This document shows, piece by piece, positions 1-43,091 of a DNA stretch of 43,091 nucleotides. Position numbers and translations under genes: made by a program. How positions within the stretch are numbered: position 1 is the stretch's first letter; each line of letters starts with the position of its first letter. This stretch comes from an uncultured Acidimicrobiia bacterium (GTDB taxonomy: Bacteria > Actinomycetota > Acidimicrobiia > Spongiisociales > UBA11373). The notes beneath the pieces were generated by a model that searched no databases, had not been told where the DNA came from, and saw nothing but the letters and a program-made list of their open reading frames with translations. The DNA is taken from positions 1 through 43,091 of the forward strand of contig CAZJRF010000001.1 in NCBI GenBank assembly GCA_964548475.1, in the 5' to 3' direction.

Positions 1-60
1 GTTCCCTGGCCCACGGGCTTTGCGACGGCCGGGCCGGCCCCGCTCTCGCCCTGCTCGTGA
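1..60 (+). CDS. 3' end of an unidentified CDS that begins upstream of the window
   Basis: Frame 1 is open from base 1 to TGA at 58-60. That stop overlaps the GTG (57-59) of the next ORF as GTGA, the same junction seen at seven other gene boundaries here. Only 19 codons are visible, so the product is unknown. Confidence 0.3.
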   Translation, partial: VPWPTGFATAGPAPLSPCS

Positions 61-1223
61 CCGATCCGGAGCCATGGGAGAGGGTGGAGCGGGCACTGGC
101 GGGTAGAGGGCGACGCCGGGCACGGGCGGCGCTCCTCTATGAAGAGCTGATGCGGGCGCCGGCTCACCGCGACGTGCTGTACGACTACCTGCGCCGCCGG
201 GCGATCGGCTTGCTCGCCCGGGCCTCCCGGGACGACCGGGCCTCCAACTTCGGGTGGGGGCTGGCTTCGGTGTGGTACTCCGGGCTGCGGGCCTTCGAGG
301 CGACCGGCCAGCGCCGGTTCCTGGGCCTGCTCGCCTCCACCTTCGACAAGGTGTTGGAGCAACGCGACTGCGTGCTCGGCGTGGAAGATGAGTGCCGGGG
401 AGGGGCGGGGAGGGGCTGGGGCAGCACCCGGTTTGTGCGCGGGCGGTACACGGCGAGCATCACCACCACCGGGCGCATCTCCTATCCGATCCTGCTCTTC
501 TGCCGTTTGACGGCGGAAAGCCGCGGATTGGAGCGGGCGTTCGGGGAGCGAGCGGCGCGCTTCCTGCCGGCCGTCGAGGAAGCCTTGGCCGACCTGGACG
601 GTGACTTCGTGACGGTGGGGGATGAGGGGTACTACCACGGGCCCGCCTCCCCGGACGCGGAGCCGCTGAACCACACGGCCTGGGCCGGCGCCGCCTACCT
701 GGCCCTGCACGAGCTGACGGGCCGCCCCGAGCACCGGGAACGGGCCGTCGGGCTGGCGCGCTTCTTGCTGGCGTCGATGTACGACGACGGGGCCGGGCAC
801 CCCGTCTGGGACTATGCCCCGGATCCGGATACTCATCGAGGGCAGTCGCCGGAGCGCCTCTGGAAGGCGCAGGTGACCATTCGGTTCATTGCGGCCGCCA
901 CCGCCGCCGGTTCGGTGTTCACCGATGAGCACCTGCAGGCGGTGGGTTCCACCCTTGAGGACAACGTCTTCCTTCCCGGAAGGCGCATCAACACCCGGAT
1001 CGACCGGGTAGCCGAGCCCTTCGAGACCTTCCGGGGGGTGGTGCACGGCGGCTACGGCGGGCTGATCGGCCTGGTCGAAGCCGAAGATTTCTGTCCCGGG
1101 CTGCGCGAGCGCATATCCGAGGTGGTGGCCACCCGGCCCGAGGTGGGCGGGTGGCTGGGGAGCGACGCGGCCGCGATGGGCTACGCCCGCCTGCTGCGGC
1201 CTCCGCCGGCTGCAGATCTCTGA
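57..1223 (+). CDS. hypothetical protein (388 aa), family not recognised
   Basis: Long ORF from the track with protein-like composition (W/Y/H/D-rich C-terminal half, e.g. HPVWDYAPDPD). It is coupled to the upstream ORF by GTGA. I recognise no diagnostic motif. Confidence 0.6.
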   Translation: MTDPEPWERVERALAGRGRRRARAALLYEELMRAPAHRDVLYDYLRRRAIGLLARASRDDRASNFGWGLASVWYSGLRAFEATGQRRFLGLLASTFDKVLEQRDCVLGVEDECRGGAGRGWGSTRFVRGRYTASITTTGRISYPILLFCRLTAESRGLERAFGERAARFLPAVEEALADLDGDFVTVGDEGYYHGPASPDAEPLNHTAWAGAAYLALHELTGRPEHRERAVGLARFLLASMYDDGAGHPVWDYAPDPDTHRGQSPERLWKAQVTIRFIAAATAAGSVFTDEHLQAVGSTLEDNVFLPGRRINTRIDRVAEPFETFRGVVHGGYGGLIGLVEAEDFCPGLRERISEVVATRPEVGGWLGSDAAAMGYARLLRPPPAADL

Positions 1224-1288
1224 GCCGGTGCGGGGCCAGCGCCGACGGGCCGGGCGGCATAGCATGCGGTCACCGAGCGGAGAGGTCT

Positions 1289-2344
1289 ATGAGCAAGGTG
1301 GTGCACGTAGTCGGGACCGGGACGATCGGCGAACCGCTGATCGGCCTGCTGGTGGACCATCGGGAGGTCTTCGGTATCGATGAGGTCACCTTCCACAAGC
1401 GCACCCCCAACGCCGAAGAGCGGGCCAAGGTACTGGACCTCATGCGCCGGGGGGCTCGCCTGGCGGTGGACGAGGATCGGCGGGCGGCCTTCGCCGAACT
1501 GGGGCTGGAGGCTTCGCTGGAGACCGGGCAGGCCAGGGCCGGCGCATCGGTGGTGATCGATAGCAGCCCGGCGGGCAACGAGAACAAGGAGAAGTACTAC
1601 GGGGCCCTCACCGGCCCGCTCGGCTTCATGGCCCAGGGCTCGGAGTACGGGTTCGGGAAGATGTACGCGCGGGGGATCAACGACGATGCGCTGGTGCAAG
1701 GTGAGGATCGGTTCCTGCAGATCGTCTCCTGCAACACCCACAACATCTCGGTGCTGGTCCGCTCCATCGCCTTCATCGGGGACACTCCCCACCTGGTGGA
1801 TGGGCGCTTCGTGTGCATGCGCCGGGCCAACGACATCAGCCAGGAGGGGAAGTTCGTGCCCAGCCCGACGGTGGGTCGCCACGACGACCCCCGCTTCGGC
1901 ACTCACCACGCGCGGGACGCCCACGGCGTGTTCGAGACCCTGGGCCACGACCTGGCCTTGTGGTCATCGGCCATCGTTCTCAACAGCCAGTACATGCACG
2001 TGCTCCAGTTCAGCCTCACGCTGGACCACGACATCACCGCGGACGAGGCCATCGACCGCCTGGCCGCTAACCCGCGGGTGGCCCTCACCCGCAAGCGCTC
2101 GGCCAACCGGGTGTTCTCCTTCGGACGCGACCACGGCTACTTCGGGCGGATCCTCAGCCAGACGGTGGTGCCCATTCAGACGATCGCGGTGCGCGACCGG
2201 CGCACGGTGGTCGGCTTCTGCTTCACCCCGCAGGACGGGAACGCCCTGCTCTCGTCGGTGGCCGCCACCCTGTGGTACCTGTACCCGGAGGGGTTCGAGG
2301 AGCGCCTGAACGCGCTCGGTCCGTACCTGTTCCGTGAGGTGTGA
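1289..2344 (+). CDS. class II (archaeal-type) glyceraldehyde-3-phosphate dehydrogenase-like NAD(P)-dependent dehydrogenase
   Basis: ATG at 1289 follows GGAGAGG (1279-1285). The track start at 1151 only adds an Arg/Gly-rich extension overlapping the previous gene. Motifs: VVGTGTIGEP (Rossmann), IVSCNTHN (catalytic Cys motif, archaeal SCNTT), CMRRAND, GTHHARD (archaeal PSHHGPD), YMHVLQFSL. Confidence 0.75.
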   Translation: MSKVVHVVGTGTIGEPLIGLLVDHREVFGIDEVTFHKRTPNAEERAKVLDLMRRGARLAVDEDRRAAFAELGLEASLETGQARAGASVVIDSSPAGNENKEKYYGALTGPLGFMAQGSEYGFGKMYARGINDDALVQGEDRFLQIVSCNTHNISVLVRSIAFIGDTPHLVDGRFVCMRRANDISQEGKFVPSPTVGRHDDPRFGTHHARDAHGVFETLGHDLALWSSAIVLNSQYMHVLQFSLTLDHDITADEAIDRLAANPRVALTRKRSANRVFSFGRDHGYFGRILSQTVVPIQTIAVRDRRTVVGFCFTPQDGNALLSSVAATLWYLYPEGFEERLNALGPYLFREV

Positions 2345-2363
2345 GGAGCCGGGAGGAACGCGT

Positions 2364-2591
2364 TCAGTCGCGGTAGCGCCAGACGATGCGCCCCCGCGAA
2401 GGGTCGTACACCGACAGGTCCAGGTCGACGCGATCGCCGGGCAGGATGCGGATATAGCGGCCCCGCCGCATCTTTCCCGAGGCGCGGGCGAGCACTTCGA
2501 GGCCGCCTTCAATCTGCACGCGGAACATGGCGTTGGGCAGTGTCTCCACCACCGTGCCCTGCACGCGTACCACGTCTTCCTGTTTCGCCAA
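2364..2591 (-). CDS. infA: translation initiation factor IF-1
   Basis: The product [29 protein letters not shown]...[34 protein letters not shown] is a typical IF-1 S1-like domain. I place the start at TTG 2591, preceded by GAGGA about 8 nt upstream, giving 75 aa. The track ATG at 2615 would add 8 atypical residues. Confidence 0.92.
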
Positions 2592-2904
2592 GTGGATCCT
2601 CGTCGATCGGGGCAAAACGCGGAAGCCACTGTCGCATGCCGTTTAGCGATTATCAAGGCAGAGGGGCAGGGGGGTGCGGTGGGTTCAAGCCTGCATAACT
2701 TGGCCCCCGTGATGTAATAGGGACATGCGGGAGGCGCCGGCACGGGTCGGTCTTCCCCCACTCCCCCACGCCGTACCGGCGCCACCGCATCCCACTCCTC
2801 TCCTTGCCGGACAGGTCCCCCCCGTTGAGTAAGGTGGAGGGCCGTGACACAATCTCCTATTCGCGTAGTGTCAATCGACCCGGAACTCTGAGGAGCGACC
2901 CCCG

Positions 2905-4311
<1,407 letters not shown>

Positions 4312-4361
4312 GTGGGCCCCCGGCAGGGCTAGCCCGTTGCACCGGCGGTACCATCGTCCCC

Positions 4362-5438
4362 ATGGCGCGTGTGGGCATCGTCGGTCTCCCCAACGTGGGC
4401 AAGACGACCCTCTTCAACGCGCTTACCGGCCTCGAGGTCCACACCGCCCCCCACCCGTTCTCCACGGCGGAGCCGACGGTGGGGGTGGCCCGGGTGCCCG
4501 ACCCGCTGCTGGAGCAGCTGGCGGCGTTGGAGCACCCCGAGAAGACGGTGCACGCCACCCTGGACCTGCTCGACCTGCCCGCCATGGCCCGGCCGGGCTC
4601 TTCCGGCCTGGGCGCCCGCTTCCTGGCCAGGCTGCGGGAGATGGAGGCCCTGGCGGTGGTGCTGCGCTCCTTCGTGGACGAGGGAGTGCCCGACGACGAG
4701 TCGGGCACCGACCCCGTCGAACAGGCGGAGGCCCTGCTGCTGGAGCTGGCCCTGGCCGACCTGGAGGTCTTTGCCCGCAAGGCGGAGAAGATCGTCAAGG
4801 AGGCTTCGGCCGACCCGTCCAAGCGGCCGGCGGCCGCGGCGGTGGCCCGGGCGGTGGAGGTCCTCGACCGGGGGAAGGCGCTGCGCACCGAAGCGTGGGG
4901 TGAGCAGGAGGAGGCGGCCTTCCACGACCTGGCCCCGCTCACCCTGAAGCCGGCGGTGTGGGTGGTCAACGTCGGGGAGGACGATCCATCGGCGGCCGAA
5001 CGGGCGGCAGGAGTGGCGGAAGTGGTGCCCCCCGGCGACGCGGTGGTGGCACTCTCCGCACGCCTGGAGGAGGAGGCTTCCCGCCTCGACCCCGACGAGC
5101 GCAGAGAGCTGCTGGAGGGCCTGGGGCTCGGGGAGGGGGCGCTGGCCCGGGTGGTGCGAGCTACCTACGACGCCCTGGGCCTGGTCACCTTCTACACCGC
5201 CGGCGACAAGGAGGTGCACGCCCGCACGGTGCGGCGGGGTGCACACGCCCGCGAGGCTGCCGGCAAGGTGCACAGCGACATGGAACGGGGCTTCATCCGG
5301 GCGGAGATCGCTCCCATCACCGAAGTGGTGGCGGCGGGCGGATGGGAGGCAGCCAAGGCGGCGGGCCGGGTGAAGGTGGAGGGGCGCGACTACCTGATCA
5401 CCGACGGGGACGTCATGCTGGTGCGGTTCTCGGTATGA
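4362..5438 (+). CDS. ychF: ribosome-binding ATPase YchF (Obg-family P-loop NTPase)
   Basis: N-terminal GIVGLPNVGKTTLFNALT P-loop. The C-terminal TGS-like end (FYTAGDKEVHARTV..., IRAEI..., DYLITDGDVMLVRF) is typical of YchF. Confidence 0.95.
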   Translation: MARVGIVGLPNVGKTTLFNALTGLEVHTAPHPFSTAEPTVGVARVPDPLLEQLAALEHPEKTVHATLDLLDLPAMARPGSSGLGARFLARLREMEALAVVLRSFVDEGVPDDESGTDPVEQAEALLLELALADLEVFARKAEKIVKEASADPSKRPAAAAVARAVEVLDRGKALRTEAWGEQEEAAFHDLAPLTLKPAVWVVNVGEDDPSAAERAAGVAEVVPPGDAVVALSARLEEEASRLDPDERRELLEGLGLGEGALARVVRATYDALGLVTFYTAGDKEVHARTVRRGAHAREAAGKVHSDMERGFIRAEIAPITEVVAAGGWEAAKAAGRVKVEGRDYLITDGDVMLVRFSV

Positions 5439-5472
5439 GCTTGCTCGGGCTTGGCTGCGCCGGCCCCGGAGA

Positions 5473-6810
5473 GTGCAGGTCTCCGTGCAGCTGATCGTGG
5501 TGGGAGCCCGAGGCGTCACCCGGGAACTGGCTCGTCGTCTCGGCCCCATCTGGGATGTGACGGTCGTGGACACGGACCCTGCCTGCCTGGAGGAAGCCCG
5601 GCGGGCCGGTGCCACCGCCACCGTGCTGGGAGACGGGTCCAGCCGGGTGATCCTGGCGCGAGCCGGCCTGGCCGGAGCGGATGCGGTGGTGGCCGCCACC
5701 CCGGACGATGACGTCAACCTGGAGGTGTGCCGGCTCGCCCGGGGAGCCGGGTGCTGGCGGGTGGTCGCCCTGGCGGCGACGCCGGAGCGGCTGGCCGATC
5801 TGCGACGGATGGGGGTGGAGGCCCACGCCATGGCGCTGAGCGCCCGAGAGCTGGAGGCCCTGCTGGATCGCGATGCGGTCTCGACGACCACCCTGGCCGC
5901 GGGCCGCTCGGAGGCAGTGGAGTTGCGCATCGGCGCGGGGAGTCCGGTCAATGGGGTCCCCTTGCGCGCGCTCGCGGGTGTGCCGTGGCTGGTCGTGTCG
6001 ATTCTGCGCGGGGATGAGTTGATCGTGCCGCATGGGGACTCGGTCCTCGCCGAAGGTGACGTGGTGACGGTGGTGGGGGCCGCCTCCGACTACCCGAAGA
6101 TCGTGCGAGCCTTTCTGGCCACCGAGGCACCGTTCCCCCTGGAGTGGGGCCGGGGGGTGACGGTGGCACTGGATGGCAGGTCCGACGTGCCGGTCGTCTG
6201 CGAGGCCCTGGAGCTCGCCCGGGCTACCGGGGGGTCGGCCGCGCTGGTGGTCCATCGCAGCCTGGGGGCGGCGCGCGACGACGCTCACGCCGACGAGTTG
6301 GCGGAAGCGCTCGAGGAGGTGAAGAGGGAGGCGGGGTACATCGAAGTGGGCTGGTACGAGATAGCCGGCCGGCCGGCCCGCTCACTGGCCTCCGTGTTGC
6401 GCGATCGGAGCGTCGGGGTGGTGGTGCTGCCGGCTCCCCGCCCGAACCTGCTGGGGAGATGGCGCGCCCGACGCTCGATCCGGCGGTGTGCCCGGCTGAA
6501 CCGACCGGTGCTGTTCGCCGGGGGTGCCCATCCCTACCGGCGGATCGCGGCCCCGGCCGGGAGGGAAGACACGAGCCGGGTCGGCTCCGCCGTGGCCGAC
6601 CTCGCTGCCGCTACCCGCCTGTCGGTGGTGCCGTTGACCCGGCCGGTGGCTGTGGATACCACCCGACGGGAGGCGGGCGAGGTGCCGGATGCGGGCGACC
6701 TGGTGATCCTGCAGTGGCCGGCGGGGAGTTCGGTCCGTCCGGACGTGCGGATGACCGCTCGGCTGCTCGTCCGGCCGGGATGCTCCGTCCTGCTCATCCC
6801 AGAACTGTGA
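5473..6810 (+). CDS. RCK/TrkA-N + TrkA-C domain protein with C-terminal universal-stress-protein-like region
   Basis: TrkA-N-like LIVVGARGVTRELARRL...AVVAATPDDDVNLEV. TrkA-C-like PWLVVSILRGDELIVPHGDSVLAEGDVVTVVG. The C-terminal half resembles USP-like alpha/beta repeats. It is a paralogue of 8051-9472. GTG 5485 is an alternative start, better spaced from GGAGAG (5468-5473). Confidence 0.8.
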   Translation: MQVSVQLIVVGARGVTRELARRLGPIWDVTVVDTDPACLEEARRAGATATVLGDGSSRVILARAGLAGADAVVAATPDDDVNLEVCRLARGAGCWRVVALAATPERLADLRRMGVEAHAMALSARELEALLDRDAVSTTTLAAGRSEAVELRIGAGSPVNGVPLRALAGVPWLVVSILRGDELIVPHGDSVLAEGDVVTVVGAASDYPKIVRAFLATEAPFPLEWGRGVTVALDGRSDVPVVCEALELARATGGSAALVVHRSLGAARDDAHADELAEALEEVKREAGYIEVGWYEIAGRPARSLASVLRDRSVGVVVLPAPRPNLLGRWRARRSIRRCARLNRPVLFAGGAHPYRRIAAPAGREDTSRVGSAVADLAAATRLSVVPLTRPVAVDTTRREAGEVPDAGDLVILQWPAGSSVRPDVRMTARLLVRPGCSVLLIPEL

Positions 6811-6862
6811 GGCCGGCGGCCCTGCCCCGGCGGCCGTGGCGGGGCGCGCCGCCCTCCGTTGC

Positions 6863-8047
6863 TTACGGGAAGCCGGGACCTTGGGCCGGGTCGGGAGCGG
6901 GCAGCGGCGGGGCCAGCCAGCGGAAGACGATCGGCGCGAGGGTTGAAGTGACCACCGCCAGCGTGATGATCGACGCCTTAAGGAGCTGATCGATAAAGCC
7001 CAGGCGGGCGCCTACCTCGGCGACCGCGATGATCAGGCTGAGCCGGGCGGAGAGTAGTGCTCCCGCCGCGAGCGCCTCCCGCCACGAGTGACGCCGGAGG
7101 ACGAGGGTGAGCGCCGGGATCAGCTTCACCGCCACCGCCAGGCCCAGCAGGCCGAGCATGCTGGCCACCGCCCCCGGCTCCCGCAGGGCGTCGATGTCGA
7201 AGCCGATGCCGACGTTGATGAAGAACACCGGCACCAGGAACCCGAACGCGAACCCGCTCAGCTGCTCGCCGAGCACTCCCCGGTTCCGGAACACCACCGC
7301 GAAGCCCGTGCCGGCCAGGAAGGCCCCGAGGATCCCTTCGATCCCGAAGGCGACCGCCACTCCCACGAACACCAGCATGAGGGCGAGAGTGGCCCTCATC
7401 CCGATCTCCTCGGAGTGGCCCGGCTGGAACAGGTGCTCGAACCACTCCGGCCGCCACCAGGCCAGGCGGCGCAAGGCCAGCAGCGAGCCTCCCATCACCA
7501 CGAAAAAGGCCGGGATGGCCACTGCCGCCCGGGCCGCTCCCTGATCCACGGCCAGCGCATATCCGCTGACCCCGAGGAGGGTGAGCAGATCGGCCAGCAG
7601 GGCCGAGATCAGGATGACCTGGCCGAGGGCGGTCGAGGCGCGGCGGGTAGCCCGCAGGCTGGGCACGACCAGGCCCACCGACGTGGTGGCGAGCACGAAG
7701 GTGAGGAAGACGCCGTGGCCCAGGAGTCGGGCAGAGGCGAGGGCTCCCAGCACGGTCAGGGTGAAGAGGGCTGCACTCCAGAACACGGGCCCCGCCCGGC
7801 GGCGACTGAAAGCGCGCAGGTCCAGTTCGAAGCCCGAGAGGAACATCAGCAAGAGAAATCCCAGATCGGCCAGCACATCCAAATAATGGGCCGGGTCAAT
7901 GATGTGAGTGACCGGACCGATGAGGATGCCGAATACGATCTCGAGGACGATGGCGGGCAGGCGAATGCGGGCGGCGAGAAGCGGGAGGGCGAGCGCCGCG
8001 CCCACAATCACCAGCAGCGCGAAGGTCGCCTGATGGTCGCCGCTCAT
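6863..8047 (-). CDS. cation:proton antiporter (CPA2 / Kef-type Na_H_Exchanger family)
   Basis: A 394-aa polytopic membrane protein. The N-terminus LPAIVLEIVFGILIGP and the overall hydrophobic pattern are typical of CPA2 exchangers. There is no fused KTN/RCK domain. The start lies 3 nt after the stop of the RCK gene at 8051. Confidence 0.85.
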   Translation of the reverse strand: MSGDHQATFALLVIVGAALALPLLAARIRLPAIVLEIVFGILIGPVTHIIDPAHYLDVLADLGFLLLMFLSGFELDLRAFSRRRAGPVFWSAALFTLTVLGALASARLLGHGVFLTFVLATTSVGLVVPSLRATRRASTALGQVILISALLADLLTLLGVSGYALAVDQGAARAAVAIPAFFVVMGGSLLALRRLAWWRPEWFEHLFQPGHSEEIGMRATLALMLVFVGVAVAFGIEGILGAFLAGTGFAVVFRNRGVLGEQLSGFAFGFLVPVFFINVGIGFDIDALREPGAVASMLGLLGLAVAVKLIPALTLVLRRHSWREALAAGALLSARLSLIIAVAEVGARLGFIDQLLKASIITLAVVTSTLAPIVFRWLAPPLPAPDPAQGPGFP

Positions 8048-8050
8048 CGG

Positions 8051-9472
8051 CTAGTGCCTCACCGGAACGACCAGGACGGAGGCGGGCAGCCGCCGCACCA
8101 GGTGGGCGGCGATGCCCGGGCCGAAGAGGCGGGGCCGCCAGCGGGCTCCTAGCACCACCAGGGTCTGCTCATTGCACAAACGGACGAAGAGATGTACCTC
8201 ATTACCTTGCTCTATCTCCCGGCGCACTTCCACGCCATGGGCGGCGGCCTCTATCTGCAGGCGCCCGGCCGTCCGGATCGCACGGTCGCGAGCGTCGTCG
8301 GCGGCGATGAACGCCGGGGGGATAACGGCCAGGCCAACCAGGGGAGAACCGGAGTAGGCGGCGATGTCGATGGCGGCCTCGCCGGCCGCCCGCGCGGCCG
8401 GGGTATCTCGCGCGGGGGCCAGCACCCGACGGTAGGGCAGCGAGCAGCGGGATACGAGCACCGGTACCCGCAGGCGGGCAACCGTCCTCACCAGACGCTT
8501 CACCTGCCGCCTCTGCCGTCCGGCCGGGCCGGTGGGAGCAGGGAAGACCAGGATGCCCGCCTCGGCGGCGGGCAGGCCCTGCCGCAAGGCGTCCTGCGGA
8601 TCGCCGTCGACCGGGATGGCCTCCAGCGGCAATCCCGGCGTCATGGCGCGGGCTTTGTGGATCAACGCGGCGAGGTGCCGATCTCCCTCCGGCCAGCGGT
8701 GCACGATTGCCAGGCCCTGGGCCGCGCTGTGGATGACCAGATGGGCCGCCTCCGCGACCGGGCCTGCCAGGTCGGCCTCGGAATCGAGGGCGACGGCGAC
8801 GCGCGGGCCGTAGTCGGTAGGGAAGCGCGGAATGCCGGAGGTGAAGGCGGAGATCACCTGTTGGCGGGCCGCTTCGTCGCCGACCAGCGTGACCACGTCA
8901 CCAGACTGAAGCATGGTGTCGCCGTGCGGCACTTCCAGACGATCGTCGCGCAGCACACCCACCACCAGCCATCCTTTGAGGTCGAGGGACCGCAGCGGCC
9001 GGCCGCACATGGGGGATCGGGAGACCATCCGCATATCGATGACTTCCAGCCGTTCCCCGGCCAGGCCGGCGGAGAGGAGGCGCTGAGGTTCCAGGGTGCT
9101 GACCAGGCGACGGGCGATGAGACGATCCACCGAGATGGCCGGCGACCCGATGTGCCGGTAGTCCTCCAGGTTCTCCGGGGCGGCGGCCAAGGCCACGCTG
9201 GGCACACCCAACTCCCGGGCGATGCGGCAAGCCTCGAGGTTCAGGTCGTCGTCGCCGGAGGCGGCGAGCAGCACCGACGCCTCCAGCAGCCCTGCTCGTT
9301 CGAGGCTCTCCCGCAGGTTGCCGGTCGCGAGCAAAGTCTGCACCGGGCCGGCCCCGGCGGCTCGCGCCAGCCGCTCCGGGTCGCGATCGACCACGGCGAC
9401 CTCCCACCGTCCGGCGAGTTGGCCCAGCAGCTCGACGATCAGGTCGCCGGCCCCCATCACGACCGTCTTCAT
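8051..9472 (-). CDS. RCK/TrkA-N + TrkA-C domain protein with C-terminal USP-like region
   Basis: MKTVVMGAGDLIVELLG...VLLAASGDDDLNLEACRIA (TrkA-N). WLVVGVLRDDRLEVPHGDTMLQSGDVVTLVG (TrkA-C). USP-like C-terminal half ending VLVVPV. It sits immediately upstream of, and is co-oriented with, the antiporter. Confidence 0.8.
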   Translation of the reverse strand: MKTVVMGAGDLIVELLGQLAGRWEVAVVDRDPERLARAAGAGPVQTLLATGNLRESLERAGLLEASVLLAASGDDDLNLEACRIARELGVPSVALAAAPENLEDYRHIGSPAISVDRLIARRLVSTLEPQRLLSAGLAGERLEVIDMRMVSRSPMCGRPLRSLDLKGWLVVGVLRDDRLEVPHGDTMLQSGDVVTLVGDEAARQQVISAFTSGIPRFPTDYGPRVAVALDSEADLAGPVAEAAHLVIHSAAQGLAIVHRWPEGDRHLAALIHKARAMTPGLPLEAIPVDGDPQDALRQGLPAAEAGILVFPAPTGPAGRQRRQVKRLVRTVARLRVPVLVSRCSLPYRRVLAPARDTPAARAAGEAAIDIAAYSGSPLVGLAVIPPAFIAADDARDRAIRTAGRLQIEAAAHGVEVRREIEQGNEVHLFVRLCNEQTLVVLGARWRPRLFGPGIAAHLVRRLPASVLVVPVRH

Positions 9473-9627
9473 CGTCGATCTCCTGGGGAGGCGGGGGGCA
9501 GGGTGGTCATTGGCGGCCCGTCAGCATGCCCGAGTGTTATAGCAGAGCCACCGGCAGCCCCCGGGAAGGCCGCGCACCGGCTCGGGCCGGCCCGGGTCGA
9601 TAGGCTGGCGACGCGTAAGGAGGCGTC

Positions 9628-10083
9628 GTGCGGGCAGTGGTGCAGCGGGTCTCGTGGGCCCGGGTGCGGGTAGGGGGGGAGACGGTGGGTGAGATCGGCC
9701 CCGGCCTGCTGGTGCTGGTGGGAGCGGCCGCCGGCGACACCTCCGCCGATGCCGCGGCCCTGGCCGAGAAGCTCTCCGGCCTGCGTATTTTCCCTGACGG
9801 CGAGGGGCGGATGAACCGCTCGGTGGCCGAGGCGAGGGGAGCGGTGCTGGTGGTGAGCCAGTTCACCCTCCTGGGCGACCTGCGCCGGGGGCGGCGCCCT
9901 TCTTTCACAGAGGCTGCTCCCCCCGAGGTTGCCGAGCCGCTGGTGGACCGGGTGGTCGAGCACCTGCGCCGCTCCGGGTTACGGTGCGCCACCGGCCGCT
10001 TCCGGGCGCACATGGAAGTGGAGTTGCTCAACGACGGGCCGGTGACCCTGGTGCTCGAGGTGAGCGAGGGCCGGGTGCGTTGA
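9628..10083 (+). CDS. dtd: D-aminoacyl-tRNA deacylase
   Basis: [13 protein letters not shown]...GPGLLVLVG...KLSGLRIF...[12 protein letters not shown]...GRRPSF...[10 protein letters not shown] matches Dtd along its length. AAGGAGG lies upstream of the GTG start. Confidence 0.93.
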
Positions 10084-10092
10084 TCGGGCGGC

Positions 10093-13000
10093 TCACCGGG
10101 GGTGGGCGGCCAGCCAGGCGTGGCCTTCGGGACAGAAGCGGGCGAAGTCGCAATCGCGGCACGCCGGCGACGGGGTGGGGTCGCGTTCGCCCGCCGCCGC
10201 CCGGGCGGTCAGGTCGGCCAGGCGACGGCGGGCCCTTTCCAGCCAGGCGTCGTCCACCGCTTCGCTCACCTCCCGGAGCTCCCGGCCCCCCAGGTAGGCG
10301 AAGGTGACCCGGGTGTGGGGCGGCGCGGCATCGGCCAGGCCGGCGTCTGCCACCGCCACCGCGTAGGCCTCCAACTGCACCTGCCGGGCCGGATCGCGCC
10401 GCAAGGTGCCGCTCTTGAAGTCGACCACCTCCCAGCCGCCGTCGGCGTCTGCGTAGATCGCGTCGATGCGCCCGGCCACCCGGGCGTCCCCCACCGCCAG
10501 TTCGAAGGGGGCCTCCACCAGGATGGGTGAACGGGCGGCGAAGCGCGACGCGAGGAAGACGGCGAACGGATCGCCCCGCGTGTGCCGGCTCTCACCGGCC
10601 GGGAGGTCGTAGAAGGCCTCGCCGGCTTCCTCGACGGGGAGGTCTTCACGGTGGTGCAGTTCGATGCGCCGGTGTACCTCGATGCCGCGCTGCAGCCGAG
10701 GGGCGGGACGACGGGGCAGGCGGTCCACGGCGCTCCAGTGGAACCGAAGGGGGCAGGAGGCGAAGGTGACCAGGGCGGTGACGCTGGTACGGAAGAGGCG
10801 TGCTTCGTCGGTGTCCGCCAGGGGCGCGGGCAACTCCTCGAGCAGGCCGGCCAGCTCGGCGGCAGCCCGTCCGAAGGCGCCCACGATTCTCGCCCGGCGG
10901 GCGAGCCGGCGCGGGTAGGCAGGGTCGGCCACGGCTCGGCGCAGCGCGTCGAGCCAGCCCTCCCGGAAGAAGGGGTCGGGTGTGCCGGCTCTGGGATCCA
11001 GCCGCAGGGTTGGCGGCGGCTCCCCCGGTGCGTCGGTCAGGATGTGGTGCGCGACTCCTTCGACCTTCTGCGCCAGGTCGAACAGGGGGCTTTGCGTCCT
11101 GGGCAGCTTGCCACCGTACCAGTAGGCACCGGTGAGCATCAGATGGTGCTTGGCCCGCGTGACGGCCACATAGGCGGCGCGCCACTCCTGGTCGCCATGG
11201 CGGTGCTGGAGTTCCTCCTTGCGGTCGTCCGCATTTTCGGGCAGGCCGGGGAGCCAATCCCGGTCGAGGCGCAGGTGAGCGGGGAGGAACCAGGCATGGG
11301 CCGTCGGGTCCTCCAGGACGTGGGCTTGGCCGGGGAAGACCCCCTCCAACAAGGCGGGGAGCACCACCACCGGCCATTCCAGACCCTTGGCGCGGTGCAC
11401 GGTGAGCAGTACCACCGCGTCCTCACCGCTCAGCCTGGCGGTGTCGAGCTCGTCGTCGGCGCCCTCATCGAGCAGCAGGTCGAGGTAGTCGAGGAAGGCG
11501 TCGAGCGAGGGGGCGCCCTCCAGAGGGCTCCATGCCTCGGCCAGGTCGAGGAAGCGGTAGAGGTTGAGACGGGCGGAGAGGCGGGCGGCGTCGTCGAGAG
11601 CCTCGACCTCCGTCCAGGCCCCGGTCTCGTCGAGCACGCGGCGGCAGAGGGAGGCCAGGCTGAGGCCCTGGGCGGCCTCGAGCAGGCGGCGGTAGGTGTC
11701 CCGGAAGCCCTGCAGGCGGCGCTGTGCTTCGGGGGAGAACCCGGGGATCTCGTCGAGGTGGTCGAAGACCTCGAGAAGAGCCCGGCGGGGGCCTGCCTCA
11801 TCATTACGAAACGGCGAGCGTGGCTCCGCTCGCCGGGCGGCGGCCGGGGCCAGGTCGCCCAGGCCCAGGCGGTAGCGGCTGCCCAAGAGGACGCGCATCA
11901 AGGAGGCGTCGTCGTCGGGGCGGCCGAGGATGCACAGCCAGGCGTGCAGGTCGGCCACCTCGGGCACGTCGAGCAGCCCTCCCAGGGCGGCCACCTCGAC
12001 CGGGATCCCGTGTTGCTCCAAAGCCCCGCGCACCAATCCGATGTCGCGGTGGCGCCGGAAGAGGATGCCGGCGTCGCGCCACTCGATCTGCCCCGCCTCG
12101 TGCAGCTCGGCGAGCCTGCGGGCGATCCAGGAAGCTTCATCGACGGCGTTGTGGAACCAGGCCGTCTCCAGTTCCCCGGGCGGGGCCTCGTCGAGCGCCT
12201 GCAGGCGGTCGAGGCCGCTGGGCCGCGTGATCTTGCCTCTGACCCGGTTGGCCAGGTCGATGATGCGATGCGCCGACCGGCGGTTGTGGGAGAGGGTGAG
12301 GGTGGCCGCCGGGGTGCCGTCCAGCTCGGGGAAATGGACGGGGAAGGCGGCGAAGTTCTCCAGCGAGGCTCCCCGCCACTCGTAGATGGTCTGGTCGGGG
12401 TCGCCCACCGCCGTCACCGGGAAGCCGGACCCGAACAGCCGGCGCAGCACCTCCCGCTGGGCCGGGTTGGTGTCCTGGTACTCGTCGAGGAGGACCACCC
12501 GGTAGCGACTGCGCAGCCGGTCGGCTACCTCCGGGTGCTCGGCGAGCAGGCGGTGGCCGAGGGCGATCATGTCGGCGTAGTCGACCAGGCCCAGCTGCCG
12601 TTTTCGCTCGGTGTAGGCGCTGAGGACCTCGGCCATCTCGGCGCGCTTGAGTGTCACTTCGCCGTCCGGGTCGTCGGTGATCAGGTCGGCCGGCCGGCAG
12701 AGGTGGTCGCCCAGACGCCCGGCCAGAGCGCCCAGCTCACTCACCCGGGCGCCGGGGGAGGTGAGGTCGAGGGCCCGGCGAGGGGCAGCTCCCAGCGCGT
12801 CCCGCAGCAGCTGGCGGACGTAGCCGGGGGTGATTACCCCTGCCCCGCGCTCCACTCCCACCAGGGAGCCGAACTCGGCCAGCAGCCCGTGGGCGAAGCC
12901 GTGGTAGGTGTTCACCTCGACCTGGCGCCCGGCGGCGGACAGCTCGGGCAGGTGCAGCCGAAGACGGTCGGCCAGCTCCTCGGCCGCCTTGTTGGTGAAG

Positions 13001-13167
13001 GTGATGCCCAACGCCTCCTCGGGAGCGATCCCTTCGCGCCGGATGAGGGAGGCCAGGCGCAGCGCCATGGTGGTGGTCTTGCCGGTGCCGGCCCCGGCGG
13101 TGACCCGCAGCGGCCGGAGGGGGTAGTCGGCGACCGCCTGTTGTTCGGGAGTTGGGACCAGGCTCAC
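10093..13167 (-). CDS. adnB: ATP-dependent helicase-nuclease subunit, AdnB-like (UvrD-type SF1 motor + RecB-type nuclease with Cys cluster)
   Basis: TAGAGTGKTTT (Walker A), VLLDEYQDTNP (motif II), VHRAKGLEWPVV, nuclease GRIDAIY...VVDFKSG, terminal CRDCDFARFC. I place the start at GTG 13167, which overlaps the upstream gene's TGA (13164-13166). The track start is 13197. Confidence 0.85.
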   Translation of the reverse strand: MSLVPTPEQQAVADYPLRPLRVTAGAGTGKTTTMALRLASLIRREGIAPEEALGITFTNKAAEELADRLRLHLPELSAAGRQVEVNTYHGFAHGLLAEFGSLVGVERGAGVITPGYVRQLLRDALGAAPRRALDLTSPGARVSELGALAGRLGDHLCRPADLITDDPDGEVTLKRAEMAEVLSAYTERKRQLGLVDYADMIALGHRLLAEHPEVADRLRSRYRVVLLDEYQDTNPAQREVLRRLFGSGFPVTAVGDPDQTIYEWRGASLENFAAFPVHFPELDGTPAATLTLSHNRRSAHRIIDLANRVRGKITRPSGLDRLQALDEAPPGELETAWFHNAVDEASWIARRLAELHEAGQIEWRDAGILFRRHRDIGLVRGALEQHGIPVEVAALGGLLDVPEVADLHAWLCILGRPDDDASLMRVLLGSRYRLGLGDLAPAAARRAEPRSPFRNDEAGPRRALLEVFDHLDEIPGFSPEAQRRLQGFRDTYRRLLEAAQGLSLASLCRRVLDETGAWTEVEALDDAARLSARLNLYRFLDLAEAWSPLEGAPSLDAFLDYLDLLLDEGADDELDTARLSGEDAVVLLTVHRAKGLEWPVVVLPALLEGVFPGQAHVLEDPTAHAWFLPAHLRLDRDWLPGLPENADDRKEELQHRHGDQEWRAAYVAVTRAKHHLMLTGAYWYGGKLPRTQSPLFDLAQKVEGVAHHILTDAPGEPPPTLRLDPRAGTPDPFFREGWLDALRRAVADPAYPRRLARRARIVGAFGRAAAELAGLLEELPAPLADTDEARLFRTSVTALVTFASCPLRFHWSAVDRLPRRPAPRLQRGIEVHRRIELHHREDLPVEEAGEAFYDLPAGESRHTRGDPFAVFLASRFAARSPILVEAPFELAVGDARVAGRIDAIYADADGGWEVVDFKSGTLRRDPARQVQLEAYAVAVADAGLADAAPPHTRVTFAYLGGRELREVSEAVDDAWLERARRRLADLTARAAAGERDPTPSPACRDCDFARFCPEGHAWLAAHPR

Positions 13168-16163
13168 GGCAGGTAAGCCTCCCGGCCTTCGGGCCACTCG
13201 GGGCAGACCCGGCGCACCGCGCAGTTGCGGCAGTGGTCGCCGGGGGTGGGATCCCAGCGCTCGGCGCGTATGCCGGCGGCGGCCTGTGCCATTTGATCCC
13301 GGACCTCGTCACGCCGTTCCGGATCGAACGGACGGATGCTGACGCTCTTGGTGTGAGCGGCGGGGAACCACATCTCGGCCCCCGCCACCCGGCCCAATGG
13401 GCTCACCGCCGGGTCCGTCTCGGCGGCCAGCAGGTAGAAGCCGAGTTGCAGCGAGCAAGCGGCCTCGTCCGGCTTCACGGCGGTGCGGGCCGTCTTGTAA
13501 TCGACGATGTGCACCGCCGGCGGGTCGCCGCGCACCTCGATGCGGTCGGCCCGGCCCCGCCAACGGATCCCGTCGACCTCGAGGGCCAGGTTGTGCTCCA
13601 CCGCTCTCACCGATCCGGCGCTGGGCCACCGCTCGTACAGGTGGCGCAGCACTTCCTCGCCCCGTCGCCGCCAGGCATCGGCCCAGCCGCCCCCTCCGAA
13701 GGGGATGGGGTCCCAGATCTCGGCAAGGACGGCAAGGGCCCGGTCCAGGGTGCCGTGCGCCTCCCCGGCGGCCAGGGCCTCGCCTTCGACGGTCTCGAGC
13801 ACCTGGTGGACGAGCGATCCGATCGAGGCGTACACCGAGCCCTCGTCGGCCACGTGTAGCCAGCGCTCGAAGGCGTAGCGGCGGGGGCACTGCCGGTAGG
13901 AGTCGGCCTGGCTGGGGGAGAGGGCGAGGCCGGTGGGGATCAGGCCGTGATCGGGGCCCCGCTCGCGCACTCCGGCGCACTCCTCCGCGGGGCGTGCTCG
14001 CCAATCGCCCGGGCCGACCAGGGCCTGCAGGACGGCGAGGCGCCGGGGGGGAGGCTGCTCCGGGTCGGCGAGGCGGCGGCGCAGCCAGGCCTCGGCCTCG
14101 AGCGGGGTGGAGGGCTCGGCCGTCTCGGCGGGGGGGCGGGCGGCCTCGGCCACGGTGGGGACGCCGGCCACCGGGGCGAGGAAACGGCTGGGCATGCCCC
14201 GGCCTTCCTCGAAGCCGGCGGCAGTGCAGGTCCACACCACCCGCCGCCGGGCCCGGCACATGGCGGTGTAGGCCAGGCGGGTCTCTTCTTGAAGGCGGAA
14301 GCGGGAGTAGGCGCCGGTCGCCCCGGGCAGGTAGGGCGACAGGTGGCGCACTCCCAGCAGGGACTCGCGCAGGCGCAGGTCGGGGAACACCCCTTCGACC
14401 GCGTCGGCGATGAACACGAGGTCGAACTCCACCCCCTTGGCCTGATGCAGGGTGGCGAGGGTGAGGCGGTCCTCCTCGGGCGGGGCGTACTCGAGCAGGG
14501 GGGTGGCTTCGAAGTCCTCCGCCTCGCTCCAACGCAGGTAGTCGGCCAGGGTGGCGCGGGGGTCGCGCTCGTGGAGGCGTCCCACCACCTGGGCCAGGGA
14601 GGACCAGGCGGCGCGCTCTTCCTGCCGATGGGGGGAGCCGACCAGTTCGGGCACGTGGGGCAGGGTGGACCACAGGTGCCACAGGCCCTCGGCGGCGGGC
14701 CGGCGCACCGCCCAGGCCGGGTCGGAGATCAGGCCGGCGAGGGCCTCGCCTCCGGGAAGGCGGCGGCGGATTACCTCGTTCCACGGGTCGCCGGTGCGGG
14801 CCTGTTCCCGTTCGAGCTCCCGTACGGCCGACAGGGTCAGGCCGGCCGGGGCGCCGAGGAGCAAGCGGCGCAGGGCGGTCGCTCGCTCGGAGGGGGGGCC
14901 GGCGGCAGCGCGCACGCAATCGAGCACCACCCGTACCGCGGGGTGGTCCACCAGGCGTTGGTCGGGCTCCTGGTGGGGGATGCCGCGCCGTTCCAGGGCA
15001 CGGGAGAGCTCGGGGAGGAAGCGACGCTTGCTGCGCACCAGCACGGCCATGTGGCGGTAGGGGACGCGATCGCGCAGGTGCGCCCGCTGGACCTCGGCCG
15101 CGATCCACTCGGCTTCGTGCGTCTGCTGGTCGAAGGCGTAGGTCTCCACCACTCCCCGACCGGGGGCCGGCTTGACCGGCCCGGCCTCGCCGGGCAGCTC
15201 GCCTCCGGCGGTGATCCGCACCGCTGCCGCCAGGATCTCGGCGGGCACCCGGAAGGAGGTGGTGAGCACGATGCGTCGCGCCGGACGGCCCTCGGCGTCC
15301 GGGAAGGACTCGGGGAACTCGGCCACGTTGGTGAGGGCCGTCCCCCGGAAGGAGTAGATCGACTGGTAAGGGTCGCCGGCCACCGTCAGGTTGCGGTGGG
15401 GCAGGTAGAGCCGCTGCAACAGCCGGGCCTGGGCCAGGGTGGTGTCCTGGTACTCGTCCACCAGGACGCAGCGGAACCGGCCGGCCACCCGGGCCCGCAT
15501 CTCGTGGTCGTCGAGCAGTTCGACGGCGACCGTCTGCAGGGTGCCGTAGTCGATTCGTCCTTCGGCAGCCAAGGCCGCGCGGTAGCGCTCCAGGAAGCCG
15601 GGCAGGGCACGCCAGTCGTCGCGCTGCCGGGCTCGAGCGGCCAGCCCGTCGGGGCCGACAAGGTTCTCCTGGCAGCGCAGAACAAAGTCGGCCACCTCGC
15701 GAGCCAGGGTGCTGGTGGCCAGGAGGCCGCGGAAGGGTAGGGGCCAGGCCGCCGGGTCTTCGGCGGCGAGCAATTGCCTGACGATCTCGACCTGTTCGGG
15801 GCCGGTGAGCAGCGCGGGCAACCCGCCCCATCCGGCGAGCCGGTCGGCGTGAGCCTCGATGAGGCGGAAGGCGAACGAGTGGAAGGTGGAGACCGGGATC
15901 ACCGTGAAGGAGCGGTTCAGGCCGGCGGCGACCCGGGAACGGAGATCGGCCACCCCCCGGCGGGAGAAGGAGAGCAGGAGCAGTTGCTCCGGGCTGATCC
16001 CCCGGTCTCGGATGAGGTGGAGGGCCCGCCGGGCCAGGAACTCGGTCTTGCCGGCCCCGGGTCCCGCCACCACCAGCTGGGGGCCCTCGGCCGCGGCGAC
16101 GGCAGCGTCCCAACCGTCGGGATCGACCCGGGTCTCGGGGATAGCCGCTGCCATGGACCCCAC
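13164..16163 (-). CDS. adnA: ATP-dependent helicase-nuclease subunit, AdnA-like
   Basis: VAGPGAGKTEF (Walker A), VLVDEYQDTTLAQ, LHQAKGVEFDLVFI, nuclease GRADRIE...IVDYKTAR, terminal CRNCAVRRVCPEW. ATG 16154, preceded by GGTGGGG, is a likelier start than GTG 16163. Confidence 0.85.
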   Translation of the reverse strand: MGSMAAAIPETRVDPDGWDAAVAAAEGPQLVVAGPGAGKTEFLARRALHLIRDRGISPEQLLLLSFSRRGVADLRSRVAAGLNRSFTVIPVSTFHSFAFRLIEAHADRLAGWGGLPALLTGPEQVEIVRQLLAAEDPAAWPLPFRGLLATSTLAREVADFVLRCQENLVGPDGLAARARQRDDWRALPGFLERYRAALAAEGRIDYGTLQTVAVELLDDHEMRARVAGRFRCVLVDEYQDTTLAQARLLQRLYLPHRNLTVAGDPYQSIYSFRGTALTNVAEFPESFPDAEGRPARRIVLTTSFRVPAEILAAAVRITAGGELPGEAGPVKPAPGRGVVETYAFDQQTHEAEWIAAEVQRAHLRDRVPYRHMAVLVRSKRRFLPELSRALERRGIPHQEPDQRLVDHPAVRVVLDCVRAAAGPPSERATALRRLLLGAPAGLTLSAVRELEREQARTGDPWNEVIRRRLPGGEALAGLISDPAWAVRRPAAEGLWHLWSTLPHVPELVGSPHRQEERAAWSSLAQVVGRLHERDPRATLADYLRWSEAEDFEATPLLEYAPPEEDRLTLATLHQAKGVEFDLVFIADAVEGVFPDLRLRESLLGVRHLSPYLPGATGAYSRFRLQEETRLAYTAMCRARRRVVWTCTAAGFEEGRGMPSRFLAPVAGVPTVAEAARPPAETAEPSTPLEAEAWLRRRLADPEQPPPRRLAVLQALVGPGDWRARPAEECAGVRERGPDHGLIPTGLALSPSQADSYRQCPRRYAFERWLHVADEGSVYASIGSLVHQVLETVEGEALAAGEAHGTLDRALAVLAEIWDPIPFGGGGWADAWRRRGEEVLRHLYERWPSAGSVRAVEHNLALEVDGIRWRGRADRIEVRGDPPAVHIVDYKTARTAVKPDEAACSLQLGFYLLAAETDPAVSPLGRVAGAEMWFPAAHTKSVSIRPFDPERRDEVRDQMAQAAAGIRAERWDPTPGDHCRNCAVRRVCPEWPEGREAYLP

Positions 16164-16200
16164 CGTATCGCACGGGTGTGACGCGGGAGGTGCCGCGGAA

Positions 16201-16677
16201 TCAGAAGGCCAGCGGCTCCTGGTGGGGGAGGGCGGTGCCGTCGTGGAGGAGGTGGACCACCCGCAGCCCTCTCTCCTCGAGGGCGGGGGCGATCAGGAGG
16301 GCGCGGTGGCAGTGCTCGGGCCGCTCTTCGGCACACAGCAGGGCCACTCCGGCCTCGGAGGCCATGGCGGCCACGTGGACCAGGGCGGCCTGGAAGCGAG
16401 GCGAGCGGCGGATGGCCGGGTAGTCGGGGCCGCCGTCGGGCAGCAGCAGGGCCGGGTCGTGGGGCCGGCCGCCCAGTGCGTCGCCCATCCAGCGGTAGCC
16501 GAAGCCGGCGGCGGCGGCCAGTTCTTCCAGGGGCCCGCGCGTGAACTCGGGAGCGTGGCGGGAGAAGGGCTGCGAGCGGACGTCGATGATGGTGGCCACC
16601 CCGTGCCGCTCGAGCACGGCTGCTACCTGAGAGAAGCCGGCCCGGCCGTGGCCGATGGTGCAGATGGCGGCGGGCAT
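16201..16677 (-). CDS. DUF488 family protein
   Basis: ICTIGHG...IIDVRSQPFSRHAPEF...GYRWMGDALGG...LLCAEERPEHCHRALL matches the DUF488 signature. I place the start at the internal ATG 16677 (MPAAICTIGHG). The track ORF runs to 16725. Confidence 0.82.
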   Translation of the reverse strand: MPAAICTIGHGRAGFSQVAAVLERHGVATIIDVRSQPFSRHAPEFTRGPLEELAAAAGFGYRWMGDALGGRPHDPALLLPDGGPDYPAIRRSPRFQAALVHVAAMASEAGVALLCAEERPEHCHRALLIAPALEERGLRVVHLLHDGTALPHQEPLAF

Positions 16678-16732
16678 CGGGCCTCCGGGGGTCGGGCGGG
16701 TCCCATTCTGCCCTGAGACGGCCACGTGATGC

Positions 16733-17527
16733 TCAATCGCCGGCGCCGTCGCCCGCGTCGGCGGTCTCGTCCACCCCGGCCCAGGCCGGGCAGATGCTCT
16801 TGAAGGAGCACCAGTCGCAGAGCGGGCCGGGGCGGGGCGGGAAATCGTCGCGCTCGAGGGCCCGTTCGATGGCCGCCCACAGGGCGCGCAGCTGACGGTC
16901 CATGGCCTGGAGTTGGCCGGGGTTCACCTCGAGTTCGTACACCGTGGGGCCGTTGAGGTAAATCAGCCGCAGCAGGTCGGGGGCCCGCCCGGTGCGACGC
17001 CGCACCAGCAGGGCGTAGATCTTGAGAGCGAAGAAGGCGGGGAGGGCGTATTGCTCCGGTGGGGCCTTGCCGGTCTTGTAGTCGCTGATGATGAGGCGGC
17101 CATCGGGGGCGGTCTCCATGCGGTCGAGGATGCCCCGGATGGTGATGCCGTCTAGGTCCTCGAGCAGGTCCATCTCCCGGGCCAGGGGCTCGAAGGAAGA
17201 GGGATCCTCGACCGCGAAGTAGTTGGCCAGGGTCCGCAGGCTCTCCAGGCCCCAGGCGCGCTCTTCCTCGACGTCGGCGAACAGGTCCGGGTACTCGGAG
17301 TCACGTATCTCGACCCAGGCCCGGCGGAAGAGGTCGTACAGCGCCTCGGGGGTGCGCTGCTCCGGGGGCAGGTCGAACAGGCGCTGCAGGGCGAGGTGGG
17401 AGGTGGTTCCCCGGGCCTGGTAGGGAGTGGGCGGCTCGGGCAGCCGGTCGATGGCCCGGAAGCGGAACAGCTGGGGGCAGTGCTTGAAGTCGCCGGCCCG
17501 GCTGGGTGATAGGGTCTTGAGTCCCAT
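16733..17527 (-). CDS. RecB-family PD-(D/E)XK nuclease with C-terminal Cys cluster (mycobacterial Rv2119-like, Cas4-like fold)
   Basis: N-terminus LSPSRAGDFKHCPQLFRFRAIDRLPEP, ISDYKTGK (D-x-K), C-terminal CDWCSFKSICP. I place the start at ATG 17527 (MGLKTLSPSR). The track start is 17557. Confidence 0.82.
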   Translation of the reverse strand: MGLKTLSPSRAGDFKHCPQLFRFRAIDRLPEPPTPYQARGTTSHLALQRLFDLPPEQRTPEALYDLFRRAWVEIRDSEYPDLFADVEEERAWGLESLRTLANYFAVEDPSSFEPLAREMDLLEDLDGITIRGILDRMETAPDGRLIISDYKTGKAPPEQYALPAFFALKIYALLVRRRTGRAPDLLRLIYLNGPTVYELEVNPGQLQAMDRQLRALWAAIERALERDDFPPRPGPLCDWCSFKSICPAWAGVDETADAGDGAGD

Positions 17528-17566
17528 GCCGGGGACTCTAGGCCGGGCGAGTGACACGGTTGTAGT

Positions 17567-18898
17567 TCACACTTTCCCGGCGACCGGCCGGCGCCGGGGC
17601 GCCAGGTCGCCGTCCCACACTGCGTAGGCCAGGGTGGCGGCGATCATCACCGCCGCGGCGGTGGCGAACATCGCCTTGTAGCCAAAATGGAGGATGACCC
17701 AGCCCAGCATGGGTGAGCCCACCAGGATCCCCGCGTCGAGAAACACAGTGAAGACGGCCATGGCCGACCCCCGCTCCTCAGGCGAGCTGCGCTCCACGAC
17801 GCCGGCGAACAAGATGGGGAAGGCATACCCGAGCCCGCCTCCGCAGAGAACCCCGGCGACGACGGTCCAGGCGGTGGAGGAGCCCAGGGCTGTGACCAGG
17901 AACCCAGCGGCGATGGCCGCCAGGGAGGGGTAGGTGACCCGGCCGCGTCCTACCCGGTCGGGGAGCCACCCCCCAAAGATCCGTATTGCCACTGCCGTGC
18001 TCGCGTAGGCCCCGAAGAAGAGGCCCACCGAGCCGATCCCGGTGGTGTCCACATAGGTGCGCATGAAGGTCCAGTAACTGGTGAGAGTGACGCACATCCA
18101 GAAGGCCATCATCCAGAGGGGGAGCAGGTCGCGCTGGATCAGGGCGCGCCGGAATCCCCCTCTTCGCCCGATCGGTACGCCGGCCGCGCCCTTCGGGCGC
18201 TGCTCCGGCAGGCGCATCGAGAGCAGCAGGCCGGCGGCGGCGAACCCGAGCGCCGCCCAGAGCACACCGTGGAATCCCCCGGCGGCGAGGACCACATCGC
18301 CCACCCAGCCGCCCACCGCGGCGGGCAGCATGCTGGAGGCGGCGAACAGGGCCAGCCCCTGCGTGCGCCGCGTCTCGGGCACCTGGTCGGCGCCGTAGGT
18401 GGAGACGGCGGTGAAGGTGAGGGCGGCCGCTACCCCGTGCAGGATCCGCACTGCCACCAGCCAGGGCCCCACCGCGGTCACGGTGAAGTAGAGGGGGATG
18501 GCGATCACGCTCAGCAGCCCGCCGGCCAGGATGGCGGGACGCCGGCCGCGGCGGTCCATGGCATTGCCCACCCCGGGCCGGATGAGTATCGAGGCCACCG
18601 CCGTGGCGGCCACGATGAGACCGATGGTCACCTCGTCGGCTCCCAGGTCGGTGAGGAAGCGGGGGAGGTGAATGAACATGAAAAACGACAGGCCTTGCAG
18701 CAGGTTCACCGACGCGGCCAGGACGAGGGGGATGGTGAGGAGCCGGACCCGCGGCGGCAGGGAGGGGTGCACGGCGCCGGAGCATATCCGTTCGTGAAGC
18801 CCCGTCTGCTGGTCCGGAGAGCACCCGGCTGAGACTCGCGAAAACCAGATAGGGCCCGCGAAAAGCAACCATCCGTCGCGCTTGACGCCGGGGTCCAT
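17567..18898 (-). CDS. MFS transporter
   Basis: The hydrophobic profile fits about 12 TM segments. MFS motif A is present (GNAMDRRGRRP). ATG 18898 follows GAAGGTAGAGAG. GTG 18772 is an alternative start that would remove 42 residues. Confidence 0.85.
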   Translation of the reverse strand: MDPGVKRDGWLLFAGPIWFSRVSAGCSPDQQTGLHERICSGAVHPSLPPRVRLLTIPLVLAASVNLLQGLSFFMFIHLPRFLTDLGADEVTIGLIVAATAVASILIRPGVGNAMDRRGRRPAILAGGLLSVIAIPLYFTVTAVGPWLVAVRILHGVAAALTFTAVSTYGADQVPETRRTQGLALFAASSMLPAAVGGWVGDVVLAAGGFHGVLWAALGFAAAGLLLSMRLPEQRPKGAAGVPIGRRGGFRRALIQRDLLPLWMMAFWMCVTLTSYWTFMRTYVDTTGIGSVGLFFGAYASTAVAIRIFGGWLPDRVGRGRVTYPSLAAIAAGFLVTALGSSTAWTVVAGVLCGGGLGYAFPILFAGVVERSSPEERGSAMAVFTVFLDAGILVGSPMLGWVILHFGYKAMFATAAAVMIAATLAYAVWDGDLAPRRRPVAGKV

Positions 18899-18956
18899 GG
18901 CTCTCTACCTTCTGTTTACCTTCTCCCCAGGTAAGCAAGAGCCCGGGGAGGTGGCA

Positions 18957-19177
18957 CCGGCGGACCGCCCCCGCAAGGGGGACGGTCGGGCGGAGACCAA
19001 GAAGCCGCCCGGTCGCCGCCGGGCCGGCGTCCGGACCTAGGAACCGGATGACGGGAAGCCGAGAGGGGTGCAAGACTCTCCCGGCGGCTCAACGCCCAGG
19101 CGTTACCGAAAGGGCGCCGAGGCGAAGGGTTGAGGCCCCGAGGGGGCTGCGGCTCAGGCCAAGGCTTCCTCGGGGTC
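18957..19177 (+). other. structured, apparently non-coding segment (three-way junction plus nested helices), strand inferred from loop chemistry
   Basis: Outer helix 18957-18963/19016-19022 encloses hairpin 18964-18986 (ACCG-CCCCC-GCAA-GGGGG-A-CGGU) and hairpin 18988-19010 (GGGCGG/CCGCCC). A 9-bp helix pairs 19135-19143 with 19168-19176. No protein-like ORF covers it. Confidence 0.25.
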
Positions 19178-19362
19178 TCGCTTTTCTGCGTTCATCTTCG
19201 GTGACTCCGCGGTCCCGTTCGTGATATTGCTCGATGGCCGCAACGACGGGGGTGCGCTGGGCGGGTCCAAGCGGCGGTTGGGGAGCCAGCGTTCTCGGGA
19301 GCCCGATCGTGCCACCCCGCGAAAACACTTTCAGAGTCGCGAAAACCCAGCAGCGCCGGCGG

Positions 19363-19391
19363 TTGACGAAGCAGAGAACACCCCCTACATT
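19363..19391 (+). promoter_or_regulatory. candidate sigma-70/SigA-type promoter: TTGACG - 17 nt - TACATT
   Basis: The -35 TTGACG (19363-19368) is followed by an exactly 17-nt spacer and the -10 TACATT (19386-19391). It sits in a locally AT-richer patch. The predicted TSS is near 19397-19399, about 330 nt upstream of ATG 19728. Confidence 0.4.
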
Positions 19392-19397
19392 GTGTGA

Positions 19398-19727
19398 TGT
19401 CGGCGGAGAGATCCACCGGCCCGCGGAGGACCGGCAACGGTTCACCGTGGCGCTCTCGTCGAGCCCCGCAAGGGGCCGCAGCGGAACCCGAAAGGGGGAC
19501 GCACCGGGGGGCCTTCGGGCCTTTCGCGACGGAGTGAACCGGCACCGGACTTCGGCCCGGAGTCGGACCGGAGTACTCGCAAGGGTGCTTCGGGACCAGG
19601 GTGCCCGCAAGGGTGCTCTGGGAGGAGCCCCGAGAGGGTGGAAGCCTCGGCAGAAGCTCTCTCGGGGTTTCTCGCGTCCGGGCCGCTTCATCCCGCAGGC
19701 GCCACCCCGGCTCTCTAGCATGGCGCC
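19398..19727 (+). ncRNA. candidate long structured 5' leader or cis-regulatory RNA upstream of the bPH-SHOCT gene, family unknown
   Basis: Seven hairpins capped by GCAA, GAAA or UUCG lie at 19429-19442, 19463-19476, 19487-19496, 19510-19521, 19545-19560, 19573-19588 and 19601-19616. A 15-bp helix pairs 19622-19636 with 19659-19673. The loops are stable tetraloops only on the plus strand. Confidence 0.35.
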
Positions 19728-20348
19728 ATGGGTTACCCGAAGCGTTTGCTCAGCGAAGGCGAAGAGATAGTCCGCGAGTTCCGGCCCCACTGGCGCATGC
19801 TGGTGGTGCCGCTCGGCTGGACGCTGCTCCTCGGGGCAGCCGTGGTCCTCACCTGGATCTACCCGCCCGACCAGGCCTGGTTCGACTGGGGTGTCACCGG
19901 CATCGCCGCGGTGGCCTGGCTGGTCCTCGGCCTCTACCCGCTGATCTCCTGGTTCTTCACCCTCTACGTGCTCACCAACGAGCGGCTGATCGCTCGCCGC
20001 GGGGTGCTGGCCCGGCACGGCCTGGAGATTCCCCTCGAGCAGATCAACGATCTGACCTTCACCCAAACGATCCTGGAGAGGGTGCTTCGCTCCGGTGATC
20101 TGTTGATCGAGTCGGCGGGGACCCAGGGACAGAGCCACTTCAGCAACATCCCCGAGCCCGAGGAGTTCCACAGCCTGCTTTACCGGGTGCGGGAGGCTCG
20201 CACCATGGCCCTGGAGGGCATCAAGCCGGTGCCGCAGGGCGACGACACGGTCTCTCGTCTGGAGCGCCTGGCCCGGCTGCAGCAAGACGGGATGATCAGC
20301 CGTCAGGAGTACGAGGAGCAGAAGAAGCAGATCCTCGGCCAGGCCTAG
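19728..20348 (+). CDS. membrane protein with bacterial PH domain (YdbS/YdbT-like, bPH_2) and C-terminal SHOCT domain
   Basis: LLSEGEEIVREFRPHW is followed by two TM helices, then YVLTNERLIARRG...INDLTFTQTILERVLRSGDLLIES (bPH). The C-terminal RLERLARLQQDGMISRQEYEEQKKQIL is SHOCT. Confidence 0.85.
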   Translation: MGYPKRLLSEGEEIVREFRPHWRMLVVPLGWTLLLGAAVVLTWIYPPDQAWFDWGVTGIAAVAWLVLGLYPLISWFFTLYVLTNERLIARRGVLARHGLEIPLEQINDLTFTQTILERVLRSGDLLIESAGTQGQSHFSNIPEPEEFHSLLYRVREARTMALEGIKPVPQGDDTVSRLERLARLQQDGMISRQEYEEQKKQILGQA

Positions 20349-20992
20349 TCGGCGCCGCTCCGTACCGTTCCCGGGAAGATGAGGTGGAGCGACGGGGGGT
20401 CGGGGGCCTCCGCCTGCTCAATCCGTCCTCCCATGGCGGCGACCAGCCGTCTGCTAAGCGGGGAGACGGGGGGAAGAGCGTTGTCCCCGGTGGTGATGGT
20501 GAAGCGGCAGTCCCCGCCCCCGCGGCGTACCACCACCCGGACCTCGCCGGCAGGGGAAGCCGCCCGTCCGAGGATTCCGGCCAGGGCCCGGCGCAGGCCG
20601 GGGGCGGGGAGGTGAAGCTCCCCCAGGTCGTCGGGCACGTCGGCGATGATGACCGCGTGGCCCCCGGTCTCCCCGGCCTGTCGGATTAGATCGGCCACCT
20701 CGGGAGGGAGCAAGTGGGCGGTGTCCCCCGGCGCGGCGGCAGCCGGCAGCTCGTCGAGCAGGCGGCGCATCTTCTGGGCCTGGGCCAGGGCCGCCTGCAG
20801 GAGAGCGGCCAGGTCCGGGTCATCGGGAGCCAGCGCGGTGCGGGCCAGGGTCTGCAGGGCGCCGAGCACGGTAGTGAGAGAGGTGCGCAGGTCGTGATCC
20901 AGGGCGGCCACGAGCTCGGAGCGCAGTGGTGCCTCACCTTCAGGCGGGGTCGGCCCTCCGGGGGTCGGGGCGGGGACGGCGAAAATCGGCAT
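20345..20992 (-). CDS. soluble HisKA-domain protein with degenerate HATPase_c domain (histidine kinase-like)
   Basis: H-box LVAALDHDLRTSLTTVLGAL with the following dimerisation helices. The catalytic region lacks the N-box Asn (AGILGRAAS) and the G1/G2 glycine boxes (TITTGDNALPPVSPLS). There is no TM or sensor domain. I place the start at ATG 20992. The track start is 21046. Confidence 0.7.
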   Translation of the reverse strand: MPIFAVPAPTPGGPTPPEGEAPLRSELVAALDHDLRTSLTTVLGALQTLARTALAPDDPDLAALLQAALAQAQKMRRLLDELPAAAAPGDTAHLLPPEVADLIRQAGETGGHAVIIADVPDDLGELHLPAPGLRRALAGILGRAASPAGEVRVVVRRGGGDCRFTITTGDNALPPVSPLSRRLVAAMGGRIEQAEAPDPPSLHLIFPGTVRSGAD

Positions 20993-21122
20993 CTCCCGTC
21001 TGCTTCGGCCCGCCCGGGCCGCGCTTGAGCCGAGATGGAAGCACACCGAAGCAAGCCGGGACGGGCTCAGCTCGAAGGGCCGCGGCGACGAAGCCCGCCC
21101 CGCGGCCGGCGAGAGTCTGTGC

Positions 21123-21356
21123 TTACAGGCGGACCACCGGGCAGGTCAGGGTGCGGGTGATCCCCTCGACCGCCTGGATGCGGGCCACCACGAGCTTGCC
21201 CAGCGAGTCGACATCGTCGGCGGCGGCGTGGACGATGGCGTCGTACGGTCCGGTGACCGCCTCGGCCGCCTTGACGCCGGGGATGCCCTTGACCTCGAGG
21301 GCCACCTGGGCCGCCTTGCCGACCTCGGTCTGGATGAGCACGTAGGCCTCGACCAT
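21123..21356 (-). CDS. stand-alone Lrp/AsnC ligand-binding (RAM) domain protein, 77 aa
   Basis: MVEAYVLIQTEVGKAAQVALEVKGIPGVKAAEAVTGPYDAIVHAAADDVDSLGKLVVARIQAVEGITRTLTCPVV is a typical AsnC_trans_reg domain without an HTH. ATG 21356 follows GGGGAGAG. Confidence 0.85.
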   Translation of the reverse strand: MVEAYVLIQTEVGKAAQVALEVKGIPGVKAAEAVTGPYDAIVHAAADDVDSLGKLVVARIQAVEGITRTLTCPVVRL

Positions 21357-21370
21357 TTCTCTCCCCGTGG

Positions 21371-22318
21371 TTGGTGGTGCGCGACTATACCGCCGGGGGC
21401 CGGGGCAGGTCGATTCGGATACGCTCCCCAATCATCGGCAAATCACAGACCGCCGTCAATCCGGCCAACGCGGTCCTCAACTACCTGTACGCACTGCTGG
21501 AAGCCGAAGCCCGCATCGCCTGCCTGACCGTCGGCTTGGACCCCGGCGTCGGCATCCTCCACACCGACCATCGCAGCCGCGACTCCCTCGCTCTGGACCT
21601 GATCGAAGCCGTCCGCCCCGACGTTGACGCCTACCTGCTCGGGCTGCTCCGCGCCCACGTGTTCGGTGCCACCGACTTCGCCGAGACCCGCCAAGGCGCA
21701 TGCCGGGTCCTCGCCCCACTCACCCACGAGCTGGCCGCCACCACGCCCACCTGGGCGGAACGGCTCGCCCCCATCACCGAACAGGTCGCCCGGCAGCTTG
21801 CCGACACATCCCCAGCCACAATTCGCACCCCCACCCCACTCACCCAGACCAACCGCAAGGCCGCAGTGCGCCAGCAACGCCGCGGTCCCACCTCCCGCAC
21901 CCGGAGGCCGCCCACACCAGCCGGCCACTGCCAGGAGTGCGGCATACAAGTGGAGTTGCCCCAGAGGCGGTGCAGCGACTGCGACCGCGCCTACCGCACC
22001 AGCCCAGGCCATCCAAGGCTCACCCGACTCGCCGTCCTCCGCGCTGAAGGCCAAGACCCCGCCCACGGCGGTGACGCCGGACTCAGGCGCGGCCAGACCA
22101 ACGCCCATCACGTGCGAAAGGCCGCCGCCTGGGAGCAAGCCAACCCACGGCCCGACCCGGACGTGTTCCGCCGGGACATCCTCCCCGGACTCCAACACTG
22201 CAGCCCGCAGAAGATGGCCGACGCCACCGGGCTCTCCCGCCCCTACTGCGCCCTCATCCGCCAAGGCACCTACATCCCACACCCCAGACACTGGGAGGCA
22301 CTCCGCCAGATGACATGA
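21371..22318 (+). CDS. Cas1-family protein lacking the N-terminal domain, with C-terminal Zn-ribbon/HTH-like extension (possible pseudogene or Cas1-solo relic)
   Basis: AVNPANAVLNYLYALLEAEARIACLTVGLDPGVGILHTDHRSRDSLALDLIEAVRPDVD reproduces the Cas1 catalytic-domain signature (N-x-x-L-N-Y-x-Y, E, GxxH, D-L-x-E). Homology starts about 25 codons into the ORF. Roughly 150 N-terminal residues of a normal Cas1 are absent. There is no good start or SD. The tail has CQECG...CSDCD and GLSRPYCALIRQGTYIPHPRHW. Confidence 0.6.
   Translation: MVVRDYTAGGRGRSIRIRSPIIGKSQTAVNPANAVLNYLYALLEAEARIACLTVGLDPGVGILHTDHRSRDSLALDLIEAVRPDVDAYLLGLLRAHVFGATDFAETRQGACRVLAPLTHELAATTPTWAERLAPITEQVARQLADTSPATIRTPTPLTQTNRKAAVRQQRRGPTSRTRRPPTPAGHCQECGIQVELPQRRCSDCDRAYRTSPGHPRLTRLAVLRAEGQDPAHGGDAGLRRGQTNAHHVRKAAAWEQANPRPDPDVFRRDILPGLQHCSPQKMADATGLSRPYCALIRQGTYIPHPRHWEALRQMT
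21406..21420 (+). repeat. left copy of exact 15-nt direct repeat CAGGTCGATTCGGAT
   Basis: Identical 15-mer at 25390-25404. The flanking bases differ on both sides. It lies just upstream of where Cas1 homology begins. Confidence 0.5.
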
Positions 22319-22583
22319 CGTCACCCCAGGCTCTAGCGACGTCACCAGTCCCCCTCAGCATCCCGGCGCCAGGGGTCGCATCGTGCGGCGGAACCGCTCC
22401 GTCGTCTGGCGCAGGCGACGGTTCTCTCGGTAGTAGACCTCGATGAAGTTGCCAAGGTGCTGCTAGGCGAGCGGGTTCTGTCTGAGGGCGAAGTGCTGGT
22501 GACGGCCACAGCCGTCCGGAATCCGGCTCTGGCCGGGCCTTGCCATGACCTCCAGCACGCCCGAAGGGATGCCGTGGGCTTCC

Positions 22584-22610
22584 CTCGTACGAGCCTCGTG
22601 CCGCACGAGG
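22584..22610. promoter_or_regulatory. adjacent palindromes CTCGTACGAG and CCTCGTGC-C-GCACGAGG (candidate operator)
   Basis: A perfect 10-nt palindrome (22584-22593) directly abuts a perfect 17-nt palindrome (22594-22610). Both share the half-site CTCGTRC. They lie 67-93 nt upstream of the response-regulator start. Confidence 0.35.
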
Positions 22611-22676
22611 ATCCCAGGTAACTCTCAAGTTGCCTCGACTCACTGCCGACGCGAACGGCGCGACCGTGGAGATGCC

Positions 22677-23351
22677 GTGACCCGCGTGCTGCTCATCGAG
22701 GACCATCGCCTGGTGGCTCAGGTCCTGGAACGGGGCCTGAGTGCTGAGGGCTTCCAGGTACGCTCCAGCGACGGCACGCCGGGCACTCTCCCAACCCTAC
22801 TTGCCGAGTTCCCGCCCGACGTGGTGCTGCTCGACCTCTACCTGGCGGAGGGGCGCTCGGGTATCGACCTCCTGCCGGTCCTCAGGGCGCCGGAGCGGAG
22901 GGTGGTCATACTCACCGGGGAGTCCGACCCCTCAGTGCTCGCCAGGGCCTTTGAGGCCGGGGCTGACGCGGTCCTCAACAAGGCCATGCCCTTCCTGGGG
23001 TTGGTGAGGCAGATCATCGCCATCCTGCAGGGCCACTCAGTGGAGGCAGAAGATCAGCGCTGCCGGGTACTCAGCCAGGCGCGGGCAGCCCGTGCTGAGC
23101 GCAGAAGGCGTCTCGCCCCGTTCGCTTCCCTGACCCCCCGCGAGGAGGCAGTGCTGGCCATGCTGATCGAAGGAATCCACGCCGCCGACATCGCCGGGTA
23201 TTCGTACGTGTCGCTCTCTACGGTGCGCTCCCAGATCCGTTCGGTTCTCGCCAAACTGGGAGTGGGATCGCAGTTGGGCGCGGTGTCCATGGCAGGCGAG
23301 GTGGGGTGGGCTCCTGGGGCGCCAGCCTTCGAACGCAGCGACCACAGGTAG
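22677..23351 (+). CDS. two-component response regulator, NarL/FixJ (LuxR-type HTH) family
   Basis: Receiver domain RVLLIEDHRLVAQVL...VVLLDLYL...VVILTGE...GADAVLNK. C-terminal LuxR HTH LTPREEAVLAMLIEGIHAADIAGYSYVSLSTVRSQIRSVLAKLGV. GTG 22677 follows GGAG (22666-22669). The track ORF from 22545 adds a non-homologous extension. Confidence 0.9.
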   Translation: MTRVLLIEDHRLVAQVLERGLSAEGFQVRSSDGTPGTLPTLLAEFPPDVVLLDLYLAEGRSGIDLLPVLRAPERRVVILTGESDPSVLARAFEAGADAVLNKAMPFLGLVRQIIAILQGHSVEAEDQRCRVLSQARAARAERRRRLAPFASLTPREEAVLAMLIEGIHAADIAGYSYVSLSTVRSQIRSVLAKLGVGSQLGAVSMAGEVGWAPGAPAFERSDHR

Positions 23352-23464
23352 TAGCCGCCGAAGGCGACAAGCTGACGCAGAGTAGCCATTTCATCAATTC
23401 TGGGGATGACTCCTCGCCCTTGACGCCGGAGAATCTCCCTAGTCGAGTCGTTCAGGAGGCAGAG

Positions 23465-23656
23465 ATGTTGTACGTATGGTCATGGATGCAGACTCTGGGC
23501 GCCAGCCTGCGTCACCGGGACGAGGGCGCCACGATGGTCGAGTACGGCATGCTGGTTGCCGCCATCGCTCTCGTCGTGGTGGTGGGCGCGATCGCCCTGG
23601 GGAACACCGTGTTCGACTGGTTCGATCAGGGGTCGCAGGCCGTCGTTCCCGGCTAG
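23465..23656 (+). CDS. flp: Flp family type IVb pilin
   Basis: A 63-aa product with the Flp motif EG/ATMVEYGMLVAAIALVVVVGAI. ATG 23465 follows CAGGAGG (23453-23459). Confidence 0.9.
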   Translation: MLYVWSWMQTLGASLRHRDEGATMVEYGMLVAAIALVVVVGAIALGNTVFDWFDQGSQAVVPG

Positions 23657-23697
23657 CCCGGAATCGACCCCACAGCTTGAACAGAAAAGGCGTCAGC

Positions 23698-23737
23698 AGC
23701 GGCCCGGGATCGCGGCAAGTGCTGCGCCCGGGCCGCT
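23698..23737 (+). terminator. 11-bp GC-rich hairpin downstream of flp (possible attenuator/terminator, no U-tract)
   Basis: AGCGGCCCGGG (23698-23708) pairs perfectly with CCCGGGCCGCT (23727-23737). The loop is 18 nt. It lies 42 nt after the flp stop and before tadE. Confidence 0.35.
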
Positions 23738-23855
23738 CTGCTGCCCACCCCGCACCGGTGATCTGAGAGCGCCGCCCCCTGGCGGGAGAGCCGACGGCAG
23801 CCGGCTCCCGGCGAGGGTGCCGAGGGGCACGGTGCGGGCCCAGTTGAGGGAGGGT

Positions 23856-24260
23856 GTGTTGCTCTTCAGGATCTTCAGTCGACCAGCCGCCGCCCGGGGT
23901 GACCGTGGGGTCGCGGCGGTGGAGGCGGCGCTGGTGTTGCCGGTGCTGCTGCTGCTGGTGATGGGGATCATCGACCTGGGCCGGGCTTTCGCTACCAAGC
24001 AGGAGGTCACCCACGCCACCCGGGAAGCGGTGCGGGTCTACGCGGTGACCCAGGATCCGGGCCAGGCGGTGCAGGCTTTCGAGGCGGGCACGGCCGGCCT
24101 GGCCTGCAACGCTCCGGTCATCACCCCCCAACCCTGTGTGGAGGGTGAGGAGGTCGCGGTGACCGGCGCCTGCGACTTCGACTTTGTCACCCCGCTGGGT
24201 GACCGGCTGCCGGTGCTCAACCAGATCGGATCGAGGGCGGTGATGCGATGCGGCGGCTGA
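23856..24260 (+). CDS. TadE/TadG-family pseudopilin-like protein
   Basis: The N-terminus RGDRGVAAVEAALVLPVLLLLVMGIIDLGRAF matches the TadE-like signature. GTG 23856 (or TTG 23859) follows GAGGGAGGG. The track ORF from 23556 overlaps flp. Confidence 0.78.
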   Translation: MLLFRIFSRPAAARGDRGVAAVEAALVLPVLLLLVMGIIDLGRAFATKQEVTHATREAVRVYAVTQDPGQAVQAFEAGTAGLACNAPVITPQPCVEGEEVAVTGACDFDFVTPLGDRLPVLNQIGSRAVMRCGG

Positions 24261-25258
24261 GGCGACAGGTAGTGCAGTGGCTGAGACGCGATGAGGGTGT
24301 CTCCATGGTGCTGGTCGGGGTGATGCTGGCGGTGCTCTTGGGCCTGGCCGGCATGGCGGTGGACCTGGGGGTGGTCTACGCCGAGCGGCGGGAACTACGC
24401 AACGGCGCCGACGCCGCCGCCCTGGCCATCGCCGAGGACTGCGGGAGGGGGACCAGGCTCTGCGACAACCCCACCGCCCTGTCCACCGCCGGGCAGTACG
24501 CCGACGCCAACGCCTGGGACGACGCCTCGGCAGTGGATTCCGTCGACCTCACCCTCACCGGCCCCACCACCGGTTCGGTGCGGGTGGTCACCTCCGCCTG
24601 GGACGCCGCCGCCGGCAAGGCCGGGGTGCGGGTTCCTCTGCTGAGCATGCTCGGCTTCGACCGGGTCCAAGTCGGCGCCGCCGCCACCGCCATCTTCGAC
24701 CACCCGGTGTCGTCGGAGGGAGGATTGGCGCTGATCATCGACACCTGCGAGTTCTACACCGCCGTCGGGAGCGGGTACGGGCCGCAGTCGTTGACGACGC
24801 TCATCTTCAAAGACCCCAACAAGGACCCCGAGGGGCCGTGCCTGGCCGACCCGGCCGGCAAGGACGCCCCCGGCGCCTTCGGCTGGCTCGACACGCCGAA
24901 CACCAGCCTCTGCCAGTACGACGATCTGACGGTGGGTGAGGAGGCGGAGGCCGATCCGGGCTACGCCCCCTCCAAGGGATGCAAGCAGGACATCCCTCCC
25001 CTCGACGCCGACTACATGCTCCCGGTCTACTCCGAAGTAGGCGGGTACGGGAACAACACCTGGTACACGGTGGCCGGCTTCGCCTACTTCCATTTCCTCG
25101 GCTACAACTTCCCGATCTGGGGGGAGGCCGGGGTCGGCTGCGGCGGTACAGGCCATTCGGTCGGCTGCATCACCGGCTACTTCACCAGAAACACCCTCTG
25201 GACCGGCGACCCCGGCGGCCCCGACTTCGGAGCAGTCCTGGTCAAGCTGACCGAGTAG
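24248..25258 (+). CDS. TadG-like Flp pilus-assembly protein
   Basis: RRDEGVSMVLVGVMLAVLLGLAGMAVDLGVVYAERRELRNGADAAALA is the pilus-assembly TadE/G-like N-terminal signature. It overlaps the previous gene by 13 nt. Confidence 0.8.
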   Translation: MRRLRRQVVQWLRRDEGVSMVLVGVMLAVLLGLAGMAVDLGVVYAERRELRNGADAAALAIAEDCGRGTRLCDNPTALSTAGQYADANAWDDASAVDSVDLTLTGPTTGSVRVVTSAWDAAAGKAGVRVPLLSMLGFDRVQVGAAATAIFDHPVSSEGGLALIIDTCEFYTAVGSGYGPQSLTTLIFKDPNKDPEGPCLADPAGKDAPGAFGWLDTPNTSLCQYDDLTVGEEAEADPGYAPSKGCKQDIPPLDADYMLPVYSEVGGYGNNTWYTVAGFAYFHFLGYNFPIWGEAGVGCGGTGHSVGCITGYFTRNTLWTGDPGGPDFGAVLVKLTE

Positions 25259-25389
25259 CAGCCGAAGGACGGCCTAGAGCCGGCCGCCCGGGCTGGAGGG
25301 GACGGCGGCCACCCCCTGAACCAGGAGCAGGCGCACAATCACCTGCGCGACGGATAAGGGACGTTCAGGGGTACCCCTACCTCTAGACC

Positions 25390-25404
25390 CAGGTCGATTC
25401 GGAT
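25390..25404 (+). repeat. right copy of exact 15-nt direct repeat CAGGTCGATTCGGAT
   Basis: Identical to 21406-21420. It lies in the spacer between the tadG-like gene and the hydrolase gene. Confidence 0.5.
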
Positions 25405-25436
25405 GGGGGTGGGGGACGGGGCATACTGCCCCGCTG

Positions 25437-26657
25437 ATGTCATTCCTCTTCCTGGGGTTGTCGCTCGCCGGTCTGGCCCTGACCTTCAACGCCTGGCGCC
25501 CGCTCTCCTACCGTGAGAGAGGCGGCCCCCGGTGGGTGCCGGCTCTGTTCACCGGAGAACTGGCCCCCTTTCATGCCGTCGTCCACGCAGGTCTCGCCGG
25601 CGGGTTCGCGGCCGGCGGCTGGGCCGGCGGCTGGGCCGGGCAGGCCGGCCTGGCCGCCACGTCCTTGTCGCTGATGGGCCTTGTGATCGTCCAGGCCCGG
25701 GCCCTCCAGGCAAAGGGGGTGATGGAGCGGGCGGCCTCGGCAGGGGTGGGCGAGGCTGTGCACCTTCCCCGGCTGCGGCTGCGCCGGCTCCTGTGGCCCT
25801 ACCCCGGCCCGCCGTCGGACGTGGAGGTGGTCCGCGACCTGCCCTACGGGCCCGACCGGGCGCACTTGGCCGACCGCTACTGCCGCCGAGGCCACCAGGG
25901 CCCGGCCCCCGCCCTGGTGCAGGTGCACGGCGGCGGCTGGACCCGGGGCAAGCGAGGCTTGCAGGGCCGCCCGTTGATGCACCGCCTGGCACAGGCCGGC
26001 TGGGTGGTCTTCGACGTGGAGTACCGCCTCAGCCCGCGCGCCACCTTCCCGGATCAACTGGCCGACGTGAAGCGGGCGATCGCCTGGGTCCGGGACAACG
26101 CCCGGGAGCACGGCGTCGATCCCTCCTTCGTGGCGGTGACCGGCGGCTCGGCCGGCGGGCACCTGGCCGCCTTAGCCGCCCTGACCGGCGGCGACCCGGC
26201 CTACCAGCCCGGGTTCGAGGAGGCCGACACGTCGGTGCAGGCGTGTCTGCCGGTGTACGGGGTGCACGACCTGCTGCGCAGTGACGGCCGCCCCAGGTGG
26301 CCCTACCTGGCCAGCCACGTGCTCAAGGTCGCGCCTGAGCAGGATCTCGAAGCCTGGCGTCGCGCTTCGCCGGTGCGCTGTGCCCATCCCGACCGGTCCC
26401 CCTTCCTGGTGGTGCACGGCGGGGCCGACTCGCTGGTTCACCCCGATGAATCGCGCCGCCTCGCCGGCGCGCTGCGGGCCGCCGGAGGTCCGCCGGTGGG
26501 CTACGCCGAGCTGCCCGGCGCCACCCACGGGTTCGATTCGATCCACTCGCTGCGGGGGGAGCGCTTCGTGGACGGGGCGCAGGCGGTCCTGGAGAGGCTG
26601 TGGGCCGTCCATCGCGCCGGAGCGGGGGTTGGGGAAGGGCCCGGAGGGGCTCAGTAG
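25437..26657 (+). CDS. alpha/beta hydrolase (esterase/lipase-like) with N-terminal membrane segments
   Basis: VQVHGGGW oxyanion-hole motif. GGSAGG nucleophile elbow (G-x-S-x-G). Later VVHGGADSLV and GATHGF. The N-terminal 90 aa are hydrophobic. Confidence 0.85.
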   Translation: MSFLFLGLSLAGLALTFNAWRPLSYRERGGPRWVPALFTGELAPFHAVVHAGLAGGFAAGGWAGGWAGQAGLAATSLSLMGLVIVQARALQAKGVMERAASAGVGEAVHLPRLRLRRLLWPYPGPPSDVEVVRDLPYGPDRAHLADRYCRRGHQGPAPALVQVHGGGWTRGKRGLQGRPLMHRLAQAGWVVFDVEYRLSPRATFPDQLADVKRAIAWVRDNAREHGVDPSFVAVTGGSAGGHLAALAALTGGDPAYQPGFEEADTSVQACLPVYGVHDLLRSDGRPRWPYLASHVLKVAPEQDLEAWRRASPVRCAHPDRSPFLVVHGGADSLVHPDESRRLAGALRAAGGPPVGYAELPGATHGFDSIHSLRGERFVDGAQAVLERLWAVHRAGAGVGEGPGGAQ

Positions 26658-26863
26658 CCTTCGGAGCCGATGCGCACCCGGGCGGCGAACAGCCGGCCCT
26701 GCTCCTTTTCGACATCGAAGACGATGCGCTGGCCCGGGTGCAGCTGGCGGAACACCCCGCCGGCCAGCGACCCCGGCCGCAGATGAACGGGCGTGCGATC
26801 GGGCTCGCCGAGCACGACCCCGGATTCGGTCACCGGGTCGTAGGCCTGGACGACGCCCTGCAC
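26651..26863 (-). CDS. small cold-shock-domain-like (OB-fold-like) protein, 70 aa, with degenerate RNP motifs
   Basis: GTG 26863 lies 4 nt after the rpmB stop. VQGVVQAYDPVTESGVVLGEPDRTPVHLRPGSLAGGVFRQLHPGQRIVFDVEKEQGRLFAARVRI follows the spacing of CspA-type domains but lacks KGFGFI/VFVH aromatics. The 3' end overlaps the convergent hydrolase gene by 7 nt. Confidence 0.55.
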   Translation of the reverse strand: MQGVVQAYDPVTESGVVLGEPDRTPVHLRPGSLAGGVFRQLHPGQRIVFDVEKEQGRLFAARVRIGSEGY

Positions 26864-26867
26864 GGGG

Positions 26868-27056
26868 TCAGACCTTTTCGACCTTGCCGGCCTTGAGGCA
26901 GGAGGTGCACACCCGCATGCGGCGGGAGTTGGGACCGTCCTTGACACGAATGCGCTGCACGTTCGGCAGCCAGCGGCGGCTGCTGCGCCGGTGGGAATGG
27001 CTCACTTGCTTGCCCACCCACGGCCCCTTGCCGCAGATCTCACATACGAACGACAC
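26868..27056 (-). CDS. rpmB: 50S ribosomal protein L28
   Basis: [37 protein letters not shown]...[15 protein letters not shown] 27056 follows GAAGGA. This is the Cys-containing (CxxC...CxxC) form. The track ORF to 27215 is an over-extension. Confidence 0.92.
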
Positions 27057-27140
27057 CAGAGGGATCCTTCTCGGGAACGGCCCATCAGAATACCAGCCCG
27101 GCCTGGCGGTGCCAGATCGGCGGCGTATACACTTCCCGTC

Positions 27141-28868
27141 GTGGCCGAGCAACTGATCCGGGCGCAGGATCTCATGCAGGTGATGAACCGCTACCTGGTT
27201 CGCCTGCGCGAGCATCGCGAAGCCCTCAATCGTCTCAACGTCTACCCGGTGCCCGACGGGGACACCGGCACCAACATGACTCTCACCATCGAAGCGCTGG
27301 TGGGGGCGCTCGACGGCGCTTCGTCAATGGTGGAAGTGACCCAGGCGATGGCCCGGGGCTCGCTGATGGGCGCTCAGGGCAACAGCGGCATCATCCTCTC
27401 CCAGATCCTGCGGGCCTGGGCTGCCACCTTCGAGGCGCATGGGGAGGTGGGCCCGGCCGAGGTCACCGACGGCCTCGACAAGGCGACGGCAGCGGCCTAC
27501 AAGGCAGTGGGGCACCCGGTGGAGGGCACGATCCTGACGGTTCTGCGCATGGCCGCCGAGGCGGCCAAGCAGGCTCCGGCGGGAGAGGATCTCGGCCACC
27601 TGCTCGTCAGGGTGTACCAGCGGGCCGAGCAAGCCCTCCTGGAGACCCCCGAACTGCTGCCGGTGCTCAAGGCGGCCGGGGTGGTCGATGCGGGCGGGGC
27701 CGGGCTCCTGCTGCTGCTCGCCTGCCTGCGGGAGCACGTCGGCGGCGGCAAGGTGACCCTCCCGCCGAAGATCTTCCGCCCCGCTGCGCAACTGGTCTCC
27801 GGCAACGGCAAGCCGGGGGGATCGATCGCCGATCTCCAATATGAGGTCGTCTTCATGCTCGACGGCGAGCCCGACAGCGCCGACCGGCTCAAGGAAGCGT
27901 GGGAGGGCGCCGGGGATTCGGTTGTCATCGTGGGCGGCGAGGGCTCGTGGAAGTGCCACATCCACACCGACGACATCGGACCCGCTCTCGAGGCGGGCAT
28001 CGCGGTGGGCAGGGTCCGCCAGATCGCCATCACGAACCTGCTCGAGCAGGCTGCCGCTGAGGAGTTCCACCGGGCGGCCTTCGGCTTCGAGCCGCTCCCC
28101 GAGGCCCTGGACGCCAAGGTCGGGCTGGTGGCGGTGGCCAACGGCCAGGGCGTCGTTGAGCTGTTCCGGCAGTATCGGGCCCAGGGCATGGTCGTGGGCG
28201 GCCAGACCATGAACCCCTCGGTGGGCGATCTGCTCAAGGTGGTGGACGAGGTGAAGGCCAAGACGGTCATCGTCTTGCCCAACAACAAGAACATCATCGC
28301 CGCCGCCGAGGAGCTCGACCGCCTCACCAGGAAGCAGGTGCACGTTATCCCCACCCGCTCGGTGGCCCAGGGCATCGCCGCGGCGGTGGCCTACGACACC
28401 AGATCGGCCCTTGAGACGGTGGTCTCCCGCATGGAGAAGGCCGCCCGGGCCGTGTGCAGCGGGGAGCTGACCCGGGCGGTACGCAATGCCACCACCCCGG
28501 TGGGGAACATCACCCAGGGTGACTGGATCGGCCTGGTGGAGGGCAAGGTGCAGGTGATCCGCCGGACCGAGCCGAGATGGCCCGGCCGGCTGTTGGAGCG
28601 CCTCCTGCGCCTGGTGCTGGGGAAGAAACGGGCGCAGCACCGTCGCCGCCGGTGGGAGCAGGCCGTCTTCAGCGGCGCCTTGCAGGCGCTGCTGGAGCGG
28701 GTGGTGGATTCCGAAGCGGAGGCGATCACCCTGGTGGCCGGGGCCGGAGCCGACCCCGAGGTCACCGCTGCCGCCGAGGCCTGGCTCGCGGAGTACCGCT
28801 CCGGCATCCCGGTCGACGTGGTGGATGGGGGCCAGCCCTTGTACCCCTATCTCGTCGGGGTCGAGTGA
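27141..28868 (+). CDS. yloV: DAK2 domain fusion protein YloV
   Basis: [18 protein letters not shown] and [10 protein letters not shown] are DhaL/DAK2 motifs. The C-terminal half is YloV-like. It occupies the canonical position between rpmB (divergent) and recG. I place the start at GTG 27141. Confidence 0.9.
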
Positions 28869-31090
28869 GCGGACGCAGCCTCGCCTACCTGTCCCGGGTT
28901 CCCATCGAGCGGGTCGGGGGCGTGAGCGACCGGCTGGGGGGGAAGCTGCGCCAGGCCGGCATCGAGTCGGTGACCGATCTCCTCTTTCACTTCCCTCGGC
29001 GCCATATCGACCGTTCGCAGATTGCTCCCATAGCGCGCGCTCCCCTGGGGGTGGAGGTCACCGTGCTGGGGACGGTGAGCAAGGTGAACGCTCGCCGGGC
29101 GCGCCGGGGCCTCTCCATCGTGGACGTGCTGGTCACCGCTAAGGCCGATTATCAGGTAGTGGAAGACGATGGCCTGTGGCGGGCCCTCCCCGGACCGGAG
29201 GCGGCCGACCTGCCCGCCATGACCTTCCAGAGCGAGGAGGAAGCCCGGCGTTGGGTGGCCGAAGAAGCTCCCCGGGTGGCGGGGGAGGTGCTCGGGTCGT
29301 TGTGGGCCACCTTCTTCAACCAGGCCTTTCGCGAGCGCCAGCTCCCGGTGGGCACCGAAGTGGCCCTCTCGGGGAAGGTGGAGCGTTTTCAGGGAAGACG
29401 GCAGATGAAGTCGCCGGTGGTGGACGTGCTCGGCGGCTCGGGCCGCCGGCGCACCGGACGCGTCGTGCCGGTGTACCCGGCGGTGGCGGGCATCGCCCCC
29501 TGGCGCCTGGAGCAGTCCACCGCCGATGCGCTGGCCCGGTCGCGGCCTATCTCCGAGCCGCTCCCCGGCGAGCTGGTCTCCCGCCTGGGCCTAACTGGCC
29601 GGGACGCGGCCCTGGCCGGCATCCATTTCCCGGAGAACCCGGGGGAGGCGGCGGCCGCCCGCCGGCGCCTGATCTTCGACGAGTTGTTCCGTCTCGAGGT
29701 AGCCCTGGCCTTGCGAAAGCGCCGCCAGATCGAAGGGGCGGAGGGCATCTCTCACCCGGCCGGGCCGGGGCTGGTCGAGGAGTTCTGCCGGGCCCTGCCC
29801 TATGAGCTCACCGGGGCGCAGCGGCGGGCCATCGAGGAGATAGGGGCAGACATGGCCTCCCCCCACCCCATGCACCGCCTGTTGCAGGGCGAGGTGGGCT
29901 CGGGGAAGACTGCGGTGGCGGTGGCCGCCCTTCTCACCGCGGTGCAAGGGGGCTGCCAGGGGGCGGTGATGGCTCCCACCGAGGTGCTGGCCGAGCAGCA
30001 CTACCTGGGGCTCGAGCCGCTGGCGCGCCTGGTGGGGGTGCGCATGGCCCTGCTCACCTCGTCTTCCCCCGACCGGGCGGGGGTGTTGGCCGCGGTGGCC
30101 GACGGCACGGTGGACGTGGTGGTGGGAACCCATGCTCTCATTCAGGAGGGGGTGCGCTTTGCCCGCCTGGGGCTGGCGGTGGTAGACGAGCAGCACCGCT
30201 TCGGGGTGCACCAGCGGGTGCAGCTGCGCGAGAAGGCGGAGGGCCCTCAGCCCGACCTGCTGATCATGACCGCCACCCCCATCCCGCGCACGCTGTCGAT
30301 GACCCTGTACGGCGATCTGGACGTGTCGGTGCTCGACGAGATGCCGGCCCACCGCCCCGGGGTGACTACGGAGGTGGTCGGCAAGAGCGCCGAGGACCTG
30401 GAGCGAGTGTACGCGCGGGTGCGCGAGCAGACCGCCCGGGGGCGGCAGGCTTTCGTCGTGTGCCCGTTGGTGGAGGAAAGCTCCAAGCTGGAAGCCGCTT
30501 CAGCCACCGCTGAGTTCGAGCGGTTGCAGGGGGTCTTTCCCGGCTTGCGGCTGGGACTGGTGCACGGCCAGCTGCCAGCCGAGGAGAAGCGGCACGCGAT
30601 GCAGGCCCTGCGAGACGATGAGGTCGACGTGATGGTGGCCACCACGGTGATCGAGGTGGGCATCGACATCCCCAACGCCACCGTCATGGTCATTGAGGAC
30701 GCCGACCGTTTCGGAATCAGCCAGCTTCATCAGCTGCGAGGCCGTCTGGCTCGCGGCGTAGGCCCCAACTGGTGCTACCTGGTGGCCGAGCCCGGCACCG
30801 AAGAGGCTCGCCGGCGTTTGGCGGCGGTGGCCGCCTCCGACGACGGGTTCCGCCTGGCGGAGGAGGACCTGCGCCTCCGGGGCCAGGGGACCGTCTTCGG
30901 GGTGCGGCAGTCGGGGATGCCCGACCTGCGCCTTGCCGACATCCTGCACGATGCCGAGATGCTGGTGGCCGCCCGGCGCGAGGCCTTCGCCCTGGTGGCG
31001 ACCGACCCGGGCCTGACGCGGCATCCGGAGATCGCCGAGGAAGTGCGGGCCTTGCTCGGCGAGCAGGTTGAATGGCTGTTCATCTCATGA
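28865..31090 (+). CDS. recG: ATP-dependent DNA helicase RecG
   Basis: LTGAQRRAIEEI, LLQGEVGSGKTAVA (Walker A), VVDEQHRFGV (DEQH), MTATPIPRTL, IEVGIDIPNATVMVIEDADRFGISQLHQLRGRLARG. GTG 28865 overlaps the yloV TGA (28866-28868). Confidence 0.93.
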   Translation: MSGRSLAYLSRVPIERVGGVSDRLGGKLRQAGIESVTDLLFHFPRRHIDRSQIAPIARAPLGVEVTVLGTVSKVNARRARRGLSIVDVLVTAKADYQVVEDDGLWRALPGPEAADLPAMTFQSEEEARRWVAEEAPRVAGEVLGSLWATFFNQAFRERQLPVGTEVALSGKVERFQGRRQMKSPVVDVLGGSGRRRTGRVVPVYPAVAGIAPWRLEQSTADALARSRPISEPLPGELVSRLGLTGRDAALAGIHFPENPGEAAAARRRLIFDELFRLEVALALRKRRQIEGAEGISHPAGPGLVEEFCRALPYELTGAQRRAIEEIGADMASPHPMHRLLQGEVGSGKTAVAVAALLTAVQGGCQGAVMAPTEVLAEQHYLGLEPLARLVGVRMALLTSSSPDRAGVLAAVADGTVDVVVGTHALIQEGVRFARLGLAVVDEQHRFGVHQRVQLREKAEGPQPDLLIMTATPIPRTLSMTLYGDLDVSVLDEMPAHRPGVTTEVVGKSAEDLERVYARVREQTARGRQAFVVCPLVEESSKLEAASATAEFERLQGVFPGLRLGLVHGQLPAEEKRHAMQALRDDEVDVMVATTVIEVGIDIPNATVMVIEDADRFGISQLHQLRGRLARGVGPNWCYLVAEPGTEEARRRLAAVAASDDGFRLAEEDLRLRGQGTVFGVRQSGMPDLRLADILHDAEMLVAARREAFALVATDPGLTRHPEIAEEVRALLGEQVEWLFIS

Positions 31091-31629
31091 GGATCATCGC
31101 CGGGATCGCCAAGGGCCGCCGCCTCCTCGCTCCCCGGGGAGCAAGCACCCGGCCGATGATGGATCGCGCTCGCGAGGGCCTCTTCTCCTCGCTGGGGGAG
31201 AGCGTGGAGGGGGCGGCGGTGCTCGACTTGTACGCCGGGTCGGGCAGCCTGGGCCTGGAGGCGCTCAGCCGGGGGGCGGAGTCCGCGGTCTTCGTCGAGC
31301 AGAGCCGGGCCGCCCTGGCTGCCCTGCGAGCGAACGCGGCCGCGGTGGGCCTGGGCGGGGAGGTGGTGGCCGATGATGTCGGCACGTATGTGGAGCGAGC
31401 ACCGGGCACCTTCGACCTGGTGTTCGTTGACCCTCCCTACGCCCTGCCGCTAGCGTCGGTAGAGCAGGTTCTCGGCCGGCTGGTGTGCTTGCTGGCCGAG
31501 GGCGGCACGATCGTACTGCACCGCCGGGCCGGCGAGGGGCCCGGCCTGCTGCCGGGACTCACGGTGATCGACCGGCGGCGCTACGGGGACACCGAGATCA
31601 CCCGGCTGGCGAAGGAGGAGACACCGTGA
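31087..31629 (+). CDS. rsmD: 16S rRNA (guanine966-N2)-methyltransferase RsmD
   Basis: MRIIAGIAKGRRL...TRPMMDRAREGLFSSL...LDLYAGSGSLGLEALSRGA...VFVDPPY. ATG 31087 overlaps the recG TGA as ATGA. Confidence 0.9.
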   Translation: MRIIAGIAKGRRLLAPRGASTRPMMDRAREGLFSSLGESVEGAAVLDLYAGSGSLGLEALSRGAESAVFVEQSRAALAALRANAAAVGLGGEVVADDVGTYVERAPGTFDLVFVDPPYALPLASVEQVLGRLVCLLAEGGTIVLHRRAGEGPGLLPGLTVIDRRRYGDTEITRLAKEETP

Positions 31630-32108
31630 TCACCGCCCTGGTGCCGGGCAGTTTCGACCCGCCTACCAAAGGCCACGTCGATGTGATCGGCCGCTGCGCC
31701 GGGCTCTTCGACCGGGTAGTGGTGGCGGTGGCCAACAACCCCTCTAAGCACCCCATGTTCACCGCCGAGGAGCGAGTGGCACTGCTGGAGGAGTGCTGCA
31801 CGGAGTGGGCCAACGTGAGTATCGCGTCGTTCGATGGGCTGCTGGTCGCCTTCCTGCGCACCGCGGGAGCCGACGTCATCGTCAAGGGCCTGCGGGCGGT
31901 GACCGATTTCGAGTATGAGCTGCAGCTGGCGCAGATGAATCGCCATCTCTCGGGCACGGTGACCCTGTTCGTGCCCACCAATCCGGAGTTCGGGTACCTA
32001 TCCTCCTCCCTGGTGAAGGAGGTGGCCGCCCTCGGAGGCTCGGTAGACAGCCTGGTGCCTCTGTGTGTGGCCCAGGTGTTGAAGGAGCGTTGGGCACATG
32101 AGCGATGA
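31626..32108 (+). CDS. coaD: phosphopantetheine adenylyltransferase
   Basis: ALVPGSFDPPTKGHVDVIGR...VKGLRAVTDFEYELQLAQMNR...SSSLVKEV. GTG 31626 overlaps the rsmD TGA as GTGA. Confidence 0.95.
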   Translation: MITALVPGSFDPPTKGHVDVIGRCAGLFDRVVVAVANNPSKHPMFTAEERVALLEECCTEWANVSIASFDGLLVAFLRTAGADVIVKGLRAVTDFEYELQLAQMNRHLSGTVTLFVPTNPEFGYLSSSLVKEVAALGGSVDSLVPLCVAQVLKERWAHER

Positions 32109-32619
32109 AGAGCTCGATCGCCAGGAGGCCGTCCCCGTCCCGCCTCGCCTCGGCGAGCTGCAGGAGCTGGTCGACGAGTTGATCCTCGCCGTGGAGGGAG
32201 CACGCAACGTGCCCCTCTCCTCGAGCGTCATGCTCGACCGGGCCCAGCTGCTCGACATGCTCTACCGGCTGCGCGACGAGCTGCCCGACGAGCTGCGGGC
32301 CGCCCGCTGGATGGTGCGCGAGCGGGAAGCGTTCGTCGCCCGCACCAACGAGAAGGCTCGTGAGATGCTCGATCGCGCTCGGGAGCACTCCGAGCAGCTG
32401 GTCAGCGAGTCGTACATCGTCAAGGAGGCGGTGGAGGAGGCCAACGCTCTGGTGCGCCGCGCCGAGGCGGAGGCTACCCGCACCCGCCTGGAAGCCGAGG
32501 ACTACAGCGACCAGTCCTTCGAGCAGACCGAGGAGGTTCTCGCCGACTTGCTCGCCCAGGTGCGGCGGGCGCGGGCCGATCTCCGCCAGGCGCGCCCCGG
32601 CCCCGCCGAGGAGGACTGA
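32098..32619 (+). CDS. coiled-coil protein of unknown function (173 aa)
   Basis: The sequence is Glu/Arg/Leu/Ala-rich with a heptad-like pattern (ELQELVDELILAVEGARN..., RAREHSEQLVSESYIVKEAVEEANALVRRAEAEA). The ATG overlaps the coaD 3' end by 11 nt. I recognise no enzymatic motif. Confidence 0.65.
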   Translation: MSDEELDRQEAVPVPPRLGELQELVDELILAVEGARNVPLSSSVMLDRAQLLDMLYRLRDELPDELRAARWMVREREAFVARTNEKAREMLDRAREHSEQLVSESYIVKEAVEEANALVRRAEAEATRTRLEAEDYSDQSFEQTEEVLADLLAQVRRARADLRQARPGPAEED

Positions 32620-32647
32620 CGCCGGGGGGCTTTCCTAGAATCTGGGT

Positions 32648-33145
32648 GTGTCCCGCTCCCCGTTTCGCCTCGTAGTCTCCGACCTGCTTCAACAGCCCGG
32701 CCGGCGCCGCCCGGCAGAGCTAGAGGCGAGGGTTGACTGGGCTCTGGAGTCCTCCCGGGTGGACCCGCAGGTGCCGCTGCGCGCCGATCTGGTCCTTGAG
32801 GGTGCTTCCGGCGGCATTGTCGCCCGGGGACGGGTCTCGGTGGTGGCCCGGCACACCTGCCGGCGCTGCCTGACCGAGTGGTCGGAGCCGCTGGAGGTGG
32901 AGATCTTCGAGATGCTGGGCTCCGATCCGGAGGCCGAGTACCGCCTCTCGGGCGACGAAGCAGACCTGGAAGTGCTGCTACGCGATGCGGTGCTGCTGAC
33001 CCTTCCCCTGCGGCCTCTCTGCCGTCCGGACTGCCTCGGACTTTGCGGTGTGTGCGGGGCGGACTTGAATACGGGGTCCTGCCCGGGGCACGGCGAGGCT
33101 TCCCCCTCGCCCTTCACCGTGCTGCGTGACCTGTTGGAACCCTGA
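32648..33145 (+). CDS. yceD: YceD/DUF177 family protein (large-subunit rRNA accumulation protein)
   Basis: CRRCLTEW...LPLRPLCRPDCLGLCGVCGADLN is the DUF177 Cys pattern. It holds the canonical position immediately upstream of rpmF. Confidence 0.85.
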   Translation: MSRSPFRLVVSDLLQQPGRRRPAELEARVDWALESSRVDPQVPLRADLVLEGASGGIVARGRVSVVARHTCRRCLTEWSEPLEVEIFEMLGSDPEAEYRLSGDEADLEVLLRDAVLLTLPLRPLCRPDCLGLCGVCGADLNTGSCPGHGEASPSPFTVLRDLLEP

Positions 33146-33167
33146 GACCGGAGACTAGAGAGGCGCC

Positions 33168-33341
33168 ATGGCGGTCCCCAAGAAGAAGATGTCCCGCTCC
33201 CGCACCCGGCAGCGGAAGGCGGCGTGGAAGCTGTCCCGCCCGCACACCACGCCCTGTCCGCAGTGTGGGGCCGCCAAGGCACCCCACCGGGCCTGCCCGC
33301 AGTGCGGCACTTACAACGGGCGGGAGATCGTCCCGAGCTGA
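33168..33341 (+). CDS. rpmF: 50S ribosomal protein L32
   Basis: Not in the ORF track (57 aa). My translation is MAVPKKKMSRSRTRQRKAAWKLSRPHTTPCPQCGAAKAPHRACPQCGTYNGREIVPS. The AVPKKK N-terminus and the CPQCG...CPQCG Zn-ribbon form are both typical of L32. Confidence 0.93.
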   Translation: MAVPKKKMSRSRTRQRKAAWKLSRPHTTPCPQCGAAKAPHRACPQCGTYNGREIVPS

Positions 33342-33375
33342 TCATGACCCGGGCGGGTGCCCCGGCGGTCCCCAG

Positions 33376-34059
33376 ATGACCGAGCCCCCGTCTCGTCTGG
33401 AGAGAGAGCTCGGGTACACCTTCGCCGACCGGAGCCTCCTGCGGCGCGCGCTCACTCATCGTTCTCACGACCCGGGTGCCTCCAACGAGAGGCTCGAGTT
33501 CCTAGGCGACTCCGTGCTGGAGTTCGTGGTCACCGCCCACCTCTACGCCACCTCGGGCCTGGATGAGGGGATGATGACCAAGGTCCGCGTGGCGGTGGTG
33601 AGCCGGGCGGCCTTGGTTGAGGTGGCCGGGCGACTGGGGGTGGGGGAGGCGGTGGTCCTGGGCAGCGGGGAGGAGGAGGCAGGGGGCCGGCGCAAGGCCT
33701 CCATCCTGGCCGACACGCTGGAGGCCCTGCTGGGGGCCATCTACCTGGACGGGGGGATCGAGGTGGTGCGCCGGGTGGTGCTGGCCCACTGGGACCCGCT
33801 CATCGCCGATCAGGTCGGTGCCCCTGGGGAGCGCGACTACAAGACCCGGCTGCAGGAGGTGCTGGCCCGGGAGGGCCGGGTGCCCGGCTATGTGGCCGAG
33901 GGGGAGGGCCCCGAGCACGCCCGGGTCTTCTTCGCCACGGTTTCGGCCGGAGGCCGGGTGCTGGGCCTGGGGACGGGAACGTCGAAGAAACGGGCCGAGC
34001 AGGCGGCGGCCCGCCACGCCCTCGAGTCGCTGGAGACCGGGGAACGGGCGGATGCCTGA
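33376..34059 (+). CDS. rnc: ribonuclease III
   Basis: LLRRALTHRSH...NERLEFLGDSVLEFVV (RNase III signature). The C-terminal dsRBD has DYKTRLQE...GTGTSKKRAEQAAA. I place the start at ATG 33376. Confidence 0.93.
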   Translation: MTEPPSRLERELGYTFADRSLLRRALTHRSHDPGASNERLEFLGDSVLEFVVTAHLYATSGLDEGMMTKVRVAVVSRAALVEVAGRLGVGEAVVLGSGEEEAGGRRKASILADTLEALLGAIYLDGGIEVVRRVVLAHWDPLIADQVGAPGERDYKTRLQEVLAREGRVPGYVAEGEGPEHARVFFATVSAGGRVLGLGTGTSKKRAEQAAARHALESLETGERADA

Positions 34060-34882
34060 GCTGCCCGAGGTCGAACTCACCCGACGCCATCTGGAGCCGG
34101 TGCTGTGCGGGAGCCGGATCGAGCGGGTGACGGTGCGCCGCGAGCGGGTGGTGCGGGGGCAGCCGGCCGCGGGAGACTTCACTTCCCGGCTGCAGGGGAG
34201 GCAGGTGCGGGGCCTGGCCCGGCGGGGGAAGTACCTGCTCGCCGACGTGGGCGACGGCCTGACCTGGCTGACCCACCTGGGGATGTCGGGCCGGGTGTCG
34301 CTGGCCGCCCCGGGCTCACCGGAGGTCCGCCACACCTCCTATGTGGTGAGACTTGTGGGCGGGCCCGAGGTGCGTCTCATCGACCCCCGCACCTTCGGGC
34401 AGACGGCGGTCCTCACCCGGGCCGAGCTGGCCGCCGCCGGACCGTCCCGTCTGGGTCCCGACGCCCTCGAAGAGCTGCCCTCGACGCGCTGGCTCACCGA
34501 GCGCCTGGCCGGGCGGAGGGCTCCCATCAAGGTGTTGCTGCTGGACCAGCGGCTGCTGGCCGGCCTGGGGAACATCTATGCCGACGAGGTGCTCTACCGG
34601 GCCCGGCTTCGCCCCGACCGTCCGGCCGGCTCCCTGGCCCGGCAAGAGGTCGCCGCGCTGCGCCGCTCGGTGCGACCGGTCCTCGAGGCCGGTCTTCGTT
34701 ACGGGGGAACCAGTCTGGCCGACCTGGCCTACCTGCTCCCCGACGGGCGCACCGGCCAGTTCCTGCCCCGCCTGCGCGCCTACGGCCGGGCGGGACGGCC
34801 CTGCCGGCGCTGCAAGACGGAGATCGTGCGCATCGTCCAGCAGGGGCGCAGCGCCTACTTCTGCCCCAGGTGCCAACAGTGA
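34052..34882 (+). CDS. mutM: formamidopyrimidine-DNA glycosylase
   Basis: MPELPEVE N-terminus (catalytic Pro2/Glu3), LLDQRLLAGLGNIYADEVL (H2TH), C-terminal zinc finger CRRCKTEI...YFCPRCQ. It overlaps the rnc 3' end by 8 nt. Confidence 0.93.
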   Translation: MPELPEVELTRRHLEPVLCGSRIERVTVRRERVVRGQPAAGDFTSRLQGRQVRGLARRGKYLLADVGDGLTWLTHLGMSGRVSLAAPGSPEVRHTSYVVRLVGGPEVRLIDPRTFGQTAVLTRAELAAAGPSRLGPDALEELPSTRWLTERLAGRRAPIKVLLLDQRLLAGLGNIYADEVLYRARLRPDRPAGSLARQEVAALRRSVRPVLEAGLRYGGTSLADLAYLLPDGRTGQFLPRLRAYGRAGRPCRRCKTEIVRIVQQGRSAYFCPRCQQ

Positions 34883-35178
34883 GGGGCCGGGACGGGGAGG
34901 GCCCGCCGACCGCCCGGCGCATCCTGGTGGAGGGGCGGGTGCAGGGAGTGGGGTTCCGCTACTCGACGATGGCTCGCGCCGGCCTCCTGGGGGTGGACGG
35001 CTGGGCCCGCAACCTGGCCGACGGCCGGGTGGAGGTCCACGCCCAGGGGGAGCGGGGGGCGGTGGCGGAGCTGGTGGATTGGCTGTCGCTGGGCCCCCCG
35101 GCGGCCCGGGTGACCTCGCTGGAGGAGCAACCCGCCGCCGTGGACCCGGGCCTGGCCGGCTTCGTCATCCGGGGGTGA
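34879..35178 (+). CDS. acyP: acylphosphatase
   Basis: VEGRVQGVGFRYST...GWARNLADGRVEVHAQGE is the acylphosphatase signature. GTG 34879 overlaps the mutM TGA as GTGA. Confidence 0.88.
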   Translation: MRGRDGEGPPTARRILVEGRVQGVGFRYSTMARAGLLGVDGWARNLADGRVEVHAQGERGAVAELVDWLSLGPPAARVTSLEEQPAAVDPGLAGFVIRG

Positions 35179-35220
35179 ATCCCAGGCGTGTGATTCGCCG
35201 GTGATAGCCTGACAGGGCCC

Positions 35221-38200
35221 TTGCACCTGAAGACTCTCACCCTCGTCGGCTTCAAGTCGTTCGCCGACCGGACCCGCCTGGAGTGCGAGCCCGGGATCAC
35301 AGTTGTGGTCGGGCCCAACGGGACCGGCAAGTCCAACCTGGTGGACGCGCTGGCCTGGGTCATGGGCACCCAGGCGACCAGTGTGCTGCGCACCCAGCGG
35401 ATGGACGACGTCATCTTCGCCGGCACCGCCACCCGGCCGGCCCTGGGGCGGGCCGAGGTCTCCCTCACCTTCGACAACGGCGACGGCCGGCTGCCGCTGG
35501 ACGTGCCCGAGGTCACCATCACCCGGCGCCTGTACCGGGACGGCACCTCGGAGTACGCCATCAACGGCGCCGACTGCCGCCTGCTCGACATCCAGGAGCT
35601 GCTTTCCGACAGCGGGGTGGGGAGGCACCAGCACGTGATCGTCGGGCAGGGCCGGGTGGACACCGTGCTCAACGCCGCTCCCGAGCAGCACCGTTCGGTC
35701 ATCGAGGAAGCCGCCGGGGTCACCAAGCACCGCCACCGGCGCGAGCGGTCGTTGCGCCGCCTGGAGGCCACCGAAGTGGATGTGGCACGGCTGCAGGACC
35801 TGCTCGGCGAGCAGCAGCGGCGCATGGGCCCGCTGCGACGCCAGGCGCGAGCCGCCGAGCGTCACGAGGCTCTGCGTACCGAGTGGCGGGCGCTGCGCCT
35901 GTGGGTGGGGGGTGAGCACCTCCGGCTGGTGCGGGGCCGGCTGGAGGAGCTGGCGGGGGAGGAGCACCGGCTGCGCGATCGACTCGACGCGGCCTTTGCG
36001 GAGCGACAGCAGGCGGCGGAGGAGGCCGCCGGACTGGAGCAGGCGGCGAGCTCCACGGCCCGGTCACTGGAGCGCGACACGGCGGCGGCCGCCCGCTTGG
36101 AAACCGTGTCCGAGCGCCTGCAGCGCATTGCGGCCGTGGCCCGGGAACGGCGCTCGGCTCTGGAGGGACGCCTCGAAGGAGCCGGCCAACGGCGCCGGGA
36201 TCTCGAGGAGGAGAGGGCCGATCTGCGGGTGCGCATCGCCGCCGCCGCTGAGGAGGAGCGGGCGGCACGAGTGGGCGCAGAGCGCCACGAGGCCTCCCGC
36301 CGGGCCTTGGAGGACGAGGAGCGCTCCCTGGCCGAACAGGGGCGCCTCCCCGCCGAGGGGGTGGTCGCCACCCTGCGCGGCGACCTGGCTGCGCTCGAAG
36401 CCGCCGCCCAGCGTGATGAGGGGGAATCAATGGCTCTCGAGGAGCGGCGAGCGCTGGTGACGGCGCAGGTGGAGGCCGCTGCCCGGGAGGTGGAGGCACG
36501 GCGGGCGGAAGAGCATGAGGAGAGCGAGGCCCTGGGGCCGGCCGCGGAAGCCCACCGGCGGGCCGCAGCCGCTTCGGCAGGGGCGGCCGCCACCCTGGAG
36601 GAAGCGCGTCTCGCCTTGACCGACGCTCACCTTGCCGAGGCCGCCGCCCGGGCCCGGGTGGAGGCCTTGGAGGCCGCCGCCGCCGGGCTGGGGGACCCGG
36701 AGGCGCGGCGGCAAGCCCTCGCTCTGGAGGGGGTGGTCGGCCCGCTGTTGGCTCGGCTCGACGTCCCTGGCCCGCTGGCGGCGGCGGTGGACGCCGCCCT
36801 CGGCGGCTGGGGCAAGGCGCTGGCCGTCTCGGGCCCGGCTGCTCTGGCCGCCGCGGTGTCGGCGGTGAAGTCGGCCGGCCGGGGCAGCGTGGCGTTCACC
36901 GCGGCACCGGCGGAGGCCGGAACGCCGGCCCGCGCCGCCGCGGCGGCGGCAGGCGTCGAGGCCCTGGTGGATCTGCTCGGTCCGGGCGCCGATCGGGCGC
37001 TGGGCGCTGCCCTGCTCGGCGACGTGGTGTTGGTGGAAGGGTGGTCTTCGGCCTGGGCGCTGGTGCAACGCCACCCGGGGCTGCGGGCAGTCACCCCGGA
37101 GGGTGATCTCGTGACCTCGTTCGGGGTGTGGGCCTGCCAGCCCGACGGGGCGGGCGCGGCGGCGCTCGAAGGGGCTCGGGTCGATCTGGAACGGGCGCGA
37201 GTCGAGGCTGCCCGCGCCTCCAGCCGGCACAACGCCGCCCGCCGTGGGGCGGAGGTGGCGGCGGAAGCAGAGTCGGCGGCGGCAGATGGGGCTGCTGCGC
37301 TCGAAGGCCGGCGGGCGGGGGCGTCCACCGCGCGGGAGGCCGCCGAACGGGCGCTGGCCGACGGCGGAGCCGAGGTGGCCCGTCTGGACGCCCGCCGGGC
37401 GGCGCTGGCCGAGGCGGCCCGCAACCGGGCCGAACGTCTTGCCTTGCTCCACCCGCAGATCGCCAGCTTCCAGGGCGAGGAGGCGGCCCGCCAGGCGGCC
37501 TGGGAGGCGCTGGCCCGCCGGCGTGAGGATGTGGCCGCCCGGCGCGAGGCGGCCCGCCGCTCCGGCGAGGCGGCCGCCGCTTTGCTGGCAACGGCCGTCG
37601 AGCGCCGCCGTCTCCTGGAGCGCCGGCTCGACGAGGTTCACCGTCTCATCGAGGATCTCACGTCCGACCGGGTGGAGCCCGGGGAGGTGGAGCGGCTGGC
37701 CGGTATCGAGGAGCGCGCGCGGCGCGGCCTGGAGACCGCCCGCCGCCACCTCGAGCTGCTCCGGGGGCGCCAGCGCGAGTGGCGGGAGCAGGCTGTCGAA
37801 CAGGGGCGGCGGCTCGAGGAGGCTCGAACGCGGCGCGACGACCTGGACCAGGTGCTTGCGGCCAACCGGGAGAGGATGGGAGAGGTGGCGGTGGAGGCGG
37901 CCGAGCTGCGGGTGCGCGAAGAAACGGCGGCCGAAGGACTGCGGCGGGATGTGGATGCCGCCGAGGAGGAGGCCCTGGCTGCCCCCCGGCCGGAGGTGCC
38001 CGCGGGCGTCACTCCCGAGGCCCACCTCGCGTCGCTGGAGGCGGAGGTGCGCCGCCTCGGACCGGTCAACCCGCTGGCGGCCGCGGAGTATCGGGAGCTG
38101 GCCGAGCGGGCCGCGTTCCTCGAGGGCCAGTTGGCCGACCTGGAGGGCTCCCGGCGCGAGCTGCGCAAGCTGATCGCCACTCTCGACGAGGAGATCGCCC

Positions 38201-38682
38201 GCCTGTTCCGCGCCGCCTTTGACGACATCGGCCGGCGCTTTGAGGAGAACGTGTCGATGCTCTTCCCCGGGGGCCGGGGCCGGCTCTTGCTCACCGACGG
38301 CGACGACCCCCTGGGCGGCGGCGTCGACATCCACGTTCAGCCCATGGGGAAGAGGATCTCCCGCATGAGCATGCTCTCCGGCGGAGAGCGGTCGCTGGCG
38401 GCCCTGGCGTTCCTCTTTGCGGTGTTCCGGGCCCGGCCCAGCCCCTTCTACGTGCTCGACGAGGTGGAGGCCGCCCTCGACGACACCAACCTGCGCCGCT
38501 TCCTCCGCCTGGTCGGGTCTCTGCGCGACTCATCCCAGCTGGTCATCATCACCCACCAGCAGCAGACCATGGAAGCAGCCGACATCCTGTACGGGGTCAC
38601 CATGGAGCCGGGCGAGTCGTCACGGGTGCTGGCCAAGCGGCTGGTGAGGAGCGCACAGGCCGCCCCGCGCTCTAACGTCTAG
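35221..38682 (+). CDS. smc: chromosome segregation protein SMC
   Basis: An 1153-aa product. The N-terminus has FKSFADRT...VVGPNGTGKSNLVDAL. Long Ala/Glu/Arg coiled coils flank a hinge. The C-terminus has LSGGERSLAALAFLFAVF...FYVLDEVEAALD. The start codon is TTG. Confidence 0.95.
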   Translation: MHLKTLTLVGFKSFADRTRLECEPGITVVVGPNGTGKSNLVDALAWVMGTQATSVLRTQRMDDVIFAGTATRPALGRAEVSLTFDNGDGRLPLDVPEVTITRRLYRDGTSEYAINGADCRLLDIQELLSDSGVGRHQHVIVGQGRVDTVLNAAPEQHRSVIEEAAGVTKHRHRRERSLRRLEATEVDVARLQDLLGEQQRRMGPLRRQARAAERHEALRTEWRALRLWVGGEHLRLVRGRLEELAGEEHRLRDRLDAAFAERQQAAEEAAGLEQAASSTARSLERDTAAAARLETVSERLQRIAAVARERRSALEGRLEGAGQRRRDLEEERADLRVRIAAAAEEERAARVGAERHEASRRALEDEERSLAEQGRLPAEGVVATLRGDLAALEAAAQRDEGESMALEERRALVTAQVEAAAREVEARRAEEHEESEALGPAAEAHRRAAAASAGAAATLEEARLALTDAHLAEAAARARVEALEAAAAGLGDPEARRQALALEGVVGPLLARLDVPGPLAAAVDAALGGWGKALAVSGPAALAAAVSAVKSAGRGSVAFTAAPAEAGTPARAAAAAAGVEALVDLLGPGADRALGAALLGDVVLVEGWSSAWALVQRHPGLRAVTPEGDLVTSFGVWACQPDGAGAAALEGARVDLERARVEAARASSRHNAARRGAEVAAEAESAAADGAAALEGRRAGASTAREAAERALADGGAEVARLDARRAALAEAARNRAERLALLHPQIASFQGEEAARQAAWEALARRREDVAARREAARRSGEAAAALLATAVERRRLLERRLDEVHRLIEDLTSDRVEPGEVERLAGIEERARRGLETARRHLELLRGRQREWREQAVEQGRRLEEARTRRDDLDQVLAANRERMGEVAVEAAELRVREETAAEGLRRDVDAAEEEALAAPRPEVPAGVTPEAHLASLEAEVRRLGPVNPLAAAEYRELAERAAFLEGQLADLEGSRRELRKLIATLDEEIARLFRAAFDDIGRRFEENVSMLFPGGRGRLLLTDGDDPLGGGVDIHVQPMGKRISRMSMLSGGERSLAALAFLFAVFRARPSPFYVLDEVEAALDDTNLRRFLRLVGSLRDSSQLVIITHQQQTMEAADILYGVTMEPGESSRVLAKRLVRSAQAAPRSNV

Positions 38683-38704
38683 GGCCGCTCGCACAGGAGG
38701 GCGG

Positions 38705-39712
38705 TTGCTGTACGTAATCATCGCTGTGGTTGTGGTCGCGGCGATCCTCGCCGGGCTCGCGGTCTGGCTGCTGCGGCGCCGGCCGCGAAGCACGGATGTC
38801 CGCCGGGATGCTCCCACCGTGGCGGCTCCGATCCGCATTGAGGGGGGCCTGGCGCGCACGCGGCGCGCGCTCGGCGAGCGGCTCGGCGGTCTGCTGGGCC
38901 ATGAGATCGACGCGGGGTTCTGGACCGGGCTCGAGGAGGCGCTGCTCGCCGCCGACGTGGGGGTGGCGGCGTCGGTCGAGATCGTGCAGAGAGTGCGAGC
39001 CGCGGACCCCCGGGACGCCGCCGCCGCCCGCGCCCTGCTGCGCGATGAGCTGGTGGGCGCCTTCTCCGGGCGCGACCGTTCCCTGGCCCTGTCCGGCGAC
39101 CCGGCGGTGGTGATAGTGGTCGGGGTGAATGGGTCGGGGAAGACCACCACCATCGCCAAGCTGGCGGTCCTGCTGGAGAGGCGCGGCCTGCCCACTCTGT
39201 TGGCCGCCGCCGACACTTTTCGGGCGGCGGCCGCCGAGCAGCTGGCGGTGTGGGCGGGCCGTCTGGGGGTGGACATCGTCACCGGCCAGCCGGGCGGCGA
39301 TCCGGCGGCGGTGGCTTTCGACGCTTTGCGGGCGGCTTGCGCCCGGGGCAAGCGGGTGCTGGTGGTGGACACCGCCGGGCGCCTGCACTCCAAGCACAAC
39401 CTGATGCAGGAGCTGGGCAAGGTGGTGCGGGTCCTGGCTCGCGAGGCCGGTGAGGTGGGGGAAGTGCTGCTGGTGCTCGATGGGACGACCGGGCAGAATG
39501 CCCTCGCCCAGGCCCGGTCCTTCACCGAAGCGGTGGGGGTGACCGGGATCGCCCTCACCAAGCTGGACGGCACCGCCCGGGGCGGCATCGCCGTCGCCGT
39601 CGAGCAGGAGCTCGGCATCCCCATCAAACTGATCGGCGTCGGGGAACAGGTCGAGGACCTGTTGCCGTTCGACCCCGGGGCCTTCGTCGACGCACTGCTG
39701 GGAGGATCATGA
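38705..39712 (+). CDS. ftsY: signal recognition particle receptor FtsY (short N-terminal TM anchor form)
   Basis: VVGVNGSGKTTTIAKLA, DTFRAAAAEQL, DTAGRLH, LTKLDGTARGG. TTG 38705 follows AGGAGGG. The N-terminus is hydrophobic (YVIIAVVVVAAILAGLAVWLL). Confidence 0.95.
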   Translation: MLYVIIAVVVVAAILAGLAVWLLRRRPRSTDVRRDAPTVAAPIRIEGGLARTRRALGERLGGLLGHEIDAGFWTGLEEALLAADVGVAASVEIVQRVRAADPRDAAAARALLRDELVGAFSGRDRSLALSGDPAVVIVVGVNGSGKTTTIAKLAVLLERRGLPTLLAAADTFRAAAAEQLAVWAGRLGVDIVTGQPGGDPAAVAFDALRAACARGKRVLVVDTAGRLHSKHNLMQELGKVVRVLAREAGEVGEVLLVLDGTTGQNALAQARSFTEAVGVTGIALTKLDGTARGGIAVAVEQELGIPIKLIGVGEQVEDLLPFDPGAFVDALLGGS

Positions 39713-40104
39713 GCGCCGAGGAACCAAGTGTGGAAGAACTGATCGCCGAGGCCCGGTCGGCCGCCGCCAATGCCTACGCCCCCTATTCGCACTTCCGGGT
39801 GGGGGCGGTGGTCGTCGACGAGGACGGCAACCGCTACACCGGGGCCAACGTGGAGAACGCCGCCTACGGGTCCACCATCTGTGCGGAGGGGTCGGCCATC
39901 TCCCGGGCGGTGTCGGCGGGGGCCCGCCGCCTCGACACGGTGGCGGTGTCCTGCCTGGACACCGAGGAGGCGGGCTATCCCTGCGGCAATTGCCGCCAGC
40001 TCATGGCTGAGTTCGGGGTCCGCCGGGTGCTGGTCGATGCTCCCGGGGGACCGCGGGAGCACACCCTGGCCGAGTTGCTCCCCTTCGGCTTCCGGATCCA
40101 CTGA
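39709..40104 (+). CDS. cdd: cytidine deaminase
   Basis: [14 protein letters not shown]...[18 protein letters not shown]...[12 protein letters not shown] (zinc-ligand C-A-E and PCGxCRQ motifs). The ATG overlaps the ftsY TGA as ATGA. Confidence 0.92.
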
Positions 40105-40143
40105 CAGGAGCGGGCTTATGCGGGCCGGGACTTCCCCAATGAG

Positions 40144-40171
40144 GGACGCCCGGCCGAGGGGCCGGGCGTCC
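40144..40171. terminator. perfect 12-bp GC hairpin between convergent cdd and etfA (bidirectional terminator candidate)
   Basis: GGACGCCCGGCC (40144-40155), loop GAGG, GGCCGGGCGTCC (40160-40171). It sits in the 90-nt convergent spacer. There is no clear U-tract on either side. Confidence 0.55.
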
Positions 40172-40194
40172 GAGGAAGGGCGGCTGGTCCGATC

Positions 40195-41151
40195 TCAGCC
40201 GCGAGCCTTGATCGCCTCCACCAGCTTGGGGACCACCTTGTGCAGGTCGCCGACGATGCCGAGGTCGGCCACCCGGAAGATGGGGGCCTCCTCGTCCTTG
40301 TTGACGGCGATGATGGTGCCCGAGTCCTTCATGCCCACCAGGTGCTGCATGGCGCCGCTCACCCCGGCGGCGATGTAGACGCTGGGGCGCACGGTCTTGC
40401 CGGTCTGGCCGACCTGGGTGTTGTAGGGCAGCCAGGCCGCGTCGACGACCGCCCGGGTGCCCCCCAGGGCGGCGTTCAGCAAGGAGGCCAGCTCCTGCAG
40501 GGGCGCCATCTTCTCGGCCCCGCCCACCCCCCGGCCGGCGGTGACCACGATGGACGCCTTCTCCAGGTCGGGCCCTTCGGAGACTTCGACGTGGCGGTCC
40601 AGCACCGCCGCCTCACCGGAGTGGCCCACGTCGGGCAGCGCAACCGGAACGACTTCGGGGGCGAAGGGGTTCCCCGCTTCGGCGGCGAACGACTTGGGCC
40701 GGACGATGGCCAGCCACGGCTTGGGGCCGCGATAGGCGGTGTCGATCAGGGTGGTCCCCCCCAGGATCTCGGTGATCACCTGCACCGAGTTGTCGGACGC
40801 CACGATCTCCACCGCGTTGGCCAGCACCGGGCGATCGAGCCGGGCACTAAGACGGCCGGCCACGTCGCGATCGGTGAAGGTCACCCCGAACATCAGCAGG
40901 TCGGGATGGTGCTCTTCCACTAGCCCGGCGATGGCGGCGGCCGTCCCGGCGGTGGCCAGGGTTTCGCCGGGAGTGAGGTGGAAAACCCGGGTGGCCCCAT
41001 GGGCCCCCAGCGTGGCGAAGGCCTCCTCGGATCCGGCCCCCAGGTAGATCGCCGCCAGGTCGCCCCCGAAGGTGCGTGCCTTGCTGAGCATCTCCAGGGC
41101 GAGGCTGGCAGGGCCGCCCTCGATTTCTTCTGCGAATACCCAGGTCTGCAT
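40195..41151 (-). CDS. etfA: electron transfer flavoprotein subunit alpha
   Basis: The C-terminal FAD-binding region has VVTAGRGVG..., [19 protein letters not shown] and [13 protein letters not shown]. The start directly abuts the etfB stop. Confidence 0.93.
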
Positions 41152-41928
41152 CTAGATCACCTTCACCTGCTCGAGGAGCTTGACGATCTCCAGGTGAGCC
41201 TCACCTTCGTCCACCACCTTGCGCCCGGCCGTCCGCTCGGGGGCGGCCCGAACGCCGACGATCTCCTGGGCGGATGCGCCCTGTCCCACCTGATCCGGGC
41301 CGAAGCCCAGGTCGGCGGCAGTAGGCTGCTCCACCGGCTTGGTCTTGGCGGCCATGATGCCTTTGAACGTGGGGTAGCGGGGCTCTACCACCCCGGAGGT
41401 CACCGACAGCAGCACCGGCAAAGAGGATTCGACCACCTCGTAGCCGTTGGCGGTCAAGCGCTCGATGCGGATCTTGCCGTCGGCATGGGTCACCTTGCGT
41501 GCGAAGGTGAGGGAGGGCATGCCCAGCATCTCGGCCATCTGCTGGGGGACCACCCCCGTGTAGCCGTCGGTGGACTCGGTGCCGGTGATCACCAGGTCGG
41601 GTTCTTCTTTGCGGAGCACCGCCGCCAGCACCTTGGCGGTGACCAGCGCCGCCGACCCGCGCAGGGCCGGGTCGTTGACGATCACCGCGCGATGGGCCCC
41701 CATGGCCAGGGCCTGGCGGATGCCCTGCAGGTTGCCGGCCGGGCACATGGAAACCAGGGTCACCGTGCTTTCGGTGCCTTCGGCCAACTGCAGGGCTATT
41801 TCGACTCCGTAACGGTCGGTATCGTCGAGGACCTGATCCTGCGGCCGCTCGACGAAATGGGTCTCCGGATCCAACGCGTAGGGCGTGTTGGGATCCGGTA
41901 TCTGCTTGACGCAGACCGCAATCTTCAT
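41152..41928 (-). CDS. etfB: electron transfer flavoprotein subunit beta
   Basis: MKIAVCVKQIPDP..., LVITGTESTDGYTGVVPQQMAEMLG. ATG 41928 follows GGGGAG. The track start at 41958 adds 10 residues. Confidence 0.93.
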   Translation of the reverse strand: MKIAVCVKQIPDPNTPYALDPETHFVERPQDQVLDDTDRYGVEIALQLAEGTESTVTLVSMCPAGNLQGIRQALAMGAHRAVIVNDPALRGSAALVTAKVLAAVLRKEEPDLVITGTESTDGYTGVVPQQMAEMLGMPSLTFARKVTHADGKIRIERLTANGYEVVESSLPVLLSVTSGVVEPRYPTFKGIMAAKTKPVEQPTAADLGFGPDQVGQGASAQEIVGVRAAPERTAGRKVVDEGEAHLEIVKLLEQVKVI

Positions 41929-42007
41929 GTCACTCCCCATGTGCGACAGCACCACCATCCTAGGGGAGCAGGGGCCCTGGTCCGCCGCCGACCGCCAATG
42001 GGTCGGG

Positions 42008-42832
42008 TCAGACGGCCAGCCCGGGGAGCAGGGCGTCCAGCAGGGCGGTGAAGCGCCGGCGGGCGGCCGCCCCGGTCTGCTGGACCTGCTCGTGGCTGAG
42101 GGGGAAGGGGGAGATGCCGGCGGCCAGGTTGGTCACCAGCGAGATGCCCAGCACCTGCCCGTCCATGTGGCGCACCGCGATGGCCTCGGGCACGGTGGAC
42201 ATGCCCACCAGGTCGGCGCCCAGGCGGCGGGCCATCTGCACCTCGGAGGGGGTCTCGAAGGAAGGGCCCAGGAACCAGGCGTAGACGCCCTCCTTGAGTT
42301 CCACCCCGGCCCGGTCGGCCGCCGCGTGAGCCTGCCGGCGCAGGTCGGCCGGGTAGACGGCGGACATGTCGGGGAAGCGGGGGCCGAGGCGGTCTTCGTT
42401 GGCTCCCACCAGGGGGTTTCGCCCCGCCAGGTTGATGTGGTCCCGGATGAGCACCAGGTCGCCGGGGGCCAGGCCTTCCCCGGCTCCCCCGGCCGCGTTG
42501 GTAAGAACCACGGTGCGGCAGCCGCAGAGGACGGCCGTGCGCACGGCGAAGACCACCTTGTCGAGCGGCCAGCCCTCGTAGGTGTGCACCCGGCCCGACA
42601 GCACCAGCACCGGCCGCCCTTCCGGCTCGGCGGAGTACAGGGTGCCGCCGTGCCCCTCCACCCGAGGGACGGGGAAACCGGGCAGGTCGGCGTAGGGCAC
42701 CGGGACCGCGCCGGGCAGGTCGGCCCCGTAATTGCCCAGCCCGGAGCCCAGGACCACCGCCACCGTGTGCTCCGGGCGGCCGGTGCGCTCCCGAACCAAC
42801 CCGGCCGCGGCTTCCAGTTCTTCGTAACTCAC
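42008..42832 (-). CDS. punA: purine nucleoside phosphorylase (trimeric PNP family)
   Basis: AVVLGSGLG, GHGGTLY, LSGRVHTYEG, VLTNAAGG, GPSFETPSE, VGMSTVPE. GTG 42832 overlaps the upstream gene's TGA as GTGA. Confidence 0.9.
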   Translation of the reverse strand: MSYEELEAAAGLVRERTGRPEHTVAVVLGSGLGNYGADLPGAVPVPYADLPGFPVPRVEGHGGTLYSAEPEGRPVLVLSGRVHTYEGWPLDKVVFAVRTAVLCGCRTVVLTNAAGGAGEGLAPGDLVLIRDHINLAGRNPLVGANEDRLGPRFPDMSAVYPADLRRQAHAAADRAGVELKEGVYAWFLGPSFETPSEVQMARRLGADLVGMSTVPEAIAVRHMDGQVLGISLVTNLAAGISPFPLSHEQVQQTGAAARRRFTALLDALLPGLAV

Positions 42833-43091
42833 GGCACCTCCCCGTGGATGAGCGGCGGCGGGTCGGCCGGTTCGTCGGTCACGACGAAGGCCCTCTCCAG
42901 CAGGGGCAGCGCCTGGTTGCGGCGGTCCGCCTCGGCCCAGGTGAGGGCGGCCAGAGGCTGGCCGGCCTCCACCCGGTCCCCGACCTTGGCGAGCACGGTG
43001 ATGCCCACCCCGGGGTCGATGGGATCCTCCTTGCGCTCCCGGCCTGCCCCCAGGCGCACGGCTGCCGCCCCGATGTCGAGCGCATCGACGC
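42829..43091 (-). CDS. deoA: thymidine/pyrimidine-nucleoside phosphorylase, C-terminal part (gene runs off the window)
   Basis: LGAGRERKEDPIDPGVGITVLAKVGDRVEAGQPLAAL is the conserved C-terminal domain of thymidine phosphorylase. The reading frame is open to the window edge. Confidence 0.85.
   Translation of the reverse strand, partial: VDALDIGAAAVRLGAGRERKEDPIDPGVGITVLAKVGDRVEAGQPLAALTWAEADRRNQALPLLERAFVVTDEPADPPPLIHGEVP

Follow-up and report, generated by a model that had tools for sequence, protein, structure and literature searches.

The noncoding gap at 18899–19727 of the 43,091-nt stretch of DNA analyzed here (the window), which comes from an uncultured Acidimicrobiia bacterium, most likely holds two independent plus-strand small-RNA (sRNA) genes—U1 and U2, each of about 270 nt—that are part of a multi-member RNA family, detected in one order of the Acidimicrobiia. 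This U1/U2 family is an undescribed family of structured sRNAs. To our knowledge, no regulatory RNA has been characterized in the Acidimicrobiia, which are abundant in soils, sediments, and waters and are almost uncultured, and our literature searches returned no description of sRNAs in those organisms. All the genomes involved in the present work are metagenome-assembled genomes (MAGs) of uncultured bacteria.

Extent and Coding Signal of the Gap

The 829-nt stretch 18899–19727 is flanked by a minus-strand MFS-transporter gene on one side and by a plus-strand bPH_2/SHOCT gene on the other. The ORFs that can be drawn within it have GC3/GC2 values of 0.62–0.83/0.54–0.78, the GC2 being high, versus 0.84–0.90/0.41–0.57 in the real genes of the window; by this comparison the coding signature of the genome is absent from every ORF of the gap, in agreement with a sequence-only reading of the same DNA, which had described an 829-nt gap without any credible ORF. 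The noncoding stretch is, moreover, probably larger than that reading had given. Because the alignment of the homologs of the MFS protein begins only at about 18760, continuing downward from there, and because the extension of the MFS ORF at 18773–18898 (−) has a low GC3 (0.76, versus 0.90 in the body of that ORF), the true start of the gene is probably the GTG at 18772 rather than the ATG at 18898, in which circumstance the noncoding stretch would comprise about 955 bases. The extension in question overlaps the control boxes and the promoter of U1.

Anatomy of the Two Units

Repeat finding and pairwise alignment of the units revealed that the gap consists of a tandem pair of similarly built units, each with control boxes, a promoter, an RNA body of about 270 nt, and a 3′ stem-loop. 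In unit 1 the control site (18835–18864, +; repeat family D8) contains two CGCGAAAA boxes, CTCGCGAAAA at 18835–18844 and CCCGCGAAAA at 18855–18864, separated by 20 nt from start to start. The predicted promoter that follows (18882–18911, +) comprises a −35 hexamer TTGACG at 18882–18887, an 18-nt spacer, and a −10 hexamer TACCTT at 18906–18911; this promoter, which we read from the sequence, aligns with that of unit 2 and has the same layout in relatives. The U1 RNA, of about 270 nt (18918–19187, +), would start near A18918 and is modeled with a 5′ hairpin, a multi-branch domain, and hairpins capped by GCAA and GAAA loops; its end coincides with the shared 3′ module (19128–19190, +), in which a long stem CCCCGAGGGGG/CUUCCUCGGGG, interrupted by an internal loop rich in purines, is followed by UCUCGCUUUU (62.9 bits, E = 5e-13, with the covariance model R1 built for that module).

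Downstream from an inter-unit spacer of 120 nt (19189–19308), whose length differs among relatives, the same arrangement is repeated in unit 2. There the control site (19316–19345, +) is composed of CCCGCGAAAA at 19316–19325 and GTCGCGAAAA at 19336–19345, and the promoter (19363–19391, +) of a −35 TTGACG, a 17-nt spacer, and a −10 TACATT, with a predicted start near 19397; this promoter was the sole sigma-70-like site called by a promoter scan of the region, in which scan the shuffled controls gave a mean of 0.0. The U2 RNA, of about 276 nt (19397–19672, +), has seven helical elements with GAGA, GCAA (four times), GAAA, and UUCG as their caps, and its copy of the 3′ module (19620–19682, +) reads GGAGGAG-CCCCGAGAGGG-UGGAAGC-CUCG-GCAGAAG-CUCUCUCGGGG-UUUCUCGCG (R1 74 bits, E = 6e-16). 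Two adjacent GCAA hairpins of U2, at 19565–19592 and 19593–19620 (+), constitute a 28-nt tandem duplication with 79% identity, of which both helices are kept in relatives.

The limits of the units were also visible in the conservation profile, for which we aligned four genomes of the genus and took the fraction of columns without variation. That fraction climbed sharply from 0.23 to 0.77 at 18919, remained at 0.5–0.87 up to 19188, dropped to 0.10–0.17 over 19189–19308, rose once more at the second box pair, and stayed high until 19668. A profile with such a trough between the units, and with conserved blocks whose limits agree exactly with the predicted starts and terminators, therefore indicates two transcription units, U1 at about 18918–19187 and U2 at about 19397–19672. 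That both are transcribed from the predicted starts we infer from this gene-like anatomy; in a scan of metagenome contigs every matching contig was of at least 1 kb, none being of transcript size.

Strand-Specific Hairpins and Folding Energies

We counted the stems of at least 4 bp capped by GNRA or UNCG loops on both strands of the gap and of the rest of the window. The plus strand of the gap contained seven GNRA and two UNCG loops, versus no GNRA and one UNCG loop on the minus strand; five of the plus-strand loops were GCAA, at 18973, 19434, 19468, 19579, and 19607. The rest of the window gave 0.45–0.73 GNRA and 0.32–0.38 UNCG loops per 829 nt, and the hairpins capped by GNRA or UUCG on the plus strand of the gap were enriched about 10-fold.

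The folding energies, compared with those of dinucleotide shuffles strand by strand, displayed the same bias: on the plus strand the z-scores were −4.8 for unit 1 (18918–19195) and −6.5 for unit 2 (19397–19680), none of the 200 shuffles being as stable, whereas on the minus strand the respective values were −2.8 and −0.8. The sequence-only reading had drawn attention to the plus-strand bias of the GNRA and UUCG loops, which the counts reproduce, and had proposed a comparison of the folding energies with shuffled controls, which controls the plus-strand energies beat strongly. Its proposal of a structured RNA on that strand is upheld by the folding, by the conservation, and by the covariation described below; the one refinement is that the evidence points to two separate RNA genes rather than to a single RNA.

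The Shared 3′ Module

Common to both units is a 3′ stem-loop of the form CCCCGAGRGGG ... CUyyCUCGGGG, after which comes a short run of U. Among 69 sequences of this module three apical pairs covary, the lower extension swaps A-U for G-C pairs, an A·C mismatch is retained in 42, and the internal loop reads nGA/GAn, which constitutes a tandem G·A arrangement. The module is presumed to be an intrinsic terminator. The hairpin itself is very strong; the U run, at 3–4 U (within UUUCUCGCG in U2 and UCUCGCUUUU in U1), is short—U runs are frequently short in actinobacterial terminators—for which reason termination at the hairpin is stated here as a presumption, and a terminator scan called the U1 site only.

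Conservation of Structure and Covariation

Within the genus, compensatory changes were found in 13 pairs of the U2 alignment (A2) and in 16 pairs of the U1 alignment (A3, eight sequences). As a stronger test we built covariance models from the genus-level alignments and scored only those sequences that lay outside the building set. With the U2 model (R2), 25 independent full-length homologs were recovered from other genera and families; in these, 90.1% of the pair cells were standard and double changes occurred in 88 of the 105 pairs, with a covariation score of 0.438, versus 0.144 in shuffled alignments (none of 500 reached the observed value) and at most 0.086 with slid partners. The U1 model (R3), restricted to the body without the shared 3′ module, yielded eight distinct independent homologs from the same family, in which 87.8% of the cells paired and 22 of the 62 pairs had double changes; here the score was 0.274, versus 0.154 when shuffled and at most 0.082 with slid partners. 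The alignments of the homologs were fitted to the covariance models and are in that sense biased toward the modeled structure, the margin being nevertheless still large. From these comparisons we conclude that the base pairs of both RNA bodies are under purifying selection.

The nucleotides themselves are a different matter. Across the order almost none are conserved in the U2 body, whose consensus is nearly all "n", and the only parts of U2 that are conserved in sequence are one UUCG hairpin and the 3′ module. Both comparative checks that had been suggested beforehand—conservation of the spacer in relatives and covariation—thus came out in favor of a functional structure: the DNA of the gap matched 34 of 41 related genomes, and the compensatory change was strong in both RNA bodies.

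Distribution, Synteny, and Other Family Members

Within the genus the DNA of the gap was matched over its full length; farther away the match was confined to the 3′ hairpins, usually in two or three copies located a few hundred bases apart. A pattern scan of a collection of species-representative genomes retrieved more than 118 loci, nearly all of them from MAGs labeled Acidimicrobiia or Acidimicrobiaceae; overall, the loci known at present number more than 200. A few MAGs labeled Acidobacteriota also contain the locus (L025, L040, L057, L076, L078, and L093); since the flanking genes in these are the same as in the window, at 60–70% identity, the labels or the binning of those MAGs are probably wrong. 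A search of 151 genomes of the class with the 3′-module model R1 gave scores of 50–80 bits in 35 of the 36 sampled genomes of the order to which the window belongs, across seven families, and only a few matches, with E values of 1e-4 or weaker, in other orders of the Acidimicrobiia; the mirror strand reached only about 30 bits, compared with 60–80 bits for the plus strand of the module. The module is present in one to five copies per genome, and the two copies of the hairpin pattern in the genome under study are both in the gap. The notion of a repeated or mobile element was rejected on account of that copy number.

The units are almost always situated between the operon of a PD-(D/E)XK nuclease and AdnAB and the bPH-SHOCT gene. 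A DUF488-AdnA-AdnB operon, whose transcription leads away from the units, begins with the nuclease gene; the bPH-SHOCT gene has the orientation of the units, and the MFS gene is an insert that may be missing. Elsewhere in the window, an ORF at 21371–22318 (+) matches Cas1 in its C-terminal part alone (positions 184–268 of the profile), with no CRISPR array noticed nearby.

The spacing from unit to unit ranges among relatives from about 280 to about 1400 nt, and some loci contain tandem arrays of five units with the same 3′ module (L036, 4031–5893; L124, 3866–5763; and L111, 1781–3277 together with 7711–8000). The distances from the boxes to the 3′ hairpin fall into classes of about 182, 189, 267, 300–320, 360, and 415–450 nt, a distribution that implies five or more types of body and RNA lengths of roughly 150–415 nt. 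Body sequences cannot be aligned between U1, U2, and the short type, the 3′ module being all that these have in common. The short member, of about 180 nt, is found at another locus, with a small ORF on one side, a convergent TetR gene on the other, and an MMPL gene adjoining (L033, about 2120–2305, +; also L034, L040, L043, L049, L057, L072, L095, L102, L115, and L116); its double box and 3′ module are those of the other members, and its sequence hardly varies among many MAGs. An nhmmer search for this short-type paralog found none in the genome under study, which is 86% complete.

Control Boxes and Promoters

Among the related loci that we fetched, a double box CGCGAAR-N12–16-CGCGAAR was present upstream of 122 of the 146 nonredundant units, and in those loci it was followed, without exception, after about 24 nt by TTGAC and a TAnnnT hexamer. 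In the 2.0-Mb genome under study the double box occurs exactly twice, at the promoters of U1 and U2, and the reversed control pattern does not occur at all. The boxes are 20–21 nt apart, equivalent to two helical turns, upstream of each promoter. We considered whether CGCGAAA might be a general element of stable-RNA promoters and rejected that interpretation because the boxes are absent from the rRNA and tmRNA promoters of this genome. On contig C108 (about 3400–3532, −), a single CGCGAAAT box and TTGACG-N17-TATCTT precede a hairpin RNA that, by its GGAAGGAAGC motif, looks like the SRP (4.5S) RNA.

In many loci a histidine-kinase gene recurs downstream of the sRNA array, at a distance of 0–5 kb: in distant loci it encodes a GAF-HisKA-HATPase kinase 2–5 kb downstream (e.g., L130, 4444–7458, −; L106, 4353–6080, −), and directly after bPH, at 20345–21046 (−), the window has a truncated HisKA gene that lacks a sensor domain. 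This recurring gene is a possible lead to the regulator of the CGCGAAA boxes, and nothing more.

Comparison with Known RNAs

At the gathering score, Rfam 15 gave no match in the whole window. In a permissive scan of the gap, with E values up to 10, only microRNA and riboswitch models appeared, at the level of chance (14–23 bits against thresholds of 33–112 bits), so that this library agrees with the sequence-only reading, which had recognized no signature of RNase P, tmRNA, SRP, 6S, or the cobalamin riboswitch in the gap. Some Acidimicrobiia have been reported to contain the raiA motif RNA (RF03072), which is a large structured ncRNA (PMC10861870); we therefore searched for it specifically, with no match in the gap or in the rest of the genome under study. 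The two RNAs are comparable in that raiA is likewise a free-standing ncRNA of Actinomycetota, highly structured and about 200 nt or longer, whose biochemical function is not established; they differ in that 51 nucleotides of raiA are highly conserved and its fold includes two pseudoknots, whereas the bodies of the gap RNAs are nearly without conserved nucleotides.

The closest analogy would be, in our opinion, with the co-regulated sets of sibling sRNAs that have an upstream regulator site in common, such as LhrC1–5 of Listeria under LisR, the csRNAs of Streptococcus under CiaR, Qrr1–5 of Vibrio under LuxO, and RsmX/Y/Z of Pseudomonas under GacA. As in the present family, a genome has several genes of such a set, frequently arranged in tandem; every gene has a promoter to itself, with one and the same repeated box upstream of it, and ends in a hairpin that serves, presumably in the present family too, as terminator, and the number of copies varies between relatives (1–5 here). 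Membership in such a set implies at least two separately transcribed sRNA genes per genome, and two promoter-to-terminator units, whose transcription we infer, are found in the gap; it also implies the same candidate regulator motif at every member, and that motif precedes both units in the genome under study and, in relatives, the 122 of 146 units mentioned above. The known siblings, in addition, share a functional body, in the form of a seed or of GGA motifs. No such common seed or protein-binding sequence was found among the U1, U2, and short-type bodies, which are unrelated to one another and differ in length as well as in sequence (about 150 to 415 nt), and the boxes are 20–21 nt apart here instead of 10–11. 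The Rfam scan revealed no homology to the LhrC, csRNA, Qrr, or Rsm RNAs. Given how much the U1 and U2 bodies differ, the term "sibling" fits nothing beyond the 3′ module and the promoter.

Alternative Explanations

Four other interpretations were weighed against that of two independent sRNA genes. Two of these take the gap as transcribed in one piece or together with the gene that follows. That gene, bPH-SHOCT, has a −10 hexamer of its own (19716–19730, +), TAGCAT at 19716–19721, located 7 nt before the ATG at 19728 and with no Shine-Dalgarno sequence, which element sets the boundary of the RNAs; both the hexamer and the absence of a Shine-Dalgarno sequence are conserved in six of six genomes of the genus (alignment A7). 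A −10 hexamer immediately before the ATG in the absence of a Shine-Dalgarno sequence is what leaderless mRNAs of actinobacteria usually show, and the bPH-SHOCT mRNA is accordingly predicted to be leaderless, probably with its own promoter. We therefore regard as improbable the proposal that U2 or the entire gap is a cis-acting 5′ leader of bPH-SHOCT—a riboswitch or an attenuator, with the terminator hairpin as its expression platform—even though the last hairpin usually lies 25–130 nt upstream of bPH and on the same strand. Apart from the conserved −10, U1 ends in the same module and yet is followed by another promoter; the module likewise forms the end of the short member at a different locus, where, facing a convergent TetR gene, that RNA cannot be a 5′ leader; the distance from the hairpin to bPH amounts to 370–4000 nt in some genomes; the body has almost no conserved nucleotides from which a ligand pocket could be formed; and no competing anti-terminator pairing was seen. 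If, alternatively, a single large structured RNA of about 800 nt extended across the whole gap, the dense hairpins on one strand over the entire stretch would be explained; the second complete promoter and control site in the middle of the gap, the terminator-like module that ends at 19188, a conservation of just 10–17% between the units, and the variation among relatives in the spacing and in the number of units (1–5) all speak against it and make that interpretation highly improbable.

A functional counterpart of 6S or Ms1 in this order—that is, abundant RNAs that bind the RNA polymerase and in which shape is conserved over sequence—was the second kind of explanation. Ms1 is an abundant actinobacterial RNA of about 300 nt that binds the RNA-polymerase core and whose defining features are a long hairpin opened by a central bubble and the vicinity of a HAD-hydrolase gene (PMC4191392; PMC9130861); its flanking genes code for a HAD-IB hydrolase ("inhibition of morphological differentiation") and an oxidoreductase (PMC9130861). 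The gap RNAs resemble Ms1 (MTS2823/scr3559) and 6S in their size (about 270 nt here, within the 230–300 nt of those RNAs), in being single-gene units with a strong sigma-A-type promoter and a hairpin terminator, both of them predicted in the present case, and in retaining structure rather than sequence; with Ms1 they also have in common the actinobacterial host and the possible vicinity of a PH-domain gene, "PH domain-containing protein" being one of the phrases for flanking genes by which Ms1 was sought (PMC9130861). Furthermore, and as a point in favor, 6S (RF00013) had no match at E ≤ 1 in the genome under study, which is 86% complete, the control genomes being positive. Against this interpretation, the long end-to-end helix with a central bubble that defines the shape (PMC4191392) is missing, since the minimum-free-energy and consensus folds of U1 and U2 are rows of six or seven separate hairpins plus multi-branch domains. 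The Ms1 of Streptomyces coelicolor (supplement of PMC9130861) gave no blastn match in the gap and, elsewhere in the genome, matches at the level of chance only. The neighbors, moreover, are the MFS and PD-(D/E)XK-nuclease genes and bPH_2-SHOCT, and neither a HAD-IB hydrolase nor an oxidoreductase, so that only the minor "PH" phrase of Table 3 in PMC9130861 applies. Finally, the gap RNAs have several unlike paralogs and a conserved 3′ module, which Ms1 lacks, and five or more unlike paralogs per genome would be unexpected in an RNAP mimic. A role of this kind is, in our judgment, quite unlikely. Scarcely credible, in turn, is a nonfunctional origin, by which the gap would be a GC-rich spacer, a decayed mobile element, or a set of plain terminators of the neighboring genes. 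High-GC DNA does form hairpins readily, and the minus strand of unit 1 also beats its shuffles to some extent; nonetheless, the compensatory change in most pairs across genera contradicts such an origin, the genome has no more than two copies, both at this syntenic site, and the flanking genes point away from the units or start after them, so that the hairpins terminate no protein gene.

A Proposed Mode of Action

On the interpretation that we prefer—two sRNA genes of one family—each gene would be read from its own housekeeping-type promoter, and one putative DNA-binding regulator would use the CGCGAAA boxes to switch all the members of the family together. Each transcript would fold into a row of very stable tetraloop-capped hairpins, and the shared 3′ stem-loop would stop transcription and serve, in addition, as a common handle for stability or for the binding of a protein. 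The RNAs would then act in trans as co-regulated siblings, through their shape or through a bound protein and not through a conserved antisense seed; we propose that manner of action because the bodies keep their pairs and not their sequence, the 3′ module alone being conserved as sequence. That unrelated bodies should have only the boxes and the terminal hairpin in common is a hint of a common protein partner.

A more speculative extension, which we consider rather unlikely, would be that the 3′ stem-loop with its tandem G·A loop is a protein handle within a modular system composed of a regulator site, that handle, and interchangeable scaffolds, which system could, in this order, replace global regulation of the 6S or Ms1 type or could sequester a protein in proportion to gene dosage. 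If true, such a combination of handle and scaffolds would represent a mode of RNA regulation undescribed in the Actinomycetota.

Once the family is annotated in RNA databases, gene-free gaps of about 1 kb such as this one could be labeled as what they contain instead of being filled with spurious ORFs, as exemplified by the over-extended start of the MFS gene. With a predicted promoter, a candidate operator, structures supported by covariation, and an order-wide 3′ module, the locus constitutes a well-delimited family, whose relevance to the RNA biology of the uncultured Actinomycetota we consider moderate to high.

Follow-up and report, generated by a model that had tools for sequence, protein, structure and literature searches.

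Several groups of bacterial RNAs are close enough to the locus described here to be compared with it. The RsmX, RsmY and RsmZ RNAs and the CsrB and CsrC RNAs are small RNAs of Gammaproteobacteria driven by GacA or UvrY. Their genes are stand-alone paralogues, sometimes in tandem, and have an upstream activating sequence before a sigma-70-type promoter; the RNAs differ greatly in length and in the number of hairpins, and end in a hairpin terminator. 6S RNA and Ms1, each a few hundred nucleotides long, are non-coding, with their own promoters and syntenic loci. Ms1 is actinobacterial and is syntenic with genes for a HAD-IB hydrolase and an oxidoreductase (PMC9130861). The raiA, OLE, ROOL and GOLLD RNAs are highly structured and tetraloop-rich, are encoded by stand-alone genes and are not riboswitches; raiA occurs in Acidimicrobiia as a single-copy gene (PMC10861870).

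We analyzed a 43,091-nt stretch of DNA from an uncultured Acidimicrobiia bacterium, hereafter the window, and found a locus that resembles each of these systems in part. Positions 18837-19680 very probably contain a tandem pair of structured non-coding RNA genes, units A and B, each of them autonomous; behind them lies the gene for a membrane protein with bPH_2 and SHOCT domains (bPH-SHOCT), which would be transcribed separately as a leaderless mRNA. The features of Rsm and Csr genes listed above recur in these units, where the 3' hairpin is a probable terminator. However, the loops of Rsm and Csr RNAs carry GGA motifs, while the RNAs found here have GNRA and UUCG tetraloops. The GacA box is palindromic, and the upstream element of the units is a direct repeat of CGCGAAAA. 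The units also differ in having a 3' hairpin whose sequence, down to one constant G.U pair and one A.C mismatch, is conserved throughout the class, and in the absence of a conserved regulator gene nearby: neither the HisKA-only gene nor the gene for a NarL-type response regulator that the window contains has a syntenic counterpart in other species. We rejected a protein-sponge RNA of the Csr/Rsm type for unit B, as its loops have no repeated GGA motifs.

Promoters, bodies and terminal hairpins of the two units

Both units are preceded by the same composite promoter, consisting of two CGCGAAAA boxes 20 bp apart, TTGACN, a spacer of 17-18 nt and TAnnTT. In unit B the boxes occupy positions 19318-19325 and 19338-19345 of the + strand (about -79 and -59 relative to the predicted start) and are followed by TTGACG (19363-19368), a 17-nt spacer and TACATT (19386-19391). 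The first-pass annotation had already proposed this promoter (19363-19391); it is present as described, is kept in orthologues (TTGACT/TTGACC...TACATT), and is the sole sigma-70-like match of a consensus scanner in 18700-20500, with 0.0 matches expected from shuffled sequences. The boxes of unit A (18837-18844 and 18857-18864, + strand) show the same 20-bp distance, and its promoter (18882-18911) combines TTGACG (18882-18887), an 18-nt spacer and TACCTT (18906-18911). The scanner overlooked this promoter because TACCTT matches TATAAT at only three of six positions; its geometry is that of unit B and of orthologous A units (TTGACG..TACTTT in L001, TTGACG..TACATT in L003). The four boxes account for every occurrence of CGCGAAAA in the 43-kb window, where 0.41 would be expected.

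The paired arrangement of boxes seen in unit A recurs across the species loci, in 91 units. The core CGCGAAA is invariant in 91/91 and its spacing to TTGAC is fixed; in more than 90% of these units the -35 element has T at positions 1 and 2 and G at position 3, and the -10 element ends in T. A strict pattern of boxes, -35 and -10 elements found 91 units on the gene's strand versus 3 on the opposite strand. The TTGACA-like -35, the TAnnnT -10, their spacing within 16-19 nt and their conservation in orthologues identify a promoter of the sigma-70/SigA type. The CGCGAAAA boxes may be read by an activator or by the alpha subunit of RNA polymerase; literature searches on the box yielded nothing relevant.

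Unit B is a predicted RNA of ~278 nt on the + strand (19398-19675), with a start predicted at 19397-19399 and a 3' end placed a few nucleotides past the terminal hairpin. The tetraloop hairpins and the long helix on which the first-pass annotation was built are all found where it had put them: GACCG-GCAA-CGGUU (19429-19442), GCCCC-GCAA-GGGGC (19463-19476), CCC-GAAA-GGG (19487-19496), GGCC-UUCG-GGCC (19510-19521), CCGGAC-UUCG-GCCCGG (19545-19560, with one A.C mismatch in the window and perfect in L003-L005), two GCAA hairpins (19573-19588 and 19601-19616) and a helix pairing 19622-19636 with 19659-19673, all on the + strand. In the minimum free energy (MFE) and consensus folds, local hairpins are strung together in chains, alongside two multi-branch domains; the loops are GAGA, GCAA, GAAA and UUCG or CUCG. 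The + strand of 19398-19684 has an MFE of -180.9 kcal/mol (z = -6.29, with 0/200 shuffles as good; the MFE structure has a frequency of 0.20 in the ensemble). For a slightly longer stretch that includes unit B (19398-19740), the z-scores are -5.6 for the + strand and -0.9 for the - strand.

The structure of unit B is conserved together with its promoter. When the structure from the window is imposed on 10 orthologues, 93.2% of the cells are paired, compared with 36-52% when the partners are slid. Two-sided changes are seen at 15 pairs and in 34 cells, and the cell count is reached by 0/500 shuffles. Conservation among orthologues starts directly after the -10 hexamer and ends past the terminal hairpin. 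Compensatory changes thus keep the helices, in the unit B orthologues as in the terminal hairpin discussed below, and the earlier claim of a large structured RNA is borne out by covariation and by folding beyond chance. The RNA has no Rfam 15 family match. A coding function was rejected: the overlapping 178-aa open reading frame (ORF) has no Pfam match, and the alignment contains frame-breaking indels of 1 and 2 nt. One feature of the MFE fold counts against an autonomous gene. The tail after the hairpin pairs with 19537-19547, which would need transcription beyond the hairpin; the changes that support this pairing are one-sided only.

Unit A (~270 nt, 18918-19188, + strand, both ends predicted) is a paralogue of unit B and joins its similarity cluster. 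It folds with z = -4.84 and has orthologues in L001-L005, L007, L008, L160 and L164. A single-sequence nhmmer search of the window with unit B does not detect it; a profile is needed. What follows unit A is the promoter of unit B, and not a gene. On its other side is a divergent MFS transporter gene (17567-18748, - strand), annotated as an ORF of 443 aa in which the Pfam MFS_1 match begins at residue 64. The first ~50 codons of this long ORF overlap the boxes and the promoter of unit A. As the ORF overruns the RNA promoter, it has probably been called ~50 codons too long, and the gene probably starts near 18748 and not at 18898.

Units A and B share a covarying hairpin at the 3' end, CCCCGAG...CUCGGGG-UUUC. 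In unit B it reads GAGGAGCCCCGAGAGGGU...GCUCUCUCGGGGUUUCUC (19622-19673, + strand; nhmmer E = 3e-18), with an apical loop of UNCG type, and is followed by GCGUCC (19674-19679). In unit A it reads GAGGCCCCGAGGGGG...CCUCGGGGUCUC (19132-19179, + strand; nhmmer match 19132-19186, E = 3e-8) and continues directly into the tail GCUUUUCUG (19180-19188). We found 231 such hairpins in 152 loci, and exactly two in the window; they conform to an almost invariant GRAA-CCCCGAGAGGG...CUCGGGG-UUUC, followed by a short pyrimidine/U tail. In an alignment of 125 distinct copies (A2), which includes the unit A hairpin, two-sided changes occur at 15 of 22 pairs and in 174 cells, values attained by 0/500 shuffles, and 87% of cells are paired versus 38-63% in slid controls.

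The terminal hairpin most likely ends the transcript. Most copies have 3-5 U within 8 nt after it, a weak U-tract that makes read-through into the bPH-SHOCT gene possible. The tail is T-rich in 76/223 copies and reads UUUCYCGCG in 120/223. A terminator scanner accepts the unit A hairpin (19162-19178 and its T-run) and not that of unit B. The motif CGCGUC after the hairpin, kept in 120/223 copies, counts against the reading of the units as autonomous genes.

Multi-copy, palindromic and GC-rich elements could also be conserved at the level of DNA, as a repeated extragenic palindrome or as a protein-binding or recombination site, with no functional RNA being made. The tail TTTCYCGCG, which resembles the reverse complement of the CGCGAAAA box, is consistent with this. 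We nevertheless regard a DNA-level explanation as extremely improbable. The orientation bias is strict: of 113 terminal hairpins, 111 share the strand of the gene, and a complete promoter always precedes them. The G.U wobble of the hairpin is retained in 124/125 copies; on the opposite strand this pair, like numerous further G.U pairs, would turn into an A.C mismatch. Unit B folds significantly on the + strand only, and its helices are preserved by compensatory changes.

Distribution of the module and comparison with known RNAs

Over 200 copies of the module of promoter, RNA and hairpin were found, distributed over 80 species loci of Acidimicrobiia and 120 contigs from metagenomes. The shortest RNA body has 92 nt and the longest 830 nt; the bodies form at least 40 similarity clusters, which have only the promoter and the 3' hairpin in common. 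About half of the loci carry two or three RNA copies. Orthologues of 19315-19688, often in 2-3 copies per locus, lie upstream of bPH-SHOCT orthologues in more than 50 of the 80 species loci. The metagenome contigs were obtained with the promoter pattern alone. A stricter pattern applied to them found the terminal hairpin after 110/119 promoters, and after none of the matches that lack a -10 hexamer. One member of 765 nt folds with z = -11.6 on the + strand and -4.6 in antisense.

The unit pair of the window is flanked by the MFS and bPH-SHOCT genes; elsewhere a PDDEXK_1 gene can replace the MFS gene. Neither tRNA, tmRNA nor CRISPR was found in the window. A phage or mobile origin was rejected because 2.9 million viral contigs gave 0 matches to the hairpin pattern. 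The promoter pattern has 5 matches in viral contigs, which look like chance.

No known RNA family was recognized at any of the thresholds applied. The Rfam 15 models gave 0 matches in the window at the gathering score or E <= 0.5 and no family match at the gathering score in 12 related loci; relaxed searches, at E <= 10 for the region and at E <= 1 for short- and long-form members, returned only chance-level fragments of microRNAs and riboswitches. The models of raiA, OLE, ROOL and GOLLD have no match in the window or in the 12 related loci. The size of the largest members, 765-830 nt, is akin to that of the ornate RNAs of the OLE, ROOL and GOLLD type. The raiA motif RNA was rejected as an identity: in addition to the lack of a model match, the RNAs found here often occur in 2-3 copies per locus versus a single copy for raiA. 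The architecture of raiA is fixed, whereas in this family constancy is limited to the promoter and the 3' hairpin. Literature searches on small RNAs and RNA biology of Acidimicrobiia found nothing relevant.

The RNAs could be the Acidimicrobiia counterpart of Ms1 or 6S, that is, abundant RNAs that bind RNA polymerase. Their size near that of Ms1 (~300 nt), the actinobacterial lineage, the strong conserved promoter and the kept chromosomal position all fit such a role, and the published survey of Ms1 makes no mention of Acidimicrobiia (PMC9130861). We consider this distinctly unlikely. For 6S RNA (RF00013 and related models), a search of 18700-19900 at E <= 10 and one of the whole window at E <= 0.5 gave no match, and the fold of unit B is a chain of independent hairpins instead of a rod with a central bubble and paired 5' and 3' ends. 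For Ms1 we compared one sequence, that of S. coelicolor (supplement of PMC9130861): our family HMMs have 0 matches on it, and blastn yields only chance matches of 20-24 nt. The flanking genes are MFS or PDDEXK_1 and bPH-SHOCT, and not the pair that neighbours Ms1. The multiple copies and the highly variable lengths are unlike either RNA.

The bPH-SHOCT gene and its start

In Actinobacteria, leaderless mRNAs (mapped in Mycobacterium) have a TANNNT hexamer before the ATG and no Shine-Dalgarno sequence. To our knowledge, there is no leaderless transcriptome for Acidimicrobiia. The bPH-SHOCT gene, whose transcription start is predicted from the DNA, has the same appearance. It encodes 206 aa (19728-20348, + strand; PF03703, E = 2.4e-16; PF09851, E = 1.3e-5), and its N-terminus MGYP is conserved in homologues. 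The hexamer TAGCAT (19716-19721, + strand), a putative -10 element, is separated from ATG 19728 by 6 nt. In 74/77 species a TAnnnT hexamer begins 12-14 nt upstream of the bPH-SHOCT start codon and ends 6-7 nt short of it; in two others CACAAT takes this place. In those 74 species the hexamer near the start goes together with the lack of a Shine-Dalgarno sequence. The hexamer is also kept in 7 species that have no RNA unit within 1.7-4 kb upstream. This suggests that bPH-SHOCT most likely has a separate promoter and a leaderless mRNA, which would explain why, as had been pointed out, no Shine-Dalgarno sequence precedes ATG 19728.

The first-pass annotation had read unit B as part of a ~330-nt 5' leader of bPH-SHOCT, riboswitch-like or protein-binding, in which a GGCGCC pair could mask the start. 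In such a leader the long hairpin would act as a regulated terminator. Unit B is indeed co-oriented with bPH-SHOCT, and in 47/77 species a unit lies on the same strand within 150 nt of the ATG; the terminator-like hairpin with its weak U-tract and the missing Shine-Dalgarno sequence also suit a leader. Yet the conserved RNA stops at the hairpin 19622-19673, and the TAnnnT hexamer before the ATG is maintained with or without an upstream unit. The spacer between the RNA gene and the bPH-SHOCT promoter (19680-19715, + strand) is neither conserved nor significantly folded; in orthologues the distance from hairpin to ATG varies freely in length (35-200 nt) and in sequence. Both GGCGCC copies are present (19698-19703 and 19722-19727), but masking is not borne out, since there is no significant fold in that region (19685-19760, z = -0.19) and the pair is not conserved in orthologues.

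The arrangement of the units also speaks against leaders. They can stand in tandem, each with its own promoter, or far from bPH-SHOCT, the nearest unit being 300-2400 nt away in 11 species loci. Unit A is followed by the promoter of unit B, and the unit of L081 has no co-directional gene downstream: its neighbours are a divergent PDDEXK_1 gene on one side and MscS and pirin genes, both convergent, on the other. Because the bodies vary so widely in length and fall into so many clusters, there is no common aptamer core, and we found neither an alternative pairing to the terminal hairpin nor a conserved expression platform. A leader of bPH-SHOCT is thus very unlikely. What survives of the proposed cis-regulatory RNA is its conserved promoter and a covarying RNA outside Rfam 15; its role as 5' leader or cis-element of bPH-SHOCT is not supported.

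Reading the units as autonomous genes leaves their linkage to bPH-SHOCT in 47 of 77 species unaccounted for. An alternative is a dual role: strong transcription of autonomous RNA genes, together with a leaky terminator, would also set the expression of bPH-SHOCT, through read-through or through interference with the overlapping leaderless promoter. The conserved position directly upstream of the gene and the weak U-tracts agree with a dual role, as do the compact loci L009 and L030, in which the -10 element of bPH-SHOCT is only 15-20 nt past the hairpin, so that promoter and terminator overlap. Against it, the gene keeps its promoter signature at the 7 loci without any upstream unit, many metagenome contigs no longer show the linkage (the bPH gene is present in only 44/120 of those selected by promoter), and the spacer holds no conserved element. 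We regard a dual role as unlikely.

A candidate class of modular RNAs in Acidimicrobiia

In the autonomous-gene reading, each RNA would be transcribed from a near-consensus promoter of housekeeping type that has two CGCGAAAA boxes upstream, near -79 and -59, and would carry a body of GNRA- and UUCG-capped hairpins closed by the almost invariant 3' hairpin. Transcription of bPH-SHOCT, behind unit B, would start from its own TAnnnT element 6 nt before the ATG. By analogy with described RNAs, the products may be strongly expressed, act in trans and bind protein; they are probably protein-binding or scaffold RNAs, and their abundance is a prediction. All would share the 3' hairpin as a handle, and the variable body would be what is specific to each paralogue.

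On balance we lean towards the view that the units belong to a previously undescribed, Acidimicrobiia-wide superfamily of modular non-coding RNAs, in which the CGCGAAAA-box promoter and the 3' hairpin frame bodies of 92-830 nt. Its members would extend from a two-hairpin RNA of 92 nt to ornate RNAs of 750-830 nt. Their genes, as paralogues in tandem, would usually occupy one constant place in the chromosome, with a PDDEXK_1 nuclease gene on one side and bPH-SHOCT on the other.

The locus provides a class-wide RNA family outside Rfam 15, whose signature (two CGCGAAAA boxes, promoter and invariant 3' hairpin) can be searched for in genomes and metatranscriptomes. It offers experimental handles in a candidate activator site and a candidate protein-binding hairpin, and the natural size variants between 92 and 830 nt may show which parts are dispensable. 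It also corrects the annotation of two genes: bPH-SHOCT is apparently leaderless, and the MFS ORF is probably overlong. Oceans, lakes, soils and activated sludge all harbour Acidimicrobiia in abundance. If the superfamily is real, the abundant RNAs of these bacteria would include a new regulatory or ribonucleoprotein class, with a putative transcription factor and protein partner of its own.

Two structured RNA units upstream of the bPH-SHOCT gene

The window has a G+C content of ~70%, and the closest relatives of its proteins are proteins of uncultured Acidimicrobiia. Its long intergenic region is flanked by a divergent MFS transporter gene (ORF 17567-18898, - strand) and by the gene of a bPH_2 + SHOCT membrane protein (bPH-SHOCT, or bPH; 19728-20348, + strand). 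The promoter proposed there by the first-pass annotation, TTGACG-17 nt-TACATT at 19363-19391, was confirmed, and is the sole sigma-70-like match within 18700-20500, where none is expected by chance. The RNA that follows it, here called unit B (~19398-19675, + strand), also carries the hairpins described at that stage: those with GCAA, GAAA and UUCG loops (19429-19616), including two near-identical GCAA hairpins, and a long helix pairing 19622-19636 with 19659-19673. The segment 19398-19684 has an MFE of -180.9 kcal/mol (z = -6.29, MFE frequency 0.20), and for the longer segment 19398-19740 the z-scores are -5.6 (+ strand) vs -0.9 (opposite strand). These scores show that the RNA structure of unit B is real and strand-specific. 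The region is non-coding, since its alignment contains 1- and 2-nt indels and a 178-aa ORF overlapping unit B has no Pfam match.

An upstream paralogue, unit A (~18918-19188, + strand), repeats this organization. The same composite promoter recurs 480 nt upstream of that of unit B (+ strand): two CGCGAAAA boxes at 18837 and 18857, TTGACG at 18882 and, after 18 nt, TACCTT at 18906. The structured RNA, folded as 18918-19192, has z = -4.84, and its terminal hairpin (19132-19179, + strand) is clearly related to that of unit B and is followed by the tail GCUUUUCUG. Four copies of CGCGAAAA occur in the window, with 0.41 expected, and they are exactly the four boxes of the two units; a profile of the terminal hairpin finds exactly two copies in the 43 kb, one per unit. 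The longest MFS ORF (start 18898) overlaps the boxes and both promoter hexamers of unit A, and its Pfam MFS_1 domain starts only at residue 64. This ORF is probably ~50 codons too long (18749-18898, - strand, in excess), with the true start near 18748.

In most copies the tail after the terminal hairpin holds 3-5 U in 8 nt, which would make for a weak intrinsic terminator; the tail of unit A would be the better terminator of the two. After 120 of 223 family hairpins the sequence is UUUCYCGCGUC, not a plain U-tract (19668-19681 in the window). As DNA, TTTCYCGCG is similar to the upstream box (GTTTTCGCG) in reverse complement, but for one additional base. It may act as a DNA site, belong to an RNA helix (pairing 19537-19547 with 19677-19686) or be coincidental.

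Constant ends and variable bodies in an RNA family of Acidimicrobiia

We fetched 80 loci with bPH-SHOCT orthologues, one per species and nearly all labelled Acidimicrobiia. Over 50 of them have recognisable counterparts of the segment 19315-19688 upstream of bPH, frequently in two or three copies. The alignment of close relatives places two CGCGAAAA boxes, 20 bp apart, 5' of the -35 hexamer, and both hexamers of unit B are conserved. Conservation of the RNA begins directly after the -10 hexamer and ends a few bases past the long hairpin (…CUCGGGGUUUCUCGCGUC). The spacer from the hairpin to the ATG varies freely from ~35 to ~200 nt, with no conserved sequence except a TAnnnT hexamer before the ATG. 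In the species loci, a strict pattern of boxes, -35 and -10 hexamers recovers 91 units on the bPH strand vs 3 on the opposite one. The second box stands at a fixed distance from TTGAC, and a C preceding GCGAAA, not demanded by the pattern, is found in 91/91 units.

A metagenome scan using the promoter pattern alone, with no RNA sequence, returned 120 contigs. Under a stricter pattern, the terminal hairpin follows 110 of 119 promoters at a distance of 92-830 nt; pattern matches without the -10 hexamer have no hairpin downstream and look like chance. Altogether, 231 terminal hairpins were found in 152 loci, with 201 complete units. Among 2.9 million viral contigs there was no match to the hairpin pattern of the family.

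Across 125 distinct copies of the terminal hairpin, both sides have changed in 15 of 22 pairs (174 cells), and five measures reach values not attained in any of 500 shuffles. The paired fraction of 87% falls to 38-63% when partners are slid. Within the hairpin, three C-G pairs never vary, 124 copies retain a G.U wobble and 84 have an A.C mismatch; the constraint on this hairpin exceeds the needs of a terminator. Unit B was compared over ten orthologues, all close relatives, against a reference structure derived from the window sequence itself: 93.2% of the predicted pairs are kept vs 36-52% in slid controls. Both-side changes affect 15 pairs (34 cells), the cell count being reached by 0/500 shuffles and the pair count by 7/500.

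By similarity, the bodies group into at least 40 clusters. At the short end of the family (~95 nt), members consist of one hairpin and the terminal hairpin. Short members from metagenomes (95-160 nt; L094, L104, L111, L112, L117 and others) share another invariant hairpin, CCGGGGGCCCGCUUUCCCGG, whose 10-nt loop is conserved and which both window units lack; a unit of 360-450 nt, driven by a promoter of its own, usually lies ~100 nt past these short members. Members of 670-760 nt (L143:1411-2175; also L089, L128, L167 and L182) form a subfamily that shares the promoter and the 3' hairpin. Its 765-nt L143 member is a large ornate RNA without an Rfam match, with more than 20 tetraloop-capped hairpins and z = -11.6 on the + strand vs -4.6 on the - strand. 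Hairpins are locally duplicated in unit B itself (19465-19507 and 19573-19616): Tandem Repeats Finder gives a period of 23 with 1.9 copies, and there are two almost identical CGCAAGGGUGCU hairpins. Duplication of hairpins is thus a suggested route by which bodies grow, and would be in keeping with family sizes of 92-830 nt.

The array keeps its position between the bPH gene and a gene for a small stand-alone PDDEXK_1 nuclease, its most conserved upstream divergent neighbour (47/80 species loci), which is also found on 51/120 metagenome contigs. In the window this 274-aa nuclease, with a C-terminal Cys cluster, comes after two UvrD-helicase + PDDEXK_1 proteins (AdnA/AdnB-like; 1034 and 999 aa), all within 10093-17557 (- strand). 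Convergent with the bPH gene is a 233-aa HisKA protein (20345-21046, - strand) with a phospho-acceptor domain and no recognisable ATPase domain; its gene lies beside bPH in only 2/80 species loci. ORF 21371-22318 (+ strand) matches the Cas1 profile over positions 184-268 of 283 only, in the C-terminal part of the domain, and continues into a long Pro/Arg/Thr-rich tail. This ORF may represent a remnant of Cas1 or a solo gene of Cas1-like type; Tandem Repeats Finder detected no CRISPR-like array in the window.

A probable separate promoter for the bPH-SHOCT gene

The first-pass annotation had read unit B as a cis-regulatory leader of the bPH-SHOCT gene. There is indeed no Shine-Dalgarno sequence before ATG 19728, and both GGCGCC hexamers (19698-19703 and 19722-19727) are present; the helix through which they could have masked the start codon is not borne out, as 19685-19760 gives z = -0.19 and the hexamers are not conserved. 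The sequence before the bPH ATG also speaks against the leader reading. TAnnnT starts 12-14 nt 5' of the A of the bPH ATG in 74/77 species (CACAAT in two of the other three), and the 6-7 nt between hexamer and ATG hold no purine-rich ribosome-binding sequence. In leaderless transcripts mapped in Mycobacterium, transcription starts at the start codon itself, with the -10 hexamer 6-8 nt ahead of it. By analogy, the arrangement at bPH would be the standard leaderless mRNA signature. It is retained in seven species without an RNA unit within 1.7-4 kb upstream, and 11 species have their nearest unit 300-2400 nt from the gene. Only 44 of the 120 promoter-selected metagenome contigs carry bPH at all. 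At locus L081, a PDDEXK_1 nuclease gene diverges from the unit on one side and MscS and pirin genes converge on it from the other, so that this unit cannot be the leader of any gene. We therefore consider it likely that unit B is a stand-alone non-coding RNA gene and not a leader.

At compact loci, such as L009 and L030 (about 3960-4000), only 15-20 nt separate the terminal hairpin of the RNA from the -10 hexamer of bPH. With so short a gap, the leaderless promoter must overlap the terminator of the RNA gene, and transcriptional interference between the two is possible there.

Relation to known RNAs and a possible mode of action

No match to an Rfam 15 family came from the window or the region itself, from 12 related loci or from short-form and long-form members. 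6S and Ms1 were ruled out by model or HMM search (against the S. coelicolor sequence in the case of Ms1), fold and synteny. raiA RNA occurs in Acidimicrobiia as a single-copy gene (PMC10861870), and was ruled out by this copy number and by the lack of a match to the RNAs described here. Literature searches for Acidimicrobiia sRNAs or for the CGCGAAAA box returned nothing. On these grounds we take the RNAs to be a family that had not been described before. Its general kind, that of structured bacterial RNAs encoded by stand-alone genes, is known, but its modular build is unusual. Functionally, the Rsm/Csr-type sRNAs offer the nearest analogy, as paralogous hairpin-chain RNAs that share an upstream activating sequence, but the GGA loops that define that type are missing here.

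The analysis shows the units to be autonomous RNA genes that covary, are strand-specific and occur class-wide in multiple copies, with the 3' hairpin in common and a promoter architecture dedicated to them. The transcript of unit B would start at 19397-19399 and end a few nucleotides past 19673. The boxes, at about -79 and -59 on the same helix face, could be recognised by an activator or by the alpha subunit of RNA polymerase, which would give the promoters high strength or specific regulation. Promoter and 3' hairpin are the only constant parts, and bodies range from one hairpin to more than 20; we therefore suppose that the 3' hairpin would be a protein-binding handle common to all members, and that the bodies would confer paralogue-specific properties. 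A protein-binding role in trans is our tentative proposal for these RNAs, and we hold it with rather less than even confidence.

Follow-up and report, generated by a model that had tools for sequence, protein, structure and literature searches.

The ORF at 21371–22318 encodes part of a Cas1 homologue

The window, by which we mean the whole 43,091-nucleotide stretch of DNA analysed here, carries a plus-strand ORF at positions 21371–22318 that encodes 315 amino acids; the ORF list places it as an earlier, sequence-only reading had described. A Pfam Cas_Cas1 match (E-value 1.2e-21) covers residues 28–112 of the product, corresponding to positions 184–268 of the 283 in the model, and the NCBIfam cas1 profile matches the same part (1.2e-18). 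The best solved structures found by sequence were the A. fulgidus Cas1 (4n06) and the M. mazei casposase (6opm). With these matches, the identification of the ORF as a genuine Cas1 homologue, proposed in that reading, is solid. An AlphaFold model of the 315-residue product had a mean pLDDT of 85.6, with residues 1–24 below 50, that is, disordered, and the best Foldseek fold match of the modelled fragment was the casposase 6opm (E 3.7e-4). The first ~17 codons are not Cas1 sequence: they are host promoter DNA that is read through, and the formal start of the ORF, TTG 21371, lies within it.

The ORF abuts, as had been noted, a divergent gene on the opposite strand that encodes an AsnC/Lrp ligand-binding domain (Pfam) and most likely starts behind GGAG-like bases. 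A consensus scan suggested a promoter-like site for this gene, whose -35-like hexamer TCGACC falls inside the left copy of a 15-bp duplication (Table 1). GC skew is negative over 21–23 kb, against a positive background. Downstream of the ORF and in the same orientation lie an orphan LuxR/NarL-type response regulator gene, whose start is uncertain, and flp, tadE-like and tadG-like genes. A second locus, paralogous to the last three genes at 82% nucleotide identity, is found on contig C39 of this assembly.

The C-terminal tail, read earlier as a Zn-ribbon followed by an HTH, was borne out in both parts. C187, C190, C201 and C204 were invariant in an alignment of 71 of 71 homologues, and Pfam DZR gave a weak hint at the Zn-binding motif. 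The last ~50 residues were modelled confidently (pLDDT 93–98) as a helical bundle resembling an XRE-type HTH; structural matches over ~50 residues included SinR-N and Aca proteins at target-normalised TM scores of 0.47–0.61, but with E-values near 1. The end motif ATGLS..YC..IRRG..PHPRHW was kept across the full-length relatives in alignments.

The catalytic set of Cas1 comprises, in E. coli numbering, E141, H208, D218 and D221. In E. coli Cas1, alanine substitution at any of these four residues abolishes nuclease activity (cited in PMC4046053). Three of the four survive in the ORF, as H64, D76 and E79. The catalytic glutamate sits in the motif RLAEAxAAxAYW (E171 of the full-length relative P0001), which aligns with the Glu-bearing motif of 6opm and 7cr6, lies 5' of the break and is lost from the window copy. 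E171, H254, D266 and E269 of P0001 were invariant among the aligned full-length relatives. The earlier statement that the catalytic residues are in place thus holds for the His and the two acidic residues; the LEAE then included among them is a conserved motif, not the catalytic Glu.

Table 1. Features of the locus, with positions counted from the first nucleotide of the window.
Feature	Position	Strand	Basis or remark
AsnC/Lrp-type gene	21123–21356	-	Pfam; start most likely at 21356
Promoter-like site of the AsnC/Lrp-type gene	21384–21413	-	inferred from consensus scan; -35-like TCGACC 21413–21408, -10 TATAGT 21389–21384
Left TSD copy CAGGTCGATTCGGAT	21406–21420		single orthologous copy at the L085 empty site
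5'-truncated casposase gene, about codons 208–520 of full-length relatives	21421–22318	+	homology to L002, L003 and L006; Pfam; tree
Cas1 catalytic helical domain, surviving portion	21452–21706	+	H64 21560–21562, D76 21596–21598, E79 21605–21607; Glu missing
Predicted Zn-binding motif CQECG-x10-CSDC (C187, C190, C201, C204)	21929–21982	+	71 homologues; weak DZR; likeness to AceAut-C1
Predicted C-terminal HTH, residues ~263–314, ATGLSRPYCALIRQG..PHPRHW	22157–22312	+	AlphaFold model; XRE-type matches
Orphan LuxR/NarL-type response regulator, cargo	22677–23351	+	Pfam Response_reg 3.9e-14, GerE 1.6e-9; start at 22545 or 22677
Cargo: flp pilin 23468–23656, tadE-like 23853–24260, tadG-like 24248–25258	23468–25258	+	Pfam Flp_Fap, TadE, Tad
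Right TIR terminus, read inward, GGTCTAGAGGTAGGGG	25374–25389	-	same 16–17 nt at both inverted ends of the L086 insert
Right TSD copy CAGGTCGATTCGGAT	25390–25404		exact repeat of the left copy

The gene is a truncated copy of a protein of about 510 residues

The search for full-length homologues of the C-terminal extension yielded over 1,200 database proteins, ~500–540 aa long, in which the Cas1 N-terminus is complete and the entire tail is shared. The best 120 of these homologues are nearly all ~500–545 aa long and cover 93–98% of the ORF, including the entire C-terminal extension. At both the DNA and the protein level, homology with the closest relatives, at loci L002, L003 and L006, begins at window position 21422, which corresponds to their residue ~208; the protein of L002 (P0001) is 81% identical to the window ORF in amino acids. 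An N-terminal truncation, as claimed earlier, is therefore real, although its extent had been put at about 150 residues and is actually ~207; in the relatives these residues form the Cas1 beta domain plus the first catalytic-domain helices.

The few short homologues are otherwise truncated (e.g., P0002) or lie on short contigs, and no conserved family of ~315 residues was found among the homologues. The alternative raised earlier, an undescribed short Cas1 derivative, was rejected accordingly: the length of the ORF reflects truncation of a protein of ~510 aa. L003 is a second truncated copy. A flanking direct repeat was sought there as well, and just one 11-mer, probably a chance match, was found.

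CRISPR-cas components and missing modules in the assembly

Annotation pipelines label the homologues 'CRISPR-associated endonuclease Cas1', which would fit a CRISPR-cas locus that has decayed and of which a piece of the CRISPR-adaptation Cas1 survives. The window belongs to a metagenome assembly of 2.0 Mb in 185 contigs, with an estimated completeness of 86%. Neither cas2 (no match at E<=1), nor a second Cas1, nor a CRISPR-like array (k-mer scan for spaced repeats) was found in this 86%-complete assembly, in keeping with the earlier observation that the window contains no cas2, other cas genes or CRISPR array. A complete CRISPR-cas locus outside the window, to which the fragment could have belonged, was thus not found in the assembly. 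The sole match of the k-mer scan, on contig C69, was a perfect 90-nt tandem repeat within a coding frame and was rejected as a CRISPR array.

The missing pieces of the gene and its surroundings were sought in the same assembly. A tblastn search with five full-length relatives for the N-terminal Cas1 piece matched the window locus alone, and one with 32 module proteins found no remnants of the polymerase, HNH or small-protein genes that accompany the full-length relatives.

Full-length relatives belong to casposons

Casposons are transposons whose Cas1-type integrase, the casposase, joins inverted-repeat ends to a staggered target cut and leaves a duplication of ~15 bp; they carry their own family-B DNA polymerase. 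We fetched 79 genome loci with full-length relatives of the window ORF, all from metagenome-assembled genomes, whose hosts belong to Acidobacteriota, Actinomycetota, Chloroflexota, Gemmatimonadota, Eremiobacterota and other phyla. At 66 of the 79 loci (66–68 by ORF clustering), the full-length casposase gene adjoins a divergent operon upstream, which encodes three proteins: a small one, one of ~150 aa bearing HNH-like His/Cys motifs, and a family-B polymerase of ~1,000–1,150 aa.

The polymerase carries the motifs Exo I–III, A (DFxSMYPT), B (KxxANAxSYG) and C (CDTDS), and Pfam DNA_pol_B_2 matched 17 of 25 members, with a best E-value of 1.3e-9. A search of a single polymerase sequence against the PDB gave no match, and the polymerase profile gave weak matches to archaeal PolB structures, confined to motifs A and B (E 0.02); hence it is the motifs and DNA_pol_B_2 that underlie the identification as a polymerase. 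The CDTDS motif is shared with a polymerase group named 'PolB_CDTDS', in which the polymerase of the A. boonei casposon has been placed (Kazlauskas et al., 2020; PMC7544198).

One locus, L010, contains a complete element of 14,458 bp (184–14641) with perfect 382-bp TIRs and a 12–14-bp TSD. Of the 30 loci for which an automated screen gave an inverted-repeat pair, 23 yielded elements of 10–20 kb with flanking direct repeats of 10–18 bp, mostly 14–17 bp, and 15 of these 23 duplications start with GTCAA or end with TTGAC. The TIRs of the relatives range from 33 to 490 bp. Judged by these sequence features, the modules of the full-length relatives are casposons.

The window ORF groups with family-3 casposases

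A maximum-likelihood tree was built with IQ-TREE from 11 family members, the window fragment and 20 reference rows from Additional file 2 of Krupovic et al. (2014). The window ORF and its family fell inside the casposase clade (support 95/88), where they grouped with all five family-3 casposons (85/89), with StrAlb-C1, the S. spinosa element and AceAut-C1 (99/97), and as sister to AceAut-C1 (91/78); the window ORF itself nested with P0001, P0003 and P0004 (100/99). The Methanoculleus (Cas1-solo) reference branched with the CRISPR Cas1 rows, far from the window ORF. Profile search and phylogeny, proposed earlier as checks, thus agree, and the tree supports the assignment of the ORF to the family-3 (AceAut-C1-like) casposases.

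A C-terminal fusion of Cas1 with Zn-binding and HTH domains has been described for the AceAut-C1 casposase (Krupovic et al., 2014; PMC4046053), so that the earlier impression that the tail recalls casposases proved apt. Origin from a CRISPR-adaptation Cas1, suggested by the annotation, is refuted, within the limits of the reference set, by the tree and by the gene neighbourhoods: the family lies among casposases, away from the CRISPR Cas1 references, and the homologues adjoin the polymerase and an HNH-like gene, not cas genes. The absence of both cas2 and an array from the genome, and the presence at the window locus of a TSD and a TIR terminus, also speak against it, and we give this origin next to no chance.

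The remnant lies between target-site duplications at a site that is empty in a related genome

The exact 15-bp repeat CAGGTCGATTCGGAT occurs in two copies in the window, where 0.01 would be expected by chance, and the casposase homology starts exactly where the left copy stops. Orthologues of the downstream esterase gene were fetched, and two Acidimicrobiia assemblies, L085 and L086, were found to have syntenic flanks with ~79% identity. L085 represents the empty site: the AsnC upstream region continues without interruption into the esterase gene, the target is present once, the joined flanks of the window are colinear with this site, and the LuxR/NarL-type regulator is absent. L086 contains at the same position another insert of 3.4 kb, which has its own perfect 15-bp TSD, GCGGCGATTCCGGCG, ends in the inverted sequences GGTCTAGAGGAAGGGGG and GGTCTGGAGGAAGGGGG, and carries metabolic genes only, without Cas1 or polymerase. 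A GACTATACC block is kept in the orthologous regions of both genomes. The TSDs of the window and L086 differ from each other at 5 of 15 positions and are perfect within each genome, and the two insertions are therefore independent and recent.

The right end of the window element was recognised through the inverted ends of the L086 insert; the window has this right terminus alone, and the left TIR is missing. Throughout 1.87 Mb of fetched loci, the 16-nt terminus was found at three ends (one in the window and two in L086) and in one further, chance-like match. Beyond 17 nt, the ends of the window and L086 elements have nothing in common. A search of all casposon loci for the terminal motif of the window did not recover it in L002, L003 or L006, whose casposases are the nearest relatives, and the termini are therefore lineage-specific. 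As the L086 insert carries neither Cas1 nor polymerase, the link of the 16–17-nt ends to the casposase rests on the arrangement in the window itself. There, the distance from the casposase stop codon to the right end is 3.07 kb, compared with 3.08 kb in L010. Written as a substrate end, the element terminus reads GGTCTAGAGGWAGGGG; the left end of a full element, which would adjoin position 21420, would read GGTCTAGAGG...

Neither the window nor the rest of the assembly contains a family-B polymerase, so the window copy is a remnant and not an autonomous casposon. On the observed homology, family architecture, TSD with its empty site, shared terminus and loss of the catalytic Glu, we read 21421–25389 as the right part, ~4 kb long, of a casposon of family 3 (AceAut-C1-like), with a probability of about 0.88. 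The relic of a casposon-like element that the sequence-only reading had offered as one of its options is the option that the tree, the 15-bp TSD and the empty site favour.

The truncation could also have been created by the assembler, had it jumped from the left TSD to the middle of the casposase gene of a casposon that is in reality complete. Casposons have been reported to be hard to assemble (PMC4779613), and the metagenome assembly is fragmented into 185 contigs. However, no repeat that could have misled the assembler is shared between the left flank and the middle of the gene, apart from a 5-nt GGTCG nearby; other contigs contain no polymerase, HNH or N-terminal casposase sequence; and the junction is flush with a perfect TSD. 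We consider such an artefact very improbable.

The truncated gene is most likely a young pseudogene

Because the N-terminal domain and the catalytic Glu are absent, the predicted 315-residue product cannot be an active integrase. The reading frame is nevertheless intact over 315 codons, with no frameshift or stop, and pN/pS on the branch of the ORF itself is ~0.38, compared with 0.29 and 0.23 for relatives. These values are compatible with continuing constraint, but a recent truncation would give them just as readily. Between the two duplication copies, 15 of 15 positions are identical, which by our own estimate bounds the neutral divergence since insertion to roughly <0.1 per site. Since the identical copies indicate a young insertion and most of the divergence is older, the open frame and the pN/pS value provide no argument for retention.

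Truncated transposases act as inhibitors or domesticated regulators in other systems. The window gene might likewise have been kept and expressed as a non-catalytic DNA-binding protein whose Zn-binding and HTH domains recognise the target or the ends of casposons, and which inhibits transposition or has been domesticated as a regulator. Its intact frame, its pN/pS value, a tail that is complete and modelled with confidence, and its position just upstream of the orphan LuxR-type regulator in the same orientation would all suit such a role. Against it, the N-terminal dimerisation domain is missing, no conserved family of such length exists among the homologues, and an intact frame is what a young insertion with identical TSD copies would be expected to have. 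Moreover, a consensus scan revealed no plus-strand promoter-like site ahead of the ORF, no Shine-Dalgarno sequence precedes it, and its only start candidates are TTG and GTG codons within the promoter of the neighbouring gene. We regard a retained DNA-binding function as improbable; the casposase ORF is most likely a young pseudogene that would not be expressed.

A possible history of the element

In the history that we propose, a casposon of the AceAut-C1 lineage would have inserted into the intergenic region between the AsnC-type gene and the esterase gene, duplicating 15 bp within which the AsnC promoter has its -35-like hexamer. Still present are the casposase gene in its 3' part, ~3 kb of cargo (the LuxR-type regulator and flp/tadE/tadG), the right TIR terminus and both TSD copies. 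The left TIR, the operon of polymerase, HNH and small-protein genes, and casposase codons 1–207, encoding the dimerising beta domain and the catalytic Glu, are missing, flush with the left TSD.

A random deletion is not expected to stop exactly at the boundary between element and target, and for this reason two routes to the truncation were considered, one or the other of which we infer. By the first, a truncated linear copy would have been integrated, one of its ends being genuine and the other broken or incompletely replicated. By the second, the casposase would have cut at the left junction, the element side would have been resected and the ends rejoined. The only microhomology at the deletion junction, GGTCG, lies 8 nt away and explains nothing.

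That the element integrated already truncated, with a true right end and a non-repeat left end and by means of a casposase supplied in trans, is a tentative proposal that we consider rather unlikely; joining to the promoter target would then have produced an ordinary 15-bp duplication flush with the point of truncation. The L086 insert, which shares both site and ends with the window element and carries only metabolic genes, fits trans-mobilisation of unrelated DNA. Were the proposal correct, the locus would provide natural evidence that a casposase can integrate a DNA end without transposon sequence, a property separating spacer acquisition by Cas1-Cas2 from transposition, and it would represent a DNA-transposon analogue of 5'-truncated LINE insertions. 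A half element that ends exactly at the TSD may bear on how strictly casposases need transposon ends.

Comparison with known casposons and Cas1 homologues

The window element is a decayed member of the known family-3 casposons and not a new kind of Cas1. The ORF and hundreds of its full-length relatives are labelled as CRISPR Cas1 but are casposases, the window copy being a dead one, and counting such genes as CRISPR markers would mislead surveys of adaptive immunity in soil bacteria. The locus also extends the AceAut-like family-3 lineage to Acidimicrobiia, and it presents one intergenic, promoter-overlapping target that was used twice independently, with an empty-site control.

AceAut-C1 is the closest known relative. 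It has a 15-bp TSD at an intergenic target, and family-3 casposons have a family-B polymerase and usually an HNH gene (Krupovic et al., 2014; PMC4046053). AceAut-C1 shares with the window family the near-identical motifs NPANALLNYLYALLEAE, GLxPGLGILHADQ and FDLMEAxRP, with the window ORF the order of Cas1, Zn-binding and HTH domains, and with the window remnant the length of the duplication and the intergenic site. In contrast to AceAut-C1, which is complete at 20 kb and has TIRs of 602 bp, the window copy is a remnant of 4 kb in which one terminus of 16 nt survives, the polymerase is absent and the casposase has lost codons 1–207. The hosts differ as well, that of the window being, by its closest matches, an Acidimicrobiia-like high-GC bacterium.

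StrAlb-C1, the Saccharopolyspora spinosa element, NitAL212-C1 and HenMar-C1 belong to the same casposase clade as the window ORF and are likewise inserted in intergenic regions. The TSD of NitAL212-C1, at 14 bp, is near the 15 bp of the window, but its Zn-binding domain is N-terminal; the casposases of StrAlb-C1 and HenMar-C1, unlike the window ORF, have no extra domains.

The Methanosarcina mazei family-2 casposase (6OPM), the best structural match of the window model, also has a C-terminal HTH, yet it belongs to an archaeal family in a clade separate from the window ORF. Decayed casposon remnants at reused target sites have been reported in M. mazei strains (PMC4779613); those remnants are solo TIRs, whereas the one in the window is a half element that ends flush at a TSD.

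Cas1-solo group 1 of Methanomicrobiales resembles the window ORF in being a Cas1 homologue without CRISPR-cas and with an incomplete catalytic set. Its members, however, are full-length, vertically inherited archaeal proteins that branch in another part of the tree. The residue missing from the window ORF was lost through truncation, and, unlike in Cas1-solo group 1, the active site of the full-length relatives is intact; identity with this group was rejected on the tree and on that active site.

Target-site duplications of the casposon clade

Among the casposon loci related to the window's truncated casposase gene, element ends with target-site duplications were called in 23. Of these duplications, 15 start with GTCAA or end with TTGAC, which places a -35-hexamer-like word at the duplication edge. 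This recurrence, seen in the sequences, points to a strong target preference of the clade.

An insert occupying the site orthologous to the window's was identified in another Acidimicrobiia assembly (L086). It is flanked by a perfect 15-bp duplication, and its 17-nt inverted ends resemble the right terminus of the window's element. The insert encodes an isocitrate/isopropylmalate dehydrogenase, a PRK/uridine-kinase-like P-loop protein and a PurU-like formyltransferase; neither Cas1 nor a polymerase was found within its 3.4 kb. It may be a non-autonomous casposon derivative mobilised in trans.

Coordinates of casposon-related and repeat features
Feature	Location	Details
Duplications with GTCAA start or TTGAC end	L010, L019, L023, L037, L039, L041, L046, L052, L058, L059, L070, L071, L074, L075, L082	
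Insert at orthologous site	L086:6507-9969	3.4 kb; MAG CAWCKE010000005.1
Second 5'-truncated casposase copy	L003:458-1594	P0002, 378 aa; JGI 3300063012 contig
Long casposase matches	L043:10001-12308; L045:5907-8214	Eremiobacterota MAG, two contigs
flp-tadE-tadG cargo	window 23466-25269	
Paralogue of the cargo	C39:11621-13500	same assembly as window
Separate DUF2116-like gene	L006:187-480	97 aa; 3' of polymerase gene
Tandem repeat	C69:2529-2798	three perfect 90-nt units within coding frame

Cargo and surroundings of the window's element

The flp-tadE-tadG genes of the window share 82% nucleotide identity with their paralogue on contig C39; the Flp proteins are identical, and TadE and TadG are 80% and 55% identical, respectively. 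The window's genes are transposon cargo, with a native locus either their source by duplication or their relative, which may account for the presence of a minimal tad module lacking its machinery. GC skew is negative at 21001-23000 of the window (-0.14 and -0.10) and positive in nearly all other 1-kb bins, consistent with foreign DNA. Elsewhere in the assembly, the tandem repeat of contig C69 encodes a 30-aa unit, PAETIEAIPITVPMPPPPDAGQVVETASPT, and degenerate relatives of the 90-nt repeat lie near 4270.

Atypical casposases and polymerase C-termini

The truncated casposase of L003, whose homology to full-length genes begins at L003 504, is independent of the window's truncated copy; no polymerase module was found on this 6.4-kb contig. 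The Eremiobacterota genome carries two casposase copies, in which the match covers 2,308 nt compared with the usual ~1,500 nt, suggesting that the gene has an ~800-nt insertion or is split. The casposon polymerases carry a C-terminal treble-clef-like CxxC..C..C motif with a faint match to DUF2116 (e.g. L010:4367-4460), and in one relative (L006) a DUF2116-like protein is encoded separately.
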